A stretch of DNA of 64,000 bases from Faecalimonas sp. (GTDB taxonomy: Bacteria; Bacillota; Clostridia; Lachnospirales; Lachnospiraceae). Under the pieces are notes generated by a model. It searched no databases, was not told where the DNA came from, and saw only the letters and a list, made by a program, of their open reading frames with translations. The stretch is taken from NCBI GenBank assembly GCA_045629665.1, contig JAZQRQ010000073.1, positions 7,892 through 71,891 on the forward strand. Reading direction: 5' to 3'. Below are positions 1 through 64,000 of this stretch, one piece after another (the stretch's first letter is position 1; every line of letters starts with the position of its first letter). A program made the position numbers and the translations under genes.

Positions 1-1
1 C

Positions 2-244
2 GACGCCCTGATGATTTACAATTATCAGCTCATTGTAAATTTCCTGTGGTCGATTTTCTTCTTCAACTTCGAATGGCGCCTGTTCTCATTTTTCTGGATA
101 CTACTCTTATGGGTGCTGATTATCCTGATGATACGGCAGTTCGACAAGATTTCGAAGACGGCTGCGTACTTGAATCTTCCATACCTATTATGGGTCACGT
201 TTGCGGCGTATTTGAACTTTGGCGTTTGGTGGTTGAATCGATAG
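2..244 (+). CDS. TspO/MBR family tryptophan-rich sensory protein, 5'-truncated by the window edge
   Basis: Hydrophobic Trp-rich C-terminal half (QLIVNFLWSIFFF, LNLPYLLWVTFAAYLN) typical of TspO; frame stays open to the window start. Confidence 0.85.
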   Translation, partial: DALMIYNYQLIVNFLWSIFFFNFEWRLFSFFWILLLWVLIILMIRQFDKISKTAAYLNLPYLLWVTFAAYLNFGVWWLNR

Positions 245-293
245 AAAAAATGCATTAAAATACTCATATACGATTTTGAGAGGAAGCGATTTT

Positions 294-1139
294 TTGAAAA
301 CCGGACTTGTATTGGAAGGCGGCGGCATGCGTGGCATTTACACCGCAGGAATATTAGATGCATTTATGGAACATGATATCAATTTTGACGGAGTAATCGG
401 TGTCTCTGCCGGGGCTATTCACGGCTGCTCCTTCGTGTCTCGTCAGAAAGGCCGCAGTATTCGCTATTATAAGAAATACTGCAAGGACCCGCGTTTTATG
501 AGTTTCAAGAGCCTCATTACCACAGGCGATTTTGTCGGGGCGGATTTCTGTTATCATGAACTGCCGGAGAAATTGGATGTGTATGACAACGATGCATTTC
601 TGGCTTCATCGACTGATTTCTATGTCACTTGCACAGATTTGGAAACCGGTAAAGCCGTAAACCATCTGGTTAAAGATATGTTCAAAGAAGTGGACTATCT
701 GCGCGCCTCTGCCTCTCTTCCACATTTTTCACGAATCGTAGAAATAGGCGGAAAGAAATACCTAGATGGTGCAGTTACCGACAGCATCCCTGTTCTCGCC
801 TTTCAGGAAATAGGCTACCAACGTAATGTTGTTGTTTTGACGCGCGAGGATGGTTATGTGAAGAAAGCAGAAATGCCATGGCTTGCGAGACTCGCTTACC
901 GCAAATATCCAAAATTCGTAAAGGCGTTGCAAAATCGCCACGTGATGTACAATGATTCTTTGGCCAAACTCAAAGAAATGGAGCAAGAAGGCACCGTGCT
1001 GGTCATTCGCCCGGCGGCTTCCTTGAATATCGGTCGATTGGAAAACAACCCTGGGAAGATACAGGAAATATATGATGTCGGGTATCAGGATGGGTTGAAG
1101 ATGACGGAGAAGGTGAAAGAGTTTCTTGCTGCAGAATAA
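294..1139 (+). CDS. Patatin-like phospholipase family protein
   Basis: GGGMRG glycine loop, GVSAG nucleophile elbow, DGAV catalytic Asp motif; TTG start at 294 follows a GAGAGG RBS. Confidence 0.9.
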   Translation: MKTGLVLEGGGMRGIYTAGILDAFMEHDINFDGVIGVSAGAIHGCSFVSRQKGRSIRYYKKYCKDPRFMSFKSLITTGDFVGADFCYHELPEKLDVYDNDAFLASSTDFYVTCTDLETGKAVNHLVKDMFKEVDYLRASASLPHFSRIVEIGGKKYLDGAVTDSIPVLAFQEIGYQRNVVVLTREDGYVKKAEMPWLARLAYRKYPKFVKALQNRHVMYNDSLAKLKEMEQEGTVLVIRPAASLNIGRLENNPGKIQEIYDVGYQDGLKMTEKVKEFLAAE

Positions 1140-1145
1140 AAATTT

Positions 1146-1176
1146 ACAGCTACTGGGGTGTCCTCAGTAGCTGTTT
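1146..1176. terminator. Probable bidirectional intrinsic terminator
   Basis: ACAGCTACTG (1146-1155) / CAGTAGCTGT (1165-1174) stem between convergent genes, with A/T-rich flanks. Confidence 0.75.
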
Positions 1177-1187
1177 ATGTATATACC

Positions 1188-1646
1188 CTAAACCACTTGC
1201 TTCAATATCTGATAAATGGCCCTTCCATCCTCTCGTCCAAATTCATGCAATGAACCCGTATACAGAATTCTTGGCGTTTTCATGTCTTGCTTCTCTATGA
1301 ATTTTAAAATATTATCCGTTTTTTCTTCGTATTCTGTTCCCTCAAAAGTTCTTATGATTTTATTTACAAATTCCCTGTGTTCTTTTATTCTCGCTTGCTC
1401 CGAATCTATATTCAGGCTTCTCACTTTCTCATGTATTAACCTTCTGCGAGTCACATCCTCTGGTGCGTTTAATGACAACAGTGCGTTTTCTATCATATCT
1501 ATGTACTCCGCACGAATCTTTTCACAACTCTGACTATAAAAAATAACAAGCGTATCGTTTTCTTTTAGATATTCCGCACCTTTGAGTCCGTCGGTTGTAA
1601 ATACATTCTCATAATCTACCAGTATTGTTGCCAATGATTTCACCAC
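1188..1646 (-). CDS. PIN-like (NYN/PIN7-type) domain protein, probably internally deleted
   Basis: N-terminal ILVDYENV...GLKG...LVIFYS fits PIN-like domains; the central KNALDF-type segment expected in this family is absent. Confidence 0.5.
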   Translation of the reverse strand: MVKSLATILVDYENVFTTDGLKGAEYLKENDTLVIFYSQSCEKIRAEYIDMIENALLSLNAPEDVTRRRLIHEKVRSLNIDSEQARIKEHREFVNKIIRTFEGTEYEEKTDNILKFIEKQDMKTPRILYTGSLHEFGREDGRAIYQILKQVV

Positions 1647-1655
1647 CTTATTGTT

Positions 1656-2647
1656 TTATAAAATTTCAATTTCTTTATTGACTAATCTATTTAATATACC
1701 CTTTACAATTATTTTGTCCTCTATCTTGTTAATGGCGAAGCACTTTTTTCCCGCATCTTTCAATGATGCACCAATATGATACACACATTTTTCATCTAGG
1801 ATTAAAAACCTATCGTGAAACACGTTTGTATAACTTACCTCTAGTGATGGATATTGGTGATTAAAGTTATCTATATCTTCTTGAGACAATTTTGTTTTTT
1901 TTAACGTATACATAAGTACCTCTACGTTAGGATTCTTTTTGGCCAAAATATTCAAGGTTCCAATATCAACATAATTGTCTATCAGTACGATTGTCTTTTC
2001 TGCTTTGGATACTAATTGGGTGAGCAAACTAAACGCATCATATATTTGTCCTTCGAAGAAGATTTTTTGAGATACTTCTTTGTGTTCGGATATATAATTA
2101 AAAATTTCTTCGAAATTTTTTTCTGTTTTTTCTTCAAATTGTTGCCTTTTTATGTCTCCCTCAATTTGCATACTTTCTAACTGATTTACCTTCTCCAATA
2201 AAAATGTATCATGTGCTAAATATCGTCGCATCTCCACAAAAGTTTTCATAATACGTACGCTAACTTTCACCGCAATTTCACTTCTCAAAACAGCAGAAAG
2301 CATTGCTATTCCTTGTTCCGTATAAACGTATGGTAATTTTCGTCTACCCCCATACCCATTATCCTCTCTTTGAAAACTTGAAGTTCCAAATTGGAACTTC
2401 AAGTTTTCATACTCCGCTTTTGTTAACTGAAAACAGAACTCTTCAGGAAAACGATTTATATTTCTCTTCATTGCCTTATTTAGGTTTTTGTCTCTACTTG
2501 ATACAAAACTGCTAAATCACTATCTAGCATTACCTGTTGTCCGCGTACTACATATATTAAGTTTTTAATTGTTTTTTCTGTAATTTCCAAATTAGCTAAC
2601 GGTTCTTCCTCCTGAATTACAACTTCCATCTTTTCTTTCTCATCCAT
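1656..2647 (-). pseudogene. ORF6N-domain protein with C-terminal PLD-like motif, split by a 1-nt frameshift
   Basis: Frame from ATG 2647 (after GAAAGGGG RBS) gives ...NLIYVVRGQQVMLDSDLAVLYQVETKT*; the adjacent frame continues LNKAMKRNINRFPEEFCFQLT. The break is in an A5 run (T5 at 2485-2489). C-terminus has FHDRFLILD...GASLKD. Confidence 0.85.
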
Positions 2648-2794
2648 ATTTGCTTCCCCTTTCTTTTTTGGGTTGAAATTTAAAACCTCAAGTTTTTAAA
2701 TTTCATCTCTGCTCTATCAACAAACAAAGCCGCAGCAATTGCCACGGCTTCATTCTATAATTAATGCCTGTGTTACCAACATTTTTTCACTCAT

Positions 2795-2858
2795 AAAAAA
2801 ATCCTCCCTGAAATTTGTCTCTAAAGTTTTATCTCTAAAAACAATTTTAAGGGAGGAT
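2795..2858 (-). terminator. Long imperfect inverted repeat, probable terminator of the XRE gene
   Basis: ATCCTCCCTGAAATTTGT (2801-2818) vs ACAATTTTAAGGGAGGAT (2841-2858), followed by T6 on the minus strand. Confidence 0.55.
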
Positions 2859-2891
2859 ATTACATTTGTCATTGAACTTGTAGTTCAATTT

Positions 2892-3212
2892 TTATGCAGC
2901 ACGTAGCGCATTTAATTTTTCATAATACGCATATAATCTTCTATCACGCAAATCAAGCGTTTCTAATAAGATGCTTGGTACAATCGGTGCTCGATTACCA
3001 CGCACAATTGCATCAATTGGTAATTGGAACAATGCGCTAAGAGCGTATAAATTATCAATCGTTGGCATATTGACGCCATCAATCCAACGATATACACTCT
3101 GCACACACCCTAAGCCAAGATATTCCTGCACGTCCCTTGCAGTTATACCACGCTCATCCATAATTCTGCGCAAATTAATTCCTGTTTCTCGTTTGTTGAT
3201 TAATGGGAACAT
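2892..3212 (-). CDS. XRE-family helix-turn-helix transcriptional regulator
   Basis: GINLRRIMDERGITARDVQEYLGLGCVQSVYRWIDGVNMPTIDNL HTH pattern; ATG 3212 after GAAAGGAAGG. Confidence 0.85.
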   Translation of the reverse strand: MFPLINKRETGINLRRIMDERGITARDVQEYLGLGCVQSVYRWIDGVNMPTIDNLYALSALFQLPIDAIVRGNRAPIVPSILLETLDLRDRRLYAYYEKLNALRAA

Positions 3213-3238
3213 ATAACACCTTCCCTTCCTTTCTGAAA

Positions 3239-3973
3239 TCATATTGTAAAACTACCGATATAAGCATATCCTTTTAATTCCTTCGCGCTGTCTGCCTTGA
3301 AGAAACGGAACGTATCTTCATTTGCAACGTACATATGCGCCAACGCGATACCCATGTCAATCTGATTCATGTCGCCAAGCACTTTCGCCTTAAACAATCC
3401 CTGAAGTGCGCAGTATGCGTGGATGGTGTCGCCCTCGTGAGTGAAATACCACGGCTGACTGTTTACGCTGGATGGCGCAAATCGTGCCGGCTCCAGTCTC
3501 TCGTCCTGCTCATCGGAAATTTCCGCAAGGCTCTTACGCTTGAACTCGCCGGTTGAGCCTCGATACAATTCACCCTTCGGCTCACCAAACGCTAACATCA
3601 TAACAAATTCAAGACCGTCATCATTTTTCGTCTCGACAATACCTTGTGCGCTGAGTTTGCCCATTCCGAGCCAGCATACTCCCAAACCGATGCTGTGCAG
3701 GTAAAGGTCGAGTTGTTGGAACATGAAACCAACATTTACTAAGGCACCCTCTTTGTCCTCCGTGAAAATGGTGATTAACTGCGGCGTTGTCCATGGGCAA
3801 ATGCATTTCACATTTTCCCTGCTGACAATCTCCGAACGCACCCTGATGTCCGGATATAATAGTTGAATGGTTGTTGTAAATTCTTGTATCTTTTGAATTG
3901 TCGCTTCGTCCACCGGGATGTTCGTGTAACTGCGGGTGGATTTGCGACAGTAGATTAAGTCTTTTAGGTTCAT
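3239..3973 (-). CDS. Nitroreductase family protein
   Basis: IYCRKSTRSY FMN-binding start, GLGVCWLG, and FAPSSVNSQPW motif. Confidence 0.85.
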   Translation of the reverse strand: MNLKDLIYCRKSTRSYTNIPVDEATIQKIQEFTTTIQLLYPDIRVRSEIVSRENVKCICPWTTPQLITIFTEDKEGALVNVGFMFQQLDLYLHSIGLGVCWLGMGKLSAQGIVETKNDDGLEFVMMLAFGEPKGELYRGSTGEFKRKSLAEISDEQDERLEPARFAPSSVNSQPWYFTHEGDTIHAYCALQGLFKAKVLGDMNQIDMGIALAHMYVANEDTFRFFKADSAKELKGYAYIGSFTI

Positions 3974-4017
3974 GGTGTGGCTCCTTTTTAACTTTATTAC
4001 ATTTCAATATATGAAAA

Positions 4018-4773
4018 TTACTTCTTATATTCTTCGCACTGGTATCTTGGCTTACCCTGGCTGCGTTTTCCATATTCAATCGCCTCCGTCGGACATCCGC
4101 AAATGCACGCCATGCAGTGCGTACACGCATCGCCCCACACCGGCTTGCCATCCTTTATGGAAATGTTGTTTAGCACGCACACCTTCGCACATTTCCCGCA
4201 TCCAATGCAGGCGTCCGTTGTATAAAATGACTTCGCCTTGACAAATAACTTGTAGAAAATTGGGTTGAGTGGTCCAGATTTGAACTTATCCGCCAAATTC
4301 ACCTTCGGTTCAAGGAAACGCTCTCCCTTTCGAACCGTTCTGACCACCTTTAAAAGCGAGCGTTTCGCTACAAACACAATGCGTTTCGCAAGCTCCGGCT
4401 GTGGCACCTCAAACATCGCAATGTAGTTCTCCGGCATCACCACCGGCAAAACGCCTCGGTAATTCAATCCTACTTCCTCGCATAATTTCGCAATCTTCTC
4501 ACTCGCATTTCCGATGTCGTTGCCGCAAGTCATCACAAAATACGCTTCCTTGCAGCCCTCGAAACGCGCCGTCCGAATAAATTCTTCGAATACGTGTGGC
4601 AATTGCCAGCAGTACGTCGGCGACACAAACACCCACGGCGTCCCCGAAACCAACTCCGCCGCGATTCCGTTTTTAATATGGTAAAAAGAATCAAATAATT
4701 CTTCCTCTAACTTGTCCGCAAGCATCTGTGCACAGTATCTGCTGTTGCCTGTTCCTGAAAAATAGATGATCAT
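4018..4773 (-). CDS. EFR1-family ferrodoxin (flavodoxin plus 2x[4Fe-4S])
   Basis: YFSGTGNS flavodoxin loop; CIGCGKCAKVC and CTHCMACICGCP ferredoxin motifs. Confidence 0.9.
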   Translation of the reverse strand: MIIYFSGTGNSRYCAQMLADKLEEELFDSFYHIKNGIAAELVSGTPWVFVSPTYCWQLPHVFEEFIRTARFEGCKEAYFVMTCGNDIGNASEKIAKLCEEVGLNYRGVLPVVMPENYIAMFEVPQPELAKRIVFVAKRSLLKVVRTVRKGERFLEPKVNLADKFKSGPLNPIFYKLFVKAKSFYTTDACIGCGKCAKVCVLNNISIKDGKPVWGDACTHCMACICGCPTEAIEYGKRSQGKPRYQCEEYKK

Positions 4774-4887
4774 GTTAGTTCTCTCCTTTGTGGTGCACTT
4801 GTGCCCCGTGGAAATATCTGTATTTGTTTGCTACTATAGCGTACTTTAACTCAAATGACATTTTACGAATACTTTCGTATGTATACA

Positions 4888-5682
4888 TTATGCACCTCGA
4901 AAAATCACATCATTATGATATTCTATAAACTGACGTCCTGGATAAAATCTATCTGGTAGAATAATTTGTTTACCTTCATAGGAAAGCAACCATTCCTTTG
5001 ACTCTTTATCCATATCTGCATCCTTCAACACCTTCGAATTGAGAATGCAATAGTTTTTATCAATAGTAATCAACCCTTTATCAAAAGCCTTGTCATGGAG
5101 AGCATTGAGACACAGTCCATTGCTAGGATTGGTTCTTTCAGTCTTTTCATCACTATCTAGCCATGGTTTAATATGACTAGCAATTAAAACATTTGGCAAT
5201 TCCATTCCTGTGACACAACATCTATTCCTGTATGCAGAAAGTACCGACATTCTAAAGAAGTATTGCCCCACTCTTGCCTTCATTGCTTGTTCACGATATT
5301 TACCATCTGGCAGTTTCACTATTTCTTCTACATCGTCAATCTCGGCAACTTCTTCAATCGTCGTTTGACTCATCTTAGCTTTAATTATTTGTGCCTGATA
5401 AGATAACTCTGTCCAATCTTTAGCAAATTCTTGAAATATTTCTCCATCTAGCTTGCTAGCATTCGACATCCCAGAAACATTCCTTGCTCTTAATTCGGGG
5501 TCAAAATGTGCAAGATTCGCCATTTTCAATCCTACAGAACTAGGTGTTCTTCCTAGCAAGTTAGCCAATGCAATAATATCCTTATTTGCTTTGCTAATCT
5601 TTGAAAAGGGTATTTTACAGTATAAATCAAAAGCTAAAATTGTTTCTTCTCTAGTCCATTTTACACGATATTTTTCTGCCAT
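4888..5682 (-). CDS. HNH endonuclease (putative restriction endonuclease)
   Basis: RCCVTG...LIASHIKPW...NPSNGLCLNALHDKAFDKGLITID HNH signature; N-terminal WTREETILAFDLY helical domain. Confidence 0.85.
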   Translation of the reverse strand: MAEKYRVKWTREETILAFDLYCKIPFSKISKANKDIIALANLLGRTPSSVGLKMANLAHFDPELRARNVSGMSNASKLDGEIFQEFAKDWTELSYQAQIIKAKMSQTTIEEVAEIDDVEEIVKLPDGKYREQAMKARVGQYFFRMSVLSAYRNRCCVTGMELPNVLIASHIKPWLDSDEKTERTNPSNGLCLNALHDKAFDKGLITIDKNYCILNSKVLKDADMDKESKEWLLSYEGKQIILPDRFYPGRQFIEYHNDVIFRGA

Positions 5683-5714
5683 ACATTCACTCCGTATTTA
5701 ATAAACAATAAATT

Positions 5715-6647
5715 TTACATTTCTATTGGTTCATGATAGTTACACTTAGTTCTATCAAAGTAACCTTCGCATCCCCAAAACCAATTGTATCCACGCCTTA
5801 GCACTAATGTCCTTCCACAGTTCGGACATTTTCTTTTTAAACGCACAGATGCTCTCTCATCAATACCCTCTCTTATATTCGGAGTATAAATCTCCGGCAT
5901 GGAATGCATGTTCCCTGTTTGAAAATAATAATTTTCTGCATCCATTTTTGTTCTTCCATTTAACATCGCACTTTGTGGTATAATGCGCCCTTCTTTTATT
6001 AATTTAACTAGTTCGCTATGATAAATAAAGCCCGGAAAATCATATGTCCAATTTTTTCTATAAATAGTTTCAATCAAAATATCCCTGATATTACTTGGAA
6101 TTTCATTTTCTCTTTGATATAGAAGCTTTTTCTCTTTCATCAACCCTTCACCATCTGGTGTGAATCTAACCAACACAGTATAATCGTATTTGGCTGTTCC
6201 TTCCAAAAGATTTGGGATGTACTCTCCTTTTTTATTCCAATCTTTGGTTTCCAACAGCAATAAATCCCCATATGATTTTGTTGATTTTACAGAAAAATGT
6301 TTACCTTGACAATCCAAATCAAAGGAATCCCATTTGCCCAACTTATATTCTGAAATATCCGGTTTGTCTACATCTATATGACGACTTGTTAAATAGCGAT
6401 ATAGCGCAAACTCCGCCATTTTCCCTTGAAAAGTATTGATGAATATTTGCCCCATTGTTCTATGCATCACTCCACCACTTCTGGAATCTCTGTGGGCACC
6501 CTTTTTCGCATAAGACATATTATAGGCAAAATTAAAACATTCTCCTTTGTCTGATTGTAGCATAGTTGCATATGCCAAAAAGTGTTTCTTTTTTTGTACG
6601 TAGTAGTTATTTAACTCTATACGAAGTTCACCTGCTTCATAATCCAT
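5715..6647 (-). CDS. Putative PD-(D/E)XK restriction endonuclease with C-terminal C4 zinc ribbon
   Basis: QGKMAEF...WDSFDL...SVKSTK fits a PD-(D/E)XK core; C-terminal CPNCGRTLVLRRG...FWGCEGY...C resembles the topoisomerase-type zinc ribbon; 13 nt downstream of the C5 MTase. Confidence 0.55.
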   Translation of the reverse strand: MDYEAGELRIELNNYYVQKKKHFLAYATMLQSDKGECFNFAYNMSYAKKGAHRDSRSGGVMHRTMGQIFINTFQGKMAEFALYRYLTSRHIDVDKPDISEYKLGKWDSFDLDCQGKHFSVKSTKSYGDLLLLETKDWNKKGEYIPNLLEGTAKYDYTVLVRFTPDGEGLMKEKKLLYQRENEIPSNIRDILIETIYRKNWTYDFPGFIYHSELVKLIKEGRIIPQSAMLNGRTKMDAENYYFQTGNMHSMPEIYTPNIREGIDERASVRLKRKCPNCGRTLVLRRGYNWFWGCEGYFDRTKCNYHEPIEM

Positions 6648-6660
6648 TTACTTTTTCCTC

Positions 6661-7629
6661 TTATACACAACTCTTATATGCTTCTGCTATTTTTCCTGCT
6701 ATACGCTGTATTACCGATACACACACAGAATTACCAGCCTGCTTGTATAATCTCGCATCGCTCATATCGGTTGGTAGTTTGAATTTTTTAGGAAATCCCT
6801 GTGTGTTAAAACATTCATGCGGAGTCATTTTTCTAATTCCATGCATTGTTTTTATCAAGCATACATTATGACCACCTTCACCCTGATTTGCCGTAAGTGT
6901 AGGAACTACTCCACTTTTATTTTTTCTTACATATTTTCTTCTCCACTGATAAATAGCATTTTCATCATCCATTGCTTCGACAAGCTGTTTGTATATATCT
7001 CCTTTGTATTTTCCATCTGTATAATAATATTTTTCATCGACTAAATTTTTGAAATCAATAATATCAGAAAGTTTCTTTTTCAATGGTACAGGTAAAGGAA
7101 ATTCGAAGCTCTTATATTGTTCAATATCTTTGAAAGCCACAATATAGATTCTTTCTCTATTCTGTGGAATGTTTCCATATTCCATTGCATTTAAAACGGC
7201 ATATTTTACATGATAATTTTCTTTTTGTAATTCATCTACAATGACTGCAAAGGTATTTCCATTGTCATGTCCAACCAAATTCTTTACATTCTCCAAAAAA
7301 ACTATTTGAGGCTGCTTTGCTTTTATTATGCGTACCAATTCAAAAAACAAGGTCCCCCTACCTTTTTCATCATCAAATCCTTTTCTATATCCTGCAACGC
7401 TAAATGCTTGGCAAGGAAAACCAGCTAACATCACATCGAAATCCGGTATTTCTTCATTCTTTACTTCATGTATATCCCTACAATCTACCTTAACCTTGCT
7501 ATTTAACTCATAAGTCTTTACTGGATATGGATCAATTTCGTTTGCATAAATAACTTTAAATAATTTTGCACTCTCGAATCCAATATCTATTCCTCCCACT
7601 CCAGCGAAAAAGGATGCACATCTCAACAT
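6661..7629 (-). CDS. DNA (cytosine-5) methyltransferase, Bsp6I/LlaDII/NgoFVII-like (GCNGC/GCSGC family)
   Basis: Motifs FAGVGG, GFPCQAFS, ENVKNL, QNRERI, QAGNSV; target region YQWRRKYVRKNKSGVVPTLTAN closely resembles M.Bsp6I as recalled. Confidence 0.92.
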   Translation of the reverse strand: MLRCASFFAGVGGIDIGFESAKLFKVIYANEIDPYPVKTYELNSKVKVDCRDIHEVKNEEIPDFDVMLAGFPCQAFSVAGYRKGFDDEKGRGTLFFELVRIIKAKQPQIVFLENVKNLVGHDNGNTFAVIVDELQKENYHVKYAVLNAMEYGNIPQNRERIYIVAFKDIEQYKSFEFPLPVPLKKKLSDIIDFKNLVDEKYYYTDGKYKGDIYKQLVEAMDDENAIYQWRRKYVRKNKSGVVPTLTANQGEGGHNVCLIKTMHGIRKMTPHECFNTQGFPKKFKLPTDMSDARLYKQAGNSVCVSVIQRIAGKIAEAYKSCV

Positions 7630-7659
7630 AAATAATTCCTCCTAAATTCAACTACTGAT

Positions 7660-7688
7660 ATCATACCAAAAATCGCGGCGCGCCGCAA
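7660..7688 (-). promoter_or_regulatory. Sigma-A promoter of the C5 MTase overlapping a palindrome of two GCSGC sites
   Basis: Minus strand TTGCGG (7688-7683), 17 bp, TG-n-TATGAT (7665-7660); perfect palindrome GCGGCGCGCCGC at 7675-7686. Confidence 0.75.
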
Positions 7689-7720
7689 TGAATTTTTATA
7701 AAAAAGAAGACCAGATTTCC

Positions 7721-8935
7721 CTAGTCTTTTTCCTCTCCGTAAAATTGTTCATATGTTCCTACTTCAGCAAAATCAATTGAATAATCCAATTCTGCATTTT
7801 TAGTAAAAATAACACTGTCAACACCGAACAACTCCAACATTTCATATGTAATAACTGTACCTTCAGGTACTTCAAAAACATCTCTTAACAACCATTTCCC
7901 GAGCACCTTGTTTGGATTGCTCATTACCGATTTCCCAACCAACGCATTGTTCTTGTCTGCCTCTTGACATACCTTTGCAGATATTGCGGTTCCATCCGGC
8001 AAATGCAAAGTAAATGGAGTATCTCTTGGTGGAAAGAAAATTAAATCTCTTTGTCTATCTACCGCCTGATAAGGAATGTATATTTCATTTACATCTCTCG
8101 CTCGACCAGCTGCATTCCATTGATTTAATCCACTCTTTTCTGCAACAAACTTTTCTTTATCAGGTCCTCTTCTGGAATACAATGGCAAGCACAACATTGG
8201 TTTGTTATCCATTTTCATTTTTGGTATCGCCTCAAATTCTTTTACAATGCCTTCTCTATTAGTTAGCCAATCAAATTTAGGGTTACTTCCCGAATTTGAA
8301 CGCGCGAAAGATAGTAAAATTCTATAAGGATCTTCTACTACATTTACCTCAAATGAATCTAACAATTTTAAGTCATCAAATATCATATATAATGTGTTCT
8401 TTGACACACTGAAATGATATGTATGCTGTCCATCTGTAAAATATGTGTTATTATCATTGCCCCTATTAGGAATTATTTTAATGGAATCTATATCAATATA
8501 ATCAAATGCACATTCTAAAATTTGCATCATGTTTGGAACACGCTTGACAACATGATATATCATCTGTTCTATACCATGAAGCCTTTTAGTAACCCTTATT
8601 CTCTCATTTCTATACTCAGCAATTCTTTTTACAAGTTCAATCCCTGTAAGTTCTGAATAATTCTTCTTCAGTTTACCAAACTCTGCTACCTTCTGGTCAT
8701 CATTTCCAGTCCATGTTTTGAGTCCAATTCCAATACCATCTTTTTTAGCATCGGCAGAACAATCTGAACGCGCTAGGTTTTCAGCTTCTAAATATCTGCA
8801 GAAAATATTTTCATGCGCTCGATATGCCAAATATGGACAATCACTTTCAGAAAAGAGATTTGACAACTGTCCCATTATTCGAAGCATTTCTTTGTAATTT
8901 TGTTTATTTAAAAAAGGTTGTTTATCGTAAAACAT
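7721..8935 (-). CDS. NgoFVII-family restriction endonuclease (PD-(D/E)XK domain plus B3-like domain)
   Basis: LSNLFSESDCPYLAYRAHENIF, SADAKKDGIGIGLKTW, KSGLNQWNAAGRARDVNEIYIP, SNPNKVLGKWL; ATG 8935 after GAAGGAG. Confidence 0.8.
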   Translation of the reverse strand: MFYDKQPFLNKQNYKEMLRIMGQLSNLFSESDCPYLAYRAHENIFCRYLEAENLARSDCSADAKKDGIGIGLKTWTGNDDQKVAEFGKLKKNYSELTGIELVKRIAEYRNERIRVTKRLHGIEQMIYHVVKRVPNMMQILECAFDYIDIDSIKIIPNRGNDNNTYFTDGQHTYHFSVSKNTLYMIFDDLKLLDSFEVNVVEDPYRILLSFARSNSGSNPKFDWLTNREGIVKEFEAIPKMKMDNKPMLCLPLYSRRGPDKEKFVAEKSGLNQWNAAGRARDVNEIYIPYQAVDRQRDLIFFPPRDTPFTLHLPDGTAISAKVCQEADKNNALVGKSVMSNPNKVLGKWLLRDVFEVPEGTVITYEMLELFGVDSVIFTKNAELDYSIDFAEVGTYEQFYGEEKD

Positions 8936-9206
8936 ATCGCCTTCTCCTTTCAGATGTTTCAACACAACTTGTTTTTTTATTTTAACACTTGTACTAATAT
9001 TTAGCAATCTCGTATCTTTTCAAAACATTTATTCAGATTATTCTTTTATATGAAAAAGTAGAATCGAATATAAATAAATTTTCTATAACTACTGCACCCA
9101 AATGCTAGACTAAAACGATTTTCGTTATAATGTAAATTGTACGCCAAAAATCGTTCGTTCACGTGTCTATATATAATATAAACCTATAAAAAGGAGGTGA
9201 ATTCAA

Positions 9207-9611
9207 ATGGCTCAAGCAGGCGATAGATATATTGTAGAACTAACCCCGTCTCAACTGGGGTGGGGCGAAGAACGATATACTAATTCCAGACATACGAGAC
9301 AAGGTGAGGCCTATCTAGCAATACCTCGTAGATATGCTAAAGCATACAATTTATTTAATTCAAACCACACAAATGGACAGGACCTTCTTGGAACAAACAT
9401 TTATAACTGTATAAGTGTGGACGGCTTTCTAAATGACCAAGTAAAATCTCAAGGTTGCGTTCATGAAGGCGATGAATTCGCAAAGCAATTTGCAGGTAAT
9501 AATAATCTCAAACTTCTCGGCGATTGGTATAAACACATGCAAGCTGATGTCGGTGATAAGGTCGAAGTATATTTTCTTTCCCCTATTGATATTCAGCTGA
9601 CACTATTGTAA
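9207..9611 (+). CDS. 134-aa protein, putative stand-alone B3-like DNA-recognition domain
   Basis: Strong RBS AAGGAGGTGA and own terminator; motif order parallels the C-terminal domain of the neighbouring NgoFVII-family nuclease. Confidence 0.6.
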   Translation: MAQAGDRYIVELTPSQLGWGEERYTNSRHTRQGEAYLAIPRRYAKAYNLFNSNHTNGQDLLGTNIYNCISVDGFLNDQVKSQGCVHEGDEFAKQFAGNNNLKLLGDWYKHMQADVGDKVEVYFLSPIDIQLTLL

Positions 9612-9618
9612 AATTTTT

Positions 9619-9660
9619 CGGCTGTCGTTTAACAAAACACCTTGTTACGACAGCCGTTTT
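9619..9660 (+). terminator. Intrinsic terminator
   Basis: CGGCTGTCGT (9619-9628) / ACGACAGCCG (9647-9656) followed by TTTT. Confidence 0.8.
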
Positions 9661-9896
9661 ATATAATTTTATTTGATTTTAGTGTGTTCCTTCTGTGAGG
9701 TTGTAGCCTTGCATGAGTTTCTCATCCTACATACGAAAATAAAATTTATTTATTATTCCAAAAAGCATGCCGTATCTCCAGTTCTACTACAAAGCAACAA
9801 ATTGATTATCAAACCGATACATATAAAAAATAGGGGGTTTTAGCACACCAATGACTGTAGAGCTATTCAATGGAGTCATGTACTATTTTCAAAATA

Positions 9897-11297
9897 TTAA
9901 TCATCACATTCTATAACATTTGTAGATTTCGTTGTTTTTACAAACACTAATATATGCTCTCTCGTCATTGTTGTTTGTGGTTCTTTTTTTTCACCAACAT
10001 AAGAACTTATTTCCGGCATCCTTTTATTATGAATTTTCCTTGTAAAACTCGTCACTAAAGATAACTGGTACTGCGAACAAAGTTCAATCATTATATTGTT
10101 CATGAGTATTTCTTTTTTCGCAATTTTCCTATTCCCTAATGTCCACACCGAAACTGAGTTTTGTTTCATTTTCTTAGACAGCACAGACAAGAATAAATCA
10201 TAATCGCTATAAAAAGCGATAAGTTTGTTAACCTGTTTGACCGCACTTGCTTCAATTTCATTGCAGTGACTTTTTAAAGTACGTGATTTTCCCAACACGC
10301 TTTTTCGTCTTCTTGTCATACTTTTGTTTGCGGATTTACCACCCAACGATGCATTGTCAATTCCACATAAAGTGGATAATAAATCTTCGTCAAAATCATC
10401 ATCAATGTCAGAGCAATCAATCCACCTTAATGGCATAACCGAATATTGTCCATATGAAACCGTAGTGTGATTATCCCCATAAGGTGGCGAGGTCAAAACC
10501 AAATCAAATTTTTGCTTTGTATGTTTAAGATAAGTAATTGAATCCGACAAAACAATTTTTATGTTTCCCTTGTACGAATTCCCGTCTTTTTTAAGGTTTC
10601 CAGAAGTTTTCAATGTACTATAAAACGAGAAATATTTCTTTTCATTGTAGTTTAATGTTTTCAAAAAAAGCTCTATTGCGTCTTTATTATAATTAGCAAT
10701 ATCCGTTTTTTCTTTAATATGCAATTTATAGGTACAATCTCTAGAATTAGACACTATTCTGACAATTTCACAAAATGTTGCCCAAAAAAAGCGTCTAACA
10801 TTTATATCGTTATCTTTAATAATAGCTTCACGGAGAATTGTTAAGTCTTTTACGGCTTGTTCCGTAAACCATTTGTCGATTCCCTCAAAAGAATGTCTTT
10901 TTATTGAAGACGTCCTCAGAATATCGATTTCCTCTTTCAATTTTTTTACATGTTTCTCTAATATCTCGGGATTAATTATTGTTGTTTTAACTTTGCAGAG
11001 TAAAACTGCAAGTGGATTGATATCTATTCCAACTATATCAAGTCCTTTCAACATTCCTTCAACTAAAACAGTCCCTGATCCGGCAAATGGATCCAATAAT
11101 TTGAGACGCTTATTATTAGACTGCTCAAGACACACTTCTAAAATTTCCCTTTGCATTTTAGGAACCATCATAGCAGGATAAGTACAAAACCCATGAACAT
11201 AATCTCGCTCACTTTTTCTTTTTCCGCGATAATCCCAACGATCTTCAGATTCCAAAGTGAGTTGCTTAAACCTTGATTTAATATATTCAATACTCAT
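9897..11297 (-). CDS. N4-cytosine DNA methyltransferase, M.MvaI-like
   Basis: YPAMM, LDPFAGSGTVLVEG (motif I), TSPPYGDNHTTVSYGQYS (motif IV SPPY), RKIHNKRMP; same blocks as recalled for M.MvaI. Confidence 0.85.
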   Translation of the reverse strand: MSIEYIKSRFKQLTLESEDRWDYRGKRKSERDYVHGFCTYPAMMVPKMQREILEVCLEQSNNKRLKLLDPFAGSGTVLVEGMLKGLDIVGIDINPLAVLLCKVKTTIINPEILEKHVKKLKEEIDILRTSSIKRHSFEGIDKWFTEQAVKDLTILREAIIKDNDINVRRFFWATFCEIVRIVSNSRDCTYKLHIKEKTDIANYNKDAIELFLKTLNYNEKKYFSFYSTLKTSGNLKKDGNSYKGNIKIVLSDSITYLKHTKQKFDLVLTSPPYGDNHTTVSYGQYSVMPLRWIDCSDIDDDFDEDLLSTLCGIDNASLGGKSANKSMTRRRKSVLGKSRTLKSHCNEIEASAVKQVNKLIAFYSDYDLFLSVLSKKMKQNSVSVWTLGNRKIAKKEILMNNIMIELCSQYQLSLVTSFTRKIHNKRMPEISSYVGEKKEPQTTMTREHILVFVKTTKSTNVIECDD

Positions 11298-11323
11298 TTT
11301 ATCACCATCACGAATTTTAAAAA

Positions 11324-11352
11324 ATTATACTTTTTGATATATAAATTGTCAA
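11324..11352 (-). promoter_or_regulatory. Perfect consensus sigma-A promoter for the N4C MTase
   Basis: TTGACA (11352-11347), 17 bp, TATAAT (11329-11324) on the minus strand. Confidence 0.85.
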
Positions 11353-11383
11353 TAGAATATGAAATAACAAATGAATCAACTTG

Positions 11384-14194
11384 TTATTTTCTGTCATGAT
11401 AACAAGCACCATAAAATTCACACTGGATATTTTTACAAAAATCCTGATTTTTATTTTTGTCTACTTCAAATACCTTCTTATAATCATTCGTCTTAATAGT
11501 CTTTTCACATTCTCTTAATTTTTCGTTAAATGTATCTCTATCATCATCTAACAATTCAATTGTAGTAGGATTACTATTATTAAAATCATAAGATTCAATG
11601 TAGTCGACTTTTTCTCCAGTCAAGCTCTCGTATCCCAATACATATACCATTAATTGATTTTTTATTTGACTCTTAGTTAATACTTCGCTACTGGATTTAA
11701 AATCCACAAGAGTAATTGTGTGATTTAATTCATCTCTAACAAGATCTATTCTTCCATTGATAAACATATATTCATCAACACTAAAATCAATACTCTTCTC
11801 AGAAAACTTAATATACTTAAATCTAGAAGCATTGTTCTTAATATAGGAAGTCAGATTTCTCATTGCCTTTTCAGTCATTGCCTCATACAGTTTTGGAGAG
11901 CCGTATGGCAGATGTAAGTATTTTTTTACAATACTTGCAATAACCGTAGGATCATTATAACTAATTGTTTCATAGTTTTTGTGAATGTAATCTAACATAT
12001 TGTGGATTGATCTACCATAACCCATACGAATATTTAGAGGAGAACAAAAACCATATATATTAGTCATTTTGAATTTGTATGGACAATCAAACAAATCCTT
12101 AAGCAAGGAGAAATTCAATGTGATAATTTCATCCGCGGAGAATTTGGCTTTATTACTTTTTTCATATTCCTTGTCCAAATAGAGGCGAGTTTCTTTAAAA
12201 GGCGAATTCTTAGTCTCTACAAACGGAAATGCTGGAGCTTTATAATGTGTTTTCCCACTATCTGAAATATGGTTAGACCGAGTAAGAAAAAGAAACTTTT
12301 CACTTCTAGTCATTCCGACATAAAACACTCTTCTAATACTTTCGTCATCATCTTCATACTGTTGTTTTATTGTATTGTCATCTATGATCCCCCAAGCATT
12401 TAGACCACCAGGATTTCGTTGCGGAAAAATTGAATGTTTTGTTAAAAAAGGCATGAATACTACTGGATATTCCAATCCTTTAGATTGATGAAATGTCATA
12501 ATCCTTAAACACTTTACAGCCTTGAAATTAGGCGACAACCAACCTTCCGGATATATTTCTGGAGCCTCAAGAGTCAAAAAAGTCTCAAATGCTTTCAGTC
12601 TATATGAAGGAACCATATCAAGATTAATTTTTTCAAAATCATTAATCATCTCCGTAAACTTGCCCCAATTGTAAAGAATCTTTTCATCTGCAACACAGAA
12701 TAACTGTAAATCCATAAACAATTTTCTGATTGAACCTTGAATAGTATATTCATAATCATCCGATTCAAAAGGCAATTTTGTAAATTCTTCGATACTCTCT
12801 TTAATCTTATCTCTGCTAAGTGAAGTATATTTACACCATCTTGCTACAAGTTCAACAGGTACACCTGACACTTTGATCTTTTTCATTGTTTGTTCTTTGT
12901 TTGGCCCTTTATGATCAAATACAATCCGAGAAAAAATCAAAGAAAGTGTATCACATAAAATCATAATTTCGTCAGAATTAAACAAATTCTTTGTTCCTTC
13001 AACAATAAAGTCAATATTATTTTTTTCGAGTTCAGTGATTAATTCAGGTATTCTCTTTACAGAACTAACAAGGATAACCATATCGTCTAGATCCAATCTA
13101 AACTCTACTTCCTTACGTACATATTTACATCCAATCAATTGTTTGATTTTATTTACAATAAAATCAACTTCTGAGGCCCGATTGTCGAACTCATATGTAA
13201 TTATATCTCCTAGTTCATATTGTTGACTTTCGTTACTTTGCATGTTTTTTGCTATACGATTATTATTTTGGTTTATGACCTGCTTTGAAATTTCAGTAAT
13301 ACCCTTACTGCTTCTAAAATTGATATCTAAATCGATTTTTTCAACATTGGCATACGAATTAGCAAAGTTTTTTATGAAATTCAAATTGCTACCACGCCAT
13401 TGATAAATAGTTTGATCATCATCTCCTACAACACAAACAATTGCCCCTTGTTCAGAAAAGTACTTTATAATTTTTTCTTGTGCATCATTTACATCTTGAT
13501 ACTCATCAACTATTAAATATTTAATTTTTTTTGCAATAAAATCATCAAAAACACCACTCTGAAGTTTAGTGAGTGTAGTTGAAATAATGGAAGTGAAATC
13601 GAAAAATTTATTTTTTATTAACGTGGTTTCATACTTCTTGATATGTCCTTGAAGAACTGCGTCAAGTTTTTCTACCCCATGCTCTCTTCCAATGTCAAGA
13701 AACGTTTTATAGGCATTAATTGCTTTTGTTTTTACATCTGCCCTACTCCCCTCATTGAAAAGCTGATATGTTGTGCCATTAACTGCATGATATTTAACAT
13801 CATAAATACCATTTTCTCTGCGGTATCTCTTTATAAACAACTTAGTTTGAACATCATTTAGTGTTTCAAATGTTTTATATTCATCAGAAAACTCTTGCAA
13901 CATGTAAAGACAAAAACCATGTATTGTTCCAATATACATATTTGCAAGTCCCTCAAGAGAATGCTGTTGCTTTTCATAAGCTTCAAATACTTTTTGCTTT
14001 AACGAAGCCGCTGCTTTTTCTGTATAGGTAATAGCCACGATATTTTCAGGCTCTATACTAGGTTCATTAAGTAATTGAAGAATATGCGCAACCATAGTAG
14101 AAGTTTTTCCCGAACCTGCACAAGCAACTATTTGCATATTTTGACCAATTGTATTAATAGCTTTCTCTTGATTTTTCGTCCATTTTGTACTCAT
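11384..14194 (-). CDS. UvrD/REP-family SF1 helicase with C-terminal PD-(D/E)XK (RecB/Cas4-like) nuclease
   Basis: ACAGSGKT, LIVDEYQD, VGDDDQTIYQWRG, NFRS, MTFHQSKGLEY, RVFYVGMTR; nuclease GRIDLV...LVDFKSS...QLMVY; Cys in DCPYKF plus CKNIQCEFYGAC. Confidence 0.9.
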   Translation of the reverse strand: MSTKWTKNQEKAINTIGQNMQIVACAGSGKTSTMVAHILQLLNEPSIEPENIVAITYTEKAAASLKQKVFEAYEKQQHSLEGLANMYIGTIHGFCLYMLQEFSDEYKTFETLNDVQTKLFIKRYRRENGIYDVKYHAVNGTTYQLFNEGSRADVKTKAINAYKTFLDIGREHGVEKLDAVLQGHIKKYETTLIKNKFFDFTSIISTTLTKLQSGVFDDFIAKKIKYLIVDEYQDVNDAQEKIIKYFSEQGAIVCVVGDDDQTIYQWRGSNLNFIKNFANSYANVEKIDLDINFRSSKGITEISKQVINQNNNRIAKNMQSNESQQYELGDIITYEFDNRASEVDFIVNKIKQLIGCKYVRKEVEFRLDLDDMVILVSSVKRIPELITELEKNNIDFIVEGTKNLFNSDEIMILCDTLSLIFSRIVFDHKGPNKEQTMKKIKVSGVPVELVARWCKYTSLSRDKIKESIEEFTKLPFESDDYEYTIQGSIRKLFMDLQLFCVADEKILYNWGKFTEMINDFEKINLDMVPSYRLKAFETFLTLEAPEIYPEGWLSPNFKAVKCLRIMTFHQSKGLEYPVVFMPFLTKHSIFPQRNPGGLNAWGIIDDNTIKQQYEDDDESIRRVFYVGMTRSEKFLFLTRSNHISDSGKTHYKAPAFPFVETKNSPFKETRLYLDKEYEKSNKAKFSADEIITLNFSLLKDLFDCPYKFKMTNIYGFCSPLNIRMGYGRSIHNMLDYIHKNYETISYNDPTVIASIVKKYLHLPYGSPKLYEAMTEKAMRNLTSYIKNNASRFKYIKFSEKSIDFSVDEYMFINGRIDLVRDELNHTITLVDFKSSSEVLTKSQIKNQLMVYVLGYESLTGEKVDYIESYDFNNSNPTTIELLDDDRDTFNEKLRECEKTIKTNDYKKVFEVDKNKNQDFCKNIQCEFYGACYHDRK

Positions 14195-14544
14195 AATACA
14201 ATCTCCTTTCTAACATTAAATTTAATTATATTTGTTATAAAAAAGCAAGGCAAACCAAGGGCACTCACGAACCCTTAATCACCTTGCATCGATAACCTCC
14301 CTTATATCCTAACACACTTTCTCCAAAAAATCGACAATTATTTCCTTATTCTATCTGTTTTCTCACACTACGCCACGTCCACTTCCACAATTTTTGTCCT
14401 GAATTTGCCCTAAAACTCTCTTGTCAATCTCTACAATCCTTAAAAAATCTAGCCTTTTCACCATACTATCAGATTGCTGCCGCAGCATATAAATAACACT
14501 ACACAACAAACACACATTATTTTCGCTTCATATCTCCCGATTGT

Positions 14545-14598
14545 ATTTAGTCGCAATCCTTCCAAATTTAGTCGCAATGTTTTCAATTTAGTCGCAAT
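14545..14598 (+). repeat. Three direct repeats of ATTTAGTCGCAAT
   Basis: Exact 13-mers at 14545, 14566 and 14586; degenerate ATTTAGTCCGC at 14647. Confidence 0.9.
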
Positions 14599-14632
14599 CT
14601 ACCTCCAATTACCCCTTTTATGCCGGCTTTCG

Positions 14633-14830
14633 TCACTGTTTCAGCCATTTAGTCCGCTCAAATGGGACTTTTTTTATGCCCATAATCTTTTTCTGACATT
14701 CTATTTTCCCTCCATATGAAGGATGTCTAATATATTGTTCTTCCGAAAGCCCTAATTGTTTCTGTGCTTTTCTTCCAATGGCATAAATATTTTCATCGCC
14801 GATATTAAATATTCTCTGTGTTTTTCCAAG
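14633..14830 (-). pseudogene. Possible C-terminal remnant of a uracil-DNA-glycosylase-superfamily gene
   Basis: Own translation gives ...NIYAIGRKAQKQLGLSEEQYIRHPSYGGKIEC..., with no start codon after an in-frame stop. Confidence 0.4.
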
Positions 14831-14884
14831 TTATTCATATTTCAATATTCTTTTGTTTTTGACCTTCCATTTTGGAATATCAAA

Positions 14885-16012
14885 CTACTCCTCCCCCTTC
14901 TCAAACGCCTCTGCTACCCCCACCAGCAACTCTCTTATCCCCAAATGCTGCGGGCACACTTTCTCACACTTTCCACACTTCACGCAATCCGACGCCTTCC
15001 CGCCATTTTGCGTATGGATATCATAATACCATCCGCTATTCCAATTGTTGTGGATTGTCTTCGCATTTAGATCTGAGAACAAATCCGGAATCGCAATCTT
15101 CTGCGGGCACACATCCATGCAATATTTACATGCGGTACATGGAATAAGTCCCTGTGCACTGATAATATCGCGCACTTTGAAAACCGCGGCAAATTCTTCT
15201 TCGCTCAGCGGTTTGAAATCTTTCATGTAACTGAGATTATCTTCCATCTGTTCCATATTACTCATGCCAGAGAGCACCATCATCATGTTGTCGAAGCTTG
15301 CCGCAAATCGAATTGCATAACTTGCGTTGCTTCCGCCGCCAAGGTCATCGAATATCTTCTGTGCTGCCGTAGGAAGTTCCACGAGGCTACCGCCTTTTAC
15401 CGGCTCCATGACGATGACAGGTTTGCCGTGTTTTACGCACACTTCATAGCATTTTCTCGATTCGATTCCCACATCATCATAGTCCAGATAGTTGAATTGA
15501 ATCTGCACGACTTCGATTTCCGGGTACTCGGTCAGTATCTGCTCCAGCACCTCGGCTTTGTCGTGGAAGGAGATGCCGACATGCTTTACTCTTCCTTCTT
15601 TTTTGAACTCAAAAGCATGCTCGTAGGCTCTGCATTTTTTGTATTTTGCAAAGAATTCTGCATTTTGCGCATGCAACAAGTAGAAATCAAAGTAATCCAC
15701 ACCACAGGCTTCCAATTGCTTTTCAAAAAGCGGTACGATTTCTTCTTCTTTCTCGAAAAAATATGTAGTCAATTTATTTACTAAAATGTAATCTTCTCTC
15801 GGATAGCGTTTCACAAGACATTCGCGAAGTGCCGGCTCGCTTTTCTCGCCGATATAACCGTGAGCGGTATCAAAATAGTTGAAACCATTTGCCATAAATG
15901 CATCTATCATCTTGCAGGTTTCCTCATAATCCACTTCTTTCCCTTTCATTGGGAAACGCATGCACCCGAATCCAAAATTCCCTTTAATGTCATCAAAAAA
16001 TTTATTTTTCAT
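14885..16012 (-). CDS. Aldo/keto reductase with C-terminal 4Fe-4S dicluster
   Basis: GFGCMRFP, NYFDTAHGY, DYFDFYLLH, VMEPVKGG; CTACKYCMDVCP and CVKCGKCEKVCP. Confidence 0.92.
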   Translation of the reverse strand: MKNKFFDDIKGNFGFGCMRFPMKGKEVDYEETCKMIDAFMANGFNYFDTAHGYIGEKSEPALRECLVKRYPREDYILVNKLTTYFFEKEEEIVPLFEKQLEACGVDYFDFYLLHAQNAEFFAKYKKCRAYEHAFEFKKEGRVKHVGISFHDKAEVLEQILTEYPEIEVVQIQFNYLDYDDVGIESRKCYEVCVKHGKPVIVMEPVKGGSLVELPTAAQKIFDDLGGGSNASYAIRFAASFDNMMMVLSGMSNMEQMEDNLSYMKDFKPLSEEEFAAVFKVRDIISAQGLIPCTACKYCMDVCPQKIAIPDLFSDLNAKTIHNNWNSGWYYDIHTQNGGKASDCVKCGKCEKVCPQHLGIRELLVGVAEAFEKGEE

Positions 16013-16107
16013 ATTTCCAATTTCTCCCTCTTCCTCGAAACAAAAAACCTAGTCTTATTGATAAAATTATACTGCGAAAAGTCCCCTCGGTCAATGACAG
16101 CAAAATA

Positions 16108-16136
16108 TTGCATTTCTCGCCTTTTTGGAGTATTCT
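16108..16136 (+). promoter_or_regulatory. Probable sigma-A promoter of glnA
   Basis: TTGCAT (16108-16113), 17 bp, TATTCT (16131-16136). Confidence 0.5.
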
Positions 16137-16182
16137 ATTGTTAACTAAATATCGTTAAAAATTTTACTGGAGGTAAATAAAA

Positions 16183-17607
16183 ATGAAGAGAACAGCTTCA
16201 GACATTATGAAAATGATTCAGGAACAGGGCATCAAGATGGTTGACTTTAAAATCGTTGACATCAACGGCCAGTTCCGCCACGTAACCATTCCGGCTTCTC
16301 AGTTTACGGAAGGCACGATGAAGAACGGAATCGGTTTTGACGCTTCGAACTACGGTTACGCTGTGGTTGAGAAAAGTGACATGGTATTTATCCCGGATTT
16401 GGACACTGCAGTGACCGACCCATACTGCGAAGTGCCGACATTATCCATCACAGGTAATGCGATGATTATCGACTATCCGGAAAACCGTCCTTTGGATCAA
16501 TATCCAAGAAACATTGTACAAGCTGCTGAGCAGTACATGAAGGACTGCGACATCGCGGACACAATGTTAATCTTACCGGAATTTGAATTCCATATGTTTG
16601 ACCAGGCTGGTTGGTCAGTGTCTCCGGACTCTATCGGATTTTCCGTTGACTGTGAGCAGGCTTACTGGAACAGTGCTAATCAAGGACTCGGCTGTGTCGT
16701 TCCTCACCAGAAGAACTACCACGTTGCGAAACCATTTGACAAAACATACGAATGCCGTTCGGAAATGTGCTTAGAATTAGAAAAAATGGGTATCGAAATC
16801 AAATACCACCATCCGGAAGTTGGAGCTGCCGGTCAATTTGAAATCGAACCGATGCTTGGACAAATGTCTAAGATGGCTGATAACACAATGATGATTAAAT
16901 ATGTCATCCACAATACAGCACAGAAATACGGCATGACTGCAACATTTATGCCAAAACCGGTTTATCAGGAAGCCGGAAACGGAATGCATGTACATATGTT
17001 GTTATTGAAGGACGGAGAGCCTGTTTTCTCTGATGATGAAGGCTACTCACACCTCAGTGAAACAGCTCACTACTTCATGGGTGGTTTGCTGAAACATATT
17101 TCTTCACTCTGTGCTATCACGAACCCAAGTACCAACTCATTCAAGAGACTGGTTCCTGGATTTGAAGCACCGGTAACTGTTGGTTATGCGACATCTAACC
17201 GTAGCGCAGTTATTCGTATCCCTGCATATGCAAAATCTCCGAAACTTCGTCGTTTCGAGATTCGTAACCCGGATGCAACTTGTAACCCATACCTTTGCTA
17301 CGCTGCTCTTCTTATGGCAGGTATCGATGGTATCAAGAATAAGATTGACCCACATGCAAACGGTTGGGGACCATACGACATGAACCTCTATTCATTGTCA
17401 CCGGAAGAGAAAGCAAAATTATCTTCTCTCCCAACACGTTTGGAAGATGCTTTGGATGCACTCGAAGCTGATCATGATTACTTGACAGCTGGCGGAGTAT
17501 TCCCGGAACACTTAATCAAGAACTTCATCGCTATGAAGAGAAAAGAGTGCTTCGAGATGTCTAAGATTCCACATCCGGCAGAGTTTGACAGATATTTCAA
17601 CTTATAA
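16183..17607 (+). CDS. glnA: Glutamine synthetase type I
   Basis: FDASN, HHPEVGAAGQFEI, FMPKP...GNGMHVH, NSFKRLVPGFEAP, NRSAVIRIP, RFEIRNPDATCNPY. Confidence 0.95.
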   Translation: MKRTASDIMKMIQEQGIKMVDFKIVDINGQFRHVTIPASQFTEGTMKNGIGFDASNYGYAVVEKSDMVFIPDLDTAVTDPYCEVPTLSITGNAMIIDYPENRPLDQYPRNIVQAAEQYMKDCDIADTMLILPEFEFHMFDQAGWSVSPDSIGFSVDCEQAYWNSANQGLGCVVPHQKNYHVAKPFDKTYECRSEMCLELEKMGIEIKYHHPEVGAAGQFEIEPMLGQMSKMADNTMMIKYVIHNTAQKYGMTATFMPKPVYQEAGNGMHVHMLLLKDGEPVFSDDEGYSHLSETAHYFMGGLLKHISSLCAITNPSTNSFKRLVPGFEAPVTVGYATSNRSAVIRIPAYAKSPKLRRFEIRNPDATCNPYLCYAALLMAGIDGIKNKIDPHANGWGPYDMNLYSLSPEEKAKLSSLPTRLEDALDALEADHDYLTAGGVFPEHLIKNFIAMKRKECFEMSKIPHPAEFDRYFNL

Positions 17608-17653
17608 TTTGTAAATAACTTTACAACAAATCGCGCAACCAGCGCACAAAAAT

Positions 17654-17690
17654 ACGGAGTATGCTTTTTTGGAGCATACTCCGTTGTTGT
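17654..17690. terminator. Bidirectional intrinsic terminator
   Basis: ACGGAGTATGCT (17654-17665) / AGCATACTCCGT (17673-17684) between convergent genes. Confidence 0.8.
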
Positions 17691-17722
17691 TTGGTACCAT
17701 AGGCTCCGAGAGCCTGTCCACA

Positions 17723-18364
17723 CTATAATTTGGAATATCCGAAACTATTTACAATCGCATCCAGATGTTTTCCTTCCTTACACATTGGACATTCGCTCGG
17801 TGCATACGCCTTGTAATCCGGAATGTCCTCCTCTGTAAAGATACTCTTTACTTCGATTCCGCGAATCTCTTTCACCGAACTGAACACCGAACACACGCCA
17901 CAAACAGTTCCACCGTAATACTCTACCGCCTCAATTGCACGGTTTACGGATTTACCGGTTGTAACCGACGGTGCCAGAATCAGGACCTGTGAATTCACGA
18001 TCATTCTCTGCACGTTGTCGCGGAACAGAATGAGTCCACTCTGGTGATACTCAGGAGATATGATGGAAATGTTATTTCCCTTGCTGAACGAAAGCGGGCT
18101 TCCGTCTGCCAAATGCTCAGCCATAAAGGTTCCGATTGTATCGGTCTCTTCCAGACAAACAATTGTGTCCACTGTGGTATTGTGAATGTACTCCATTGCC
18201 AATACTTTTGCAGTTTCTCTACAGTTGTTGTGTCTTGCTTTTACGGTTGACATATCAATATATGTATTAATATGCGAGTGGCTGGTAGCAAAATGACCTT
18301 TCATAATTTTGATTCTTGCTTTTGGATTCTTCTTCGAGCGAAGGTCTATTAATCTTTCGTCCAT
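17723..18364 (-). CDS. Type I phosphoribosyltransferase-fold protein (orotate PRTase-like)
   Basis: GHFATSHSHINTYID start and VLILAPSVTTGKS PRPP-loop-like segment; C-terminal CPMC. Confidence 0.7.
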   Translation of the reverse strand: MDERLIDLRSKKNPKARIKIMKGHFATSHSHINTYIDMSTVKARHNNCRETAKVLAMEYIHNTTVDTIVCLEETDTIGTFMAEHLADGSPLSFSKGNNISIISPEYHQSGLILFRDNVQRMIVNSQVLILAPSVTTGKSVNRAIEAVEYYGGTVCGVCSVFSSVKEIRGIEVKSIFTEEDIPDYKAYAPSECPMCKEGKHLDAIVNSFGYSKL

Positions 18365-18493
18365 ATGCTGCCTCCTTTGTGTTTCTAAATTATTTGATAA
18401 TTTAGTATATCACAATGAATTGTCAGACGCAACGAGTTGTTGCAACAATTTGTGCAATTTCTAACCATTTTTCCAAACATTCAGAAATGCTCA

Positions 18494-19330
18494 CTAAATG
18501 TTTAAGAGGATAAGCGCAATCAAGATGCCAACAATGGCAATCCACTGTCTTTTTCCAAGCTTCTCTTTGAACAAACATATGCCTGCCAAGCTCACCACGA
18601 TAATCGTACTTACACTAAACGTCGGGTATGTGATGACTGCCGGCAAGGTCTGCAAGGATTTCAGCAGAAATTTCGCCGCAAAGAAGTTCGGCACACCAAT
18701 CAACATTCCATAGATGATATGATATTTCTGCAAACGCTCCTTCTTGTAGATTACTAATCCCCAACACAGCAAGCACGCCATTCCGAATGTAAATAACAAG
18801 AACTGGGACGAAAGTGCCTCATTCCCAACTTCCTCAAATACCTTCGACATACCGTCCGCCATACCACCTACCAAAAGGAGTAAGATTAGACCTGTCTTAA
18901 ATTGCATCGATGTCTCTTCTTTTTCGAAGTTAATCAGTATAATGGCGGCTACTGCAAGAACAAATCCCAATGCTTGCATCAGATTCATTCTTTCACCAAA
19001 AATCAACATAGAAAAGAGCATTGGCACAAGTAAACCAAGTTTCATAAATGTGGTTGACATTACTACACCATTTCTTTTTACATTTACCTGAAGTAATACG
19101 AATCCTCCTAAGTATAGGAAACCATTGATAAGCCCCATACCCAAGGTAAGACCGACACCTTCCTCACTTGGAAATATATTTCCTACTCCGCTGTAAATCA
19201 GTGAAAGAATCGTGCAGGTTATGTAATTAAATGCCAACATGCTCACATTTTCTCCGATGTGGCGTTCGCTCAGGCGCATGATAATAGAAAGCATTGCGCT
19301 ACATATAATTGCCAGTAATAAATATATCAT
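18494..19330 (-). CDS. DMT/EamA-family transporter
   Basis: About ten hydrophobic segments in two repeats; ending LFKEKLGKRQWIAIVGILIALILLN. Confidence 0.85.
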   Translation of the reverse strand: MIYLLLAIICSAMLSIIMRLSERHIGENVSMLAFNYITCTILSLIYSGVGNIFPSEEGVGLTLGMGLINGFLYLGGFVLLQVNVKRNGVVMSTTFMKLGLLVPMLFSMLIFGERMNLMQALGFVLAVAAIILINFEKEETSMQFKTGLILLLLVGGMADGMSKVFEEVGNEALSSQFLLFTFGMACLLCWGLVIYKKERLQKYHIIYGMLIGVPNFFAAKFLLKSLQTLPAVITYPTFSVSTIIVVSLAGICLFKEKLGKRQWIAIVGILIALILLNI

Positions 19331-19349
19331 TTCTTTTCTTCCTTATCTT

Positions 19350-20069
19350 CTAGTCATTTTCTGTAAGTCGGCTGTCGCCGTTCGCATAATCAATCGTAAT
19401 TCCCGGTTGTGCATTATATACATACACGTTAAAGCACACACCTTTTCCGTCGTCCTCCACAGAGTAGGCTTCCATCTGCACACCACTCGCAAGCAGATTC
19501 GTCCCTTCAAAATGAGGCGTCACGCGATACATGACATGATTGCCGGTCTCTTCCACATACTCAGCAACCATATTTTCAAACGGAAGCATTCCTTCCACGT
19601 TCAGATAGCGGGTTCCTGTAATCAGATTCTTCGTGTTGGCATTTTCGCCCGTCAACTGATATCCGATTAAATGACACCTATTGTATAGATATTTGCCGTC
19701 TACAATATCGTATTTGATAGTGTGCCACCCTGTCGGTTTCACTTGTCCGATTGCGCCGCGCTCTTCCGTCGGCATAATTTCCTGACCGACGCACGCATAT
19801 GCTACACCACATCTGCCCAGGCTATCCAATTTAGAGTACTCTTCAAAACATTTGGTGGTCAGTTCATCGAACTCCGGCTTATTGCCGTTCATTTCTACAT
19901 ATGGCTTATCAGCGTATTCCTCTACTGCAGAGTAATCAGAGTTCGATGCACCCGGCAGAATCCCTACGTCTATCAGTTCACTCCGCACAACTAGGAGGGC
20001 TAGAACAAGGTATATGGCTATCTTAATCCACTTTGATGTTTTGCTTGATTTTGCTCTTTGTATTCGCAT
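19350..20069 (-). CDS. Membrane-anchored DNA/RNA non-specific endonuclease (streptodornase/EndA-like)
   Basis: YSKLDSLGRCG, RGAIGQVKPTGW, YNRCHLIGYQLTGENAN, NLITGTRYLN; N-terminal hydrophobic anchor; ATG 20069 after GGAAGGA. Confidence 0.88.
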   Translation of the reverse strand: MRIQRAKSSKTSKWIKIAIYLVLALLVVRSELIDVGILPGASNSDYSAVEEYADKPYVEMNGNKPEFDELTTKCFEEYSKLDSLGRCGVAYACVGQEIMPTEERGAIGQVKPTGWHTIKYDIVDGKYLYNRCHLIGYQLTGENANTKNLITGTRYLNVEGMLPFENMVAEYVEETGNHVMYRVTPHFEGTNLLASGVQMEAYSVEDDGKGVCFNVYVYNAQPGITIDYANGDSRLTEND

Positions 20070-20092
20070 TTTTGTTCCTTCCCGATATACCA

Positions 20093-20117
20093 CATCATGA
20101 CCATTATGGTCATGATG
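20093..20117. repeat. Perfect 25-bp palindrome
   Basis: CATCATGACCAT-T-ATGGTCATGATG. Confidence 0.9.
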
Positions 20118-20122
20118 AACTT

Positions 20123-21529
20123 TTATGAATAATACTTTTGATTCTTGCTTGATGGTTTATCCGGCGCAGTTCTTTTTAAGATTTTCAATTTAAGCATCTT
20201 ATTCAAATAATGTCTTCTAAAGTAAGAACGCTCCAATCCAAATTTTTGCATAATTTCACCTGCTGATTTTGGTTCTCTACAAAATTCTATTATTTGGCTC
20301 ATTACATCTTGGTCACTATCTTGGTCACTTTGACCAGGACGACTAGCATCACGCAAAAGCTCCATATACTTATCACAAGCATTACATAAAACCATAATAC
20401 CCGATTCACTAATTTTATAATCCGGCAACGGTCCATCATATAATGCGCAAGCCTCTCTGATTTTTTCGAAACTTCTTCCCCAAGCTTCTATCATACCACT
20501 CTTAAAGAATACTTCTGCCAACTTAGGATTATATGGTTTTGAAGAGTGCTTCTCAAATAATTTTTCTGTTGAATCAAGCTCAGGCGGCATCGTTCCATCA
20601 TTCCAAATATAGATTTTATCTTCGTATACACTGATTTGAATCGGGTTGCAACTACGATAATCTTTATGAATAATTGCATTTATCAATATTTCACGAAAAG
20701 CGTCTTTATGAAACATGAACTGTTCAATTCTTTGAATCCCTTCATAATAAATCAAAGCTTTCATGTACTTTGTGTATACCAAATCTACTGTTCTATCCAC
20801 TTGCTCAATTAGAGGTCCATGCACCTCATCTTGATACACTAAATCGGAATGAGATTTCCCAAAATAACCAATTTTTATATAAGAGCCAGTTACCCATTTT
20901 TCCGGATCTTTGTAAAATGCCAACATCGCTGCTCGATTCAAATAACCTTGCTCATCAATGAGGTGCAGATTTTCCATCAAAATGGAGTCTTCTACACCCA
21001 CTTCTTCTTTCGTTAACCGACCTCTTTTTACAGCTTTCTCTTTGAACAGTTGTATAGCGTCTTGCTTTAAATCTTGTACTGAAATTTTAGGTAAAGGTAC
21101 ACCATCCCAAGTTCTTCCTTGCGACTTCAATAATGCTCGCTCCAATTCTTTTCCGGTAATTTCACGCATGGTACTTCCGGAACGATAATAGTATTTTCCG
21201 TGATAACTAATTAATGATGGATATTTATCAACGATAATCTTTAAATATTCTAGTTCGTCCTCGTAACAATGAATGACGTCTGCTATAATTCCCATTGTGT
21301 CGGTAATTTTGTTTGGAATTTGCTCTAGCAATACCTCTGAATGATGAATTCCGATTACGTTACCTTTATCATCTTTTCCGATGTATAAGGTTCCTCCGTG
21401 TGCATTAGCATAACCGCAAATCCATTTGAGATACTCGTCCCTCCATGATTCTTTCCATTCTACGGATTGATTTTCTTTCTGATGTTCTTTCATAATTGAC
21501 TTACCAAAGACTCTCTCAGCATTCCCCAT
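20123..21529 (-). CDS. AlbA_2 (Schlafen-like) domain plus RecG-C/HATPase_c_4-like domain plus wHTH protein
   Basis: ENQSVEWKES...ICGYANAHGGTLYIG, FREILINAIIHKDY, PYNPKLAEVF, APDKPSSKNQKY; start may be 21493. Confidence 0.8.
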   Translation of the reverse strand: MGNAERVFGKSIMKEHQKENQSVEWKESWRDEYLKWICGYANAHGGTLYIGKDDKGNVIGIHHSEVLLEQIPNKITDTMGIIADVIHCYEDELEYLKIIVDKYPSLISYHGKYYYRSGSTMREITGKELERALLKSQGRTWDGVPLPKISVQDLKQDAIQLFKEKAVKRGRLTKEEVGVEDSILMENLHLIDEQGYLNRAAMLAFYKDPEKWVTGSYIKIGYFGKSHSDLVYQDEVHGPLIEQVDRTVDLVYTKYMKALIYYEGIQRIEQFMFHKDAFREILINAIIHKDYRSCNPIQISVYEDKIYIWNDGTMPPELDSTEKLFEKHSSKPYNPKLAEVFFKSGMIEAWGRSFEKIREACALYDGPLPDYKISESGIMVLCNACDKYMELLRDASRPGQSDQDSDQDVMSQIIEFCREPKSAGEIMQKFGLERSYFRRHYLNKMLKLKILKRTAPDKPSSKNQKYYS

Positions 21530-21606
21530 TCACATTTTACCATATGATTCTACTCTTTGAAACCAATTTTTACTCAAACTCTTTTGCAACAAAAAAAGGC
21601 AGAGAA

Positions 21607-21885
21607 CTATATTGTTCTCCACCAATTCCCTTTCTGCTCCATATGTAGATACTTTTCCTTCGTGGCCATACCTCCACGGATGTGACGCTCGGATTTGTTC
21701 ACATCTAAAACCTTTCTCGCCTCTGTCGCAAGTGTTGGATTAATTTGTGACAGACGCTCGGCAACATCCTTATGTACTGTACTTTTACTGATTCCAAATG
21801 CCTTCGCTGTCTGCCTCACCGTAGCATTATTTTCTATAATATAATATGCAATTTCAATTGCTCGTTCCTCAATGTAATCCTTCAT
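21607..21885 (-). CDS. spoIIID: Stage III sporulation transcriptional regulator SpoIIID
   Basis: YIEERAIEIAYYIIENNATVRQTAKAFGISKSTVHKDV...KSERHIRGGMATKEKY. Confidence 0.97.
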   Translation of the reverse strand: MKDYIEERAIEIAYYIIENNATVRQTAKAFGISKSTVHKDVAERLSQINPTLATEARKVLDVNKSERHIRGGMATKEKYLHMEQKGNWWRTI

Positions 21886-21913
21886 AAAACCCCTGCATAA
21901 ATCGCTTTTTTAC

Positions 21914-21942
21914 AATCTATGCAGGGGAATAATAACTTATTC
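21914..21942 (-). promoter_or_regulatory. Sigma-E-like promoter of spoIIID
   Basis: GAATA (21942-21938), 16 bp, CATAGATT (21921-21914); spoIIID is sigma-E dependent in Firmicutes. Confidence 0.55.
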
Positions 21943-22603
21943 ACAAAGTTTCCCATATAACTTCTACAGGTGCAGAATCTTCTGCACATACAGAAACGAT
22001 ATATCCTTTCAATTGCACTGAACGCAGGTGACATTCTTGTATTTCTCCGTTTCGAAGCACCCGTACGTAGCCACCTTGAGACCACGATGCGCATTCGTCA
22101 TCGGCAACAACCTCATACGCCTCAAATGGCACTCTCAACCCTTCCCCTGTCATCTTGACATAACTTTCTTTCATCGTCCAAAGTCGGAAGAATGCCTTGT
22201 CATAATCATCCTCGGAAATTTGATTGAGATATGTTTGCTCACGGTCAGAATAATAGCGAGATGCCACATCTTTCGGTGCCTTGCGAAGTTCTTCCACATC
22301 ACACCCCACCGGTGCATTGCTAACTGCACAGACAACAAGACTGCCCGAATGAGACAAGTTAAACTCAAGGCCTTCTATCATGGGTTTCCCGTGTTCTCCT
22401 AAAAACACCTGAGAGTCTTCCATATGATAAAGGGCTAGGACTTTCTGTAACAAAAGTCCTACCCCCATACTTTGTTTTCTGCTTTTTTCTTGTTTTAGCT
22501 TGTGAATCCTCTGTTGCCTATTCAGTGGAAGTTTGTGTAACAACTCCGAATTCAACATAGGATCCGGCAGATTTGAAATATCCGCCACATATAACTTTAC
22601 CAT
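21941..22603 (-). CDS. Sfp-type 4'-phosphopantetheinyl transferase
   Basis: GEHGKP, FNLSHSG, VGCDVE, FFRLWTMKESYVKMTGEG. Confidence 0.92.
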   Translation of the reverse strand: MVKLYVADISNLPDPMLNSELLHKLPLNRQQRIHKLKQEKSRKQSMGVGLLLQKVLALYHMEDSQVFLGEHGKPMIEGLEFNLSHSGSLVVCAVSNAPVGCDVEELRKAPKDVASRYYSDREQTYLNQISEDDYDKAFFRLWTMKESYVKMTGEGLRVPFEAYEVVADDECASWSQGGYVRVLRNGEIQECHLRSVQLKGYIVSVCAEDSAPVEVIWETL

Positions 22604-22604
22604 A

Positions 22605-23654
22605 CTATTTCTCTTTATCTTCTTTTGGTTCTACCTGTACACAGTTATCTACCAAGAACTTACCAACCTTCTCCTGCATCAATGCCTCGCGAACTATATC
22701 TTTTCCATATGCTTTCTCAAATTCCTTCACATCTTCGTAGCCGTATTGTGCTGCAAATTCTTTAACATCGTCTTCATATTCTTTGTCGTCAACTGTCAAT
22801 CCCTCTTTTTCTGCAATGAGTGAGATTGCAAGTTGTTGAATTACGGTGTTTCTTGCCATTTCTTTGGAACTCATTCCAAACATCTGCTTAAAAAATTGAT
22901 CAAGCTCCATTCCATACATCTGTGCATAGTAGGAATATTGTTGTTCTATATTTTTTTGCTGCTCGTCAACTTTTCCTTCCGGATACTTCTTCACTTCACA
23001 GTGGTCAACCAATGCTTCCCATACAGAACTTAGGAGTGTTGATTCTGCTGTTTGCTTATTCGACAATTCTAAATCAGCGCGAACCTGTGCCTTGTAGTCT
23101 TCAATTGTCTTAGCCTCTGTTCCAAGTTCTTCCAAGATATCTACAGTAAGCTCAGGTACATTTTTTTCCTTAAGACCCTTTAATGTAACTGTAAAAACAA
23201 CCGCCTGTCCTGCTAAATCAGCACTACCATAAGTTTCAGGAAACGTGAGGTCAATGTCAAATGTTTCACCAATGTTATGTCCTACCACTCCATCTTCAAA
23301 ACCATCAATAAATTGTCCCGAACCAAGTTCTAATTCATAATCTGTTCCTGCTCCGCCATCAAATGCAACTCCGTCTTTCTTTCCTTCAAAATCGATAACT
23401 GCAATGTCTCCAAGCTTTGCCGCACGACCTGTTATGTCTGTCTTTGTAGCTAATGTTTCAAGGTCGGACTTAATACTCATCTCTACATCCTCATCAGTCA
23501 CAGCAATTGTCTCAACCTTGTCTACTTCCAAACCTTTGTACTGTATGATTGTAATATTATCATTGGAAAGTACTCCCTTTCCTTCTCCTGCACATCCTCC
23601 AAGGAGTGCTAATGCACATATTCCTGCAACAATTGTTGTCAATTTCTTTTTCAT
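22605..23654 (-). CDS. Trigger-factor-like FKBP peptidyl-prolyl isomerase lipoprotein (lacks the ribosome-binding domain)
   Basis: MKKK...ALLGGC lipobox; IDFEGKKDGVAFDGG, LGSGQFIDGFEDG, TFPETY, LAGQAVVF; trigger-factor C-domain; 349 aa. Confidence 0.85.
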   Translation of the reverse strand: MKKKLTTIVAGICALALLGGCAGEGKGVLSNDNITIIQYKGLEVDKVETIAVTDEDVEMSIKSDLETLATKTDITGRAAKLGDIAVIDFEGKKDGVAFDGGAGTDYELELGSGQFIDGFEDGVVGHNIGETFDIDLTFPETYGSADLAGQAVVFTVTLKGLKEKNVPELTVDILEELGTEAKTIEDYKAQVRADLELSNKQTAESTLLSSVWEALVDHCEVKKYPEGKVDEQQKNIEQQYSYYAQMYGMELDQFFKQMFGMSSKEMARNTVIQQLAISLIAEKEGLTVDDKEYEDDVKEFAAQYGYEDVKEFEKAYGKDIVREALMQEKVGKFLVDNCVQVEPKEDKEK

Positions 23655-23752
23655 AGTCTTTCTCCGTTTCTTTCTTTGTTAGAGGCAAAACCTCGAAAAT
23701 CTGCCCTTACCGTACATTATACCATAAAAAATTTTTTTGAAAAGCATTTCTC

Positions 23753-23781
23753 TTGCACTTAATCTAAAAGAATGATAAAAT
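23753..23781 (+). promoter_or_regulatory. Probable sigma-A promoter
   Basis: TTGCAC, 17 bp, TG-n-TAAAAT upstream of the 23817 gene. Confidence 0.55.
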
Positions 23782-23816
23782 ATTTCATTATGTAGAAAGA
23801 TTTTAGGAGGTTTGAC

Positions 23817-24260
23817 GTGAAAACAGGAACAATTGTTTTAATCGTAATCGCTATACTAGTAGTTGCAGCATTCGTTGCATTGTATTTTATTTCAAAGAAA
23901 GCACAGAAGAAACAAGTAGAAACAGAACAACAGATGAAAGCGTCTGCACAGACTTTTTCGATGTTGATTATCGACAAGAAAAAAATGAAGATGAAAGAAT
24001 CAGGACTTCCGGCAGTCGCTATTGAGAATACACCAAAGTATTTGCGTGGAATGAAGGTGCCGGTTGTCAAAGCAAAGGTTGGGCCAAGAGTTATGACTCT
24101 TCTCTGTGATGAGAAAGTATTCCCGAACATCCCTGTAAAGAAAGAAGTGAAGGCTGTTGTAAGTGGACTTTACATAACAGATGTAAAGGGACTTAGAGGT
24201 GCGCTCGAAGTTCCGAAGAAAGAGAAAAAAGGTCTTTTCGGAAGAAAGAAAAATAAATAA
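23817..24260 (+). CDS. Hypothetical membrane-anchored basic protein
   Basis: GGAGG RBS, GTG start, N-terminal TM helix, Lys-rich body. Confidence 0.75.
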   Translation: MKTGTIVLIVIAILVVAAFVALYFISKKAQKKQVETEQQMKASAQTFSMLIIDKKKMKMKESGLPAVAIENTPKYLRGMKVPVVKAKVGPRVMTLLCDEKVFPNIPVKKEVKAVVSGLYITDVKGLRGALEVPKKEKKGLFGRKKNK

Positions 24261-24268
24261 TGAAATCA

Positions 24269-24306
24269 AAAATGTGCGGTCGCAATTGCAATCGCACATT
24301 TTATTT
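24269..24306. terminator. Bidirectional intrinsic terminator
   Basis: AAAATGTGCG (24269-24278) / CGCACATTTT (24293-24302) between convergent genes. Confidence 0.8.
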
Positions 24307-24315
24307 TACAAAATC

Positions 24316-24792
24316 CTAAAACGTCATTTTATCATGTATCGAAAATTCTTTGGAATCCCTCGGTTTAATATTAATCCGTATCGTACAGTCTGCCAATGGT
24401 TCATAGTTAACATCCAACGCATACTCCGCACGAATATTGATATTGTTTTCCTTCTCGTCTACCACAATTTTACTTGTGCTGATTCCAAGATTCAACTCTC
24501 CAAGTGGTGTTCGATAAAAACAACGATTGATCTTTCCCCTTTCAAACACCATATGCATATTAGAGATACCTTTTTTCATTACCTCTAAGGTTTCTTTCCC
24601 GGTTAACCGAATCTGTGTTTTCGTAACTCCCGGAATCCCTTCCGCCACCTCTTCAAAGAAGATATAGTGTTTTCCATCTTTAAAGTAGTAAGTACCAGCG
24701 CTAACAACTTCAATCGGCTCATCATCATTACTCTCCATTTCATTTACGGCCATCTGAAGGCCGGAAATACTTACCAATACATCTTTCGTCAT
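24316..24792 (-). CDS. DUF1934-family beta-barrel protein
   Basis: GTYYFKDGKHYIFFEE, KKGISNMHMVFE, YRTPLGELNLGIST. Confidence 0.8.
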   Translation of the reverse strand: MTKDVLVSISGLQMAVNEMESNDDEPIEVVSAGTYYFKDGKHYIFFEEVAEGIPGVTKTQIRLTGKETLEVMKKGISNMHMVFERGKINRCFYRTPLGELNLGISTSKIVVDEKENNINIRAEYALDVNYEPLADCTIRINIKPRDSKEFSIHDKMTF

Positions 24793-24800
24793 ATCATCAC

Positions 24801-25628
24801 CTAGTATTCTTCTATGTTAATCTGCTTTGTAGTTTCTATGTCATAAGGCAAGATTGAATTCGCAAACTGCTTAAACTTATCAGCCGCATCACTGACATAG
24901 AAAGAATAGGAACCGTGGTCTCCCTCCGCATCCGGATTCTCCATATCATTTTCCTGTAAAATCAATTTAAGATCCATAGCCGTCTCATAAGCAGGATTCA
25001 CCAGCGTAATTTTATCGCCCACATACTCGCGAATCTTTGAGCGCAAAAGTGGATAATGAGTACACCCCAAAATCAACGCATCAATATCTGACTCCTTGAA
25101 CGAAGCAAGATAGTAATCAATAATCTCATCTGTTACGTGATGTTTTTTGAATCCTTCTTCCACGAGTGGTACAAAAAGCGGACAAGCCTTTGCAATGACT
25201 GATACATCCGGTTCGATACCCTGGATGATTTTCTCATACATGGAACTTCGCACCGTTGCCTCTGTTCCGATGACACCGATTTTCTTTGTCTCAGTTACTG
25301 CAAGAGCAGCTCTCGCACCCGGCTCCACTACACCGATAATCGGAATGTCGAACTCATCCTTAACTGCATCGAGCGCCAGTGCACTTGCCGTATTGCAGGC
25401 TATTACAATGGCCTTTACTCCCTTTGTCTGCAGAAAATGAATGATTTGTCTGGAATAGCGAATGATATTATCTTTTGATTTGCTACCATAAGGAACACGC
25501 GCTGTATCACCAAAATAAACAATGTCTTCATTTGGCAGATTACGCATTATCTCTCTGGCTACTGTAAGACCACCTACGCCGGAGTCAAATACACCGATTG
25601 GCGCTGTCTTTTTTACATCCATTCCCAA
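24801..25628 (-). CDS. murI: Glutamate racemase
   Basis: IGVFDSGVGGLTV, VPYGSKS, IACNTAS, ILGCTHYPLL. Confidence 0.97.
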   Translation of the reverse strand: MGMDVKKTAPIGVFDSGVGGLTVAREIMRNLPNEDIVYFGDTARVPYGSKSKDNIIRYSRQIIHFLQTKGVKAIVIACNTASALALDAVKDEFDIPIIGVVEPGARAALAVTETKKIGVIGTEATVRSSMYEKIIQGIEPDVSVIAKACPLFVPLVEEGFKKHHVTDEIIDYYLASFKESDIDALILGCTHYPLLRSKIREYVGDKITLVNPAYETAMDLKLILQENDMENPDAEGDHGSYSFYVSDAADKFKQFANSILPYDIETTKQINIEEY

Positions 25629-25659
25629 AATATGTTTCTCCTTTTACTGTACTTAGTAA

Positions 25660-26652
25660 TTATAAAATCTTGGAAATCTTTAACTGATATTCCGGAATCT
25701 CTTTTTGCATCTTGAGTGCATCATTGATATCAAAATCGATAAACTGTGCATTTTGATAACCAACTACACGATTTCTCTTACCTTCTACAAGACAGTCAAC
25801 TGCCTTGGCCCCCATGACAGAAGCATATACACGGTCTTTCACAGTCGGGCTTCCCCCGCGCTGTAAATGTCCGAGAATCGTTGCTCTCGTCTCTACACCG
25901 GTTGCCTCTTCAATTCTCTTTGCCATGTTAATGGAATCACCAACACCCTCCGCGTTGATAATAATATAATGTTTCTTACCATTTTTGCGATTCTCAATGA
26001 TGTCATTGATGATTGCCTGCTCATCATATCCATGTTGCTCCGGCAAAAGGATATACTCTGCACCGTTTGCAATACCACACCAGAGTGCAAGGTAACCGGC
26101 ATCTCTTCCCATTACCTCAACAATACTGCATCTCTCATGAGAAGTTGAAGTATCACGAATCTTATCGATAGCTTCCATCGCTGTGTTCGCCGCCGTATCA
26201 AAACCAATTGTATAGTCTGTACATGCGATATCAAGGTCAATAGTTCCCGGAATACCAATTACATTGATTCCGTATTCTGCAAGTTTTTGCGCTCCTGCAA
26301 AAGAACCATCACCGCCAATAACAACCAGTCCCTGAACACCATATTTTTTCAGAATTCCGGCTGCCTTTCTCTGTCCCTCCGGCGTGCGCATCTGCTGACT
26401 TCTTGCTGTCTGCAGAATCGTACCGCCACGTTGAATGGTATCGGCAACATCCTTTCTTGACATATCTATAATCTCTTCACGAAGTAATCCGTGATAACCA
26501 CGTCTGATTCCAAGCACATTTAATCCGTGTGCCAAAGCAGTTCTTACAACCGCACGCACTGCTGCATTCATTCCCGGTGCATCGCCTCCGCTTGTCAAAA
26601 CACCAATTGTGTGAAGAGGTTCTCTCATTTCAAGTTCATCTATCATAGTCAT
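25660..26652 (-). CDS. pfkA: ATP-dependent 6-phosphofructokinase
   Basis: LTSGGDAPGMNAA, IGGDGS, PGTIDLD, VEVMGR, LGHLQRGGSP. Confidence 0.96.
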   Translation of the reverse strand: MTMIDELEMREPLHTIGVLTSGGDAPGMNAAVRAVVRTALAHGLNVLGIRRGYHGLLREEIIDMSRKDVADTIQRGGTILQTARSQQMRTPEGQRKAAGILKKYGVQGLVVIGGDGSFAGAQKLAEYGINVIGIPGTIDLDIACTDYTIGFDTAANTAMEAIDKIRDTSTSHERCSIVEVMGRDAGYLALWCGIANGAEYILLPEQHGYDEQAIINDIIENRKNGKKHYIIINAEGVGDSINMAKRIEEATGVETRATILGHLQRGGSPTVKDRVYASVMGAKAVDCLVEGKRNRVVGYQNAQFIDFDINDALKMQKEIPEYQLKISKIL

Positions 26653-26691
26653 TTCTCCATTTTCTCATATTGTCTTATTATTGTTAGCATT

Positions 26692-29600
26692 TTACACCTT
26701 TTCTAGTTGTTTTTCCACCACTTTTACGCGGTCTTTGCCAAAATATTTTTGTAGCATCTCTAAAACATCTGCATCGACGTGAATATTGCGGTTTGCAGGA
26801 AGTCTTTTGACTGCTTTTTCCTTTGCGCAATATATCACAACTCGATCAGGTCCCTCCGAATGCTTTAACATTTCAAACAGATTTGCTTCCTCTGCCTGAT
26901 ATGATGGAATATCTGTAAATTGAATCCATAATTCACAAGGAACATCTTCAAATGGAATTACGGTCTCGCAAATGAGCTTGCTCGCGCCACCGTCTTCCTC
27001 AGATACTCGCCCTTTCACAAACACTTTTGCATCCTCATTCAGATACTGCTTACTCCTCTCGTAATCCTTTGGAAATACCATAACTTCCACCGTTCCCATA
27101 AGGTCTTCAATACTTAAGAACGCCATCGTCTTATTGGTCTTGGTATATTTGATCGTCTTTGCCGCAATCATACCACCGATAATCGCGCGCTCACCTTCGC
27201 GCACCTTTGTGTGTCCGGTCTCCTCATCCAACTGGAAGTCCATCGTTGTTGCTGTAATACTCTTCTTCCACTTCGCCTCATACTCTTCCATTGGATGCCC
27301 GCTGACATAGATGCCGAGCACTTCCTTCTCAAAAGCAAGCATTGTCTCTTTCTCATACTCACCCACATTTGGAAGCGGAATGTCAAATTCGCTCTTCTGC
27401 TCTTCACTCACCATATCAAACAATGTCATTTGACCGGTCATAGAGTATTTTTTCTCCTGCGCCACTTGGTCTACAATCTTGATATATATCATCATGAACT
27501 GCTTTCTGGTTCCGCCGAGGCAATCCAGTGCACCTGCTTTGATAAAGCTTTCAATGGTTCGCTTATTCACTTCTTTTCCTGTCAAACGCTCAATAAAGTC
27601 CTTGAGATGTTTGAACGGACCATTTTTCTCTCGCTCTGCAACAATTGCTTCAATCACCGGACGGCCGACACTCTTGATTGCTGACAACCCGTAGAGGATA
27701 TTGTTGCCGCTCACAGAGAAATTGCCCTCGCTGGTATTGATATCAGGTGGTAATATCTGAATTCCCATCTGACGACAAGTATAAATATATTCTGCCACTT
27801 TTCCGGCATTATCAATCACGGAAGTCATAAGGGCTGCCATGAATTCTACCGGATAATAGTATTTGAGATACGCTGTCTGATATGACACAATCGCATAAGC
27901 TGCCGCATGCGACTTATTAAATGCATACTTTGCAAAATCAATCATCTCATCATATATTTTATTTGCGGTCGCTTCATCGATACCATTTGCAATACATCCC
28001 GGCACGCCTTCCTCCGCATTACCATACACAAAGTTCTGTCTCTCCTTCTCCATGACATCCGCCTTCTTTTTAGACATGGCACGGCGGAGAAGGTCACTTC
28101 TGCCGAGTGTATAACCTGCCAGGTCACGCACAATCTGCATAACCTGCTCCTGATATACAATACATCCGTAGGTTGCCTTTAAGATCGGCTCAAGTTGCGG
28201 ACAATCGTAGGTAATTGCATTCTGATCATTTTTGCCCTTAATATACTGTGGAATAAAATCCATCGGACCCGGTCGGTAAAGCGCGATACCCGCAATAATA
28301 TCTTCAAGACTCTGAGGTTTGAGTTCCTTCATAAAACTCTTCATGCCGGCACTTTCCAATTGGAACACACCATCTGTCTTGCCGGTTCCAATCGAATCCA
28401 GTACTGCTTTATCGTTATAATCGATATGGTCAATATCAATTTTCTTTCCTGTATTCTTCTCAACCAAACGAACGGCATCACGAATAACGGTCAACGTGCG
28501 CAGACCGAGAAAATCCATTTTAAGCAAGCCTAATTCTTCCAACGTCGTCATAACAAACTGTGTCGTTACGGAACCATCTGAACCTAACGACAATGGAACA
28601 TATTCATCTACCGGCTCTTGACAGATAACAACGCCCGCCGCATGCATAGACGAATGGCGTGGCAATCCTTCTAGACGTTTTGATACTTCAATGAGTTCCT
28701 GTACCTGTTCATCCTTCTGATACAATTCACGCAGTTCCGTGCTTGCATCCAATGCTTTATCCAACGTCATTCCAAGATCATTTGGAATCATTTTGGAAAT
28801 ACTGTCGCAGAGTGCATATGGCAAATCCATAACACGCCCCACATCGCGAACAACGGCTTTCGCCTTCAAAGTTCCGAATGTTACAATCTGTGCTACATTT
28901 TCGGCACCGTACTTACGCACCACATAATCGATTACCTCCTGTCTTCTCTCGTAGCAGAAGTCGATATCAATATCAGGCATGGAAACACGCTCCGGGTTGA
29001 GGAAACGCTCAAACAGAAGCTGGTACTTAATTGGGTCGATATTGGTGATGCCAAGAGTGTAAGCAACAATACTTCCTGCTGCAGAACCACGTCCCGGTCC
29101 AACCATAATTCCGTTTGTGCGGGCGTAATTGATAAAATCCCACACAATCAGGAAATAATCTACATAACCCATATTTTTAATGGTATTTAACTCATAGTTG
29201 AGTCTCTCCGTCAGTTCTCCCTCCGGATTCTCATATTTCTTATGTAATCCGTCGAAACAGAGTTTGTTCAGATATTCCCAAGCCGTAAGACCGTTCGGAA
29301 CTGCATATTTCGGCAACTTTGTCACGCCGAATTCTATAACCACATTACAGCGGTCGGCGATTTTCTGTGTGTTTTCAATCGCCTCCAAGGCATACGGAAA
29401 CAGCGCACGCATCTCGTCTTCTGATTTGACAAAATACTGTCCGCCCTCATAACGCATACGGTCTTCATCCGCCAATTTCTTTCCTGTCTGAATGCAGAGC
29501 AAAATATCATGCGGTTTCTCATCGTCCGCATAAGTGTAATGCACGTCATTCGTCGCCACAAGTTCAATCCCCGTATCTTGCGACAGACGCAAAAGTTGCT

Positions 29601-30165
29601 GATTCACCATTCCCTGCTCCTGCATGCCGTGGTCCTGAAGCTCCAGAAAGAAATTATTCTTTCCGAAAATATTCTCATAGCGCTTTGCCGCCTCCATCGC
29701 CTCTGCATACATGCCGCGAAGCAGGAACTTCTGAACCTCTCCGGCCAGACATGCACTGAGGGCAATGATACCCTCATGGTACTTCTCCAATACCTCCATA
29801 TCGACACGCGGTTTGTAATAATAACCGTCCACAAACCCTTTGGATACAATCTTCATAAGATTCTGATATCCCGTATTATTCTCAGCAAGAAGCACCAGAT
29901 GGTAATATCGCTCCTCACTGCTATTGCCCGGCGTCTTGTCAAAACGGGAACCCGGTGCCACATAGACCTCGCAGCCCAATATCGGTTTGATACCGGCATT
30001 TTTTGCCGCACGATAGAAATCAATCACACCGTACATGACACCGTGGTCCGTAATCGCCGCACTGTTCATTCCCAGTTCTTTTACTCTTGCAACGTATTCT
30101 TTTATCTTATTCGAGCCGTCCAACAGACTGTATTCTGTATGGACGTGTAAATGTGCAAAACTCAT
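26692..30165 (-). CDS. dnaE: DNA polymerase III alpha subunit
   Basis: HLHVHTEYSLLDG PHP start, GPGRGSAAGS, NPERVSMPDIDID, KMDFLGL, YAFNKSHAAAY. Confidence 0.98.
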   Translation of the reverse strand: MSFAHLHVHTEYSLLDGSNKIKEYVARVKELGMNSAAITDHGVMYGVIDFYRAAKNAGIKPILGCEVYVAPGSRFDKTPGNSSEERYYHLVLLAENNTGYQNLMKIVSKGFVDGYYYKPRVDMEVLEKYHEGIIALSACLAGEVQKFLLRGMYAEAMEAAKRYENIFGKNNFFLELQDHGMQEQGMVNQQLLRLSQDTGIELVATNDVHYTYADDEKPHDILLCIQTGKKLADEDRMRYEGGQYFVKSEDEMRALFPYALEAIENTQKIADRCNVVIEFGVTKLPKYAVPNGLTAWEYLNKLCFDGLHKKYENPEGELTERLNYELNTIKNMGYVDYFLIVWDFINYARTNGIMVGPGRGSAAGSIVAYTLGITNIDPIKYQLLFERFLNPERVSMPDIDIDFCYERRQEVIDYVVRKYGAENVAQIVTFGTLKAKAVVRDVGRVMDLPYALCDSISKMIPNDLGMTLDKALDASTELRELYQKDEQVQELIEVSKRLEGLPRHSSMHAAGVVICQEPVDEYVPLSLGSDGSVTTQFVMTTLEELGLLKMDFLGLRTLTVIRDAVRLVEKNTGKKIDIDHIDYNDKAVLDSIGTGKTDGVFQLESAGMKSFMKELKPQSLEDIIAGIALYRPGPMDFIPQYIKGKNDQNAITYDCPQLEPILKATYGCIVYQEQVMQIVRDLAGYTLGRSDLLRRAMSKKKADVMEKERQNFVYGNAEEGVPGCIANGIDEATANKIYDEMIDFAKYAFNKSHAAAYAIVSYQTAYLKYYYPVEFMAALMTSVIDNAGKVAEYIYTCRQMGIQILPPDINTSEGNFSVSGNNILYGLSAIKSVGRPVIEAIVAEREKNGPFKHLKDFIERLTGKEVNKRTIESFIKAGALDCLGGTRKQFMMIYIKIVDQVAQEKKYSMTGQMTLFDMVSEEQKSEFDIPLPNVGEYEKETMLAFEKEVLGIYVSGHPMEEYEAKWKKSITATTMDFQLDEETGHTKVREGERAIIGGMIAAKTIKYTKTNKTMAFLSIEDLMGTVEVMVFPKDYERSKQYLNEDAKVFVKGRVSEEDGGASKLICETVIPFEDVPCELWIQFTDIPSYQAEEANLFEMLKHSEGPDRVVIYCAKEKAVKRLPANRNIHVDADVLEMLQKYFGKDRVKVVEKQLEKV

Positions 30166-30987
30166 TTATTTCACCTTTATCGATTTATCGTCTATTAGTA
30201 TTTTACCTTCTTTTAAGAGTCTCCCAACTGCACGCTTAAATGCATTTTTGCTTAGGTTAAACTCTCTCTTAATGATTTCAGGGTCTGCTTTATCGTTAAA
30301 TGGAAGTGCTCCGCCATATTCCTCCAGTCTCTTCCAAATCATTTCCGCATCCTTGTCCATCTGCATCGGAATCTTATCCCGAACACTTAAGTCCAGTTTG
30401 CCGTCCGTCTTCACTGCTGTTACGCGGGCCTTTACCGTTTGTCCAACACGAAGCTTTCCGTATGCTTCTTTCTTCGGAATCAAGGCTGAAAATTGATTGT
30501 CTACCGCAACAAACACACCGAATTCCTCACTGGTGTCGTAGATAATTCCCTCCACCATGTCATCCTTCTGATACGGCGAATCCTTGCGTAGTAAATCATA
30601 CACTTTCATGGTTGCACAGAGGCGCTCGCTCTTATCGATGTAAAGAGTGACCAGACACTTGTCCCCTTTCATCACCTTTGCCGTCTGCTGTTTAAACGGA
30701 AGGAACAAGTCTTTTTCCAATCCCCAGTTTAAGAATGCCCCGAATTTATTCGTGTCTGCAACTTCCAGAACTGCCAGTTCACCAAGTTCCACCTTCGGCT
30801 CATTTGTGGTCACAATTAAACGGTCATCCGAATCTTTATACAAGAATACCTCCACAGGATCCCCCGGCTCTACTCCTGCCGGCACCTGTTTCTTTGGAAG
30901 CAATACTCTCTCCTCATCATTTCCAAGGTATACACCAAAATCTACTTGTTTCACTACTGTCAGCACTTGTCTTTTGCCTAATCTCAT
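30166..30987 (-). CDS. cvfB: CvfB-family S1 RNA-binding protein
   Basis: FGVYL...VLLPKKQ, GAFLNWGLEKDLFLPF, SKNAFKRAVGRLLKEG; ATG 30987 after GGAG. Confidence 0.9.
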   Translation of the reverse strand: MRLGKRQVLTVVKQVDFGVYLGNDEERVLLPKKQVPAGVEPGDPVEVFLYKDSDDRLIVTTNEPKVELGELAVLEVADTNKFGAFLNWGLEKDLFLPFKQQTAKVMKGDKCLVTLYIDKSERLCATMKVYDLLRKDSPYQKDDMVEGIIYDTSEEFGVFVAVDNQFSALIPKKEAYGKLRVGQTVKARVTAVKTDGKLDLSVRDKIPMQMDKDAEMIWKRLEEYGGALPFNDKADPEIIKREFNLSKNAFKRAVGRLLKEGKILIDDKSIKVK

Positions 30988-30992
30988 CTCAT

Positions 30993-31700
30993 CTATTCTC
31001 CTATAAATTCTACAATCGCGTATGGACTGCCTTCCTCGTCGCAAAGGCCTGCACAGATTCTACCTTCCTCCACCGCACATTTCAAGATCATTTTATCTCC
31101 GTATACTGCTGCCTTTTTGTATTCCACACGAAGTCCTGTCACGTCAAAATTCTCCGGAACGGCCTCGTAAGCAAGCTCAATATATTTACTATTGTTGACG
31201 TGATTGTTCGTATCAATATGATACTTGTGAACCATAAATGTGTCAACCACTTGCGCCTCCTCCGGAAGCTTGATTTTTCTGGAAACGCTCGCTATCGGAA
31301 GTGGCTCCTCCGTCCCGTAAGTGTCAATCTCTTCCTGGTCAGGTTTTACCGGTCTTCCTGTCTCCGTGTCCACATAGACCCACAGGCTGTGCGCACAGGC
31401 GAGTTCCTCTCCATCTGCCGTCTTCAGCATGAAATCTCTCGGTCCAAATACGCCCTTGAATCCGGTCGCCCAGGTGGATACTTCTATCCTTTCTCCGACT
31501 TCCGGACGGCGCCTTACAAACACCTGCCAGGAATTCAGAATCCACGCTCTTTTCTTCTCTCTCAGATATGTAAATCCCACGCCCAACTTCTCAGAGTTCT
31601 CCGTGGTGCAATCCTGAAAGTAATTGATAATTGCAGGAATCTTTATTTTATTGTCTGTCGCGCACTCGCTGTAGCGAACACGCCCTTCCATCTTGTACAT
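30993..31700 (-). CDS. Acyl-ACP thioesterase
   Basis: RVRYSE, AWILNSWQV, HIDTNNHVNNSKY. Confidence 0.92.
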   Translation of the reverse strand: MYKMEGRVRYSECATDNKIKIPAIINYFQDCTTENSEKLGVGFTYLREKKRAWILNSWQVFVRRRPEVGERIEVSTWATGFKGVFGPRDFMLKTADGEELACAHSLWVYVDTETGRPVKPDQEEIDTYGTEEPLPIASVSRKIKLPEEAQVVDTFMVHKYHIDTNNHVNNSKYIELAYEAVPENFDVTGLRVEYKKAAVYGDKMILKCAVEEGRICAGLCDEEGSPYAIVEFIGE

Positions 31701-31721
31701 TTTGTCTCCTCCGTCCGCGGA

Positions 31722-32312
31722 TTAGAAAAAGAACCATCCGATTTTAAAACGGGTTGTCGCCGTCACCATCTCATAGGTATCCTCTTCCAGTACTTTTTTC
31801 AAATCCTTTTTTCCTTTCTCCGGCACCACTGCATGTACCGCGTCGATAAAGCAGAGATTCGGGTACAACACGCACCACCAGTTCTGCCCTTTGGCTTCTC
31901 CGATTTCTATGCGAAGCGCCTCATATTCCCCCGGCGGAAATGTAATATCGCCGTAGGTCTTTTCCGGAAAATCACAGGTTGTAACCTCTGCCGTCACTTC
32001 ATACGCATAGCCTTCCTCACAAATCACTGCTTCCGCCAGATTTACAATGGCATCCAAATGGCTCTTCGCCCATTCCTTTGTCGTCTCCACACTGTCAGAA
32101 CTCGGAATCTCCTCCTTCATATAGGCAATGACCGCTTCCTTGACCTGCATTTTGAGTGCCTGGTCCTCCTCACTGTCGCTGTTTGCCAGCACATGAAAAC
32201 GGAACACTTCCTCCGCCAAATCCTGTTGCATCTGAGACTGCTTTGCATTTACCACAATGCCGGTCACCACAAGTGAAATCAGGATTCCGGCTAACACACA
32301 TATCTTTTTCAT
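31722..32312 (-). CDS. spoIIR: Stage II sporulation protein R
   Basis: FRFHVLANSDSEEDQALK, FPEKTYGDITFPPGEYEALRIEIGEAKGQNWWCVLYP. Confidence 0.96.
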   Translation of the reverse strand: MKKICVLAGILISLVVTGIVVNAKQSQMQQDLAEEVFRFHVLANSDSEEDQALKMQVKEAVIAYMKEEIPSSDSVETTKEWAKSHLDAIVNLAEAVICEEGYAYEVTAEVTTCDFPEKTYGDITFPPGEYEALRIEIGEAKGQNWWCVLYPNLCFIDAVHAVVPEKGKKDLKKVLEEDTYEMVTATTRFKIGWFFF

Positions 32313-32342
32313 ACTCTATGTACCTCCATATATGATAGTCGG

Positions 32343-32370
32343 AGTGTTCCCATATTTCTGAAAAGTATAC
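32343..32370 (-). promoter_or_regulatory. Sigma-F-like promoter of spoIIR
   Basis: GTATA (32370-32366), 14 bp, GGGAACACT (32351-32343); spoIIR is sigma-F dependent in Firmicutes. Confidence 0.55.
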
Positions 32371-32378
32371 ATTTATTT

Positions 32379-33053
32379 TTATTTCTTGGTGCGAATCGTA
32401 TCTACAACCGCATTCATCTGATTGTCGATATGCGTACCGATGGCCTGTTTTGCTGCCACCTTGTCCCTCTGTGCAAGACACTCGATAATATGCTCATGCT
32501 CCGCAAACAATGTGGCATGGACCTCTTCTCTCTTCAAATATTCCACGCGATAACGATACATCTGTTCACGCAGGTTATACAAAAGCTGAATGAGTCTCTG
32601 ATTATCCGTCGCAAAATAAATAATGTCATGGAACTTTACATCTGCCTCTGCAAGTGCAGTCACATCTTCTCCCTTTGACACTTCTTCAAATTCCTTTGCA
32701 GCAGCACGGAGTTTGTCCACATCCTCTTCGGAGATTCGAGCACAGGCAAGTTCAACTGCCAGTTCTTCCAACGCACTGCGCACTTCCAACACATCGCGCA
32801 GACTCTTTTCCGTAATCTCTGCAACCTCTGCGCCGCGTCTTGGAATCATCAGCACCAATCCCTCTAATTCTAATTTGCGAATCGCCTCACGAATCGGTGT
32901 GCGGCTAACACCTAATTTATTCGCAAGTTGAATCTCCATCAGACGTTCGCCCGGTTTTAACTCTCCGCGAAGAATCGCCTGACGCAGTGTATTAAATACC
33001 ACGTCACGAAGTGGTAAATATTGATCCATATCTACTTGAAAATCCGTTCCCAT
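32379..33053 (-). CDS. GntR-family (FCD domain) transcriptional regulator
   Basis: LKPGERLMEIQLANKLGVSRTPIREAIRKLELEGLV; FHDIIY, EHEHII. Confidence 0.93.
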   Translation of the reverse strand: MGTDFQVDMDQYLPLRDVVFNTLRQAILRGELKPGERLMEIQLANKLGVSRTPIREAIRKLELEGLVLMIPRRGAEVAEITEKSLRDVLEVRSALEELAVELACARISEEDVDKLRAAAKEFEEVSKGEDVTALAEADVKFHDIIYFATDNQRLIQLLYNLREQMYRYRVEYLKREEVHATLFAEHEHIIECLAQRDKVAAKQAIGTHIDNQMNAVVDTIRTKK

Positions 33054-33054
33054 G

Positions 33055-33933
33055 TTATTTCCTCCTGACATTGTGTACATTTGCTATATAAACTTGCTTT
33101 GCAATCTGTAACTCTCGAATCTTTTGCCTCGCAACCTTTGCCTTTGCGCAATCCTCAAAGATTCCAAAAACAGTCGGACCACTACCGCTCATCATTGCAT
33201 TCAGCGCACCGTATTCTTTCATGACATTTTTAATTTGCTCAATAATTGGATAATCCCCGATTGTTACAGTCTCAAGCACATTTCCCATAGAAGCCACGAC
33301 CTTGTAAATGTCCTGCTTGTCCAGACCTTCTAAGATGCCGTCAATATTCGGATGCTCGGTAATCTCCTGCGAATCCAGTTTCTCATACACCGTCTTTGTA
33401 GACACGCTGATTCCCGGCTTTGCAATCAGAACATAGCATTTTGGAAGTGGTGGCAGTGGAGTTAGTATCTCGCCGATTCCCTCCGCGAGCACAGTTCCTC
33501 TCATCACGCAATACGGAACGTCCGCGCCGAGTGACACGCCTCTCTCCATCAGATCCTTCTGAGAAAGCCCCAATGAAAACAGTCGGTTCATTCCCACCAG
33601 AACTGCTGCCGCATTGGCACTTCCACCGGCCAAACCTGCGGCAACAGGAATATGTTTATCTAATACAATGCGAACACCTTCCTGAATATCAAACTCATCC
33701 ATCAAAAGCCTCGCCGCTTTGTATGCAATATTAGTATTGTCCACCGGAAGATAGAAGAGATTACATTCCAAATGAATGCCCGCCTCCTCTGTCTTTGTGA
33801 GCGTCACGTTGTCGTACAAATAAATGGTCTGCATAACCATACGGACATCGTGATAACCATTCTCTCTTCTTCCTAGTACATCTAACCCCAGATTAATTTT
33901 CGCAAGAGCTTTTAGCGTTACGGTATCGTTCAT
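33055..33933 (-). CDS. ispE: 4-(cytidine 5'-diphospho)-2-C-methyl-D-erythritol kinase
   Basis: AKINLGLDV, KHIPVAAGLAGGSANAAA, LGADVP, MMSGSGPTVF. Confidence 0.96.
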   Translation of the reverse strand: MNDTVTLKALAKINLGLDVLGRRENGYHDVRMVMQTIYLYDNVTLTKTEEAGIHLECNLFYLPVDNTNIAYKAARLLMDEFDIQEGVRIVLDKHIPVAAGLAGGSANAAAVLVGMNRLFSLGLSQKDLMERGVSLGADVPYCVMRGTVLAEGIGEILTPLPPLPKCYVLIAKPGISVSTKTVYEKLDSQEITEHPNIDGILEGLDKQDIYKVVASMGNVLETVTIGDYPIIEQIKNVMKEYGALNAMMSGSGPTVFGIFEDCAKAKVARQKIRELQIAKQVYIANVHNVRRK

Positions 33934-33989
33934 GTTTTTCCCCCGTTAAGTCATCTTTGTATTTCTTTTGTATCTTGTATACACTCTTA

Positions 33990-35549
33990 TTACAGTATAC
34001 TCATATTTTCCTTAAAAATCAATAACCTGTCACCCGGTTTTATCTGTTCATTTCCCACATCATTCATCTCTTTGATAGCATCCACGGTCGTACTGTAACG
34101 CTTCGCCAGTGTCCACAGATCATCGCCGTCTTTCACCAAATACCCCACGATGCTCGGACGCTTCGCTGCCTCTTCCATATCAATCGGCTCCACGCGCACA
34201 TTTTGAATCATTTCCGTTCTTCCGCTTTTCTTAAAAAAGCCGTGAAATGCCAGCGCGGCTTTCACTTCAATCTCATCGCCACCCTGCAACGTAATGCTGA
34301 GTTGCTCTAAAGTCACAGATATATGATATCTCAGATTTTCATCTGTCTCATTACATTCAATCAGATGTGTAAACGGAACTACGCCGTGCCATGTATCAAA
34401 TGGCATGTTATCATTAGCCTTTACATATAGGAAACTAATATACAAGGCACCTTCTACCAAAATGCCATCTTCTCTCATATCCATTTTATCTACGCAAATC
34501 GTTCCGCTGCTATGGCAAATCTGCAAAATGTCACCCCGAAGTTCCGGAAGCGAAAGTCTCTCCATTACCTTACATTTTGAATGATTTTGAAGCACGAGTT
34601 GCTCATATTCTACCGGCTTTTTCTCCAAAATGCAGTTGTGCTCCAGCGAGTAAAGGTCCTCGAGAACTTCCATTTTTTCTTCTTCATATACTGCGATAAA
34701 TAGTTGCAAAGTTCCCTCAATTCCAATTACACGCATCTCGCCGTCCTCGTCCACGCGCACATCCGCATGTACATCCTCCATATTTGCCTGCACGTGATGG
34801 AACATCGTCTCGTCAACGCCATAGCATTCCACGCGGCCTTGATACGGAACCGCCTGTTCAATCCAATCGATTTTGCCGTCCGGCGACTCATAGAAACAGA
34901 ATACCAAAAGTTCGCCCATGATTTGCAGTTCATCCACCACAAGCTTTGTGTCCAGTCTGCGGTTCGCAATATCTGTCCACAGCATCACACCGATCGATTC
35001 CTTGGTTCCCGGAAGCGTAATTTCCTCCTTGATTCGATAAGTGTCCTTTTTCGATGTCTGCAGCTTTAACATATCTATCTCTTTTTGCTTTTTATACACT
35101 CTTCCGCCACTCTCCACATCGGTCGGAATCTCCCATGTGTTTTGTTTTTCTGACTCAATTTCCATCTCTACCATTGCCTTGATGCGGAGCTTTCTAGAGT
35201 GTATCATATGTACATGAAGCTCTGCCCTCGCACTCTTTACATCCATGTTTCGGTCGGCGCCGTCCTCCACATAGACCATTTCCACAAACGGAATCTTGCC
35301 TTCCAAACTAGAAAATGTTGGCTCGATTCCCTCCGCCACATAGAGAATCTGGAACTCAATTTTTCCCTGCACGCGCAGATAATTTTCCACCGGTTTAATC
35401 TCGTCAATTCGCACGCGCCCTTCGCTGCTCACGATTTTCTCTACATCATTTTTACTGTCCGGCACATTGAAATCTTCATCCAGCATAAACTGGTCGAAGA
35501 GCCTTCTGTCCACCTGATTTGTCTCGATTTGTCTTGTTATTACTTCCAT
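33990..35549 (-). CDS. SPOCS (DUF3794) repeat plus LysM spore-coat assembly protein (SipL-like)
   Basis: Three SPOCS-like repeats; C-terminal YLVKDGDDLWTLAKRYSTTVDAIKEMN LysM. Confidence 0.88.
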   Translation of the reverse strand: MEVITRQIETNQVDRRLFDQFMLDEDFNVPDSKNDVEKIVSSEGRVRIDEIKPVENYLRVQGKIEFQILYVAEGIEPTFSSLEGKIPFVEMVYVEDGADRNMDVKSARAELHVHMIHSRKLRIKAMVEMEIESEKQNTWEIPTDVESGGRVYKKQKEIDMLKLQTSKKDTYRIKEEITLPGTKESIGVMLWTDIANRRLDTKLVVDELQIMGELLVFCFYESPDGKIDWIEQAVPYQGRVECYGVDETMFHHVQANMEDVHADVRVDEDGEMRVIGIEGTLQLFIAVYEEEKMEVLEDLYSLEHNCILEKKPVEYEQLVLQNHSKCKVMERLSLPELRGDILQICHSSGTICVDKMDMREDGILVEGALYISFLYVKANDNMPFDTWHGVVPFTHLIECNETDENLRYHISVTLEQLSITLQGGDEIEVKAALAFHGFFKKSGRTEMIQNVRVEPIDMEEAAKRPSIVGYLVKDGDDLWTLAKRYSTTVDAIKEMNDVGNEQIKPGDRLLIFKENMSIL

Positions 35550-35561
35550 GCCTTAACTCCT

Positions 35562-35969
35562 TTACTCAAACACAACATTTTTATCAATAAATTCTGTCTT
35601 GACTACGATATACGGGTAGGTCGCCCGCTCCAATATCTTCTCATCTTTTGCCGGTCCAATCAGGTTCGTGTGTATATAAATGGCATTCTCTGTCTCGTAA
35701 AGTTCTGTCACTTCAATGCTGTAGCCACTCGTCGGCTGTCTGCCGTAGCCCACTGCAATATAGAGGGAACCGTCATCTGCGTAGGTCAGCTTAAAAGGCT
35801 CCTCATCTTTCTCGTCAATCATCTCCTCGAGTTCCTCCGGTATGTCCTTATTCGGAACAACCGTAAACTCAATATCTCTCAGTTTTTCTGTGCTGATTTT
35901 CTCTGTGGAACAGCCTATACAAAGGCATAAGATACTCATACATAATATGGCTAGGATATATTTTTTCAT
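35562..35969 (-). CDS. PrcB C-terminal domain lipoprotein
   Basis: Signal with LCIGC; YIAVGYGRQPTSGYSIEV, TYPYIVVK. Confidence 0.82.
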   Translation of the reverse strand: MKKYILAILCMSILCLCIGCSTEKISTEKLRDIEFTVVPNKDIPEELEEMIDEKDEEPFKLTYADDGSLYIAVGYGRQPTSGYSIEVTELYETENAIYIHTNLIGPAKDEKILERATYPYIVVKTEFIDKNVVFE

Positions 35970-36056
35970 GACAACCCCATATATGATTTCACTACTATCA
36001 TACGCATGAGGCTTGCTTTTTAGAATTATTTTGCTCTGAAACCCTGTGCAAATGTA

Positions 36057-36297
36057 TTTTACGGTGCATGTTACTCTTTTGCTGTTTTACACCGTAAATT
36101 ACGCTGACACATTTCGCACTTTACGGAATTTGATTAACAAATCAATATATACACCGTAAATTTCCGATACAGTCAAGCAAATTCGATTTTTTCTACGGTG
36201 TGTATTTGGATTTTTTCAACATTACACCGTCAACTCAAGAATTGACATCGCTTTGCTACGGTGAGCATGTTAAATATAAAGACTTGCACCGTAAAAT
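36057..36297. repeat. Array of four ~65-bp inverted-repeat units ACGGTG-N23/24-CACCGT
   Basis: ACGGTG at 36061, 36195, 36258 (ACGGAA at 36123); CACCGT at 36090, 36152, 36225, 36287; inner spacers 23, 23, 24, 23 nt. Confidence 0.85.
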
Positions 36298-36335
36298 GTC
36301 ATGAGGAGAAGTCTCAAATATTGGCTTAAAGCCAA

Positions 36336-36375
36336 AGAAGCCAGAGAGTCAATCGACTACCCTGGTTTCTTTTTC
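36336..36375. terminator. Probable terminator after the GNAT/small-ORF pair
   Basis: AGAAGCCAG (36336-36344) / CTGGTTTCT (36362-36370) with inner AGTC/GACT. Confidence 0.6.
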
Positions 36376-36383
36376 ATTGTAAG

Positions 36384-36578
36384 CTAATCAGATATTTTAA
36401 ACTTCTCAACTATCTCAGGTGTTACATCTCTGTTTGAGAGATTATTTTCCTTAATATAGCGACTCAATGCCCTTAAATCGACATCTAATGGTTCATGTGG
36501 GGCATAAGGCGAATGTGTTCTTACATATTCGTTTATCTGCTTTTCATACTCACTATAATTCTTCGTCTGTCCACTCAT
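36384..36578 (-). CDS. 64-aa hypothetical protein overlapping the GNAT gene end
   Basis: GGAGG RBS inside the upstream gene, ATG 36578, 26-nt overlap. Confidence 0.7.
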   Translation of the reverse strand: MSGQTKNYSEYEKQINEYVRTHSPYAPHEPLDVDLRALSRYIKENNLSNRDVTPEIVEKFKISD

Positions 36579-37101
36579 AATTGTATACCTCCATGAGTTT
36601 TTGAGTGTTTTCTCCATCTATCATAAAACGATGTGTTCCGTTTCTTGTAAAAATCTGTGATGCATGAAAATTCATAAGGTAATGTTTAAAGACTTCTTCA
36701 TTAATTGCATCGCCATATACATATCCTTCATATCCATGTGTAAACGATAATTCTGCAGCTATAGCAATCAAGTGGCCTCCCACACCTTGATACTTTTGAG
36801 TCCCTGTTTTTAACTTATTGTTCCAAGGTGCTGTGCACGCCCATACAATATATGTTGCCTTTGCAGCATCATCATATCTGAGTGCTATCAATCCTTGCAC
36901 ATCCACAGTTCCTTTTAATACTAGTGCATAGATCTCCACATCGTCTCCGAATTTGATCCAATTTACATACCAACCTGTATGTTTATTGAATTTTGCGAGA
37001 AAACTCTTTCTTTTTAATTGTATTACCTCTGTTTCAAAAATCTCACCAGTGCCTGTTTCTCTTAAGCATGGTGTCAATGTATCAATTGTAAATGTTATCA
37101 T
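36553..37101 (-). CDS. GNAT-like acetyltransferase
   Basis: VQGLIAL...YIVWACTAPWN...KYQGVGGHLIAIAAELSF..GYEG, an acetyl-CoA-binding GxG-type motif; AGGAGG RBS. Confidence 0.65.
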   Translation of the reverse strand: MITFTIDTLTPCLRETGTGEIFETEVIQLKRKSFLAKFNKHTGWYVNWIKFGDDVEIYALVLKGTVDVQGLIALRYDDAAKATYIVWACTAPWNNKLKTGTQKYQGVGGHLIAIAAELSFTHGYEGYVYGDAINEEVFKHYLMNFHASQIFTRNGTHRFMIDGENTQKLMEVYNYEWTDEEL

Positions 37102-37338
37102 CATTTACCTCCTTATTATAGCATGTTTTTTCTTGTAGTAACAGACTTAAATAAAGATTTCTACAATCATAGACATCCGCCCTTTCTTCTATATTCTGTT
37201 GTTCAAACATTGAAACACGTTGGTGAAATACCATAATTTTTCTAGAAATGAAAAAATATTTGAATGTTTGAAAATGTATTGAAATTATAATATACAGCTG
37301 AAAAAGATGAGAACATTACTCGCTCTCATCTTAATTCA

Positions 37339-38073
37339 CTATACCAACTTTGCATTCTTTTTAATTGTCTCCTGTATCATCGTCTGGCACGTCGCCCCGA
37401 TGACTTTCTGCTCATCTCTACTTAAATCCTTCGGATATATCGGCTTGCCATACTCGATAACCACATGTGTCTTCTTAAGCTTCGGAAAATGATTCTCGAA
37501 TATCTCCGCCGAATTGTTAATTGCCACCGGCACAATCGGACATCCGGTCTTCAGCGCAATCTTAAAGGAGCCTTCTTTGAATGGCAGCATGCTGAGTTCC
37601 TCGCCTGTATTTCTTGTCCCCTCCGGGAAAATGGCAATAGACACACCCTGCTTCACATACTCAATCGCCTGCAAAATAGTCTTCATTCCCTGCTTAATAT
37701 CCTTGCGGTCAAGGAAGAGGCAGTATACATAGCGCATCCACACACGAAGGGACGGAATTTTACCAAGAGAATCCTTTGCCACGAATCCCGTTAAATCCTT
37801 GCACTGCACATACATGATGAGAATATCAAAGAAACTCCTGTGATTTCCCACGTAAAGTGCAGCCTCATCCGGCATGTTCTCTTTTCCGATTACTGTAATC
37901 TTCGTACCTGCAATCTTAAGAATCACTCCAAATCCCCATTGAATAAATCGCAGAGAGAAGTAATCCTTCGCTTTTGGGTTGCGTTTTCCAACCAGCCATA
38001 AGATTGGAAATATTAGATACGAAAGCAGTAAAACTGTTCCTAAAAATATGCATCCAATGATAAATCTTATCAT
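37339..38073 (-). CDS. plsC: 1-acyl-sn-glycerol-3-phosphate acyltransferase
   Basis: GNHRSFFD, FVAKDSL, IFPEGTR, IVPVAI. Confidence 0.93.
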   Translation of the reverse strand: MIRFIIGCIFLGTVLLLSYLIFPILWLVGKRNPKAKDYFSLRFIQWGFGVILKIAGTKITVIGKENMPDEAALYVGNHRSFFDILIMYVQCKDLTGFVAKDSLGKIPSLRVWMRYVYCLFLDRKDIKQGMKTILQAIEYVKQGVSIAIFPEGTRNTGEELSMLPFKEGSFKIALKTGCPIVPVAINNSAEIFENHFPKLKKTHVVIEYGKPIYPKDLSRDEQKVIGATCQTMIQETIKKNAKLV

Positions 38074-38090
38074 AACATCTATCCCTTCTC

Positions 38091-39602
38091 TTAACGTCCA
38101 TAGAGTCGCGTAATTCTGGCAAGCTCTTTCGCCAGTCCCTCAGTCAAATCTTCTTTTCTATAACGCCATGCCCAGTTATGTATCTCTTCTCCTGATACGC
38201 CCGGTGTGTTCATACGTCCTTCACTTCCCACGCCAAGTACATCCTGCAACGGAAAAATTGCATATTGCGCAACCGTGCCGAGACATGTACGAATGAAATC
38301 CCAAGAAATCAGTCCGCCATCGGTATTCATATAGCATCGCACCTTATCTCTGGAATACTCCTTTGCACTCTCGTACCAACCGCGTGTCGTATCATTATCG
38401 TGAGTTCCCGTGTAGCAGACACAGTTCGTATCTGTAAATTGATGCGGAAGGTATAGACTCTCTCCTTTTGCTTCAAACGCAAACTGCAAAATCTTCATGC
38501 CCGGAAAACCTAGCTTCTCGCGAAGTGCATGCACTTCTGGTGTAATCAGTCCCAAATCCTCCGCAATAATCGGAAGATTCTTTCCAAGTTCTTTTTCAAT
38601 TGCCTCAAACAACTCTTCTCTCGGTCCCGGAACCCATGCTCCGTTTATAGCGGTCTCCTCGCCTGCAGGAACGGACCAGTAGCTTTCTAATCCTCTAAAG
38701 TGGTCGATTCGTAAAATGTCACACATCTTTAACTGCTGGCGCACACGTGCGATCCACCATTTATAACCTGTCTTCTTGTGCTTCTTCCAGTCATAGAGTG
38801 GATTGCCCCAGAGCTGCCCTTCCTCGCAGAAATAATCCGGCGGTACTCCTGCAACTGAAGTTGGATATCCCTTGGAATCTAATTGAAATAAGCCTTGATT
38901 CGCCCATACATCCGCACTGTCCAATGAAACGAAAAGCGGAATGTCTCCTATGATTGTAACCTCTTTTTCATTGGCATATGCTTTGATTGCCGCCCATTCT
39001 TTATGAAACATAAACTGCACAAAGTAATAATATTTAATATCCTCGGCAAACTGCTTCTTCATACGCTTCTTAACAGAAGCAGTAGGCTTGCGATATCCTT
39101 TGCCCCAGTCCAGCCATGATTTGCCCTCATGATGGTCCTTACATGACATGTAGAGTGCATAGTCCTGAAGCCAAAACAGATTCGTACTGACGAACTTCTG
39201 ATATTCATTGCGCAGATCTGTACGCGCTACTTTTTCAAAGCGTCCTGCTGCTATGCGCAAAATCTTTGTCTTCCATGGAATAATTGTTCCATAATCCACC
39301 ATGTTACCGTTTCCAACAGGACAATCATCTAGGTCCTCTACCCTAAGAAGTCCCAATTCTACCAGGTGCTCCGGACTAACCAAAAGCGGCTGTCCTGCAA
39401 ACGCAGAAAAGCTCTGATACGGCGAATCACCAAATCCGGTTGGCGTAAGCGGCAAGATCTGCCACAGGTGCTGCCCGGAGCCTTTCAAAAAATCTATAAA
39501 ACTGTATGCTTCCTTCCACAAATCCCCGATTCCGTACGGTGATGGCAGAGATGTTGGGTGAAGTAATATTCCTGATACTCGTTTCTTCTGTGTATTGTTC
39601 AT
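38091..39602 (-). CDS. malQ: 4-alpha-glucanotransferase (amylomaltase)
   Basis: GILLHPTSLP, WQILPL, SPYQSFSAFAG, GVPPDYF, RIDHFRG, IIAEDLG, YTGTHDNDT. Confidence 0.97.
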   Translation of the reverse strand: MNNTQKKRVSGILLHPTSLPSPYGIGDLWKEAYSFIDFLKGSGQHLWQILPLTPTGFGDSPYQSFSAFAGQPLLVSPEHLVELGLLRVEDLDDCPVGNGNMVDYGTIIPWKTKILRIAAGRFEKVARTDLRNEYQKFVSTNLFWLQDYALYMSCKDHHEGKSWLDWGKGYRKPTASVKKRMKKQFAEDIKYYYFVQFMFHKEWAAIKAYANEKEVTIIGDIPLFVSLDSADVWANQGLFQLDSKGYPTSVAGVPPDYFCEEGQLWGNPLYDWKKHKKTGYKWWIARVRQQLKMCDILRIDHFRGLESYWSVPAGEETAINGAWVPGPREELFEAIEKELGKNLPIIAEDLGLITPEVHALREKLGFPGMKILQFAFEAKGESLYLPHQFTDTNCVCYTGTHDNDTTRGWYESAKEYSRDKVRCYMNTDGGLISWDFIRTCLGTVAQYAIFPLQDVLGVGSEGRMNTPGVSGEEIHNWAWRYRKEDLTEGLAKELARITRLYGR

Positions 39603-39724
39603 GTTTCTATCCTCTTTTTTGCTTACATTATAAATTATTATACAAAACTATCTTTCCAAAGGCAAGATTTGTGTTATACTAATTGGAAAGGGATTTTTCC
39701 CATACATACAAAGGAGTGACTATA

Positions 39725-41179
39725 ATGAACAGACGTAATCTAACCCTATTAACTGATTTGTACGAATTAACAATGATGCAGGGATACTTCGAAAGACAGG
39801 AAAACGAAACCGTAGTATTTGATATGTTTTTTAGGTCTAATCCGAACAAATCCGGCTACTCTATTGCTGCCGGTCTCGACCAAGTAATCCAGTACATCAA
39901 GAACCTTAACTTTTCTTATGACGATGTTGAGTATCTTCGCAGCCTGAATATTTTCAGCGAAGAATTTTTAAATTATCTGAGTGGCTTCCACTTTAGCGGA
40001 GACATCTACGCAATTCCGGAAGGAACTGTTGTATTTCCAAAGGAACCTCTTATCAAGGTTGTAGCACCGATTATGGAAGCTCAGCTGATTGAGACAGCGA
40101 TTTTAAATATTATCAATCATCAGTCTCTAATCGCAACTAAGGCTTCTCGCGTGGTACATGCAGCAGAGGGCGACGGCATTATGGAATTCGGACTCCGACG
40201 TGCACAGGGACCGGACGCAGGACTTTACGGTGCAAGAGCTGCCATGATCGGCGGTTGTATCGGAACCTCTAACGTGCTTGCCGGACAACTTTTCGATGTG
40301 CCTGTAAAGGGAACTCATGCTCATAGCTGGATTATGAGTTTTGAAGATGAATATACAGCCTTTAAGACTTATGCCAACCTGTATCCATCCGCATGTATTT
40401 TACTGGTTGATACTTACGATACATTGAAATCCGGTGTGCCAAATGCCATCCGTGTATTTACCGAGATGCGCGAAGCCGGTATAGAACTTAAAAACTATGG
40501 AATCCGCCTCGATAGCGGTGACCTTGCATATTTATCAAAGAAGGCACGTAAAATGTTAGATGAAGCCGGTTTCGAGACAGCGGTTATCTCCGCTTCCAAT
40601 GATCTGGACGAATTCTTAATTCATGACCTGAAGATTCAGGGAGCCAAGATTACATCTTGGGGTGTAGGTACCAACCTTATTACTTCTAAGGACTGCCCTT
40701 CTTTTGGTGGCGTATACAAGCTTGCTGCCATTCAGCAGGAAGACGGAAGCTTTATTTCCAAAATCAAGCTTTCAGAAAATACAGAGAAGGTTACAAACCC
40801 TGGTAACAAGACTGTTTACCGCATCTATGACAATGAGACAGGTAAACTTCGCGCAGACTTAATCTGCTTTGTGGATGAGACCTTTGACGTGTCACAGGAT
40901 CTTCGCATTTTTGACCCATTGGAGCCTTGGAAAAAGACAAAACTTTACGGTGGCACATACCACATGCGTGAAATCTTAGTTCCGATTTTCCAAAACGGTC
41001 AGTGTGTATACGAATCACCAAGCGTGATGGAGATTGCTGCTTACTGTAAGCAGGAAAAAGATACCTTATGGGATGAGACAAAACGTCTTTTCAATCCACA
41101 CAAGGTTTATGTGGATTTATCACAGAAATTATTCGATGAAAAGCAAACCTTATTGAATCAAATGGGAGCTACAGAATAA
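39725..41179 (+). CDS. pncB: Nicotinate phosphoribosyltransferase
   Basis: LLTDLYELTM, EFGLRRAQG, GTHAHSW, LLVDTYD, IRLDSGDL; ATG 39725 after AAAGGAG. Confidence 0.96.
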   Translation: MNRRNLTLLTDLYELTMMQGYFERQENETVVFDMFFRSNPNKSGYSIAAGLDQVIQYIKNLNFSYDDVEYLRSLNIFSEEFLNYLSGFHFSGDIYAIPEGTVVFPKEPLIKVVAPIMEAQLIETAILNIINHQSLIATKASRVVHAAEGDGIMEFGLRRAQGPDAGLYGARAAMIGGCIGTSNVLAGQLFDVPVKGTHAHSWIMSFEDEYTAFKTYANLYPSACILLVDTYDTLKSGVPNAIRVFTEMREAGIELKNYGIRLDSGDLAYLSKKARKMLDEAGFETAVISASNDLDEFLIHDLKIQGAKITSWGVGTNLITSKDCPSFGGVYKLAAIQQEDGSFISKIKLSENTEKVTNPGNKTVYRIYDNETGKLRADLICFVDETFDVSQDLRIFDPLEPWKKTKLYGGTYHMREILVPIFQNGQCVYESPSVMEIAAYCKQEKDTLWDETKRLFNPHKVYVDLSQKLFDEKQTLLNQMGATE

Positions 41180-41197
41180 TAAAGGAGTATATTAATT

Positions 41198-42253
41198 ATG
41201 AAAATTGTTGTATTAGCAGGGGGCTTAAGCACAGAACGTGACGTATCTCTCGCTTCCGGTGCCGGAATCTGCAGAACACTTCGCGAAAGAGGACACGAGG
41301 CTTTCCTTCTGGACGTATATCTCGGATTTCCTTACGACGCAGATAAATTAGAAGAAGTATTCACTCTTCCGGGTGCAGGACTTGAGATTGCGGAAGGCAT
41401 CAAAACCACAGAGCCTGACCTTGTTGCAATCAAGGCATCCAGAGAAGACCAGTCTGACTGCTTCCTCGGACCAAATGTCATCGAAATCTGTCGCATGGCA
41501 GATATCGTCTTCATGGGACTTCACGGTGACGTAGGGGAAAATGGTAAGTTACAGGCAACCTTTGACCTTCTCGGCATCCGCTATACCGGACCGAACTACT
41601 TAGGAAGCGCCCTTGCAATGGACAAAGGGATTGCCAAGAAGATTTTCAAAATGTCAGGTGTTCCAACACCGCTTGGCACTTCCATTAAAAAAGCGCAAAA
41701 GGATGTTGACCTTGCAGAGCTTGGTCTAAAACTTCCTGTTGTTGTGAAGCCTTGTTCCGGTGGTTCAAGCATTGGTGTGTACATTGTAGATGCAGAAGAA
41801 GCATACAGAGAAGCAATTGAAAAATCATTCAAATACGAAGACGAGGTTGTCATCGAGCCTTACATCAAAGGCCGCGAGTTTGCCTGCGGTATTATCGACG
41901 GCAAAGCACTTCCGGTAATCGAGATTATTCCAAAGACCGGATTCTTTGACTATGCCAACAAATATCAGGCTGGTGCAACAGAGGAAATCTGTCCTGCACC
42001 GATTCCGAATGAGATTGCAGAGAAGATGCAGCGTGCAACCGAGCTTGCATTCAAATCACTGAAACTTGACATCTACTCTCGCGCGGACTTCTTGTTGGAT
42101 GAAAATGGAGACATCTACTGCTTGGAAGTTAACACACTTCCTGGTATGACAGCGACCAGTCTTCTCCCTCAGGAAGCAAAAGCAGCCGGTATTGAATACG
42201 GCGAGCTCTGCGAACTGATTATTGAAAAATCTTTAGCGCGTTACAACGCTTAA
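41198..42253 (+). CDS. ddl: D-alanine--D-alanine ligase
   Basis: GGLSTERDVSLASG, LHGDVGENG, GGSSIG, FFDYANKY, EVNTLPGMT. Confidence 0.95.
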   Translation: MKIVVLAGGLSTERDVSLASGAGICRTLRERGHEAFLLDVYLGFPYDADKLEEVFTLPGAGLEIAEGIKTTEPDLVAIKASREDQSDCFLGPNVIEICRMADIVFMGLHGDVGENGKLQATFDLLGIRYTGPNYLGSALAMDKGIAKKIFKMSGVPTPLGTSIKKAQKDVDLAELGLKLPVVVKPCSGGSSIGVYIVDAEEAYREAIEKSFKYEDEVVIEPYIKGREFACGIIDGKALPVIEIIPKTGFFDYANKYQAGATEEICPAPIPNEIAEKMQRATELAFKSLKLDIYSRADFLLDENGDIYCLEVNTLPGMTATSLLPQEAKAAGIEYGELCELIIEKSLARYNA

Positions 42254-42266
42254 TTGGAGATTGATT

Positions 42267-43640
42267 ATGAAAGCAATGTCATTAAGACAAATCGCCGCTG
42301 CCTGTGGCGGACATTACTATGGTGATAAAGTAAAATTAGATATAGAGGTTACAGGAGTAGCCATCGACAGCCGCAAAGTAGAAGAAGGTTTCCTTTTCGT
42401 ACCTATTAAGGGTGCTCGCGTGGATGGACACACTTTCATCCAACAGGTCATGGAAAAAGGTGCTCTCTGTACCTTGAGTGAGGTTGAATTAGAAAATGCC
42501 ACACACCCATACATATTGGTGCAATCTTCTGAGCAAGCTCTTAAGGACCTCGCAGAACACTACCGCAAAGCCCTTGACATCAAAGTAGTCGGAATCACCG
42601 GAAGTGTCGGAAAGACAAGCACTAAGGAAATGATTGGCTCAGTCCTCTCACAGAAATATAACGTATTAAAGACAGCAGGAAACTTTAATAACGAGATTGG
42701 TCTTCCTCTCACCATCTTCAATATCCGCGACGAACATGAAGTAGCGGTACTTGAGATGGGCATCAGCGATTTTGGTGAAATGCACCGCCTCGTGAAAATG
42801 GCAAGACCAGATATCTGTGTCATTACTAACATTGGACTTTGTCACTTAGAAAATCTTGGCGACCGCGATGGTATCTTAAAAGCCAAAACTGAAATGTTCG
42901 ACTTTGCACAGCCAAATGCAACCATCATCTTGAACGGCGATGACGACAAGCTGATTACCGTAAAAGATTGGGACGGATATTCTCCGCTTTATTTTGGATT
43001 ATCCACAGAGATGAATGCATTTGCGAAAGATATCCACAGTCTGTCTCTCAAAGGAACAGCATGTACGATATGCCTTGGGGATAACTCCTTTGACGTTACG
43101 ATTCCGATTCCGGGACACCATATGGTGTACAATGCACTTGCTGGTGCGTTGGTAGGACGCGAACTTGGACTTAATGCAGACGAAATCAAAGCAGGTATTG
43201 AAGCTCTTGTACCTGTATCAGGAAGAAACAACCTGATTGAAACTAACAGTCTTATGATTATCGATGACTGCTACAATGCTAACCCGGTATCAACAAAAGC
43301 GTCTCTTGATGTACTTGCAACTGCGGACACAAGAAAAGTTGCTATCTTGGGAGATATGTTTGAACTTGGGGAAAATGAAAAAGAACTCCACTATGGAGTC
43401 GGAAAACATGCCGCTGAGAAGAACATTGACCTTGTGGTTTGTATTGGAGAACTCTCTGAAAATACTGCAAAAGGTGCTTCGTATTCTAAGACGGAAGTAA
43501 GATACTTTGAGACAAAGGCTGAGTTCCTGGCACAAGCTGAGAAGTTTCTTAAGAAAGGTGATACCATACTTGTAAAGGCATCACATGGAATGGAATTTCC
43601 GGAGATTGTGGAGGAACTGAAAGAGTTAAGAATGTTTTAA
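42267..43640 (+). CDS. murF: UDP-N-acetylmuramoyl-tripeptide--D-Ala-D-Ala ligase
   Basis: ITGSVGKTSTKE, NFNNEIGLP, VLEMG, DDCYNANP, LGDMFELG, VKASHG. Confidence 0.96.
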   Translation: MKAMSLRQIAAACGGHYYGDKVKLDIEVTGVAIDSRKVEEGFLFVPIKGARVDGHTFIQQVMEKGALCTLSEVELENATHPYILVQSSEQALKDLAEHYRKALDIKVVGITGSVGKTSTKEMIGSVLSQKYNVLKTAGNFNNEIGLPLTIFNIRDEHEVAVLEMGISDFGEMHRLVKMARPDICVITNIGLCHLENLGDRDGILKAKTEMFDFAQPNATIILNGDDDKLITVKDWDGYSPLYFGLSTEMNAFAKDIHSLSLKGTACTICLGDNSFDVTIPIPGHHMVYNALAGALVGRELGLNADEIKAGIEALVPVSGRNNLIETNSLMIIDDCYNANPVSTKASLDVLATADTRKVAILGDMFELGENEKELHYGVGKHAAEKNIDLVVCIGELSENTAKGASYSKTEVRYFETKAEFLAQAEKFLKKGDTILVKASHGMEFPEIVEELKELRMF

Positions 43641-43659
43641 ATAGCATATAACGAAATGA

Positions 43660-43690
43660 ATGGCACAGACCTTACGTCTGTGCCATATTT
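43660..43690. terminator. Bidirectional terminator between murF and hicB
   Basis: ATGGCACAGAC (43660-43670) / GTCTGTGCCAT (43676-43686). Confidence 0.75.
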
Positions 43691-44040
43691 AATGCATCAT
43701 TCATTGATAACAAATACACGCAGTATTGATTCATACTTACCCCTTCCACTTTCGAGTGTTCTGCAAGCTGCTTATGCAGAGTTTTCGGAAGTCGTAGTTT
43801 AAATTGACCCGAATATTCTTTTAAATCTTCAGGCTCTGGTATTGTAGCTCCTATCTCTAACTCCGCTTCTAGCCATACTCTTTTTGCATCAATAATATTC
43901 TGAATAGCCTCTTCAATTGTATCTCCAATAGTTATACATCCCGGCAAGTCTGGAAATGACGCAACAAATCCCCCCTCGTCTTTATCGGGAATAATTTCCA
44001 TTTTATAAGGCAGATTTATATAATAATCAATTGTTTTCAC
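43672..44040 (-). CDS. hicB: HicB-family antitoxin
   Basis: FVASFPDLPGCITIGDTIEEA, YSGQFKLRLPKTLH...GVSMNQY; GTG 44040 after GAGGAG. Confidence 0.92.
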   Translation of the reverse strand: MKTIDYYINLPYKMEIIPDKDEGGFVASFPDLPGCITIGDTIEEAIQNIIDAKRVWLEAELEIGATIPEPEDLKEYSGQFKLRLPKTLHKQLAEHSKVEGVSMNQYCVYLLSMNDALNMAQT

Positions 44041-44281
44041 TATTTTTCTCCTCACCTTCAACAATATTTTTTACCATTTCTACATAAACTCTCTTAATCG
44101 TCTTATGTTTAGGAATCGTTATCGATCTGCAACCTGGTTTTCTAAATATATAATGACTACTGCCACTTTTAGGCGCATTCATTATGTAGCCATAATCTTC
44201 TAGTACTTTCTTTAGTTCATCAAATCTCAAATCTGTCGACAATGTTCTGATTCGATATAATAATTTATCCCACTTGGACAT
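44027..44281 (-). CDS. hicA: HicA-family mRNA interferase toxin
   Basis: LRFDELKKVLEDYGY...GSSHYIFRK...ITIPKHK; overlaps hicB. Confidence 0.9.
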   Translation of the reverse strand: MSKWDKLLYRIRTLSTDLRFDELKKVLEDYGYIMNAPKSGSSHYIFRKPGCRSITIPKHKTIKRVYVEMVKNIVEGEEKNSENN

Positions 44282-44300
44282 TAAATATTCTTCCTCCTTT

Positions 44301-44330
44301 ATTATATTACGGTGTCATATATGGTGTCAA
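44301..44330 (-). promoter_or_regulatory. hicAB promoter with tandem TGACACC operator-like repeats
   Basis: TTGACA (44330-44325), 18 bp, TATAAT (44306-44301); GGTGTCA at 44311-44317 and 44323-44329. Confidence 0.7.
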
Positions 44331-44525
44331 CTTTTTTCACATAAATATACACTCTCCCATTCTGTTTTTGTCATTCTATTTTCATCAAAATGAAATCTTC
44401 GGCTGAACTGCCTTGAAATTCAGATGCGTGTTTGGTACGCAAAGGACATCTAATGTTTGAATAAACGTGTCCTGATTTTGATGTGTTTATATGTTAACAG
44501 ATTTAGAATCTGTTTTCAACACATA

Positions 44526-44557
44526 ATGTAAAATACGCGGAACAACATTGTTCCGCG
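44526..44557 (-). terminator. Terminator at the end of the SipW/TasA operon
   Basis: CGCGGAACAA (44536-44545) / TTGTTCCGCG (44548-44557), followed by TATTTT on the minus strand. Confidence 0.7.
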
Positions 44558-44570
44558 CATGCTTCTATAT

Positions 44571-45383
44571 CTATTCTATTGTATTTATTGGAGGTGTAAC
44601 GTCTTCTGCCGATTCCTCACTCTTGACTGCGTCACCTTCCACATCACTACTTGCTACTTCTTCTTTCTCATCTTGTGTCTGCGTTGCTGTACTGTCCGGA
44701 GTTTCCGATGAAACGACACTATCGTCTTCAGTTGTTGTCTCTGTCGGAGCTGTGTTATCTTGCATTGGCACAGAATCTTTGGACGCCACCACCTCATTCG
44801 TCGTCAGCATCTCCGACTTTCCTCCAACTCCTACTTCCTGCCCGTCAATGATTATCATTTCTTCCAACTCGCGAATTGGATTACCGCTATATGTTCCCCA
44901 ACATGACACAAATCTCACTCTTGTTTCAGTTGCCACCCGTATTTGAAGGGTTCTTTCCTCAATAGAATCTTCTTGGTCTTTTATCTTTCCAAACTGCTGA
45001 GTATAAACAGATTGACTGTTACCTGCATCATCATATATCAATATCTCACAATAACCAGTAGTCGCATTACCCTTCTTTTTCAATGTAAAATCATAGATAC
45101 CAGGTTGGAGTTTATACGTCTTCTCACTCTCATAGGATGCACTCGATGTTTCTGTTTGCGGTTCAATTTTCTGAACCTCCAAATCAAAATACGCCGCCTG
45201 TATCTGATTCATGTTGGAACTTACATTTGCTGTGAAAAAAGCGTATGCAGAAAAACCCATTGCAGACATACACAGTACGATACACGCAATAGCCACCGTC
45301 AGTCGTGCGAAAAATACACGTTCGCCTATGATGCCTTTGCCTTCTTCCGGTACTTCAAAATACTTCTGATATATTTTTCGCAT
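44571..45383 (-). CDS. SipW-type substrate with acidic low-complexity tail (possibly TapA-like)
   Basis: Hydrophobic segment ending MGFSAYAFFTA (SipW-type A-F-F-T); about 70-aa T/S/E/D-rich C-terminal tail. Confidence 0.6.
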   Translation of the reverse strand: MRKIYQKYFEVPEEGKGIIGERVFFARLTVAIACIVLCMSAMGFSAYAFFTANVSSNMNQIQAAYFDLEVQKIEPQTETSSASYESEKTYKLQPGIYDFTLKKKGNATTGYCEILIYDDAGNSQSVYTQQFGKIKDQEDSIEERTLQIRVATETRVRFVSCWGTYSGNPIRELEEMIIIDGQEVGVGGKSEMLTTNEVVASKDSVPMQDNTAPTETTTEDDSVVSSETPDSTATQTQDEKEEVASSDVEGDAVKSEESAEDVTPPINTIE

Positions 45384-45400
45384 AACCTTCTCCTCCTTTA

Positions 45401-46096
45401 CTAGTCTAGTGTTTCTCTCTGCGAGGCAAATACTGTAATTCCCAAATCTACTCTCGGGATATCATTTCCTCGATAGTTGGACTCATTGCCTACTTCCTCC
45501 GGCATATACAGAATCAAAGCCGCATAATCAATGCTTCCCTCTCCTGCCTCTGCCTCCAGCTGTCCGATACTGGACGAATATGTGTTTAATGGTAACATCT
45601 CCTTAGAAGGAGCCTTCTCGTCATCTAAATCTTCTGTTGCAATCACTCTCGCGACCTCTCGTGTGAGCGACTGCTCATCTCTCTCAATTACCGCACCGAA
45701 CTTCAGATAATTCGGTAAATAAATTGGTTGTCCCGCCTCATTCACTCCCGGCACAAAGTCATTCATGTTAACCGAAAGTTTGTAGTCAAATTCCACTTCA
45801 CCTTCGTTTACAATCTTCAGATAGACCACCTGTGTGAAGCCCGGCTCGTAAAGTGCTTCTTCATCGAAAATCTTTGTCTTCTCATCAACCTTCACCCACT
45901 CATCGTTTCCCTGCACATTCGTAACCTTGTAATACACTTCCAGATCCAGTTCCCCAAAATCAAAAGTATTTACAAGTTCCGGCGTCTCATCCATAAACCA
46001 TGCGATAGAAGTTCCTGTTCCGAGGATGCCCCACAGAAAAAGTAAACAGATACTGAGGACGAACGCGATTTTTGTAAATGTTCTATTCTTTGCCAT
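45401..46096 (-). CDS. TasA/camelysin-like SipW-dependent protein
   Basis: GTGTSIAWFMD signal; LYEPGFTQVVYLKIVNEG, NYLKFG, EVGNESNY core shared with the paralogs. Confidence 0.85.
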   Translation of the reverse strand: MAKNRTFTKIAFVLSICLLFLWGILGTGTSIAWFMDETPELVNTFDFGELDLEVYYKVTNVQGNDEWVKVDEKTKIFDEEALYEPGFTQVVYLKIVNEGEVEFDYKLSVNMNDFVPGVNEAGQPIYLPNYLKFGAVIERDEQSLTREVARVIATEDLDDEKAPSKEMLPLNTYSSSIGQLEAEAGEGSIDYAALILYMPEEVGNESNYRGNDIPRVDLGITVFASQRETLD

Positions 46097-46106
46097 GCTG
46101 TCCCTC

Positions 46107-46745
46107 CTATTCCGTCTCTGCTTTGTCTATATTTCTTCGTTTCCTTACAATCAATACAATCAAAATTAATGCTGCGGAACATCCGATTGATGCAATCCAA
46201 AGCCACTGCTCGGATGTATCACCAGTCTGCGCACCGTCATCATCAATCTCTTCCACCATGAACTCCCAATCCAAATAGCCCACGAGATTCTTAAAATTAT
46301 TGTCAAGGCTCGTTGGAACCTGAAGTCCAACCATAAGCTCTGCCTCACCACCTGATGTGAGTACACCTATCTCTCGCCACTCGGTCAGTTGTGCCGTCTG
46401 GTCTGCCGGTGCTTCAAAAAGTGGCGTATCCGTTACTTTTTCTACATATAAATGCAATTTCGACAAGAAATCTTTCGAATCCTCATGTGCACCAAGCGCA
46501 CGCATGGATATCTTTACACTCTTTTTCGCATTGTTCCTTACAACAATCTTCTGTGTTAGAGTATCTCCCGGCATCACATCCTTGAAGTTCGGAAATAAAT
46601 CTGTCAAAGAATGTTCACTGCCCGGTGCAAAGACAAATTTCCCTGCGTCTCCACTGTATGTTACGTTGCCATCCGCAGCCGAAGCCGTGAAAGTAACTAA
46701 CATCATCATAATCAGTGCGAATACTACTCTTGTTATTTTCTTCAT
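46107..46745 (-). CDS. Cell-wall-anchored protein with sortase-type sorting signal
   Basis: Sec signal (TASA-ADG); VMPGDTLTQKI TasA-like segment; AQTGD, then TM helix, then RKRR. Confidence 0.75.
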   Translation of the reverse strand: MKKITRVVFALIMMMLVTFTASAADGNVTYSGDAGKFVFAPGSEHSLTDLFPNFKDVMPGDTLTQKIVVRNNAKKSVKISMRALGAHEDSKDFLSKLHLYVEKVTDTPLFEAPADQTAQLTEWREIGVLTSGGEAELMVGLQVPTSLDNNFKNLVGYLDWEFMVEEIDDDGAQTGDTSEQWLWIASIGCSAALILIVLIVRKRRNIDKAETE

Positions 46746-46755
46746 CCCGCACCTC

Positions 46756-47319
46756 CTATTCCTGTGGCCAGCCGGATGCAGTAAATGTATCCGTGCCCTC
46801 TATAGGATTATTTTCACTCTGCACTGCATGAGCAATTACAGAGAGAGACAATGTCTTTCCTATATAACTGTTATCTACCTTACTTCCCACTATCTCAACT
46901 TTCGAAAATACATCCGGTGTGGTCTGATTTGGTTCCACAACGCCGGTGTAATAGTACCATCCATCATGGTATTTCCAATTATTTTCATCAATATTCAGTT
47001 TGAAACAATCCTCCGCAGAAAGTTCCCGCGAATCCACTCCATAGACAATCTTCACTCGCAAGTAAAACGGATGTGTACAGATATTTTCCACACTCACTTT
47101 CTTGCTCACAATATCACCCGGAATAATGTAGACACCTTTCTTCGGAAATTCTGTTCCCTGGTCAGTTGTCTCGTGGATGACAAACTGAATATCGCCGGAG
47201 GTCACAACATTGGTAGCCTGACCAACCGAGGAGTAATACGCCTGCGTACTTTGGGTGAAAAATGTAAATGCGATGGCAATATATGCTATGGTAATAAATT
47301 TAAGTCGAAGCTTTCCCAT
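46756..47319 (-). CDS. SipW-dependent TasA-like small subunit
   Basis: TQSTQAYYSS signal; NVVTSGDI, IIPGDIVSKKVSVEN, WYYY, AHAVQ; ATG 47319 after GAAAGGAGG. Confidence 0.8.
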   Translation of the reverse strand: MGKLRLKFITIAYIAIAFTFFTQSTQAYYSSVGQATNVVTSGDIQFVIHETTDQGTEFPKKGVYIIPGDIVSKKVSVENICTHPFYLRVKIVYGVDSRELSAEDCFKLNIDENNWKYHDGWYYYTGVVEPNQTTPDVFSKVEIVGSKVDNSYIGKTLSLSVIAHAVQSENNPIEGTDTFTASGWPQE

Positions 47320-47339
47320 GTGTAACCTCCTTTCATATT

Positions 47340-47406
47340 CAGCAATCAAAAGACACAATGGGCTTGTGGCCTTTGATTGCCGGGGAAATCGATTACCGAT
47401 TTCCCC
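47340..47406. other. Intergenic double stem-loop, copy 1
   Basis: CAGCAATCAAAAG / CCTTTGATTGCCG (47340-47382) abutting GGGGAAATCG / CGATTTCCCC (47382-47406). Confidence 0.8.
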
Positions 47407-47434
47407 TTATGCATTATTTTAAACTAACTGTTTT

Positions 47435-49321
47435 TTAATCTGCTTGCAAACGGAATGTGTTTGTTGTAGCATCCCAATAAGTGCTGTAACCTTCGTTCAT
47501 GCATACTAATTTGGCTTCATCACCTTCGGTATAGGTGTAACCAGATCCAGGTTTGAAGTTAAATGCGCTAAAGTTTGTATCCTCAACGACCACAAACTTA
47601 ATGGTGCCAAATTCAGAGGCAAGGTTAATTGTATTGTGGTTAGTGCCAATATTAAAATTCACAATGCCTGTGATGCCGTCACCACCAACAGTAGGAGTAT
47701 GACCGCCAGCAAGGTAAATGTTGTCAGCAAGTTCGCCGCCGGAAATCGTTAATCTCGGACACCAGCCATAGAAACCGTTGTGATTAGCATTACTCGTACT
47801 CACATTACCGCTGATTTTACCACCGGTCATATTCAAAATGGTATAGTTGGTAAGACGCAAAGCACCGGAATCTGCAGCAGTGTTGTTGCAGATCTCAAAA
47901 TCACCACTAAGATTGATGGTAGAGTAAGTTCCGGTGTAGATACCACCGCCAACACCGCCTGCAGTGTTATTGTTAATCTTACCGCTATTGAGATTGTAAA
48001 CAGAGGTATTTCCGTTTACGCCGTAACCCCAGATAGCACCGCCGTCCGTTGCAGCTATGTTGTTGCAAATTTCGCCACCATTCATAGTAAGATTGCATTT
48101 ACCAACCATACGGATTGCACCTGCAACGCCAGTAGAACGGTTGTTGTTGATTTTCGATCCTTCGTTGATGGTAATATGTCCGCCACCCCAGATTGCACCA
48201 GCATCAGAGCGATTGTTGATAATCCAACCACCATTCATAGTTAGGGTTGCGCCGATTCTTGTGCCGAGGTTAACAGCAAAAGCCCCATCATTATTTTGAA
48301 GCACTGCACCTTCGTTAAGCACAATTTTGGCATTACTCTCAGCCAAAATTAAATCGCCTGTTGCAGTGACACCGGCATTAGTAACATTTTCATCGGAAAG
48401 TGTATTCGCCCAAACAGCACCGCCATCTACGATTGTATCCTCAACAGTTAAAGATGCATTTGCTTTCACCGTAAATACCGTACCAGTGTAACCGCCTGCT
48501 CGGCTAATTGTGTGACCTGCACCGTTAATATTTGTAGCATAATCTACGTTAAAGGTTTCAGCAGTTTCAATGTTTTCAGTCAAAACTATATTTTCTACCT
48601 TGTTTGCAAGAGCAATCTTCAACTCATTTGCGTTGGAAACCGATACAAAATCAAGACTTGCATCCTTATCATACTGATTATCAAAACTATCTTCTTCTGC
48701 AGTAAGCTGAGTTGCAACAAGTTGAACTGCAAAATCAGCACCAATTTCCTTGTTCTGATATGTATTTCCTGCTGTCTCCTGCATCTTAAGAGCAAGTGTC
48801 ACAATCATACTTTCACCAGCCAACAGGTTACCTGTTGCTGTACTGTTATCACTAGCCAAATTAGCAAGAACAGCGCTGAGTGTACCGATTTTATTGCTAT
48901 CAGCAAGGTCTGTTCGCTTTGTAACGGCACTTGCAGGATCCATGTAATACACATCGATTACATCTGCTAATTCGCTAACTGTACCGTTTGCTATAATATT
49001 TAATTTGTACTTAAGAGCAAGTGTGCCTACATTTGCAATTCTAATATGACGAACCTGTGTATAACCTGGTTCCCATAAGTCATAGTCGAAGATTGCTCCT
49101 GTAGATGCATCTGTCCATACTGCATCTGTCGCTGAAGGATCATTTTTTCCTTCCATCCAATCCATTGTCACATCTAATGTTCCTGATTTGATGATATTAC
49201 CTGAGCTTGTAACTTCATCTGTGAACCATGCAAATGTGGTTCCAATGAGCATTGCCATACAAAGTACTAATGACAAAATACTGCTGAACAATGCTTTTTT
49301 TGTTGTTTTTTTGTTTGTCAT
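47435..49321 (-). CDS. TasA-domain protein fused to a beta-helix with GGAI-type repeats
   Basis: MLIGTTFAWFTD signal; LWEPGYTQVRHIRIANVG; repeats GAIWG, AGAIR, GGAIWG, GGGIY. Confidence 0.85.
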   Translation of the reverse strand: MTNKKTTKKALFSSILSLVLCMAMLIGTTFAWFTDEVTSSGNIIKSGTLDVTMDWMEGKNDPSATDAVWTDASTGAIFDYDLWEPGYTQVRHIRIANVGTLALKYKLNIIANGTVSELADVIDVYYMDPASAVTKRTDLADSNKIGTLSAVLANLASDNSTATGNLLAGESMIVTLALKMQETAGNTYQNKEIGADFAVQLVATQLTAEEDSFDNQYDKDASLDFVSVSNANELKIALANKVENIVLTENIETAETFNVDYATNINGAGHTISRAGGYTGTVFTVKANASLTVEDTIVDGGAVWANTLSDENVTNAGVTATGDLILAESNAKIVLNEGAVLQNNDGAFAVNLGTRIGATLTMNGGWIINNRSDAGAIWGGGHITINEGSKINNNRSTGVAGAIRMVGKCNLTMNGGEICNNIAATDGGAIWGYGVNGNTSVYNLNSGKINNNTAGGVGGGIYTGTYSTINLSGDFEICNNTAADSGALRLTNYTILNMTGGKISGNVSTSNANHNGFYGWCPRLTISGGELADNIYLAGGHTPTVGGDGITGIVNFNIGTNHNTINLASEFGTIKFVVVEDTNFSAFNFKPGSGYTYTEGDEAKLVCMNEGYSTYWDATTNTFRLQAD

Positions 49322-49381
49322 TTTTGTTTCTCCTTGTATTCTTATTTTTGTTCACTCCAAAGAGTGAAGGATAATTGTTAA

Positions 49382-52300
49382 TTATTTAAAAAATTTTCCG
49401 TAGCATTCAATCATCGCCACCAATTCTTCTACTGTTAAGTTACCTTTACCAATAGACACTTTCAAGAACTGACCACCTGCCGCATCAAACATCTCTCTTG
49501 ATAATTCTGCGTATTGTGAAAGTTCTTCATATGTGAACAATCCATATGTCTCGATATCACGAGCCATTGCCTCGTAGTCATAAGTCATTGTTTCTGCATC
49601 TACATCAAAGATGTTAAACAATCCACCTACACCGCCTGGCATAGAAAGCATACCATTTACAAAGTAACAAAGGTGTCCGGCTGTAACAGGACTCCATGCA
49701 GTTGTTACTTGGTTTTCCAGTACAACATCCACTAATGCAACTTTCTCTAACTTATCGCCATTTTGTTTCGCAAATGTATGTCCGATATATTGGTCTGCAT
49801 TTCTGTCAAGGTATACATACTTGTTCAGATTGTAATCCCAGAAACCATGTTCTGAAATAACTTTTACCTCTGTACCATCTGAGAAGTAGAGTTTGATTAC
49901 TTCTACCTCTCTTTCCACTTCACTATCTACAAACATAATTGGTGCAAAATCAAATGCACCTGTTTCAAGATTCCAAACCAATAAATCTTCTGTGCCCGTT
50001 AACTCACAAACCTTTTTCAGGGTGCCATCTGCAAGAGTGATAAGAGTATCAGGAGTTACACAGGATGGACATTCATGTTCTGCACGATAAAACTCGATTA
50101 CATAATAGTACGTAGTTCCCTTATTATCTTTATAAGTAAACTGGCAGTATATAGAATTGGCTTTTTGGTCAGAACCTAATGCACCACTTGTCCATCCATA
50201 TAAGCTCTTATATGTTCCTGAGGTAATTGCACCCTCACTACCACTCTTTCCCGATCCAGAAGACCATCCCCCTCCACCGGATGGTTTATCTGTGGTTAAA
50301 ATAGTTAGATTTGTCGGTTTGGTTGTCGATTCTGGAGAAACGATTGTGGTTGCAATATCTGCTGTTCCTCCCTCTGCATAATCCTCTATCTTTATACCCA
50401 AGAACACTGGATACAACCAGTTGAAATCTGAAGAATTATCTTTAAAATCAACATACACTCTTGGACAATTAACTGTTATTCCATCAATTGTAGTACTTGT
50501 AACATTTGTTCCTGTTGAAGAAGGCATAATGTAAAGATTTCCACTGTTAGATGATACTGTCTTAACATCAGTAATAGTAGTGGCTGCCGTTTTACTTATA
50601 GAACTATATCCATAGAATGTGAATTTTGCATCCTTTGCCGTAGCTTCAACAACATAAACTGCTATTTCTATACTCTTCTCATATTTAATCTCAAAACTAA
50701 CAACTTCACCTTTGTCATTTAATTTAAAATTATACGGGTCTGTATATGTATACACTGCTTGATATGTTCCCGCTTTATTAAAGGTAATTGTCTTTCCAGT
50801 ATAATCTATTCCATCAATTATCACGGTATAAGGCAATTGGTTTCCAGTTTTAGTTACTGAAAGAATGTTCGGATCATATACCTTGTTTTTACCTTGATCA
50901 AATGAAATCTCTAGTTGTTTCGTATCACTATTGTAATAACAATGTTCATTTGAATCTGATGAAGGTGCCACATAATTTTGCTCTGCTTCGTGGTCAAATT
51001 TTACATTAGGTAAAATACTATATTGTTCGCTAGGAGAAAATGTTTTAGGTGGCATTGAAACACTAGTAGGTACTGCAGTATAAACATATCCCCTGTATGA
51101 CATAATAGAAGCATCTTTTCCTGTATATCCCTTTAGTGTATCGATATTATCTTTTCCTATTCCCTCAGTTATAGATAATATACAAGGATTAATCCATGTT
51201 ACACCATCAGAATCTGTATATTGCAAATTCTTGTAAGTTGTATTAAACATAGCTGAACGAAGCTGTTCCGCTGTACTATCTTTAAAGGTTGTTTTATTTG
51301 AAATACAATTATACTGTGTTAGTAAAGGATTTCCGTTTGCGTCCGTCTTGACATGCAATTTGGCTGCAAGATTGCATTCATAGAATACAATGCCTAATCC
51401 AACAACTCCCTTATCATTTGATGTCGATTTTCCATCCGCTGTCGACTGATTAATTGTTATCACGTTATCTAGTGTAATACTACCACCTCGAATATCTAGG
51501 TTGGCAAAAATTCCACCCTCAAGGGTAGTATTAATAATCTGCAAATCTCCATCTTGTGCACGTACAGCCGAAGAACCATTCGACACGTAACTATTCGCGA
51601 TAATCGAATTACCATTTGTCAGAATTGTAGGATAATTATATTCGGATTTAGCTGTTGCACCGTATTTCGTATATACTTCTCCAATGATTTGAATATTATC
51701 TAAAATAGCATTTTTCAACGCAACAGCATAATTACCTCCGATATAACCGTTCACGGTATCTCCATCCTTACCAGCAGTAACATCAAATTTAAATCCATTT
51801 CCGTACAAAGTCGCATTTTCGAGCCAGAAATTACCGTTTGAAGACATAGTAATGTCATTGAGCAGAACAGAATTCCTATTCTTTAACGGAGAGTTACCAC
51901 CGCTAGCAGTAGTTACATTGTAGGCATTCACAACTTCCAAATACAATATTGTAGGTTGACAGAAATCGTAATCTTGGATAGTAACTTTAACAACACCTGT
52001 TCCAGAGAATTCAATTGTACCTTGCATCCAATCTGTAGTATTAGGTTTGAATGTTCCTGATACATTTGAATTTTCGTCAACTTTATCAATGCTTACATAT
52101 ACACCTGAGTCACTAATTTCACGCGCTAGTTTCTTGCCATTCTCATCAGATTTAGGTTTTTCATCTTCGTCATATAATTCAGTATTTGCTTGGAATAACG
52201 TTTCTAGATATACAGTATTTTGGTTACCAACGCGATATAAATAATCATTAGTAAATTTACTTACAAATTTCTCAGCAGATTCGTTTTGATCACCTTCAAT

Positions 52301-54721
52301 AATACCCAAATCGGTTACAATACCACTATATTCTTTCAATCCAATACTATTTACTCCCCAACTGAAACCAGTAAAGAGTTGATGGAATGGAAGGTATACG
52401 GCTTGCTTATCTTCAGCATCTGTGTGGTTGTGTCCAATACAGGTCGCTTGTTCTTTCCCTTTTGAGATATCAATCTCATCATTCGGAACACGGCTGAACT
52501 GATAATCCTCCGAATATGAAGCCATGGTATTTTCTTCAAACTCACAATAGAAGTAATCATTCCAATCACCAAAATTAACGGTGCACTTCTCTGCTGAAAT
52601 ACCTTTCATATTTGGAATAACTTTTCCTTCTTCATTAGTTGTATTATGGCGAATAGAACCAATTATCATACCTGCATAGCGATATGCATAATATTGATAA
52701 TTTGCACATACGTCATTGTAAACATCAATCTGTGCAGCAACATGACAGTTGTCAAAATAAACCGTATCTCCTGTAGAATCACCATTTTCATCGACATTAC
52801 CACGATACATACCAATCAGACCACCACAAGCAACATCCCAGCTTCCCCACAAAGCCGAAATAATATTAGTATTATCCACAGTAATGTTCTTTAAAGTAAT
52901 AGTTTCTTTTGTTTCATGTTCTCTTCCAGCAATACCAATAATTCCTCCATTACCAGTGTTATATACACGAGGATTACATTGTGTAATTGCAATATTTTCA
53001 AACTTTGAATTCACTGCATATGCTGCAATAACACCTGTAGGTGTAAATTCACCATCAGATTCGAATTTGTCAACAGTCAAGTTCTTAACACTACCATTTA
53101 CAACATAACCGAAAAGTCCCATTGCATCTTTATAGTAATTTGGTGTTCCACTATAACCATCATTATAATCGCCAAACATTTCCCAAGTATTCTGATAGAA
53201 ATTAGAAATAGTATGACCATCACCATCAAAAACACCTTCGAAAGAATATACAGTACTTTCAACATTCGTTTCTACAGTTGTAGGTCGATTACAGTTGTTC
53301 TTACTTACAAATTCTTTGTTATTATTGTATCCAATAGGATAAAAAATTGTCGTTGTTGCACTTCCCTTTTCTTCATCAGACACTACATTACCATGATTCA
53401 AGTTAATATCTGAAAGAAGTTTTACTGTTTTGCCTTCAAAACTATCTCTTGCAATTCCTGCGGCCATACCACCTACGATTTGAGAAAAAGCATGAAGTTG
53501 ATCGGCATTGGCAACAGTCAACTCAGTTTTACTTACATCATACCAATCATAATCAACTTTACCCTGCCAAGCCTTTGAAGTGTCAGCTACCATTGCAACC
53601 TCAGAGAACGAAGTCATTGCAACACTTACTTCTCCTGTAAGCGGATCATATGTAAATGTATTATGTGCAGTAAGTTCAGACGCATCATTAACCAACGTCA
53701 TCTTTGAAGTAGTACCATCTTCGACGTGGAAAAGGTGATAGTTACCCATGTTCATGTATTTAGGTAATACTTCGCCAAGTTCAATTACTATCGGAACTGT
53801 ATTATCTTCAGCCACTCCATCAATATGAACATCAACCGGAATCAACACTTCGTTATTAACTACTGTAATGTCACTTGTTGTATTTTTAAGAGGCGTAACA
53901 GAAAGTGTAAGTTTGTCTGCATCATCTTCCATAGTTACACCAGCCGGAACAAATGCGGAAATACCGTCTCCATTTAAAGTTACGCCATCTGTTGGAACCT
54001 TTCCATTGTCAGGAGTAACATTTACTGACACCTTGCCTGGAGTTAAGATTGTCGGCATTTCTGCTTTTGAATCATAATCCGAACCAAAAGAATCCTGCTC
54101 AAATGGTGCCTGAGTTGCTAATGCCGTAATGGTAAATTGTCCGGCATCCTCATTCTGGTACTCATTTCCGGCGGTAATAATCATATTCATCGCCATGGTC
54201 ACAATAACCTCACCTGACGGATGCAGAGGGCTGGATTGTTCTGCTGCCAACAGGGTACCATCTGCAGTAGCACCACCATTTAATACGTTATTAAGCAAAC
54301 CTATTACCTTTAGGTTCTTCAAATCTGAGCGTTGTTCTACATTTACACCACCCTCAGCAAAGTACACGTTAATAACTTCAGCTAGTTTGCCCACACCATT
54401 CTGAGGCGTGAGAGATAACTTATAGTTAAGAGCAAGTTCACCGGCATTAACCAATTTTATGTACTTAACATCAGTGTATCCCGGCTCCCAATTATCATAG
54501 TTGAATATAGTATTATGTCCGTCTTCCTCAACATTGCGCCATTCGCCACTATTAAGGTCGTCCGTCCAATACATTTCTAAATCCAAGTTTCCAGCTGTAA
54601 TAATATTATTACTACTAGAGATTTTGTCGCTGAACCACGCAAATGTCGTGCCAATGAGCATAGATATGCACAACAGCAAGGCTATTACACTATGGAGCAA
54701 CGAATTTTTAGTCTTCTTCAT
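49382..54721 (-). CDS. 1779-aa TasA-domain adhesin with GLUG/beta-helix region and C-terminal Hedgehog-like Hint domain
   Basis: MLIGTTFAWFSD signal; NWEPGYTDVKYIKLVN; FEGVFDGDGHTISN...GLFGYV (GLUG-type); Hint from C1554 (CVTPDTLITLADG) to YFVNGMLS1693. Confidence 0.88.
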   Translation of the reverse strand: MKKTKNSLLHSVIALLLCISMLIGTTFAWFSDKISSSNNIITAGNLDLEMYWTDDLNSGEWRNVEEDGHNTIFNYDNWEPGYTDVKYIKLVNAGELALNYKLSLTPQNGVGKLAEVINVYFAEGGVNVEQRSDLKNLKVIGLLNNVLNGGATADGTLLAAEQSSPLHPSGEVIVTMAMNMIITAGNEYQNEDAGQFTITALATQAPFEQDSFGSDYDSKAEMPTILTPGKVSVNVTPDNGKVPTDGVTLNGDGISAFVPAGVTMEDDADKLTLSVTPLKNTTSDITVVNNEVLIPVDVHIDGVAEDNTVPIVIELGEVLPKYMNMGNYHLFHVEDGTTSKMTLVNDASELTAHNTFTYDPLTGEVSVAMTSFSEVAMVADTSKAWQGKVDYDWYDVSKTELTVANADQLHAFSQIVGGMAAGIARDSFEGKTVKLLSDINLNHGNVVSDEEKGSATTTIFYPIGYNNNKEFVSKNNCNRPTTVETNVESTVYSFEGVFDGDGHTISNFYQNTWEMFGDYNDGYSGTPNYYKDAMGLFGYVVNGSVKNLTVDKFESDGEFTPTGVIAAYAVNSKFENIAITQCNPRVYNTGNGGIIGIAGREHETKETITLKNITVDNTNIISALWGSWDVACGGLIGMYRGNVDENGDSTGDTVYFDNCHVAAQIDVYNDVCANYQYYAYRYAGMIIGSIRHNTTNEEGKVIPNMKGISAEKCTVNFGDWNDYFYCEFEENTMASYSEDYQFSRVPNDEIDISKGKEQATCIGHNHTDAEDKQAVYLPFHQLFTGFSWGVNSIGLKEYSGIVTDLGIIEGDQNESAEKFVSKFTNDYLYRVGNQNTVYLETLFQANTELYDEDEKPKSDENGKKLAREISDSGVYVSIDKVDENSNVSGTFKPNTTDWMQGTIEFSGTGVVKVTIQDYDFCQPTILYLEVVNAYNVTTASGGNSPLKNRNSVLLNDITMSSNGNFWLENATLYGNGFKFDVTAGKDGDTVNGYIGGNYAVALKNAILDNIQIIGEVYTKYGATAKSEYNYPTILTNGNSIIANSYVSNGSSAVRAQDGDLQIINTTLEGGIFANLDIRGGSITLDNVITINQSTADGKSTSNDKGVVGLGIVFYECNLAAKLHVKTDANGNPLLTQYNCISNKTTFKDSTAEQLRSAMFNTTYKNLQYTDSDGVTWINPCILSITEGIGKDNIDTLKGYTGKDASIMSYRGYVYTAVPTSVSMPPKTFSPSEQYSILPNVKFDHEAEQNYVAPSSDSNEHCYYNSDTKQLEISFDQGKNKVYDPNILSVTKTGNQLPYTVIIDGIDYTGKTITFNKAGTYQAVYTYTDPYNFKLNDKGEVVSFEIKYEKSIEIAVYVVEATAKDAKFTFYGYSSISKTAATTITDVKTVSSNSGNLYIMPSSTGTNVTSTTIDGITVNCPRVYVDFKDNSSDFNWLYPVFLGIKIEDYAEGGTADIATTIVSPESTTKPTNLTILTTDKPSGGGGWSSGSGKSGSEGAITSGTYKSLYGWTSGALGSDQKANSIYCQFTYKDNKGTTYYYVIEFYRAEHECPSCVTPDTLITLADGTLKKVCELTGTEDLLVWNLETGAFDFAPIMFVDSEVEREVEVIKLYFSDGTEVKVISEHGFWDYNLNKYVYLDRNADQYIGHTFAKQNGDKLEKVALVDVVLENQVTTAWSPVTAGHLCYFVNGMLSMPGGVGGLFNIFDVDAETMTYDYEAMARDIETYGLFTYEELSQYAELSREMFDAAGGQFLKVSIGKGNLTVEELVAMIECYGKFFK

Positions 54722-54751
54722 GTCTGTATCCCCCTTTGAATATTGCCATTA

Positions 54752-54822
54752 CAGCAATCAAAAGACACAAAAGATTATTTATGCCCTTTGATTGCCGCCT
54801 ATCCCTAGTAAATAGAGATAGG
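54752..54822. other. Intergenic double stem-loop, copy 2
   Basis: CAGCAATCAAAAG / CCTTTGATTGCCG (54752-54797) abutting CCTATCCCTA / TAGAGATAGG (54798-54822). Confidence 0.8.
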
Positions 54823-54864
54823 TCGGACTTATATCATCTGATTCATCAGATAAATTTTAGTTCA

Positions 54865-56850
54865 CTAAGGTTTAGCTATGTCTTCCCAACCATCGTTAGC
54901 AAGGTATCTGCCAAGTTCACCCTTGAATGTACCGCCAGTGATAGTAACATTCTCTGTGGTAGCCTTTGCATTTCCACCACCGAAAGCAACATCATTATTG
55001 AATGTACCACCGGTGATAGTAACATCCACATTAGCAAAACTCTGTCCATATGAATATGAGTAGATAGATAAACCACCTGTACCATTCAGAACTCCACCGT
55101 TAACAGTCAGATTAACATCAGGAGCATCTGCTGGCTTGTTGCTAGGCAGTTGAATCTGAACAGCACGAGCACCGGTAATGGTTCCGCCGTTGATTGTACA
55201 ATTGATAGCAGCACTGCCAAATGGACACAGACGGATGGCATTCTTCTGGCTTACAACCTTACCACTATTGATAATCAATTCAGCACCGGCAGAGCAGTCG
55301 ATAGCAACACTAGATCCTGAATTAGTTGTATTGATTACAGTTGCACCGTCAATCACAAGTTTCCCGGTATTATTGATAGTGTTGGTGCCATAACCAAAGT
55401 TAGGATCGCCAACGCCTTTGTAAGTAACAGTACCGTTCTTGATTGTAAGTTCGCCCTTGTTAGCAATTGCACTAGATGCAGCTGCAGTTGTGTTCTTAGT
55501 AGTAATGGTGTTGCCATTTAAATCAAGTACAACAGCCTTGTCTGCTGGGACAGTAATGTTTGCTTCACCAAGGTCAACATCAGCATCTAAAATAATGTCT
55601 CCACCTTTTGCAATAGCATCTGCCAATGTAGCAGCATCAGCAACCTTCTTAGCACCGAAGGTGTAGGAATATGTACCGATGGTGATATACTCGCCTGTCT
55701 CCTCATTTGCTGAACCAGAAGTAGCGTTAGGATCTATTGTAGTCTCATAGAGACGCAATTCAACAGTCATAGTCTTTCCTGCCATAGCAGCCTGATCTAC
55801 AGCAAATGCACCACAAGAGAATTCTTTAACAGCAAGGCAGAGTTCTTCATAGTTCATGCTAATACCTGCAAACTCAAGCATACGAACAGGAGTATTAGCA
55901 GCGATATCGCCAACACCATCTAATTCAAATGCGAGCCAATCAGGAGAATATGTATCATACTGACCTGCTAGACCGATAGCAGCATCATCTACATCCTGAT
56001 CAAAGAATGCAACAAAGTCAGCGTGCCAGTAACGGTAAGCGTTCATCTGTGCCTGATCGTAAGTCTCGGTTGTGTTAAACACATAGCCGGTGTCTAATGT
56101 AACAGTATTGCCGCCAAGGGTTCCAACTGTAGGCATTTTTGCCAAAACAGTAGTACGTGCTGCCGGAGCACCGCCAAACTTTGCATCTGCGTCATATTGA
56201 TTGTTGAAAGAGTCACTCTCAGAAGTGTACTGAGTAGCCATAAGGTTGATTCCTAGATCAATCTGAGGTGCAACCTCTCCTGTACGGTAATTTGCTTCAT
56301 TACCAACTGTTTCAGGCATATAAACTACTAATGCAACATACTGTTCAACTGCACCTGCTTCGATGCTACCAGCCTTAGTATAACCAGTAGATAAAATAGC
56401 AGAATTAGTCACTGCGGCACGTGCAGCTGCACGGTCTGCATAAGGTGTGGAAACACCTTCGATAGCACCGAACTCAATGTAATCAGAAAGACGCAGTGCT
56501 TCACCTGCAACATTAATAGATTCGACCTCATTTACAATGTTAATACCCAACTGATATTTCAACGCAAGAGTTCCAAGATTAGAAACCTTTAAGTAAACAA
56601 CTTCTGTGTGCCCAGGTTCCCAAAGAGTATTTTCCTCAAACACATTAGTATTAGCGGTAACTTTTTCCCAGCTATCGCCATTGTAGTATTCCAACTCAAC
56701 ATCAAGATTACCGGACTTGATGATATTGTTAGTGCTGGAAACACTATCCGTAAACCAAGCGAATGTCGTTCCAATAAGCATTGCCATGCACAGAACTAGT
56801 GACAACACGCTTGATAAAAGTGCACGTTTTGTGCTTTTTTTGTTATTCAT
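54865..56850 (-). CDS. TasA-domain protein fused to an uncharacterised domain and a beta-helix
   Basis: MLIGTTFAWFTD signal; LWEPGHTEVVYLKVSNLG; C-terminal xTIxGGTF beta-helix repeats; ATG 56850 after GGAGG. Confidence 0.85.
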   Translation of the reverse strand: MNNKKSTKRALLSSVLSLVLCMAMLIGTTFAWFTDSVSSTNNIIKSGNLDVELEYYNGDSWEKVTANTNVFEENTLWEPGHTEVVYLKVSNLGTLALKYQLGINIVNEVESINVAGEALRLSDYIEFGAIEGVSTPYADRAAARAAVTNSAILSTGYTKAGSIEAGAVEQYVALVVYMPETVGNEANYRTGEVAPQIDLGINLMATQYTSESDSFNNQYDADAKFGGAPAARTTVLAKMPTVGTLGGNTVTLDTGYVFNTTETYDQAQMNAYRYWHADFVAFFDQDVDDAAIGLAGQYDTYSPDWLAFELDGVGDIAANTPVRMLEFAGISMNYEELCLAVKEFSCGAFAVDQAAMAGKTMTVELRLYETTIDPNATSGSANEETGEYITIGTYSYTFGAKKVADAATLADAIAKGGDIILDADVDLGEANITVPADKAVVLDLNGNTITTKNTTAAASSAIANKGELTIKNGTVTYKGVGDPNFGYGTNTINNTGKLVIDGATVINTTNSGSSVAIDCSAGAELIINSGKVVSQKNAIRLCPFGSAAINCTINGGTITGARAVQIQLPSNKPADAPDVNLTVNGGVLNGTGGLSIYSYSYGQSFANVDVTITGGTFNNDVAFGGGNAKATTENVTITGGTFKGELGRYLANDGWEDIAKP

Positions 56851-56884
56851 TTTCATTTCCTCCAATTAAATCTGTCTTAACTAA

Positions 56885-57583
56885 CTAGTCTTCATCAACA
56901 AATGCTGTTCCGGCTGTCCAGTTAACATAAGCAAACGCCTCGACTGCATTATCGCCTGTATTATCTCTTTGTAATGCATCAGCTGACACAACAATATCAA
57001 ACTCATTATTGATTTCAGCCATTTCCTGTTGAGTGAACTCTGTAGGAATATTTACGTTTGTAAATAAGACCTCATCACTACCTGCCGGAAGTTCTCTGTT
57101 AAGATAGAGATACCATGTAGCCTTGTCATCTTGAACAGCCACTTCATCTTCTACCAGAAGCCATTTGCTAGTTATATCTGTCCCAACATTAGCAGCCAAG
57201 CCATAGCTAGAACCCTCAAATAACTCCGTGAAAACAAGAGAGCCACCTGCTGCTTTCCAGCCACCTGCCTTATTCAATGTTACTGCCACACGAATCCATT
57301 GTGTATAATCACCTGTATTTGTGATTGTAGGATCCTTAGCGATATCATCACCTGGGATTACATCATAATATGTAACACCTGTAGTTGTTTCATTACCTTC
57401 AAGGTCTGTTTCTGATACTTTTACTGAAAATTCAGGATCGGTATCATTTTCACTTGTAGCAACCTTGAATGAGTTGGTAACGCTCTTGGTATCATTAAAC
57501 CAAGCCAATGTTCCCAATGATAAAATTGCAACCAAAGAAACAGCTAACGATGCAGTCAACACTTTTTTCTTATTCATTTTCAT
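56885..57583 (-). CDS. SipW-dependent TasA-like protein, candidate major fibre subunit
   Basis: ILSLGTLAWFNDT signal; VIPGDDIAKDPTITNTG; ADALQ near the C-terminus; single domain, first substrate after the peptidases. Confidence 0.85.
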   Translation of the reverse strand: MKMNKKKVLTASLAVSLVAILSLGTLAWFNDTKSVTNSFKVATSENDTDPEFSVKVSETDLEGNETTTGVTYYDVIPGDDIAKDPTITNTGDYTQWIRVAVTLNKAGGWKAAGGSLVFTELFEGSSYGLAANVGTDITSKWLLVEDEVAVQDDKATWYLYLNRELPAGSDEVLFTNVNIPTEFTQQEMAEINNEFDIVVSADALQRDNTGDNAVEAFAYVNWTAGTAFVDED

Positions 57584-57669
57584 CTCTTTGTCCTCCTTTC
57601 CCTCATGATATTTATTTCAAAATCATGCTTACCGGAATTCCATGAGCAAACACGATTCTAAAACCGAAT

Positions 57670-58368
57670 TTATTGTGATTCCTGATTACTTGCATTCACC
57701 CTTAGATAACAGGTCTCGCACAATTGCCCCACGCCTGTGACATAGTACTTTCTTGCATCTGCCGGCAGGTCCCTTAGCACACCTGTATCATCTCCACAGA
57801 GTATGCATTGTTCTGTTTCCAACCTGACTTTTTCCTCTGCGCCCTTCTCTTCGACGAGCTCATCCTCTTCTTTCTTCTTTCCAAAGAAATCCGGCAAGAA
57901 GACAATTAGAATCAATATGAACCCAACGCCCACCGTGATATACATGCCCGGTGGATTCTGAACAAAATCAGACACATACCCAAGCAGTGGAATGCTAAAC
58001 CGCGGCACTCCGATAACATTGTTAAAATGCACCGGCGAAGCGTCTGCTGTATCGTTTGCATCTCCCTTTGTATAGAAGTGTTGATTTTCTTCATCCACCT
58101 CCACAACTCTATGTGTGGCCACTACCAGATTCTCGTTTAATACAAATGTAATCGGTGTTCCCACCTCTATCTCATATGGATTCACATCTTCTACATAGAT
58201 GAGGTCTCCTACACTGTAAGTCGGTTCCATACTGCCGGATATAACATTGAACACCTGATACCCCAGTAATCTTGAGCCCATTAGGAACACGGCACATAGC
58301 ACAAAAAGCCCTACTAAAAATGTAGAGCTTACATTCCAAATTTTCTTAAACACATTATTGCGTTGCAT
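57670..58368 (-). CDS. sipW: Signal peptidase I, SipW/ER-type, with C-terminal zinc ribbon
   Basis: VISGSMEP (Ser), ATHRV (His), TKGDAN; tail CILCG...QLCETC. Confidence 0.9.
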   Translation of the reverse strand: MQRNNVFKKIWNVSSTFLVGLFVLCAVFLMGSRLLGYQVFNVISGSMEPTYSVGDLIYVEDVNPYEIEVGTPITFVLNENLVVATHRVVEVDEENQHFYTKGDANDTADASPVHFNNVIGVPRFSIPLLGYVSDFVQNPPGMYITVGVGFILILIVFLPDFFGKKKEEDELVEEKGAEEKVRLETEQCILCGDDTGVLRDLPADARKYYVTGVGQLCETCYLRVNASNQESQ

Positions 58369-58392
58369 AGTATCGCCTCCCCTTACCAAGTC

Positions 58393-58620
58393 TTAATAAC
58401 GCACAAATGGTAGAATAGATAACCAAAGCTTGCGCCTTTTTTGAATCCAATATTTCTTTTCTCTTCCACGTGTTCTGTGTATTTCCCCTGTGAGATGTTG
58501 TAGTTCTCTGCGAAAATCAAGCAGCCATTTTATTAAACCAACGAAAACTACAAGCAAGAGAAATCCAATGCAAATAGCGAGTAGCAGATAAATGCCAAAG
58601 TCGCTTCCAGACTGATTCAT
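58393..58620 (-). CDS. Small membrane protein
   Basis: One long TM helix and a basic tail; TAATG overlap with the upstream sipW. Confidence 0.7.
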   Translation of the reverse strand: MNQSGSDFGIYLLLAICIGFLLLVVFVGLIKWLLDFRRELQHLTGEIHRTRGREKKYWIQKRRKLWLSILPFVRY

Positions 58621-59336
58621 TATTCTTCCTTCTTCTCCGTCTCAACAGAGTTTTTTTGACGGGTAAGTTCTTCTTTCAATGCCAGAAGTTCTTCCATCAT
58701 CCTTGCATTTTCGGCTGCTCCCATTGCAATCTTCGCCCGTTCTTCCTCCATCTCCTGCATTTGCTCCTTCTTATATCTACGGAACAAGCGAAGGCAATTG
58801 AGTCCTTGATAGAGTATCAAGAGCATAAATGGTATGAAAATGCACACGAAATATCCTTGCGTTGTCTTAAGAAAATTGAAGAAGGTTCCAATATTAGGAA
58901 TTGCTTTTTCATATCTTCCCAGAATATAAGGGTAAGTTACGATTGTAGCATCGTCTGTATCCGTGGTTGTACCATAAGTAACGAATCCCGGATTGCCATT
59001 CGCATCCGTTGTCAGGGCACGAATCTTATGGGTGATTGTCTCACCAAAACTCTCTGGATTCTGTGACATGTATGTAATGATGTCATCCTCTTTTAACGTC
59101 GCAGGGTCCACTTGTTTTACCAAAATCAAATCTCCTGCATCAAAATCTGTCTTGCTCATGGAATCTGAGGTTACAACGTAGGCTCTGTATCCAAATAAAC
59201 TTCTATCATTACGGTTAAATGTAGTTACAGAGACTATGGTGAATATCATCATACACACTGCAAGAAGCACTACTGCCCAGACCACTATTGTTTTTACTAT
59301 ATTGAATATTTTCTTTGCATTACTTGGAAGTTTCAT
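58620..59336 (-). CDS. sipW: Signal peptidase I, SipW/ER-type, with C-terminal coiled coil
   Basis: VVTSDSMS (Ser), GDLILVK, ITHKI (His), two TM helices, charged helical tail. Confidence 0.88.
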   Translation of the reverse strand: MKLPSNAKKIFNIVKTIVVWAVVLLAVCMMIFTIVSVTTFNRNDRSLFGYRAYVVTSDSMSKTDFDAGDLILVKQVDPATLKEDDIITYMSQNPESFGETITHKIRALTTDANGNPGFVTYGTTTDTDDATIVTYPYILGRYEKAIPNIGTFFNFLKTTQGYFVCIFIPFMLLILYQGLNCLRLFRRYKKEQMQEMEEERAKIAMGAAENARMMEELLALKEELTRQKNSVETEKKEE

Positions 59337-59351
59337 TTTCTATTATCCTCC

Positions 59352-59379
59352 GTAGAACATAATTCTTATTATGTGGTAA
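59352..59379 (+). repeat. dif-like recombination site A
   Basis: GTAGAACATAA-TTCTTA-TTATGTGGTAA (11-6-11); direct repeat of site B. Confidence 0.8.
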
Positions 59380-59381
59380 AA

Positions 59382-59409
59382 AAACTACATAATTCTTATT
59401 ATGTAGTAA
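59382..59409 (+). repeat. dif-like recombination site B
   Basis: AAACTACATAA-TTCTTA-TTATGTAGTAA. Confidence 0.9.
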
Positions 59410-59633
59410 AAAAGCAAAATAAAATTATATAATTTTTCTCCTTTGAATAATGGTATCATAATACATAATTGTTTTAAAAGCAAGGCTTTTTTGATAATAA
59501 TTTAACAGAATGAAATATACGCACGTCAATAACACCCGCGAGCTGAGTTTTACATAAAATCGCCGGGGGTGTTTTTTTCGCGCTCGAAAAGTCGCGTGGG
59601 GAATGCGTTTTATTATTAGCCCGAAAGCACCTA
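59408..59633. promoter_or_regulatory. Candidate invertible promoter segment, currently pointing into the sipW/TasA operon
   Basis: Between inverted sites B and C; minus-strand TTGCTT (59483-59478), 17 bp, TATGAT (59460-59455); plus-strand hairpin plus T7 at 59531-59578. Confidence 0.75.
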
Positions 59634-59659
59634 ACTACATAATAAGAATTATGTAGTAT
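59632..59659 (-). repeat. dif-like recombination site C (inverted copy of B)
   Basis: TAACTACATAA-TAAGAA-TTATGTAGTAT; the 24-bp core 59634-59657 is the exact reverse complement of 59384-59407. Confidence 0.9.
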
Positions 59660-59667
59660 TTTTTATT

Positions 59668-60489
59668 TCAGACTACTAATCCCAATTGCTCAATCTTTCT
59701 TCTGTGTTCCATTCCTGTTGTCATGATATAGATACGAGTTGTGTCTATACTGCCATGTCCAAGAATATCTGCCAATTTAGCAATATCCTTTTCTATTTTA
59801 TAAAATGTTTTTGCAAATAGCTTGCGTAAATTGTGTGGAAATACTTTTGATGCACTTACACCTGCTTTCTCACATAATTTCTTCATATCTGACCAGATAT
59901 TGCTCCGATTGAGTGGTTTACCGCTCTTTGTCCGAAATATGATTCCCGAACGAATTCCTTGTTGCTTTGCGAATCCAATTAATGTCTTTCTAAGTTTTCC
60001 CGGAAGAAGGATTGTTCGCGTTTTATTTTTACAACACACTACAACCTCTCCGTTCTGAACTGCCTCAACTGTAAAATAAGAAAGTTCCGATACACGTATT
60101 CCTGTCCCGCAGATTGTCTGCAAGATGAAATACAGTCGCGTTTGTTGCCTTGCCGCACTCAGTAGTCGCATGTACTCCATCTTTGTCAATTCCCTCTGTT
60201 CTGCACAATAGATCTGACGCTGTGTTTTCATACTCTTTACTTTGTAATCAGCCCAACCCACATACGATAAAAAACTATTCAACGATGCTAACATGGAGTT
60301 GATGCTTCTTATTGCATATCCACTTTCTATTAGAGACTTTTTGTATTCTATAACTATTTCTTTTGTGACGTCGTTATGTCCTACAAACCTTGAAAACTTC
60401 CTCACATCACGTAGATATTTTTCGACTGTGATGCTACTCTTTTCTTCCTGCCTTAAATACTCCTCAAATTCTAAAATTAGTTTTTCCAT
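59668..60489 (-). CDS. Tyrosine recombinase (Xer/integrase family)
   Basis: Intact catalytic set: GIRVSE (R), KNK (K), PHNLRK (H-x-x-R), LGH, TTRIY (Y); ATG 60489 after GGAGG; stop 8 nt from site C. Confidence 0.95.
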   Translation of the reverse strand: MEKLILEFEEYLRQEEKSSITVEKYLRDVRKFSRFVGHNDVTKEIVIEYKKSLIESGYAIRSINSMLASLNSFLSYVGWADYKVKSMKTQRQIYCAEQRELTKMEYMRLLSAARQQTRLYFILQTICGTGIRVSELSYFTVEAVQNGEVVVCCKNKTRTILLPGKLRKTLIGFAKQQGIRSGIIFRTKSGKPLNRSNIWSDMKKLCEKAGVSASKVFPHNLRKLFAKTFYKIEKDIAKLADILGHGSIDTTRIYIMTTGMEHRRKIEQLGLVV

Positions 60490-60560
60490 ACGAGACCTCC
60501 ATGAACCAAATTTTTCATTTGTAACATTAGTTTCTCCTATGATGGTATTATAATGCAATT

Positions 60561-60607
60561 AAAAAAGGACAAAATTTGTCTATCCTTACAAATTTCGTCC
60601 TCTTTTC
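60561..60607. terminator. Probable terminator of pepD
   Basis: AGGACAAAATTTGT / ACAAATTTCGTCCT imperfect stem with A6 at 60561 (T6 on the minus strand). Confidence 0.6.
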
Positions 60608-60658
60608 TTATTATATATGTTTTGATCTCATTATGCAATCTCACAATGCAAAACGGAA

Positions 60659-62104
60659 TTATTTCTCCGCCAACACTGCTTTCAAGAATTCCCACACTCT
60701 CGCAATCGAACTGATGCTAATCACTTCATCCGGTGTGTGCACATCTCTCATGTTCGGTCCAAGTGAAATGCAATCTAATCCTTCAATCTTATCTGCCAAC
60801 AGTCCGCATTCTAGTCCTGCATGAATCACTTCGATTTTTGGTGTTACACCTGTCTGCTTTTCGTACACCTTGATACAAAGGTCACGAAGCTTAGACTCTC
60901 TTGCATATTCCCATCCTGGATATTTTCCATGGTAAGATGTCTCTCCCCCAAGGCTTTTTGTAATCTGCTCTAATTTTGCTGCAAGGTACTCTTTTGCTGT
61001 TGCAACAGAACTTCTGATTGAGAAGCACGTCTGAATTCCTTCTGCGTCAATCTTCATCACACCCATGTTGAGTGACGTCTCAACAAGTCCCGGCAAATCC
61101 TGACTCATTGCCTGCACGCCGTTTGGCATCAGGTTAAGTGCCGTGATTGCTTTTTCCTTAGATGCATCTGTAAGAACTTCGCATTCTGCCACGTCTTTTA
61201 CCTCAAGCACCATTGCAATATTTGAATCTGTCACACCATACTCTGCCTGAATCATTGCATTGAATTCATCTGTTGCTTTTTTCAGTGCATCTACATCTGC
61301 TTCTGCTACAACAAATGTTGCATTAGCATTCTTCGGAATGACATTGTCTTTCACTCCACCCGCCATACTCACTATATCGCATGCCACCTTATCTTTCATA
61401 AACAAGAAGAAACGTCCCATCATCACATTTGCATTTGCACGTCCTCTGTCAATCTCAATTCCGGAATGTCCACCGAGAAAGCCTGTCGTCTTAATCTCAC
61501 ATACAACTCCACTCTTTGTATCCATTTCCACTGGGATCTTGCAGTCTGCTCTCATACCGCCTGCACAACCTGCTGTGAATACACCTTCATCTTCTGAGTC
61601 GATGTTGAGAAGTCTTTTCGCCTTACAGCATGACATATCAATTGCTGCTGCACCTTCCAATCCCGTCTCCTCACAAATCGTAAATACACACTCCAAACGT
61701 GGATGCGGAATATCCTTCGCATCCAGAAGCGCAAGCCCATAAGCCACCGCAATACCATCATCGCCACCGAGTGTCGTGCCGTCTGCTGTAATATAATCTC
61801 CGTCCACCATGATACGAATGCTTTCTTTTTCCATATCAATATCGCATTCCGGAACCTTGTCTCCGACCATGTCCAGGTGTCCCTGAATAATGATTGGCTC
61901 TACATCTTCGTATCCCGGTGTTGCCTCACCAATAATAATCACGTTACCAAGTTCATCCTGCTCGTAATAAAGTCCTCTCTCCTTTGCAAATGCCACACAG
62001 TAGTCGCTTAGTTCCTTCTCATGATAAGAAATGTGTGGAATATTGCAAATATCCTCAAAAAATCCAAGCACTGATGCCGGTTCATATCCGTTTAAAACTT
62101 TCAT
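60659..62104 (-). CDS. pepD: Aminoacyl-histidine dipeptidase (M20C)
   Basis: IQGHLDMV, TTLGGDDGI, FTICEETGL, LNIDSEDEG, IHAGLECG, VHTPDE. Confidence 0.95.
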   Translation of the reverse strand: MKVLNGYEPASVLGFFEDICNIPHISYHEKELSDYCVAFAKERGLYYEQDELGNVIIIGEATPGYEDVEPIIIQGHLDMVGDKVPECDIDMEKESIRIMVDGDYITADGTTLGGDDGIAVAYGLALLDAKDIPHPRLECVFTICEETGLEGAAAIDMSCCKAKRLLNIDSEDEGVFTAGCAGGMRADCKIPVEMDTKSGVVCEIKTTGFLGGHSGIEIDRGRANANVMMGRFFLFMKDKVACDIVSMAGGVKDNVIPKNANATFVVAEADVDALKKATDEFNAMIQAEYGVTDSNIAMVLEVKDVAECEVLTDASKEKAITALNLMPNGVQAMSQDLPGLVETSLNMGVMKIDAEGIQTCFSIRSSVATAKEYLAAKLEQITKSLGGETSYHGKYPGWEYARESKLRDLCIKVYEKQTGVTPKIEVIHAGLECGLLADKIEGLDCISLGPNMRDVHTPDEVISISSIARVWEFLKAVLAEK

Positions 62105-62186
62105 GTTATGTCCTCCAAATGTTTCTCATACTTATTTATTATTTTAAAGCATTGCTTAGAACTTTTCAACCTAAAAAGAGACCACT

Positions 62187-62939
62187 TTAAATGGTCTCTT
62201 CTCCAGATAGGTGTTGTAAAATTTCTTTTTTATATTGCAAGAATGCTTCTGTGAGTTTAAAGTCTTGTGTTCTCGGTTTCGGTTCTCGAACCACAATCTC
62301 TTTCGTTATCTGTCCCGGTTTTCCTGTAAGCAAATATATTCGGTCAGAAAGCAAAATTGCTTCGTCAATATCATGTGTGATAAATAGAGTTGACAATTTA
62401 ATTCTCTCCATCACATCCAGATACCACTCGTGCATCGCCTGTTTGGTCAGCATATCCAAGGCTGAAAATGGTTCATCCAAAAGTGCAACCTTCTGCGAAA
62501 ACAGGTAGGTACGCAGCAAGGCTGCCCTCTGCTTCATTCCGCCGGATAACTGCGCCGGATATTTTTTCTCTGTCCCTTCAAGACTAAACTCAGCAAAGTA
62601 CGGCGCTGCTTTTTCCCGCGCTTCCTTTTTCTTCATTCCACGAATGATTAGCGGAAGTGCCACGTTATCCAAAATCGTGCGGTATGGCAGGAGCAAATCC
62701 TTTTGAAGCATATAACTTACATTACCCGGCTTTCCTGTGATTTCCTCACCGTCAATCCATACACTCCCCTCATCCGGCAAACTTAGACCTGCGATGATGT
62801 TGAAAAGTGTTGTCTTTCCACCGCCACTGACACCGAGGAGGGAGACAAGCTCTCCCTCGTGAAGTTCTACGGATATATTTTGAATGATTGTTTCGGAATC
62901 GAAGGTCTTTGTAACGCCTTCCACCTTTAATACTGCCAT
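62187..62939 (-). CDS. ABC transporter ATP-binding protein (NitT/TauT family)
   Basis: GVSGGGKTT, YMLQKDLLLPY, LSGGMKQR, LLDEPFSALD, ITHDIDEA. Confidence 0.93.
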   Translation of the reverse strand: MAVLKVEGVTKTFDSETIIQNISVELHEGELVSLLGVSGGGKTTLFNIIAGLSLPDEGSVWIDGEEITGKPGNVSYMLQKDLLLPYRTILDNVALPLIIRGMKKKEAREKAAPYFAEFSLEGTEKKYPAQLSGGMKQRAALLRTYLFSQKVALLDEPFSALDMLTKQAMHEWYLDVMERIKLSTLFITHDIDEAILLSDRIYLLTGKPGQITKEIVVREPKPRTQDFKLTEAFLQYKKEILQHLSGEETI

Positions 62940-63002
62940 GTCATCCTCCTGTTGAAATCTTCCACTGCAGGCCCCCGTGCATCCCCGCGGAGCATTGCCT
63001 GC

Positions 63003-64000
63003 TTAGTCAGGCAAATAATCGTTCGTAAATCCTGTATTCTCCGGAATATCTGCCTCTACCAAATCCCGCTCGTTAAGCCAATTGTAGAAATTATTCCAGC
63101 GGGTCGCATCAATGTATCCCCATTTTACTGCATCTGCCTGATATTTATCCGCCAGATAGTTCTGACTTGCCTTTACTAACTCTTTATCCAATTCCGGATT
63201 CGCTTGGCAAAGAATGTCTGCTGCCTCCTCCGGGTGCTCCATTGCATATTCATATCCCTTGGTAAGCGCACTTAAAAATGCTTTCGCCGTCTCCGGTTTC
63301 TCTTCTAAAAATTTATCTCCTGCAATAATCACAGGGGTATAATAATCAAACACGGGGTCTATATCTGCAAATGCAAAATAATCGGTCTCTAACTTCTCAA
63401 GCTCTGTCTTCACGCCTGCCCAGCCGTAGAATATCCAAATAGAATCCACAGACTTTGTCTTAAGCGCAGACACTTCATCTGTCACTGTACTTGGAATCAA
63501 CTCAATCTTAGAGAAATCTCCACCGTCTTTTTCTATCACCTGCTCAAGCGTTGCAAGTTCTATCGGACCATTCCATGTTGCATAGGTATGACCTTCCATA
63601 CCCTTCGGCACATCCATTCCTTCACCCTTGCGTGAAATGATTCCGGATGTATTATGCTGAATCACTGCTGCCACCGCTGAGATTGGAAGTGCATTCTCTC
63701 CGGATAACGCTGCTGCCATCGAATCCTGGAACGATACACCAAATTGTGCCTTTCCTGAAGCCACAAGTACTTCTGCACCATCCTCCGGCGGTTGTACGAT
63801 TTCCACTGCCAATCCAGCACCCTCGAAATATCCCATTTCCTGTGCCACATACAATCCTGTATGATTAGTATTAGGCGTCCAATCCAGCACAAATGTAATC
63901 TTTTCCAAATCTTTAATATCTTTTTCCCCATCCTTTTGGGTCGTTCCACAAGCAGCCAATGTAAAAATCATTGTAGCTACCAATAATAATGCTAATATTC
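63003..64000 (-). CDS. NMT1/THI5-like ABC substrate-binding lipoprotein (thiamine/HMP-type), 5'-truncated
   Basis: LAACG lipobox; FVLDWTPNTNHTGLY, FDYYTPVI; frame open to the window end. Confidence 0.9.
   Translation of the reverse strand, partial: ILALLLVATMIFTLAACGTTQKDGEKDIKDLEKITFVLDWTPNTNHTGLYVAQEMGYFEGAGLAVEIVQPPEDGAEVLVASGKAQFGVSFQDSMAAALSGENALPISAVAAVIQHNTSGIISRKGEGMDVPKGMEGHTYATWNGPIELATLEQVIEKDGGDFSKIELIPSTVTDEVSALKTKSVDSIWIFYGWAGVKTELEKLETDYFAFADIDPVFDYYTPVIIAGDKFLEEKPETAKAFLSALTKGYEYAMEHPEEAADILCQANPELDKELVKASQNYLADKYQADAVKWGYIDATRWNNFYNWLNERDLVEADIPENTGFTNDYLPD

Follow-up and report, generated by a model that had tools for sequence, protein, structure and literature searches.

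Hint domains splice (inteins), cleave (BILs, pre-toxin Hints) or, in Hedgehog/Hog, join a protein to a small molecule, and Hint-driven transfer to a small molecule is, to our knowledge, so far found only in eukaryotes. The original prediction placed a Hedgehog-type Hint domain at the end of a bacterial fibre adhesin, encoded in the window (the whole 64,000-nucleotide stretch of a Faecalimonas sp. contig analysed here). The locus raises the question of whether this is a real Hint domain, whether it belongs with Hedgehog and what becomes of the protein that precedes it.

The secreted protein and its operon

The protein of 1,779 aa (Table 1) is composed, in order, of a SipW-type signal, a TasA/camelysin-like N-domain, a long passenger that includes a beta-helix-like region, a Hint domain and a C-terminal tail. 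TIGR04088 matches its residues 13-46 above the cut-off of that model; the whole protein has no sequence relative in the PDB and no PHROG match. The interval first assigned to the Hint domain (49643-50062) codes on the minus strand, the plus-strand translation being interrupted by stops throughout. It correctly starts at Cys1554, but the last Hint strand ends at residue 141 rather than 140.

The operon begins with two genes for SipW-type signal peptidases. Its downstream genes encode a 628-aa SipW-dependent protein, a BsaA-like protein of 200 aa, a TasA-like protein that carries a sorting signal of the sortase type, and proteins of 231 and 270 aa with SipW-like signals. Given PF12389, TIGR04088 and the TasA-like operon neighbours, 'fibre-associated' is a reasonable description of the 1,779-aa protein, but 'adhesin' is a guess. 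The 226-nt segment between the recombinase gene and the operon is a putative invertible promoter, bounded by inverted repeats and oppositely oriented in a related genome (G008).

The genome contains three sortase genes. Anchoring to the producer's own wall needs no Hint domain here, because these sortases and the TasA-like protein with a sorting signal are available; the proposal that the module replaces sortase was rejected for this genome on the same grounds.

Table 1. Features of the locus (window coordinates)
Feature	Position	Strand	Evidence
Secreted-protein gene P0001, 1,779 aa	49382..54721	(-)	ORF list and translation
SipW-dependent signal peptide and start of TasA/camelysin-like domain, aa 7-104	54410..54703	(-)	PF12389, E=9.6e-7
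Hint domain, module residues 1-141 (aa 1554-1694)	49640..50062	(-)	AF2, Foldseek, PF01079, TIGR01445
CPSC motif, Cys at -3 of the nucleophile, possible redox gate	50060..50071	(-)	sequence
Predicted scissile junction Ser1553/Cys1554 (Hint Cys1)	50060..50065	(-)	Cys 257/257, conservation onset
Asp46 (aa 1599), aligned with Hedgehog Asp46 (D303)	49925..49927	(-)	257/257 in subfamily
His72 (aa 1625), block B histidine	49847..49849	(-)	257/257 in subfamily, 10/10 in sister subfamily
Conserved acidic helical tail, module residues 142-226 (aa 1695-1779), 85 residues	49385..49639	(-)	no database match
Downstream operon genes	44571..49321	(-)	
212-aa TasA-like protein with sortase-type sorting signal	46107-46745	(-)	
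666-aa SipW-dependent protein gene	54865-56865	(-)	among TIGR04090, TIGR04088, PF12389
BsaA/TasA-like subunit gene	56885-57583	(-)	among TIGR04090, TIGR04088, PF12389
Two SipW-type signal peptidase genes, operon head	57670-58389 and 58620-59336	(-)	TIGR02228, NF046067
Inverted repeats, 30 nt, 97% complementary	59378-59407 and 59634-59663		flank 226-nt segment
Putative invertible promoter	59378..59663		
XerC/XerD-like tyrosine recombinase gene adjoining the switch	59668..60558	(-)	NF040815, E=9.4e-40

Conservation of the C-terminal module

The last 226 residues of the protein, Hint domain plus tail, are conserved as a single module. Conservation sets in exactly at Cys1, and the sequence upstream is variable, with a linker that is often rich in Ser and Gly: relatives are 85-88% identical over the module but only ~18% over residues ~1050-1553. 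Across bacterial families the module retains 75-88% identity. It caps at least 1,343 secreted proteins (90% clusters) and occurs in 2,796 representatives of 50% clusters. These carriers are very diverse, with lengths from 279 to 4,264 aa and signals of SipW (TasA), prepilin or ordinary type. Most belong to gut Clostridia and some come from digesters (L074, L080), the host range covering Oscillospiraceae, Christensenellaceae and Lachnospiraceae-like MAGs. Wall-spanning linkers precede the LPXTG signals of sortase-anchored proteins, and the Ser/Gly-rich linker before the junction resembles them.

No annotation of the module was found in Pfam, NCBIfam or the source names, and viral contigs contained no relatives. 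A search of 80 related loci for a conserved partner gene yielded only antisense artefact ORFs and TasA-like neighbours specific to subsets; no immunity-like gene is conserved downstream of the module genes in these loci. The module looks self-sufficient because no nearby partner gene is conserved. The 226-residue unit is probably a self-contained autoprocessing module that cuts off or covalently re-attaches its passenger.

The Hint domain begins with CVTPDTLITLADG. With Cys1554 as position 1, the Asp of IMFVD is position 46 and the His of ISEH position 72, exactly the spacing first reported. Cys1, Asp46, Glu71 and His72 are each present in all 257 homologous modules, and position 48 is Asp or Glu in 255 of them. 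Position 69, usually the block B Thr, is Ile in 245 modules and Val in the other 12; the Thr-x-x-His of block B is absent here and reads Ile-Ser-Glu-His, so the original reading of Thr69 as Ile holds. It was also right that the end of the domain lacks His-Asn, residues 134-140 being FVNGMLS. The equivalent of Hedgehog Cys143, given earlier as Met, is Pro142 by a plain count from the conserved Asn, and is Met141 if a one-residue gap is allowed.

The residue before Cys1 varies (Ser in 91 modules, Gly in 55, Glu in 32, Asn in 29, and others). A Cys at -3 is rare (3 of 256 members). An engineered intein redox trap, 3nzm, is among the fold matches and is comparable to the -3 Cys of the CPSC motif.

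A sister subfamily has the same Hint-plus-tail architecture at only 35-39% identity, so that the tail is kept with the Hint domain down to 35%. Its ten members all retain Cys1 and His72. Position 46 is Ile, Val, Phe, Arg or Glu, with Asp in a single member, and all ten have His48; the Asn of FVNGMLS is replaced by Glu, Asp or Gly. In these alignments the invariance of Asp46 is limited to the subfamily of this protein and is not family-wide. The natural alternation of Asp46 and His48 between the subfamilies parallels the Hedgehog D46H mutant (PDB 6tyy, among the fold matches), a 'general base swap' that reportedly stays active, and offers a ready-made mechanistic comparison.

Fold and relationship to known Hint families

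An AlphaFold2 model of the module built with the alignment reached a pLDDT of 90.7 and a pTM of 0.85; the single-sequence run (pLDDT 34.8) gave no usable model. There were 64 PDB fold matches at E<=0.001, the best 50 of which are all Hint-fold, with top TM scores of 0.76-0.86 (target-normalised). Foldseek matches were obtained to the DnaB mini-intein 6fre (E=3.3e-9), Hedgehog 1at0 (E=4.2e-9, TM 0.79), Tetrahymena BIL2 6y75 (E=1e-8, TM 0.82) and a C. thermocellum BIL, 2lwy (TM 0.86). The model's confidence and Hint-fold matches at E values near 1e-9 confirm the Hint domain as real. Hedgehog, mini-inteins and BILs fit the model about equally well, so Foldseek cannot tell which of them is closest.

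Every curated Hint model scores the module below threshold. On this protein, PF01079 gives 13.5-13.8 bits against a cut-off of 29.7 (E=0.044-0.055), its match ending at profile position 146 of 213, and TIGR01445 gives E=0.0025. When 37 family members were compared with the Pfam Hint-clan models, PF01079 matched 29 (best E=1.4e-5), Intein_splicing matched five, and Hint_2 (PF13403, at E<=1), PT-HINT (PF07591) and Vint matched none; no member reached the PF01079 threshold. Hint_2 presumably covers the type B BIL domains. A phmmer search of PDB sequences with the module returned nothing meaningful, and the family profile returned only marginal matches: DnaB intein (E=0.17), 1at0 (E=1.5) and Ataxin AXH, the last probably spurious.

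The family profile aligns without gaps to the Drosophila Hedgehog C-domain over positions 1-72 (26% identity, P=1.9e-4), pairing C1 with C1, D46 with D46 and H72 with H72. Two control inteins, whose sequences are approximate, align poorly (P=0.085 and 0.1). The proposal that Asp at position 46 is specific to Hedgehog was upheld only in part; an alignment with Mtu RecA sets an Asp opposite D46.

The Hint pattern in this protein is far beyond chance, because of its invariance in 257 of 257 modules, the onset of conservation at the Cys, the gapless Hedgehog alignment and the fold matches of the AlphaFold2 model. The label 'Hedgehog-type' is harder to sustain: PF01079 is the nearest Pfam model and the N-terminal half aligns without gaps, but the scores lie below threshold and Foldseek does not discriminate. 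The module represents a new Hint family whose architecture is like that of Hog, and it is not a member of Hog.

Like Hog domains, the module stands at the C-terminus of a secreted protein, has Cys1, Asp46 and His72 in the same register and is followed by a conserved region, here of ~85 residues. Block F of Hedgehog reads APLT and its last strand contains 'VN' without His-Asn; the module has SPVT, with the x-Pro-x-Thr of Hedgehog and not the intein Asp. Motif J of Hedgehog reads ...VN...ASCYA, and the module's FVNGMLSMPG keeps the Val-Asn and a Ser but has no CYA, the SCYA as such being absent. Motif J, which PMC2362128 names and defines, is specific to Hog and corresponds to block G of inteins. 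Unlike Hog, the module is bacterial (gut Clostridia), falls below the PF01079 threshold, has Ile or Val for Thr69 and carries an acidic, globular tail dissimilar to SRR motifs K and L (PMC7906309, PMC2362128).

Type B BILs are likewise bacterial Hint domains in secreted or variable proteins, with an N-terminal nucleophile and the block B His; they and the module lack intein block G and are expected to cleave rather than splice (PMC4031507). However, BILs have not been described with a conserved helical tail, and the host range and the TasA-type and pilin-type fusion partners of the module are new. Type A BILs end in His-Asn (PMC4031507). Two of the best structural matches, the type A BIL 2lwy and BIL2 6y75 (Tetrahymena BUBL locus), differ from the module in ending in His-Asn and in having no equivalent tail, and are 14% identical to it. 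Asn143 of BIL2 is mutated in the 6y75 crystal form. BUBL BILs have reportedly been suggested to join a ubiquitin-like domain to amines, which would be a precedent for conjugation by Hint domains. Inteins differ in having a C-terminal (His-)Asn, a Cys, Ser or Thr at +1 and a conserved host protein whose halves are rejoined; in the module family, the sequence before the Hint domain is hypervariable, and the conserved tail after it travels with that domain.

The tail and the fate of the passenger

The tail is predicted to form five helices (AlphaFold2 model) and is strongly acidic, with a net charge of -9.4, a pI of 4.1 and hydrophobic runs of at most 7 residues; P142, N150, K206 and Y221 are invariant in the 257 modules. 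It has no credible Pfam match, and neither the module nor the family profile found a credible PDB sequence match for it. EF-hand_6 at E=0.07 was the sole Pfam match; a dockerin or EF-hand identity was rejected, there being no Dockerin_1 match and the would-be calcium-ligand positions being hydrophobic or Lys. Lys206 as an internal acceptor was rejected because Arg replaces it in some sister-subfamily members.

To judge from its C-terminal residues, the module cannot splice, as had been stated: the domain ends GMLSMPGG with no junction Asn and no nucleophile after it, and a conserved tail stands in place of an extein. Formation of a thioester at Ser1553-Cys1554 is likely, in view of the homology to other Hint domains. 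After export by Sec and SipW, the N-terminal domain would join a TasA-like fibre and the module would fold. The thiol of Cys1554, aided by His72, would then attack the carbonyl of Ser1553 (N-to-S acyl shift), leaving the 1,553-residue passenger hanging on the module as a thioester. An outside nucleophile would resolve the thioester and the module would depart.

A Hog-like thioester followed by tail-directed transfer is the best explanation overall, and we give it close to an even chance. By Hog-like logic, the tail would pack on the Hint domain and position an acceptor, with Asp46, or His48 in the sister subfamily, as general base. The C-terminal carboxyl of the passenger would pass to that acceptor (a fibre subunit or an amine of the cell wall, or else a substrate protein or glycan, being candidates), and by default to water when the acceptor site is empty. 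Transfer by Hint domains has precedents: Hedgehog undergoes cholesterolysis and has an SRR for it (PMC7906309), and nematode Hog proteins have an adduct-recognition region (PMC2362128). It is by its position only that the tail is a candidate acceptor selector, since it shows no detectable similarity to the Hedgehog SRR or to anything else. Also counted against transfer are the Ile or Val in place of the block B Thr throughout, the fact that Asp46 is not universal, and the type B BILs, the closest bacterial precedent, which only cleave (PMC4031507). Transfer of the passenger to an acceptor is proposed tentatively, as somewhat short of an even prospect.

The alternative that survives best, only somewhat less probable, is hydrolysis only: water would resolve the thioester and the module would be a disposable C-terminal pro-domain or timed release device. 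Such a pro-domain could aid folding or export or act as a mask, with the tail regulating or stabilising it and choosing no acceptor. The residues for C-terminal splicing are missing, the simplest chemistry suffices, and type B BILs without block G cleave in a manner uncoupled from splicing (PMC4031507); moreover, no extra attachment is needed, because the fibre already has a subunit with a sortase-type anchor. However, hydrolysis leaves three things unexplained: the retention of an 85-residue tail down to 35% identity, the identity of the module across bacterial families and the acid or base at positions 46/48. Cleavage would also free nothing that is held, because the module itself bears no anchor.

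That the Hint domain is catalytically silent, the module staying attached as a structural or binding cap and distal interaction domain, is improbable. The missing block B Thr and the sub-threshold scores of all curated Hint models would fit such a cap, and a conserved binding partner could account for the high conservation; against it, Cys1 and His72 are invariant in both subfamilies, and conservation begins at the nucleophile, so the junction looks chemically used.

Hedgehog-like esterification, in which the tail would serve as a sterol-recognition region and the passenger would be joined to a sterol, a bile acid or a membrane lipid, would suit the C1/D46/H72 register, PF01079 as the nearest Pfam model and the Hog architecture of Hint plus C-terminal region (PMC2362128), as well as carriers mostly from guts, where sterols and bile acids abound. 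The Hedgehog SRR, however, is a basic, membrane-associated helix-loop-helix in which Leu, Trp and Arg residues are critical (PMC7906309). The sterol or bile-acid acceptor of the original prediction is disfavoured because the tail is the opposite, soluble and strongly acidic; in addition, the sister subfamily mostly has other residues in place of Asp46, the tail lacks SRR motifs K and L, and some carriers come from digesters, not guts. We regard this reading as very improbable. For the same properties of the tail, an amine or sugar hydroxyl is a more likely acceptor than a sterol.

Release of the tail as a small effector, in the manner of the pre-toxin Hints found ahead of the C-terminal toxins of polymorphic toxin systems (PMC3482391), is scarcely credible: the tail is constant and not polymorphic, there is no C-terminal Asn that could free it, no immunity-like gene is conserved downstream, and none of the 37 members compared matches PF07591.

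Taken to its full extent, the transfer reading makes the module a bacterial Hog counterpart, a single-turnover, helper-free ligase in which a Hint thioester and an acceptor-recognition tail would join the passenger to a fibre, wall or host nucleophile. In this specific form the proposal is doubtful; if true, it would provide sortase-independent covalent attachment or adhesion. Sortase-anchored proteins and thioester-domain adhesins of Gram-positive bacteria would then be functional analogues, in which an acyl-enzyme or thioester likewise leads to covalent surface attachment, but they are not homologous, and the chemistry of the module would be single-turnover and in cis.

Thousands of bacterial proteins have the layout of Hog: a secreted passenger, a Hint domain and a conserved C-terminal region. 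If the module only cleaves, it represents a widespread and so far overlooked step in the maturation of surface proteins, those of fibres and pili among them, in poorly studied gut anaerobes. Were it instead to transfer its passenger, it would be a new covalent attachment route for bacterial surface proteins and a compact self-ligating tag for protein engineering. Transfer would also bear on the origin of the Hedgehog autoprocessing domain, and the module family might be related, on the prokaryotic side, to the ancestor of the eukaryotic Hedgehog autoprocessing domains.

Position and fold of the Hint domain

The original prediction of a Hint domain at the end of a large protein described its sequence accurately, as confirmed by translation and residue counting; the strand is minus, and the plus-strand translation is riddled with stops. 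The minus-strand open reading frame encodes the 1,779-aa protein P0001, in which the Hint domain starts at Cys1554 with CVTPDTLITLADG. Counted from this residue (Cys1), P0001 has Asp46 (IMFVD), Ile69 and His72 (ISEH); FVNGMLS ends at Hint position 140, His-Asn is absent, and an 85-residue tail precedes the stop codon. The Hint nucleophile is also the final residue of a Cys-Pro-Ser-Cys sequence, where a CxxC disulfide could keep the domain inactive pending reduction. Because only 3 of 256 family members have a Cys at -3, this would be a local speciality of P0001 outside the family mechanism.

P0001 scored E=0.055 (13.5 bits; cut-off 29.7) against the Pfam Hedgehog-type Hint model PF01079, E=0.099 against Pfam Intein_splicing and E=0.0025, under the cut-off, against NCBIfam intein_Nterm. 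AlphaFold2, given a 37-sequence family alignment (A1), produced a confident model (pLDDT 90.7, pTM 0.85; pLDDT 34.8 from single-sequence input) that is beta-rich to about residue 141 and continues in five helices. Foldseek found 64 PDB matches at E<=0.001, and all 50 of those listed have the Hint fold. They include the Ssp DnaB mini-intein 6fre (E=3.3e-9), the Hedgehog autoprocessing domain 1at0 (E=4.2e-9, TM 0.79), the Tetrahymena bacterial intein-like (BIL) domain BIL2 6y75 (E=1e-8) and the C. thermocellum BIL 2lwy (TM 0.86). As modelled, the structure proves the predicted membership in the Hint superfamily; the Foldseek comparison does not tell Hedgehog, inteins and BILs apart.

Conservation and distribution of the module

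A search of a 90%-clustered protein collection with residues 1545-1779 of P0001 matched 1,343 proteins. The best 120 of these share 74-88% identity in the Hint-tail module but are between 1,008 and 2,999 aa long and differ in their Pfam domains, among them InlB B-repeat, dockerin and SLH. Among 50% cluster representatives, exhaustive HMMER searching found 2,796 matches at E<=1e-3, of which 1,281 also passed E<=1e-30; nearly all matches have the module at the extreme C-terminus. The proteins are named 'hypothetical', 'SipW-dependent-type signal peptide-containing' or 'InlB B-repeat-containing'; none of the precomputed Pfam domains covers the module, and a literature search found no description of it.

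Fifteen residues are invariant in the 257 modules of the main subfamily (C1, W30, G35, D46, E71, H72, F74, S124, P125, T127, L139, P142, N150, K206 and Y221). Conservation begins exactly at Cys1; the preceding 20 residues are variable, with Ser, Gly and Thr enriched, and position -1 may be S, G, E, N, T or others. Compared with its nearest relatives P0001 is a mosaic, with 45-100% identity over the N-terminal ~1,000 aa, only ~18% over ~1050-1553 and 85-88% in the module, which suggests that the distal passenger has been swapped like a cassette between two constant ends. A minority of members extend beyond the tail, either by a conserved beta-rich domain of ~88 aa (ending ...KVTVKWHG.NYIFNIKVA) or by a low-complexity stretch rich in His, Asn and Gly that ends RRRGR (proteins P0170, P0174, P0183, P0203, P0214, P0223; P0186, P0209, P0217).

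The N-termini are of the SipW/TasA type in ~90 of the 257, of the prepilin type (GFT[LIV][IV]E) in at least 7, and otherwise ordinary signal peptides or truncated. The type IV prepilin signal KGFT[LIV][IV]E starts P0122, P0130, P0143, P0148, P0149 and P0155, from other metagenomes; the Hint-tail cap thus also occurs on pilin-like proteins, besides TasA-like and ordinary secreted ones.

With one genome per species, 258 module loci were found. Among 80 of them, nearly all lie in metagenome-derived uncultured genomes from animal guts, two being from digesters, with labels such as Oscillospiraceae, Christensenella/Christensenellaceae, Borkfalkiaceae, Faecalimonas and Faecousia. An even sample of the class had the module in 14 of 399 genomes and 8 of 217 genera, carriers holding one to three copies, some in tandem. 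Within the window's genus it occurs in 2 of 25 genomes, as a single copy in the window's own; it is absent from the viral contigs searched. The module is a patchy accessory element.

The fibre operon

The genes around P0001 are co-oriented (table); the three sortase genes of the genome are found away from this cluster, on contigs C29, C36 and C50. Cluster content and sortases together place the Hint protein among the several large 'cargo' subunits of a TasA-like fibre. This fibre probably has its own wall anchor, for which the 212-aa TasA-like protein, which bears an ordinary signal peptide, is a candidate. The predicted term 'adhesin' is still a guess, because the passenger of P0001 has no database match.

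A 226-nt segment flanked by 30-nt inverted repeats (97% complementary) lies between the recombinase gene and the first SipW gene. In the related genome G008, the only other one of the genus with the operon, the enclosed segment is reversed with respect to the SipW flank, and the assembly is interrupted at the repeats. The segment looks like an invertible promoter for phase variation of the whole operon.

Features of the fibre operon and module gene runs (window positions unless another genome is named)
Feature	Position	Strand	Remark
XerC/D-like tyrosine recombinase	59668-60558	-	cluster member
Inverted repeats and enclosed segment	59378-59663
SipW signal peptidase	58620-59336	-	cluster member
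SipW signal peptidase	57670-58389	-	cluster member
BsaA/TasA-like subunit	56885-57583	-	cluster member
666-aa SipW-dependent protein		-	precedes P0001
Hint protein P0001	49382-54721	-	cluster member
Low-identity stretch of P0001	~50066-51570	-	between two conserved ends
Cys-Pro-Ser-Cys	50060-50071	-	within P0001
Hint domain	49643-50062	-	within P0001
628-aa SipW-dependent protein		-	follows P0001
BsaA-like 200-aa protein		-	follows 628-aa protein
212-aa TasA-like protein	46107-46745	-	ends GAQTGD, hydrophobic transmembrane stretch, RKRR (sortase-type sorting signal)
Two proteins with SipW-like signals		-	last cluster members
Tandem run of two or three large module-ending genes, other Clostridia	G248:C5:117384-129013
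Tandem run of two or three large module-ending genes, other Clostridia	G167:C64:12095-21481		main and sister subfamilies mixed

Relation to Hedgehog and probable chemistry

The predicted Hedgehog affinity held in part. PF01079 matched 29 of 37 alignment members in a Pfam scan (best E=1.4e-5), but its threshold was reached by none, a difference from Hedgehog-type Hint domains with a sterol-recognition region (Hog). Intein_splicing matched 5 and Hom_end_hint 2; Hint_2, PT-HINT and Vint matched none of the 37. The family profile aligns without gaps over positions 1-72 with the Drosophila Hedgehog C-domain (26% identity, P=1.9e-4), pairing C1, D46 and H72, in agreement with the 1at0 alignment from a PDB sequence search; for two control inteins P was 0.085 and 0.1. 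In block F the module's Ser-Pro-Val-Thr resembles Ala-Pro-Leu-Thr of Hedgehog and differs from the Asp at intein F:4, and Val-Asn in the last strand is shared with Hedgehog. However, Thr69 is always replaced by Ile or Val, and of the features by which Bürglin defines Hog domains (PMC2362128) the module lacks SRR motifs K and L and, in motif J, SCYA. By these sequence criteria the module is not a Hog, though its layout is most Hog-like.

The sister subfamily (L090-L099; ten modules, 35-39% identity) has the same overall architecture and likewise shows the Ser/Gly linker, Cys1 and His72; its tail retains the motifs YD, D[IV]xxYGLY, YEQF and LK[VI]x[VI]GKG. Glu71, Asn136 and Cys132 are unconserved there, and Lys206 is sometimes Arg. 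Asp46, emphasized in the original prediction, is invariant in the main subfamily but not family-wide: the sister modules have I, V, F, R or E at this position and Asp in only one of ten. Position 48 is His in all ten and D/E in 255 of the 257 main modules. This pattern makes Cys1, His72 and the tail universal, and an acid or base at 46/48 the common feature. The Foldseek matches include 6tyy, the Hedgehog D46H mutant, a 'general base swap' that reportedly retains activity.

Asn, a +1 nucleophile and a continuous extein are all missing, which excludes splicing, as predicted; the module is neither an intein nor a type A BIL nor a PT-HINT. Since Cys1 and His72 are invariant and the conservation boundary is sharp, an N-to-S acyl shift at Ser1553-Cys1554 is likely. 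Either water or an acceptor would then have to resolve the resulting thioester. Transfer of the passenger to an acceptor is tentatively proposed, at somewhat less than even chances: the tail is never missing, is highly conserved and would otherwise serve no purpose, positions 46/48 always hold a general acid or base, and simple release would be unmotivated in a module without an anchor. Hydrolysis only is slightly less probable than transfer; it is the simplest chemistry, and bacterial Hint domains are not known to hand their passenger on to a separate acceptor. Also in favour of water, type B BILs only cleave (PMC4031507). A catalytically silent module is improbable, and toxin-style release of the tail hardly credible.

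The tail has no credible match in Pfam or PDB sequences. Its composition is strongly acidic (net charge -9.4 +/- 2.0, pI 4.1), with hydrophobic runs of at most 7 residues. In Hedgehog, the SRR is a membrane-bound, cholesterol-recruiting helix-loop-helix (PMC7906309). The Drosophila SRR is basic (pI 9.2); the tail mimics the position of the SRR/ARR but not its chemistry. Sterol or lipid acceptors are disfavoured by this composition, a sterol or bile acid being very unlikely, and cationic, amine or sugar acceptors would fit better. The description that fits the module best is that of a new Hint family, unannotated so far and carrying a novel C-terminal domain.

Follow-up and report, generated by a model that had tools for sequence, protein, structure and literature searches.

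Invertible promoters with adjacent tyrosine recombinases are classic genetic switches, and the best-known case is fimS of E. coli with its recombinases FimB and FimE, in which a 314-bp promoter segment between 9-bp repeats serves a surface-fibre operon and is turned by two directionally biased recombinases, with IHF and Lrp as further components. The locus described here lies in a 64,000-nucleotide stretch of Faecalimonas sp. DNA, the whole of which we call the window, and it resembles fimS in having a short, putatively invertible promoter segment between inverted repeats, a tyrosine recombinase encoded by its neighbour, and a surface-fibre operon downstream. Unlike fimS, it has one Xer-like enzyme, palindromic dif-shaped sites of 18-24 bp, and a predicted insulating terminator inside the cassette. 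Its sites follow the layout CATAA-6 bp-TTATG, which we take to be that of the dif consensus. The Xer/dif system, here represented by archaeal XerA (PDB 4a8e), also supplies the closest relatives of the enzyme, and the identical arms of the sites fit a single-recombinase system such as XerA. In contrast to Xer/dif, the sites in the window form an inverted pair plus one extra site beside the gene, an arrangement for inversion rather than dimer resolution, the enzyme falls below all Xer cut-offs, and the centre of the site varies from locus to locus.

Two groups of described switches in Clostridia come closer still. In C. difficile, the tyrosine recombinase RecV switches cwpV, flgB and cmrRST by inverting a short leader segment (PMC2784873, PMC5903667); the OFF state of cwpV is made by a terminator, and RecV is encoded away from its targets, of which there are several (PMC2784873, PMC5903667). 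Unlike these switches, the window has the enzyme adjacent to a single target locus in the genome and the promoter within the segment. The second is "inverton group 139" of the hCom2 community (Microbiome 2025, PMC11892184), a set of 33 invertons from 17 strains, to which Clostridia contribute 32. Of the inverton groups in that study it has the strongest link to an adjacent tyrosine recombinase group ("invertase group 35"), which accompanies nearly every inverton; examples given there have repeats of 25 nt around a 206-nt interior and of 13 nt around a 228-nt interior, and read counts moved between orientations over culture passages (PMC11892184). The Clostridia host, the adjacent tyrosine recombinase, and the sizes of repeat and interior all match the family to which the window belongs, and this family is probably group 139, a match made on host, adjacency and sizes. 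In the published account of group 139 there is no site anatomy, variable 4-nt centre, promoter-plus-terminator cassette or SipW/TasA cargo (PMC11892184). A literature search combining "invertible promoter" with sipW returned no paper. The switch type is already known, and such novelty as there is, a modest one, lies in the SipW/TasA-like cargo.

Our preferred reading, to which we assign a probability of roughly 85% on comparative sequence evidence, is that the neighbouring Xer-like recombinase flips a promoter-plus-terminator cassette and thereby switches a SipW/TasA-type fibre operon, and that the locus was assembled in the ON state. The core of the argument is a pair of sites. Site B, the inner distal site (59384..59407), reads ACTACATAATTCTTATTATGTAGT, and site C, the recombinase-proximal site (59634..59657), is its exact reverse complement; the two agree at 24 of 24 positions with 226 nt between the arms, so the 24-bp perfect inverted repeats of the original prediction are there exactly as described. 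With their outer A/T runs (59658-59663 at site C) the repeats extend to 30 nt at 97% complementarity, and an inverted-repeat scan ranked them first in the 64-kb window. Site B can be written ACTACATAAT-TCTT-ATTATGTAGT and site C ACTACATAAT-AAGA-ATTATGTAGT, a palindrome divided 10-4-10 or, equally, 9-6-9. Because each site is itself palindromic, its direction is set by the central 4-6 nt alone (TCTT versus AAGA). A third site, A (59354..59377), lies outermost on the distal side and abuts the ribosome-binding site of sipW; it repeats B in the same direction at a distance of 30 bp, its 18-nt core (59357-59374) being perfect and its outer arms degenerate. The central 6 nt are TTCTTA in A and B and TAAGAA in C, and the locus thus holds three sites in two orientations within 300 bp, beside a recombinase gene.

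This clustering is specific to the locus. The core ACATAA-N6-TTATGT has three exact matches in the window, each of them at the switch, and allowing up to one mismatch raises the count to four, against 0.42 expected from shuffled sequence, in which none of 100 shuffles reached four. The full 24-bp site has no copy elsewhere in the 1.63-Mb, 99-contig genome, and a literature search for its letters retrieved irrelevant primer matches only. As to the dif-like character claimed for the sites, the shape holds (CATAA...TTATG arms, with ACATAA/TTATGT around an asymmetric 6-bp centre), but an 11-6-11 layout does not, the palindromic arms being 9-10 nt long, and "dif-like" applies to shape alone, since the enzyme stays below the cut-offs of the XerC, XerD and XerA families. 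Neither a B. subtilis dif query (up to 7 mismatches) nor a loose dif pattern, applied genome-wide, found a dif site of the host itself.

The recombinase gene (59668..60489, minus strand) encodes an Xer-like enzyme of 273 amino acids, the putative invertase, from an ATG at 60489 served by a GGAGG ribosome-binding site; a longer reading frame from a TTG extends to 60558. Its stop codon (59668-59670) is close to site C, as had been proposed, but the gap is 10 nt, the figure of 8 nt being obtained only by counting from 59659. Pfam recognises a Phage_integrase domain (2.3e-22) and an N-terminal SAM-like domain, and alignment to the closest solved structure, Pyrococcus XerA (PDB 4a8e, 3.9e-21), places all six catalytic residues, R132, K156, H219, R222, H245 and the nucleophile Y254, which agrees with the earlier description of the gene as intact. 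Among NCBIfam models the best match is XerA_Arch at 137 bits (cut-off 220), followed by XerD at 106 (cut-off 330) and XerC at 104 (cut-off 335), and NF007370, the model for FimB/FimE-type tyrosine-type DNA invertases, scores 18.4 bits against a cut-off of 221. The genome carries two further Xer-like genes, which are distant relatives of this one, 27-28% identical to it. Exact-protein look-ups of the recombinase, with either start, and of SipW found no identical protein on record. At the start of the region upstream of the recombinase gene (60490-60660) stands a hairpin (AGGACAAAATTTGT...ACAAATTTCGTCCT) with a T-run, the terminator of the dipeptidase-like gene that precedes it; right after this comes a TATAAT box with no good -35 in view.

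The evidence that bears most directly on inversion comes from relatives. Homologues of the recombinase were collected from same-genus genomes, metagenome contigs and species-representative genomes, which gave 154 loci with a recognisable stop. When the interiors of these loci were compared all-against-all, they fell into 14 homology groups, six of which contain both orientations relative to the recombinase, with zero inconsistent assignments. Around the window itself (scores are given for the stated orientation and the other), the interior has the same orientation in L097, from a Faecalimonas sp. MAG (recombinase 93% identical in amino acids, interior 85.5%, score 313 vs 51), and in L034, from a metagenome contig (87%, interior 79%, 251 vs 62). 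It is reverse-complemented in L033, from another metagenome contig (93%, interior 85% over 215 nt, 306 vs 54), in L098, from a Faecalimonas sp. MAG (86%, 80.7% over 218 nt, 259 vs 41), and in L008, from the same-genus genome G033 (72%, 73.2% over 209 nt, 151 vs 62). The contig of L033 stops before the distal site, and collinearity was assessed where both flanks are present: in L098 and in L008 (contig L021), the downstream sipW remains collinear with the recombinase and the segment between the sites alone is turned. Homologous interiors thus occur both ways round between collinear flanks, next to recombinases 72-93% identical to that of the window, which supports the ON/OFF inversion that had been predicted for this locus.

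The same comparison defines the strongest rival, namely that the segment was flipped during species divergence and has since become fixed, leaving the operon constitutive and the recombinase idle or otherwise used. In favour of such a relic, the assembly of this strain has the ON form only, and the orientation differences documented above lie between species or strains. A search for an opposite-orientation contig within the same MAG found none. Against it, the enzyme has kept every catalytic residue, and the 24/24 match of B and C together with the perfect core of A is a degree of perfection that soon decays without selection; furthermore, the published family of the same shape flips within cultures (PMC11892184). 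We therefore regard a fixed relic as improbable.

A related pattern appears where assemblies end. In 25 of the 154 loci the contig terminates at most 300 nt past the recombinase stop, inside the switch, which looks like assembly breakage at polymorphic inversions. Loci at contig ends include L005, L033, L050, L057, L070, L105, L113, L130 and L158. A switch of this kind would explain the frequent contig breaks that metagenomics encounters just past these recombinase genes, and breakage at this place could offer an inexpensive way to spot active invertons among large sets of MAGs.

Between the sites, the 226-bp segment (59408..59633) carries a predicted promoter and a predicted terminator placed back-to-back; in the operon sense it contains an A7 run, a GC-rich hairpin, and then the promoter. 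The candidate promoter, TTGCTT-17-TATGAT, lies on the minus strand (59455..59483) and faces sipW, with the -35 at 59483-59478, a 17-nt spacer and the -10 at 59460-59455; an A-rich stretch precedes it, and transcription would be expected to start near 59448. It agrees with the consensus at 8 of 12 positions, which is why a simple consensus scan did not list it, and a position-weight matrix scores it at 8.1 on the promoter strand against 5.2 on the opposite strand. Its distance to the end of the segment equals that of TTGACA-17-TATAAT promoters in other family members, the block is near-identical in L097, L034, L033 and L098, and among close relatives the stretch from -35 to -10 is the best-conserved part of the interior. 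Because of this homologous position and conservation, we accepted the candidate and called the assembled state ON. The promoter of the original prediction therefore stands as to presence, direction and place within the family, but by consensus it is weak. A second candidate, TTGACG-18-TTAAAT (59531-59502), was rejected, since neither L034 nor L006 conserves its -35 and its position overlaps the stem of the hairpin.

The predicted intrinsic terminator is a GC-rich hairpin followed by T7 (59531..59578, plus strand), on the strand opposite to the operon, within a region (59515-59590) that folds at -23.5 kcal/mol. The same hairpin, each time back-to-back with the promoter, occurs in L097, L034, L033, L098, L006 and L008. 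Automated calls of terminator direction across the family were noisy, many hairpins being bidirectional, and were not used as evidence. This element invites the reading that the switch is of the cwpV type, in which transcription arriving mainly from the recombinase gene or from beyond it is gated by the terminator alone and the internal "promoter" is irrelevant. The hairpin and T7 oppose the operon now and would face it once inverted, the recombinase gene is co-oriented with the operon and stops 10 nt from site C, and the internal promoter matches the consensus poorly. Yet in most family members a near-perfect TTGACA-17-TATAAT, directed outward in every case, occupies the homologous place, and in the close relatives of the window it is precisely the -35 to -10 block that is best conserved. 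Moreover, both mechanisms can act jointly, and the promoter-inversion model already contains the terminator. A switch worked by the terminator alone is accordingly very unlikely. That the repeats are not recombination substrates at all, but operators of a dimeric regulator or Xer/dif resolution sites beside an integrase or Xer paralogue, would accommodate the operator-like 10-4-10 palindromes, the dif-like CATAA/TTATG arms and the Xer models as best family matches of the enzyme, but is scarcely credible given that relatives carry the segment reverse-complemented between unchanged flanks, which neither operators nor dif explain, that the enzyme lies under every Xer cut-off in a genome with two other Xer-like genes, and that three sites crowd into 300 bp beside the gene.

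Under the preferred reading of a promoter-plus-terminator cassette flipped by its neighbour, the 273-aa recombinase would bind ACATAAT-N4-ATTATGT palindromes, probably in dimeric form, two dimers then joining as a tetramer, and exchange strands across the asymmetric centre TTCTTA/TAAGAA. As B and C are mutually inverted, recombination between them would flip the 226-bp segment. In the ON state, as assembled, transcription from the promoter would cross B and A and continue into sipW and the operon for TasA-like fibre and adhesin proteins that SipW processes. In the predicted OFF state, the promoter would be directed towards the recombinase gene, at its 3' end, and the hairpin of site C and its U-run may stop the transcript there; the GC-rich hairpin with T7, now in the operon sense, would block read-through from the recombinase gene. 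Catalysis by this enzyme, the activity of the promoter and terminator, and flipping in this strain we infer; the strain's assembly documents one orientation, ON.

The wider family shares this anatomy. Site pairs were counted in the loci that have 450 nt or more of sequence after the recombinase stop, 120 in all; in 112 of them an inverted-repeat pair starts 0-60 nt past that stop and encloses 163-322 nt, with modal sizes of 24-25 nt for the repeat and 203-228 nt for the interior. Aligned cores from 97 loci give ACATAAT-NNNN-ATTATGT, with each arm position at least 90% invariant, whereas 44 different values occur at the central 4 nt across these 97 loci and the partner site always has the inverted copy. 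Fixed arms and a free centre are what would be expected if the arms bind protein and the centre is the strand-exchange overlap, which has to be the same in both partners. Alone among these loci, L115, from an uncultured Erysipelotrichaceae MAG, has a palindromic centre (CATG), so that its sites have no intrinsic polarity and could support deletion as well as inversion.

A position-weight scan of the interiors found an outward promoter of sigma-70 type in most loci, very often a perfect TTGACA-17-TATAAT, with the end of the -10 in every case about 20-45 nt from the end of the segment to which it points. This promoter is directed toward the recombinase in 65 loci and toward the cargo in 24. In these reference assemblies the majority state in the sampled gut populations thus seems to be OFF, the window representing the minority ON state. 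Outside the proximal site, 59 of 72 unique loci have an A-tract (at least 7 A in 12 nt), and the matching T-run outside the distal site is unconserved (12 of 72). With low confidence, we suggest that the proximal site and its A-tract, read from inside as a hairpin and U-run, halt OFF transcripts before they become antisense to the recombinase gene.

Of 400 genomes sampled evenly across the class, 98 carry the recombinase family at E <= 1e-60, often in several copies, and 59 of 217 genera are represented; the closest relatives are from Faecalimonas and other Lachnospiraceae MAGs. Cultured carriers include Monoglobus pectinilyticus, in which sites of the same type, ACATAAT-TTTG-ATTATGT, stand next to the homologous gene at a spacing of 260 bp, and Pusillibacter faecalis MM59, with a variant whose arms differ; in both, the gene is annotated merely as "tyrosine-type recombinase/integrase". 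The Pusillibacter locus (L177; plasmid pMM59_01, NZ_AP023421.1, about 430300-430960) has a recombinase 51% identical to that of the window and the arms ACAAAAACAACATTTCGT / ACGAAATGTTGTTTTTGT, and its repeats precede the gene of an S-layer-homology protein. Because these arms are quite different, arms appear to have co-diverged with the enzyme in distant branches of the family. SipW homologues follow the switch in 9 of 81 loci, among the closest relatives only; elsewhere the first downstream gene encodes a zinc-ribbon or SPFH protein, a TetR regulator, a BspA-type LRR protein, a cohesin or dockerin protein, an S-layer-homology protein or Wzz.

Taken jointly, these features permit a bolder interpretation, which we put forward as tentative and think somewhat doubtful: a portable cassette of about 1.2 kb derived from Xer/dif, with the centre of the site as a private address and sites A and B giving graded, not binary, fibre output. 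Such a cassette may comprise the recombinase gene, the A-tract, a dif-shaped site, the terminator, the outward promoter and the second site, and may have come to stand before many unrelated surface-related operons in about a quarter of Clostridia genomes. The central 4 nt may serve as a private address that prevents cross-reaction between the cassettes of one genome, and the A/B duplication may allow two nested inversions and as many as four states, a hairpin-plus-U7 attenuator being what would distinguish their leaders. Two paralogous modules of a single genome, L012 (G030:C125) and L017 (G030:C190), have the common centre CGAA, which would permit recombination between loci and argues against a strict private-address role of the centre.

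The third site deserves separate mention. The outer flank of A (TTCTACG...) matches the one found in L098, where the distal site is single, for which reason A looks ancestral; B, with T7 following it in the operon sense, mirrors C with its A-run. Doubled distal sites, spaced 30-44 bp apart, occur in nine loci, the window counted, and doubled proximal sites in two. By geometry, C could give an inversion with either A or B, and the doubling of sites on either side in different loci would fit a use of the outer site now and then. As part of the ON leader, site B is predicted to fold into an RNA hairpin of -8.7 kcal/mol followed by U7, which could act as a weak attenuator and would complicate a simple ON reading. 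An Rfam search of 59000-60000 detected neither a riboswitch nor any other known RNA and so gives no support to a leader of the c-di-GMP type, like that at flgB of C. difficile.

Downstream of the switch, on the minus strand, the first gene that would come under its control encodes a SipW-type signal peptidase I of 238 amino acids (58620..59336; GGAGG ribosome-binding site at 59347-59351), which scores 63.8 bits against TIGR02228 (cut-off 51.85) and matches a SipW model at 1.7e-22. The rest of the proximal operon (49382..58620, minus strand) encodes a membrane protein of 75 aa, another SipW-type peptidase (57670-58389), also above the TIGR02228 cut-off, and three proteins of 232 aa (56885-57583), 666 aa (54865-56865) and 1779 aa (49382-54721), which have a SipW-dependent signal peptide or a TasA/camelysin-like N-terminus and all score above the cut-off of TIGR04088. 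Further co-oriented reading frames continue to about 44571, and a homologous operon follows the switch in two same-genus genomes (G033 and G007). If the preferred reading is right, SipW/TasA-type fibres and giant adhesins of an uncultured gut member of the Lachnospiraceae join the surface structures switched by inversion in gut bacteria. The anatomy of the family, in which 7-nt arms are invariant, the 4-nt centre is free, promoter and terminator form one cassette and the proximal A-tract is conserved, could allow invertons to be annotated on sequence alone and could supply parts for compact orthogonal genetic switches. In the 1779-aa protein, residues about 1539-1642 give a weak intein/Hint-like match (TIGR01445, 18.7 bits, below cut-off), which suggests possible autoprocessing in a fibre-associated adhesin.
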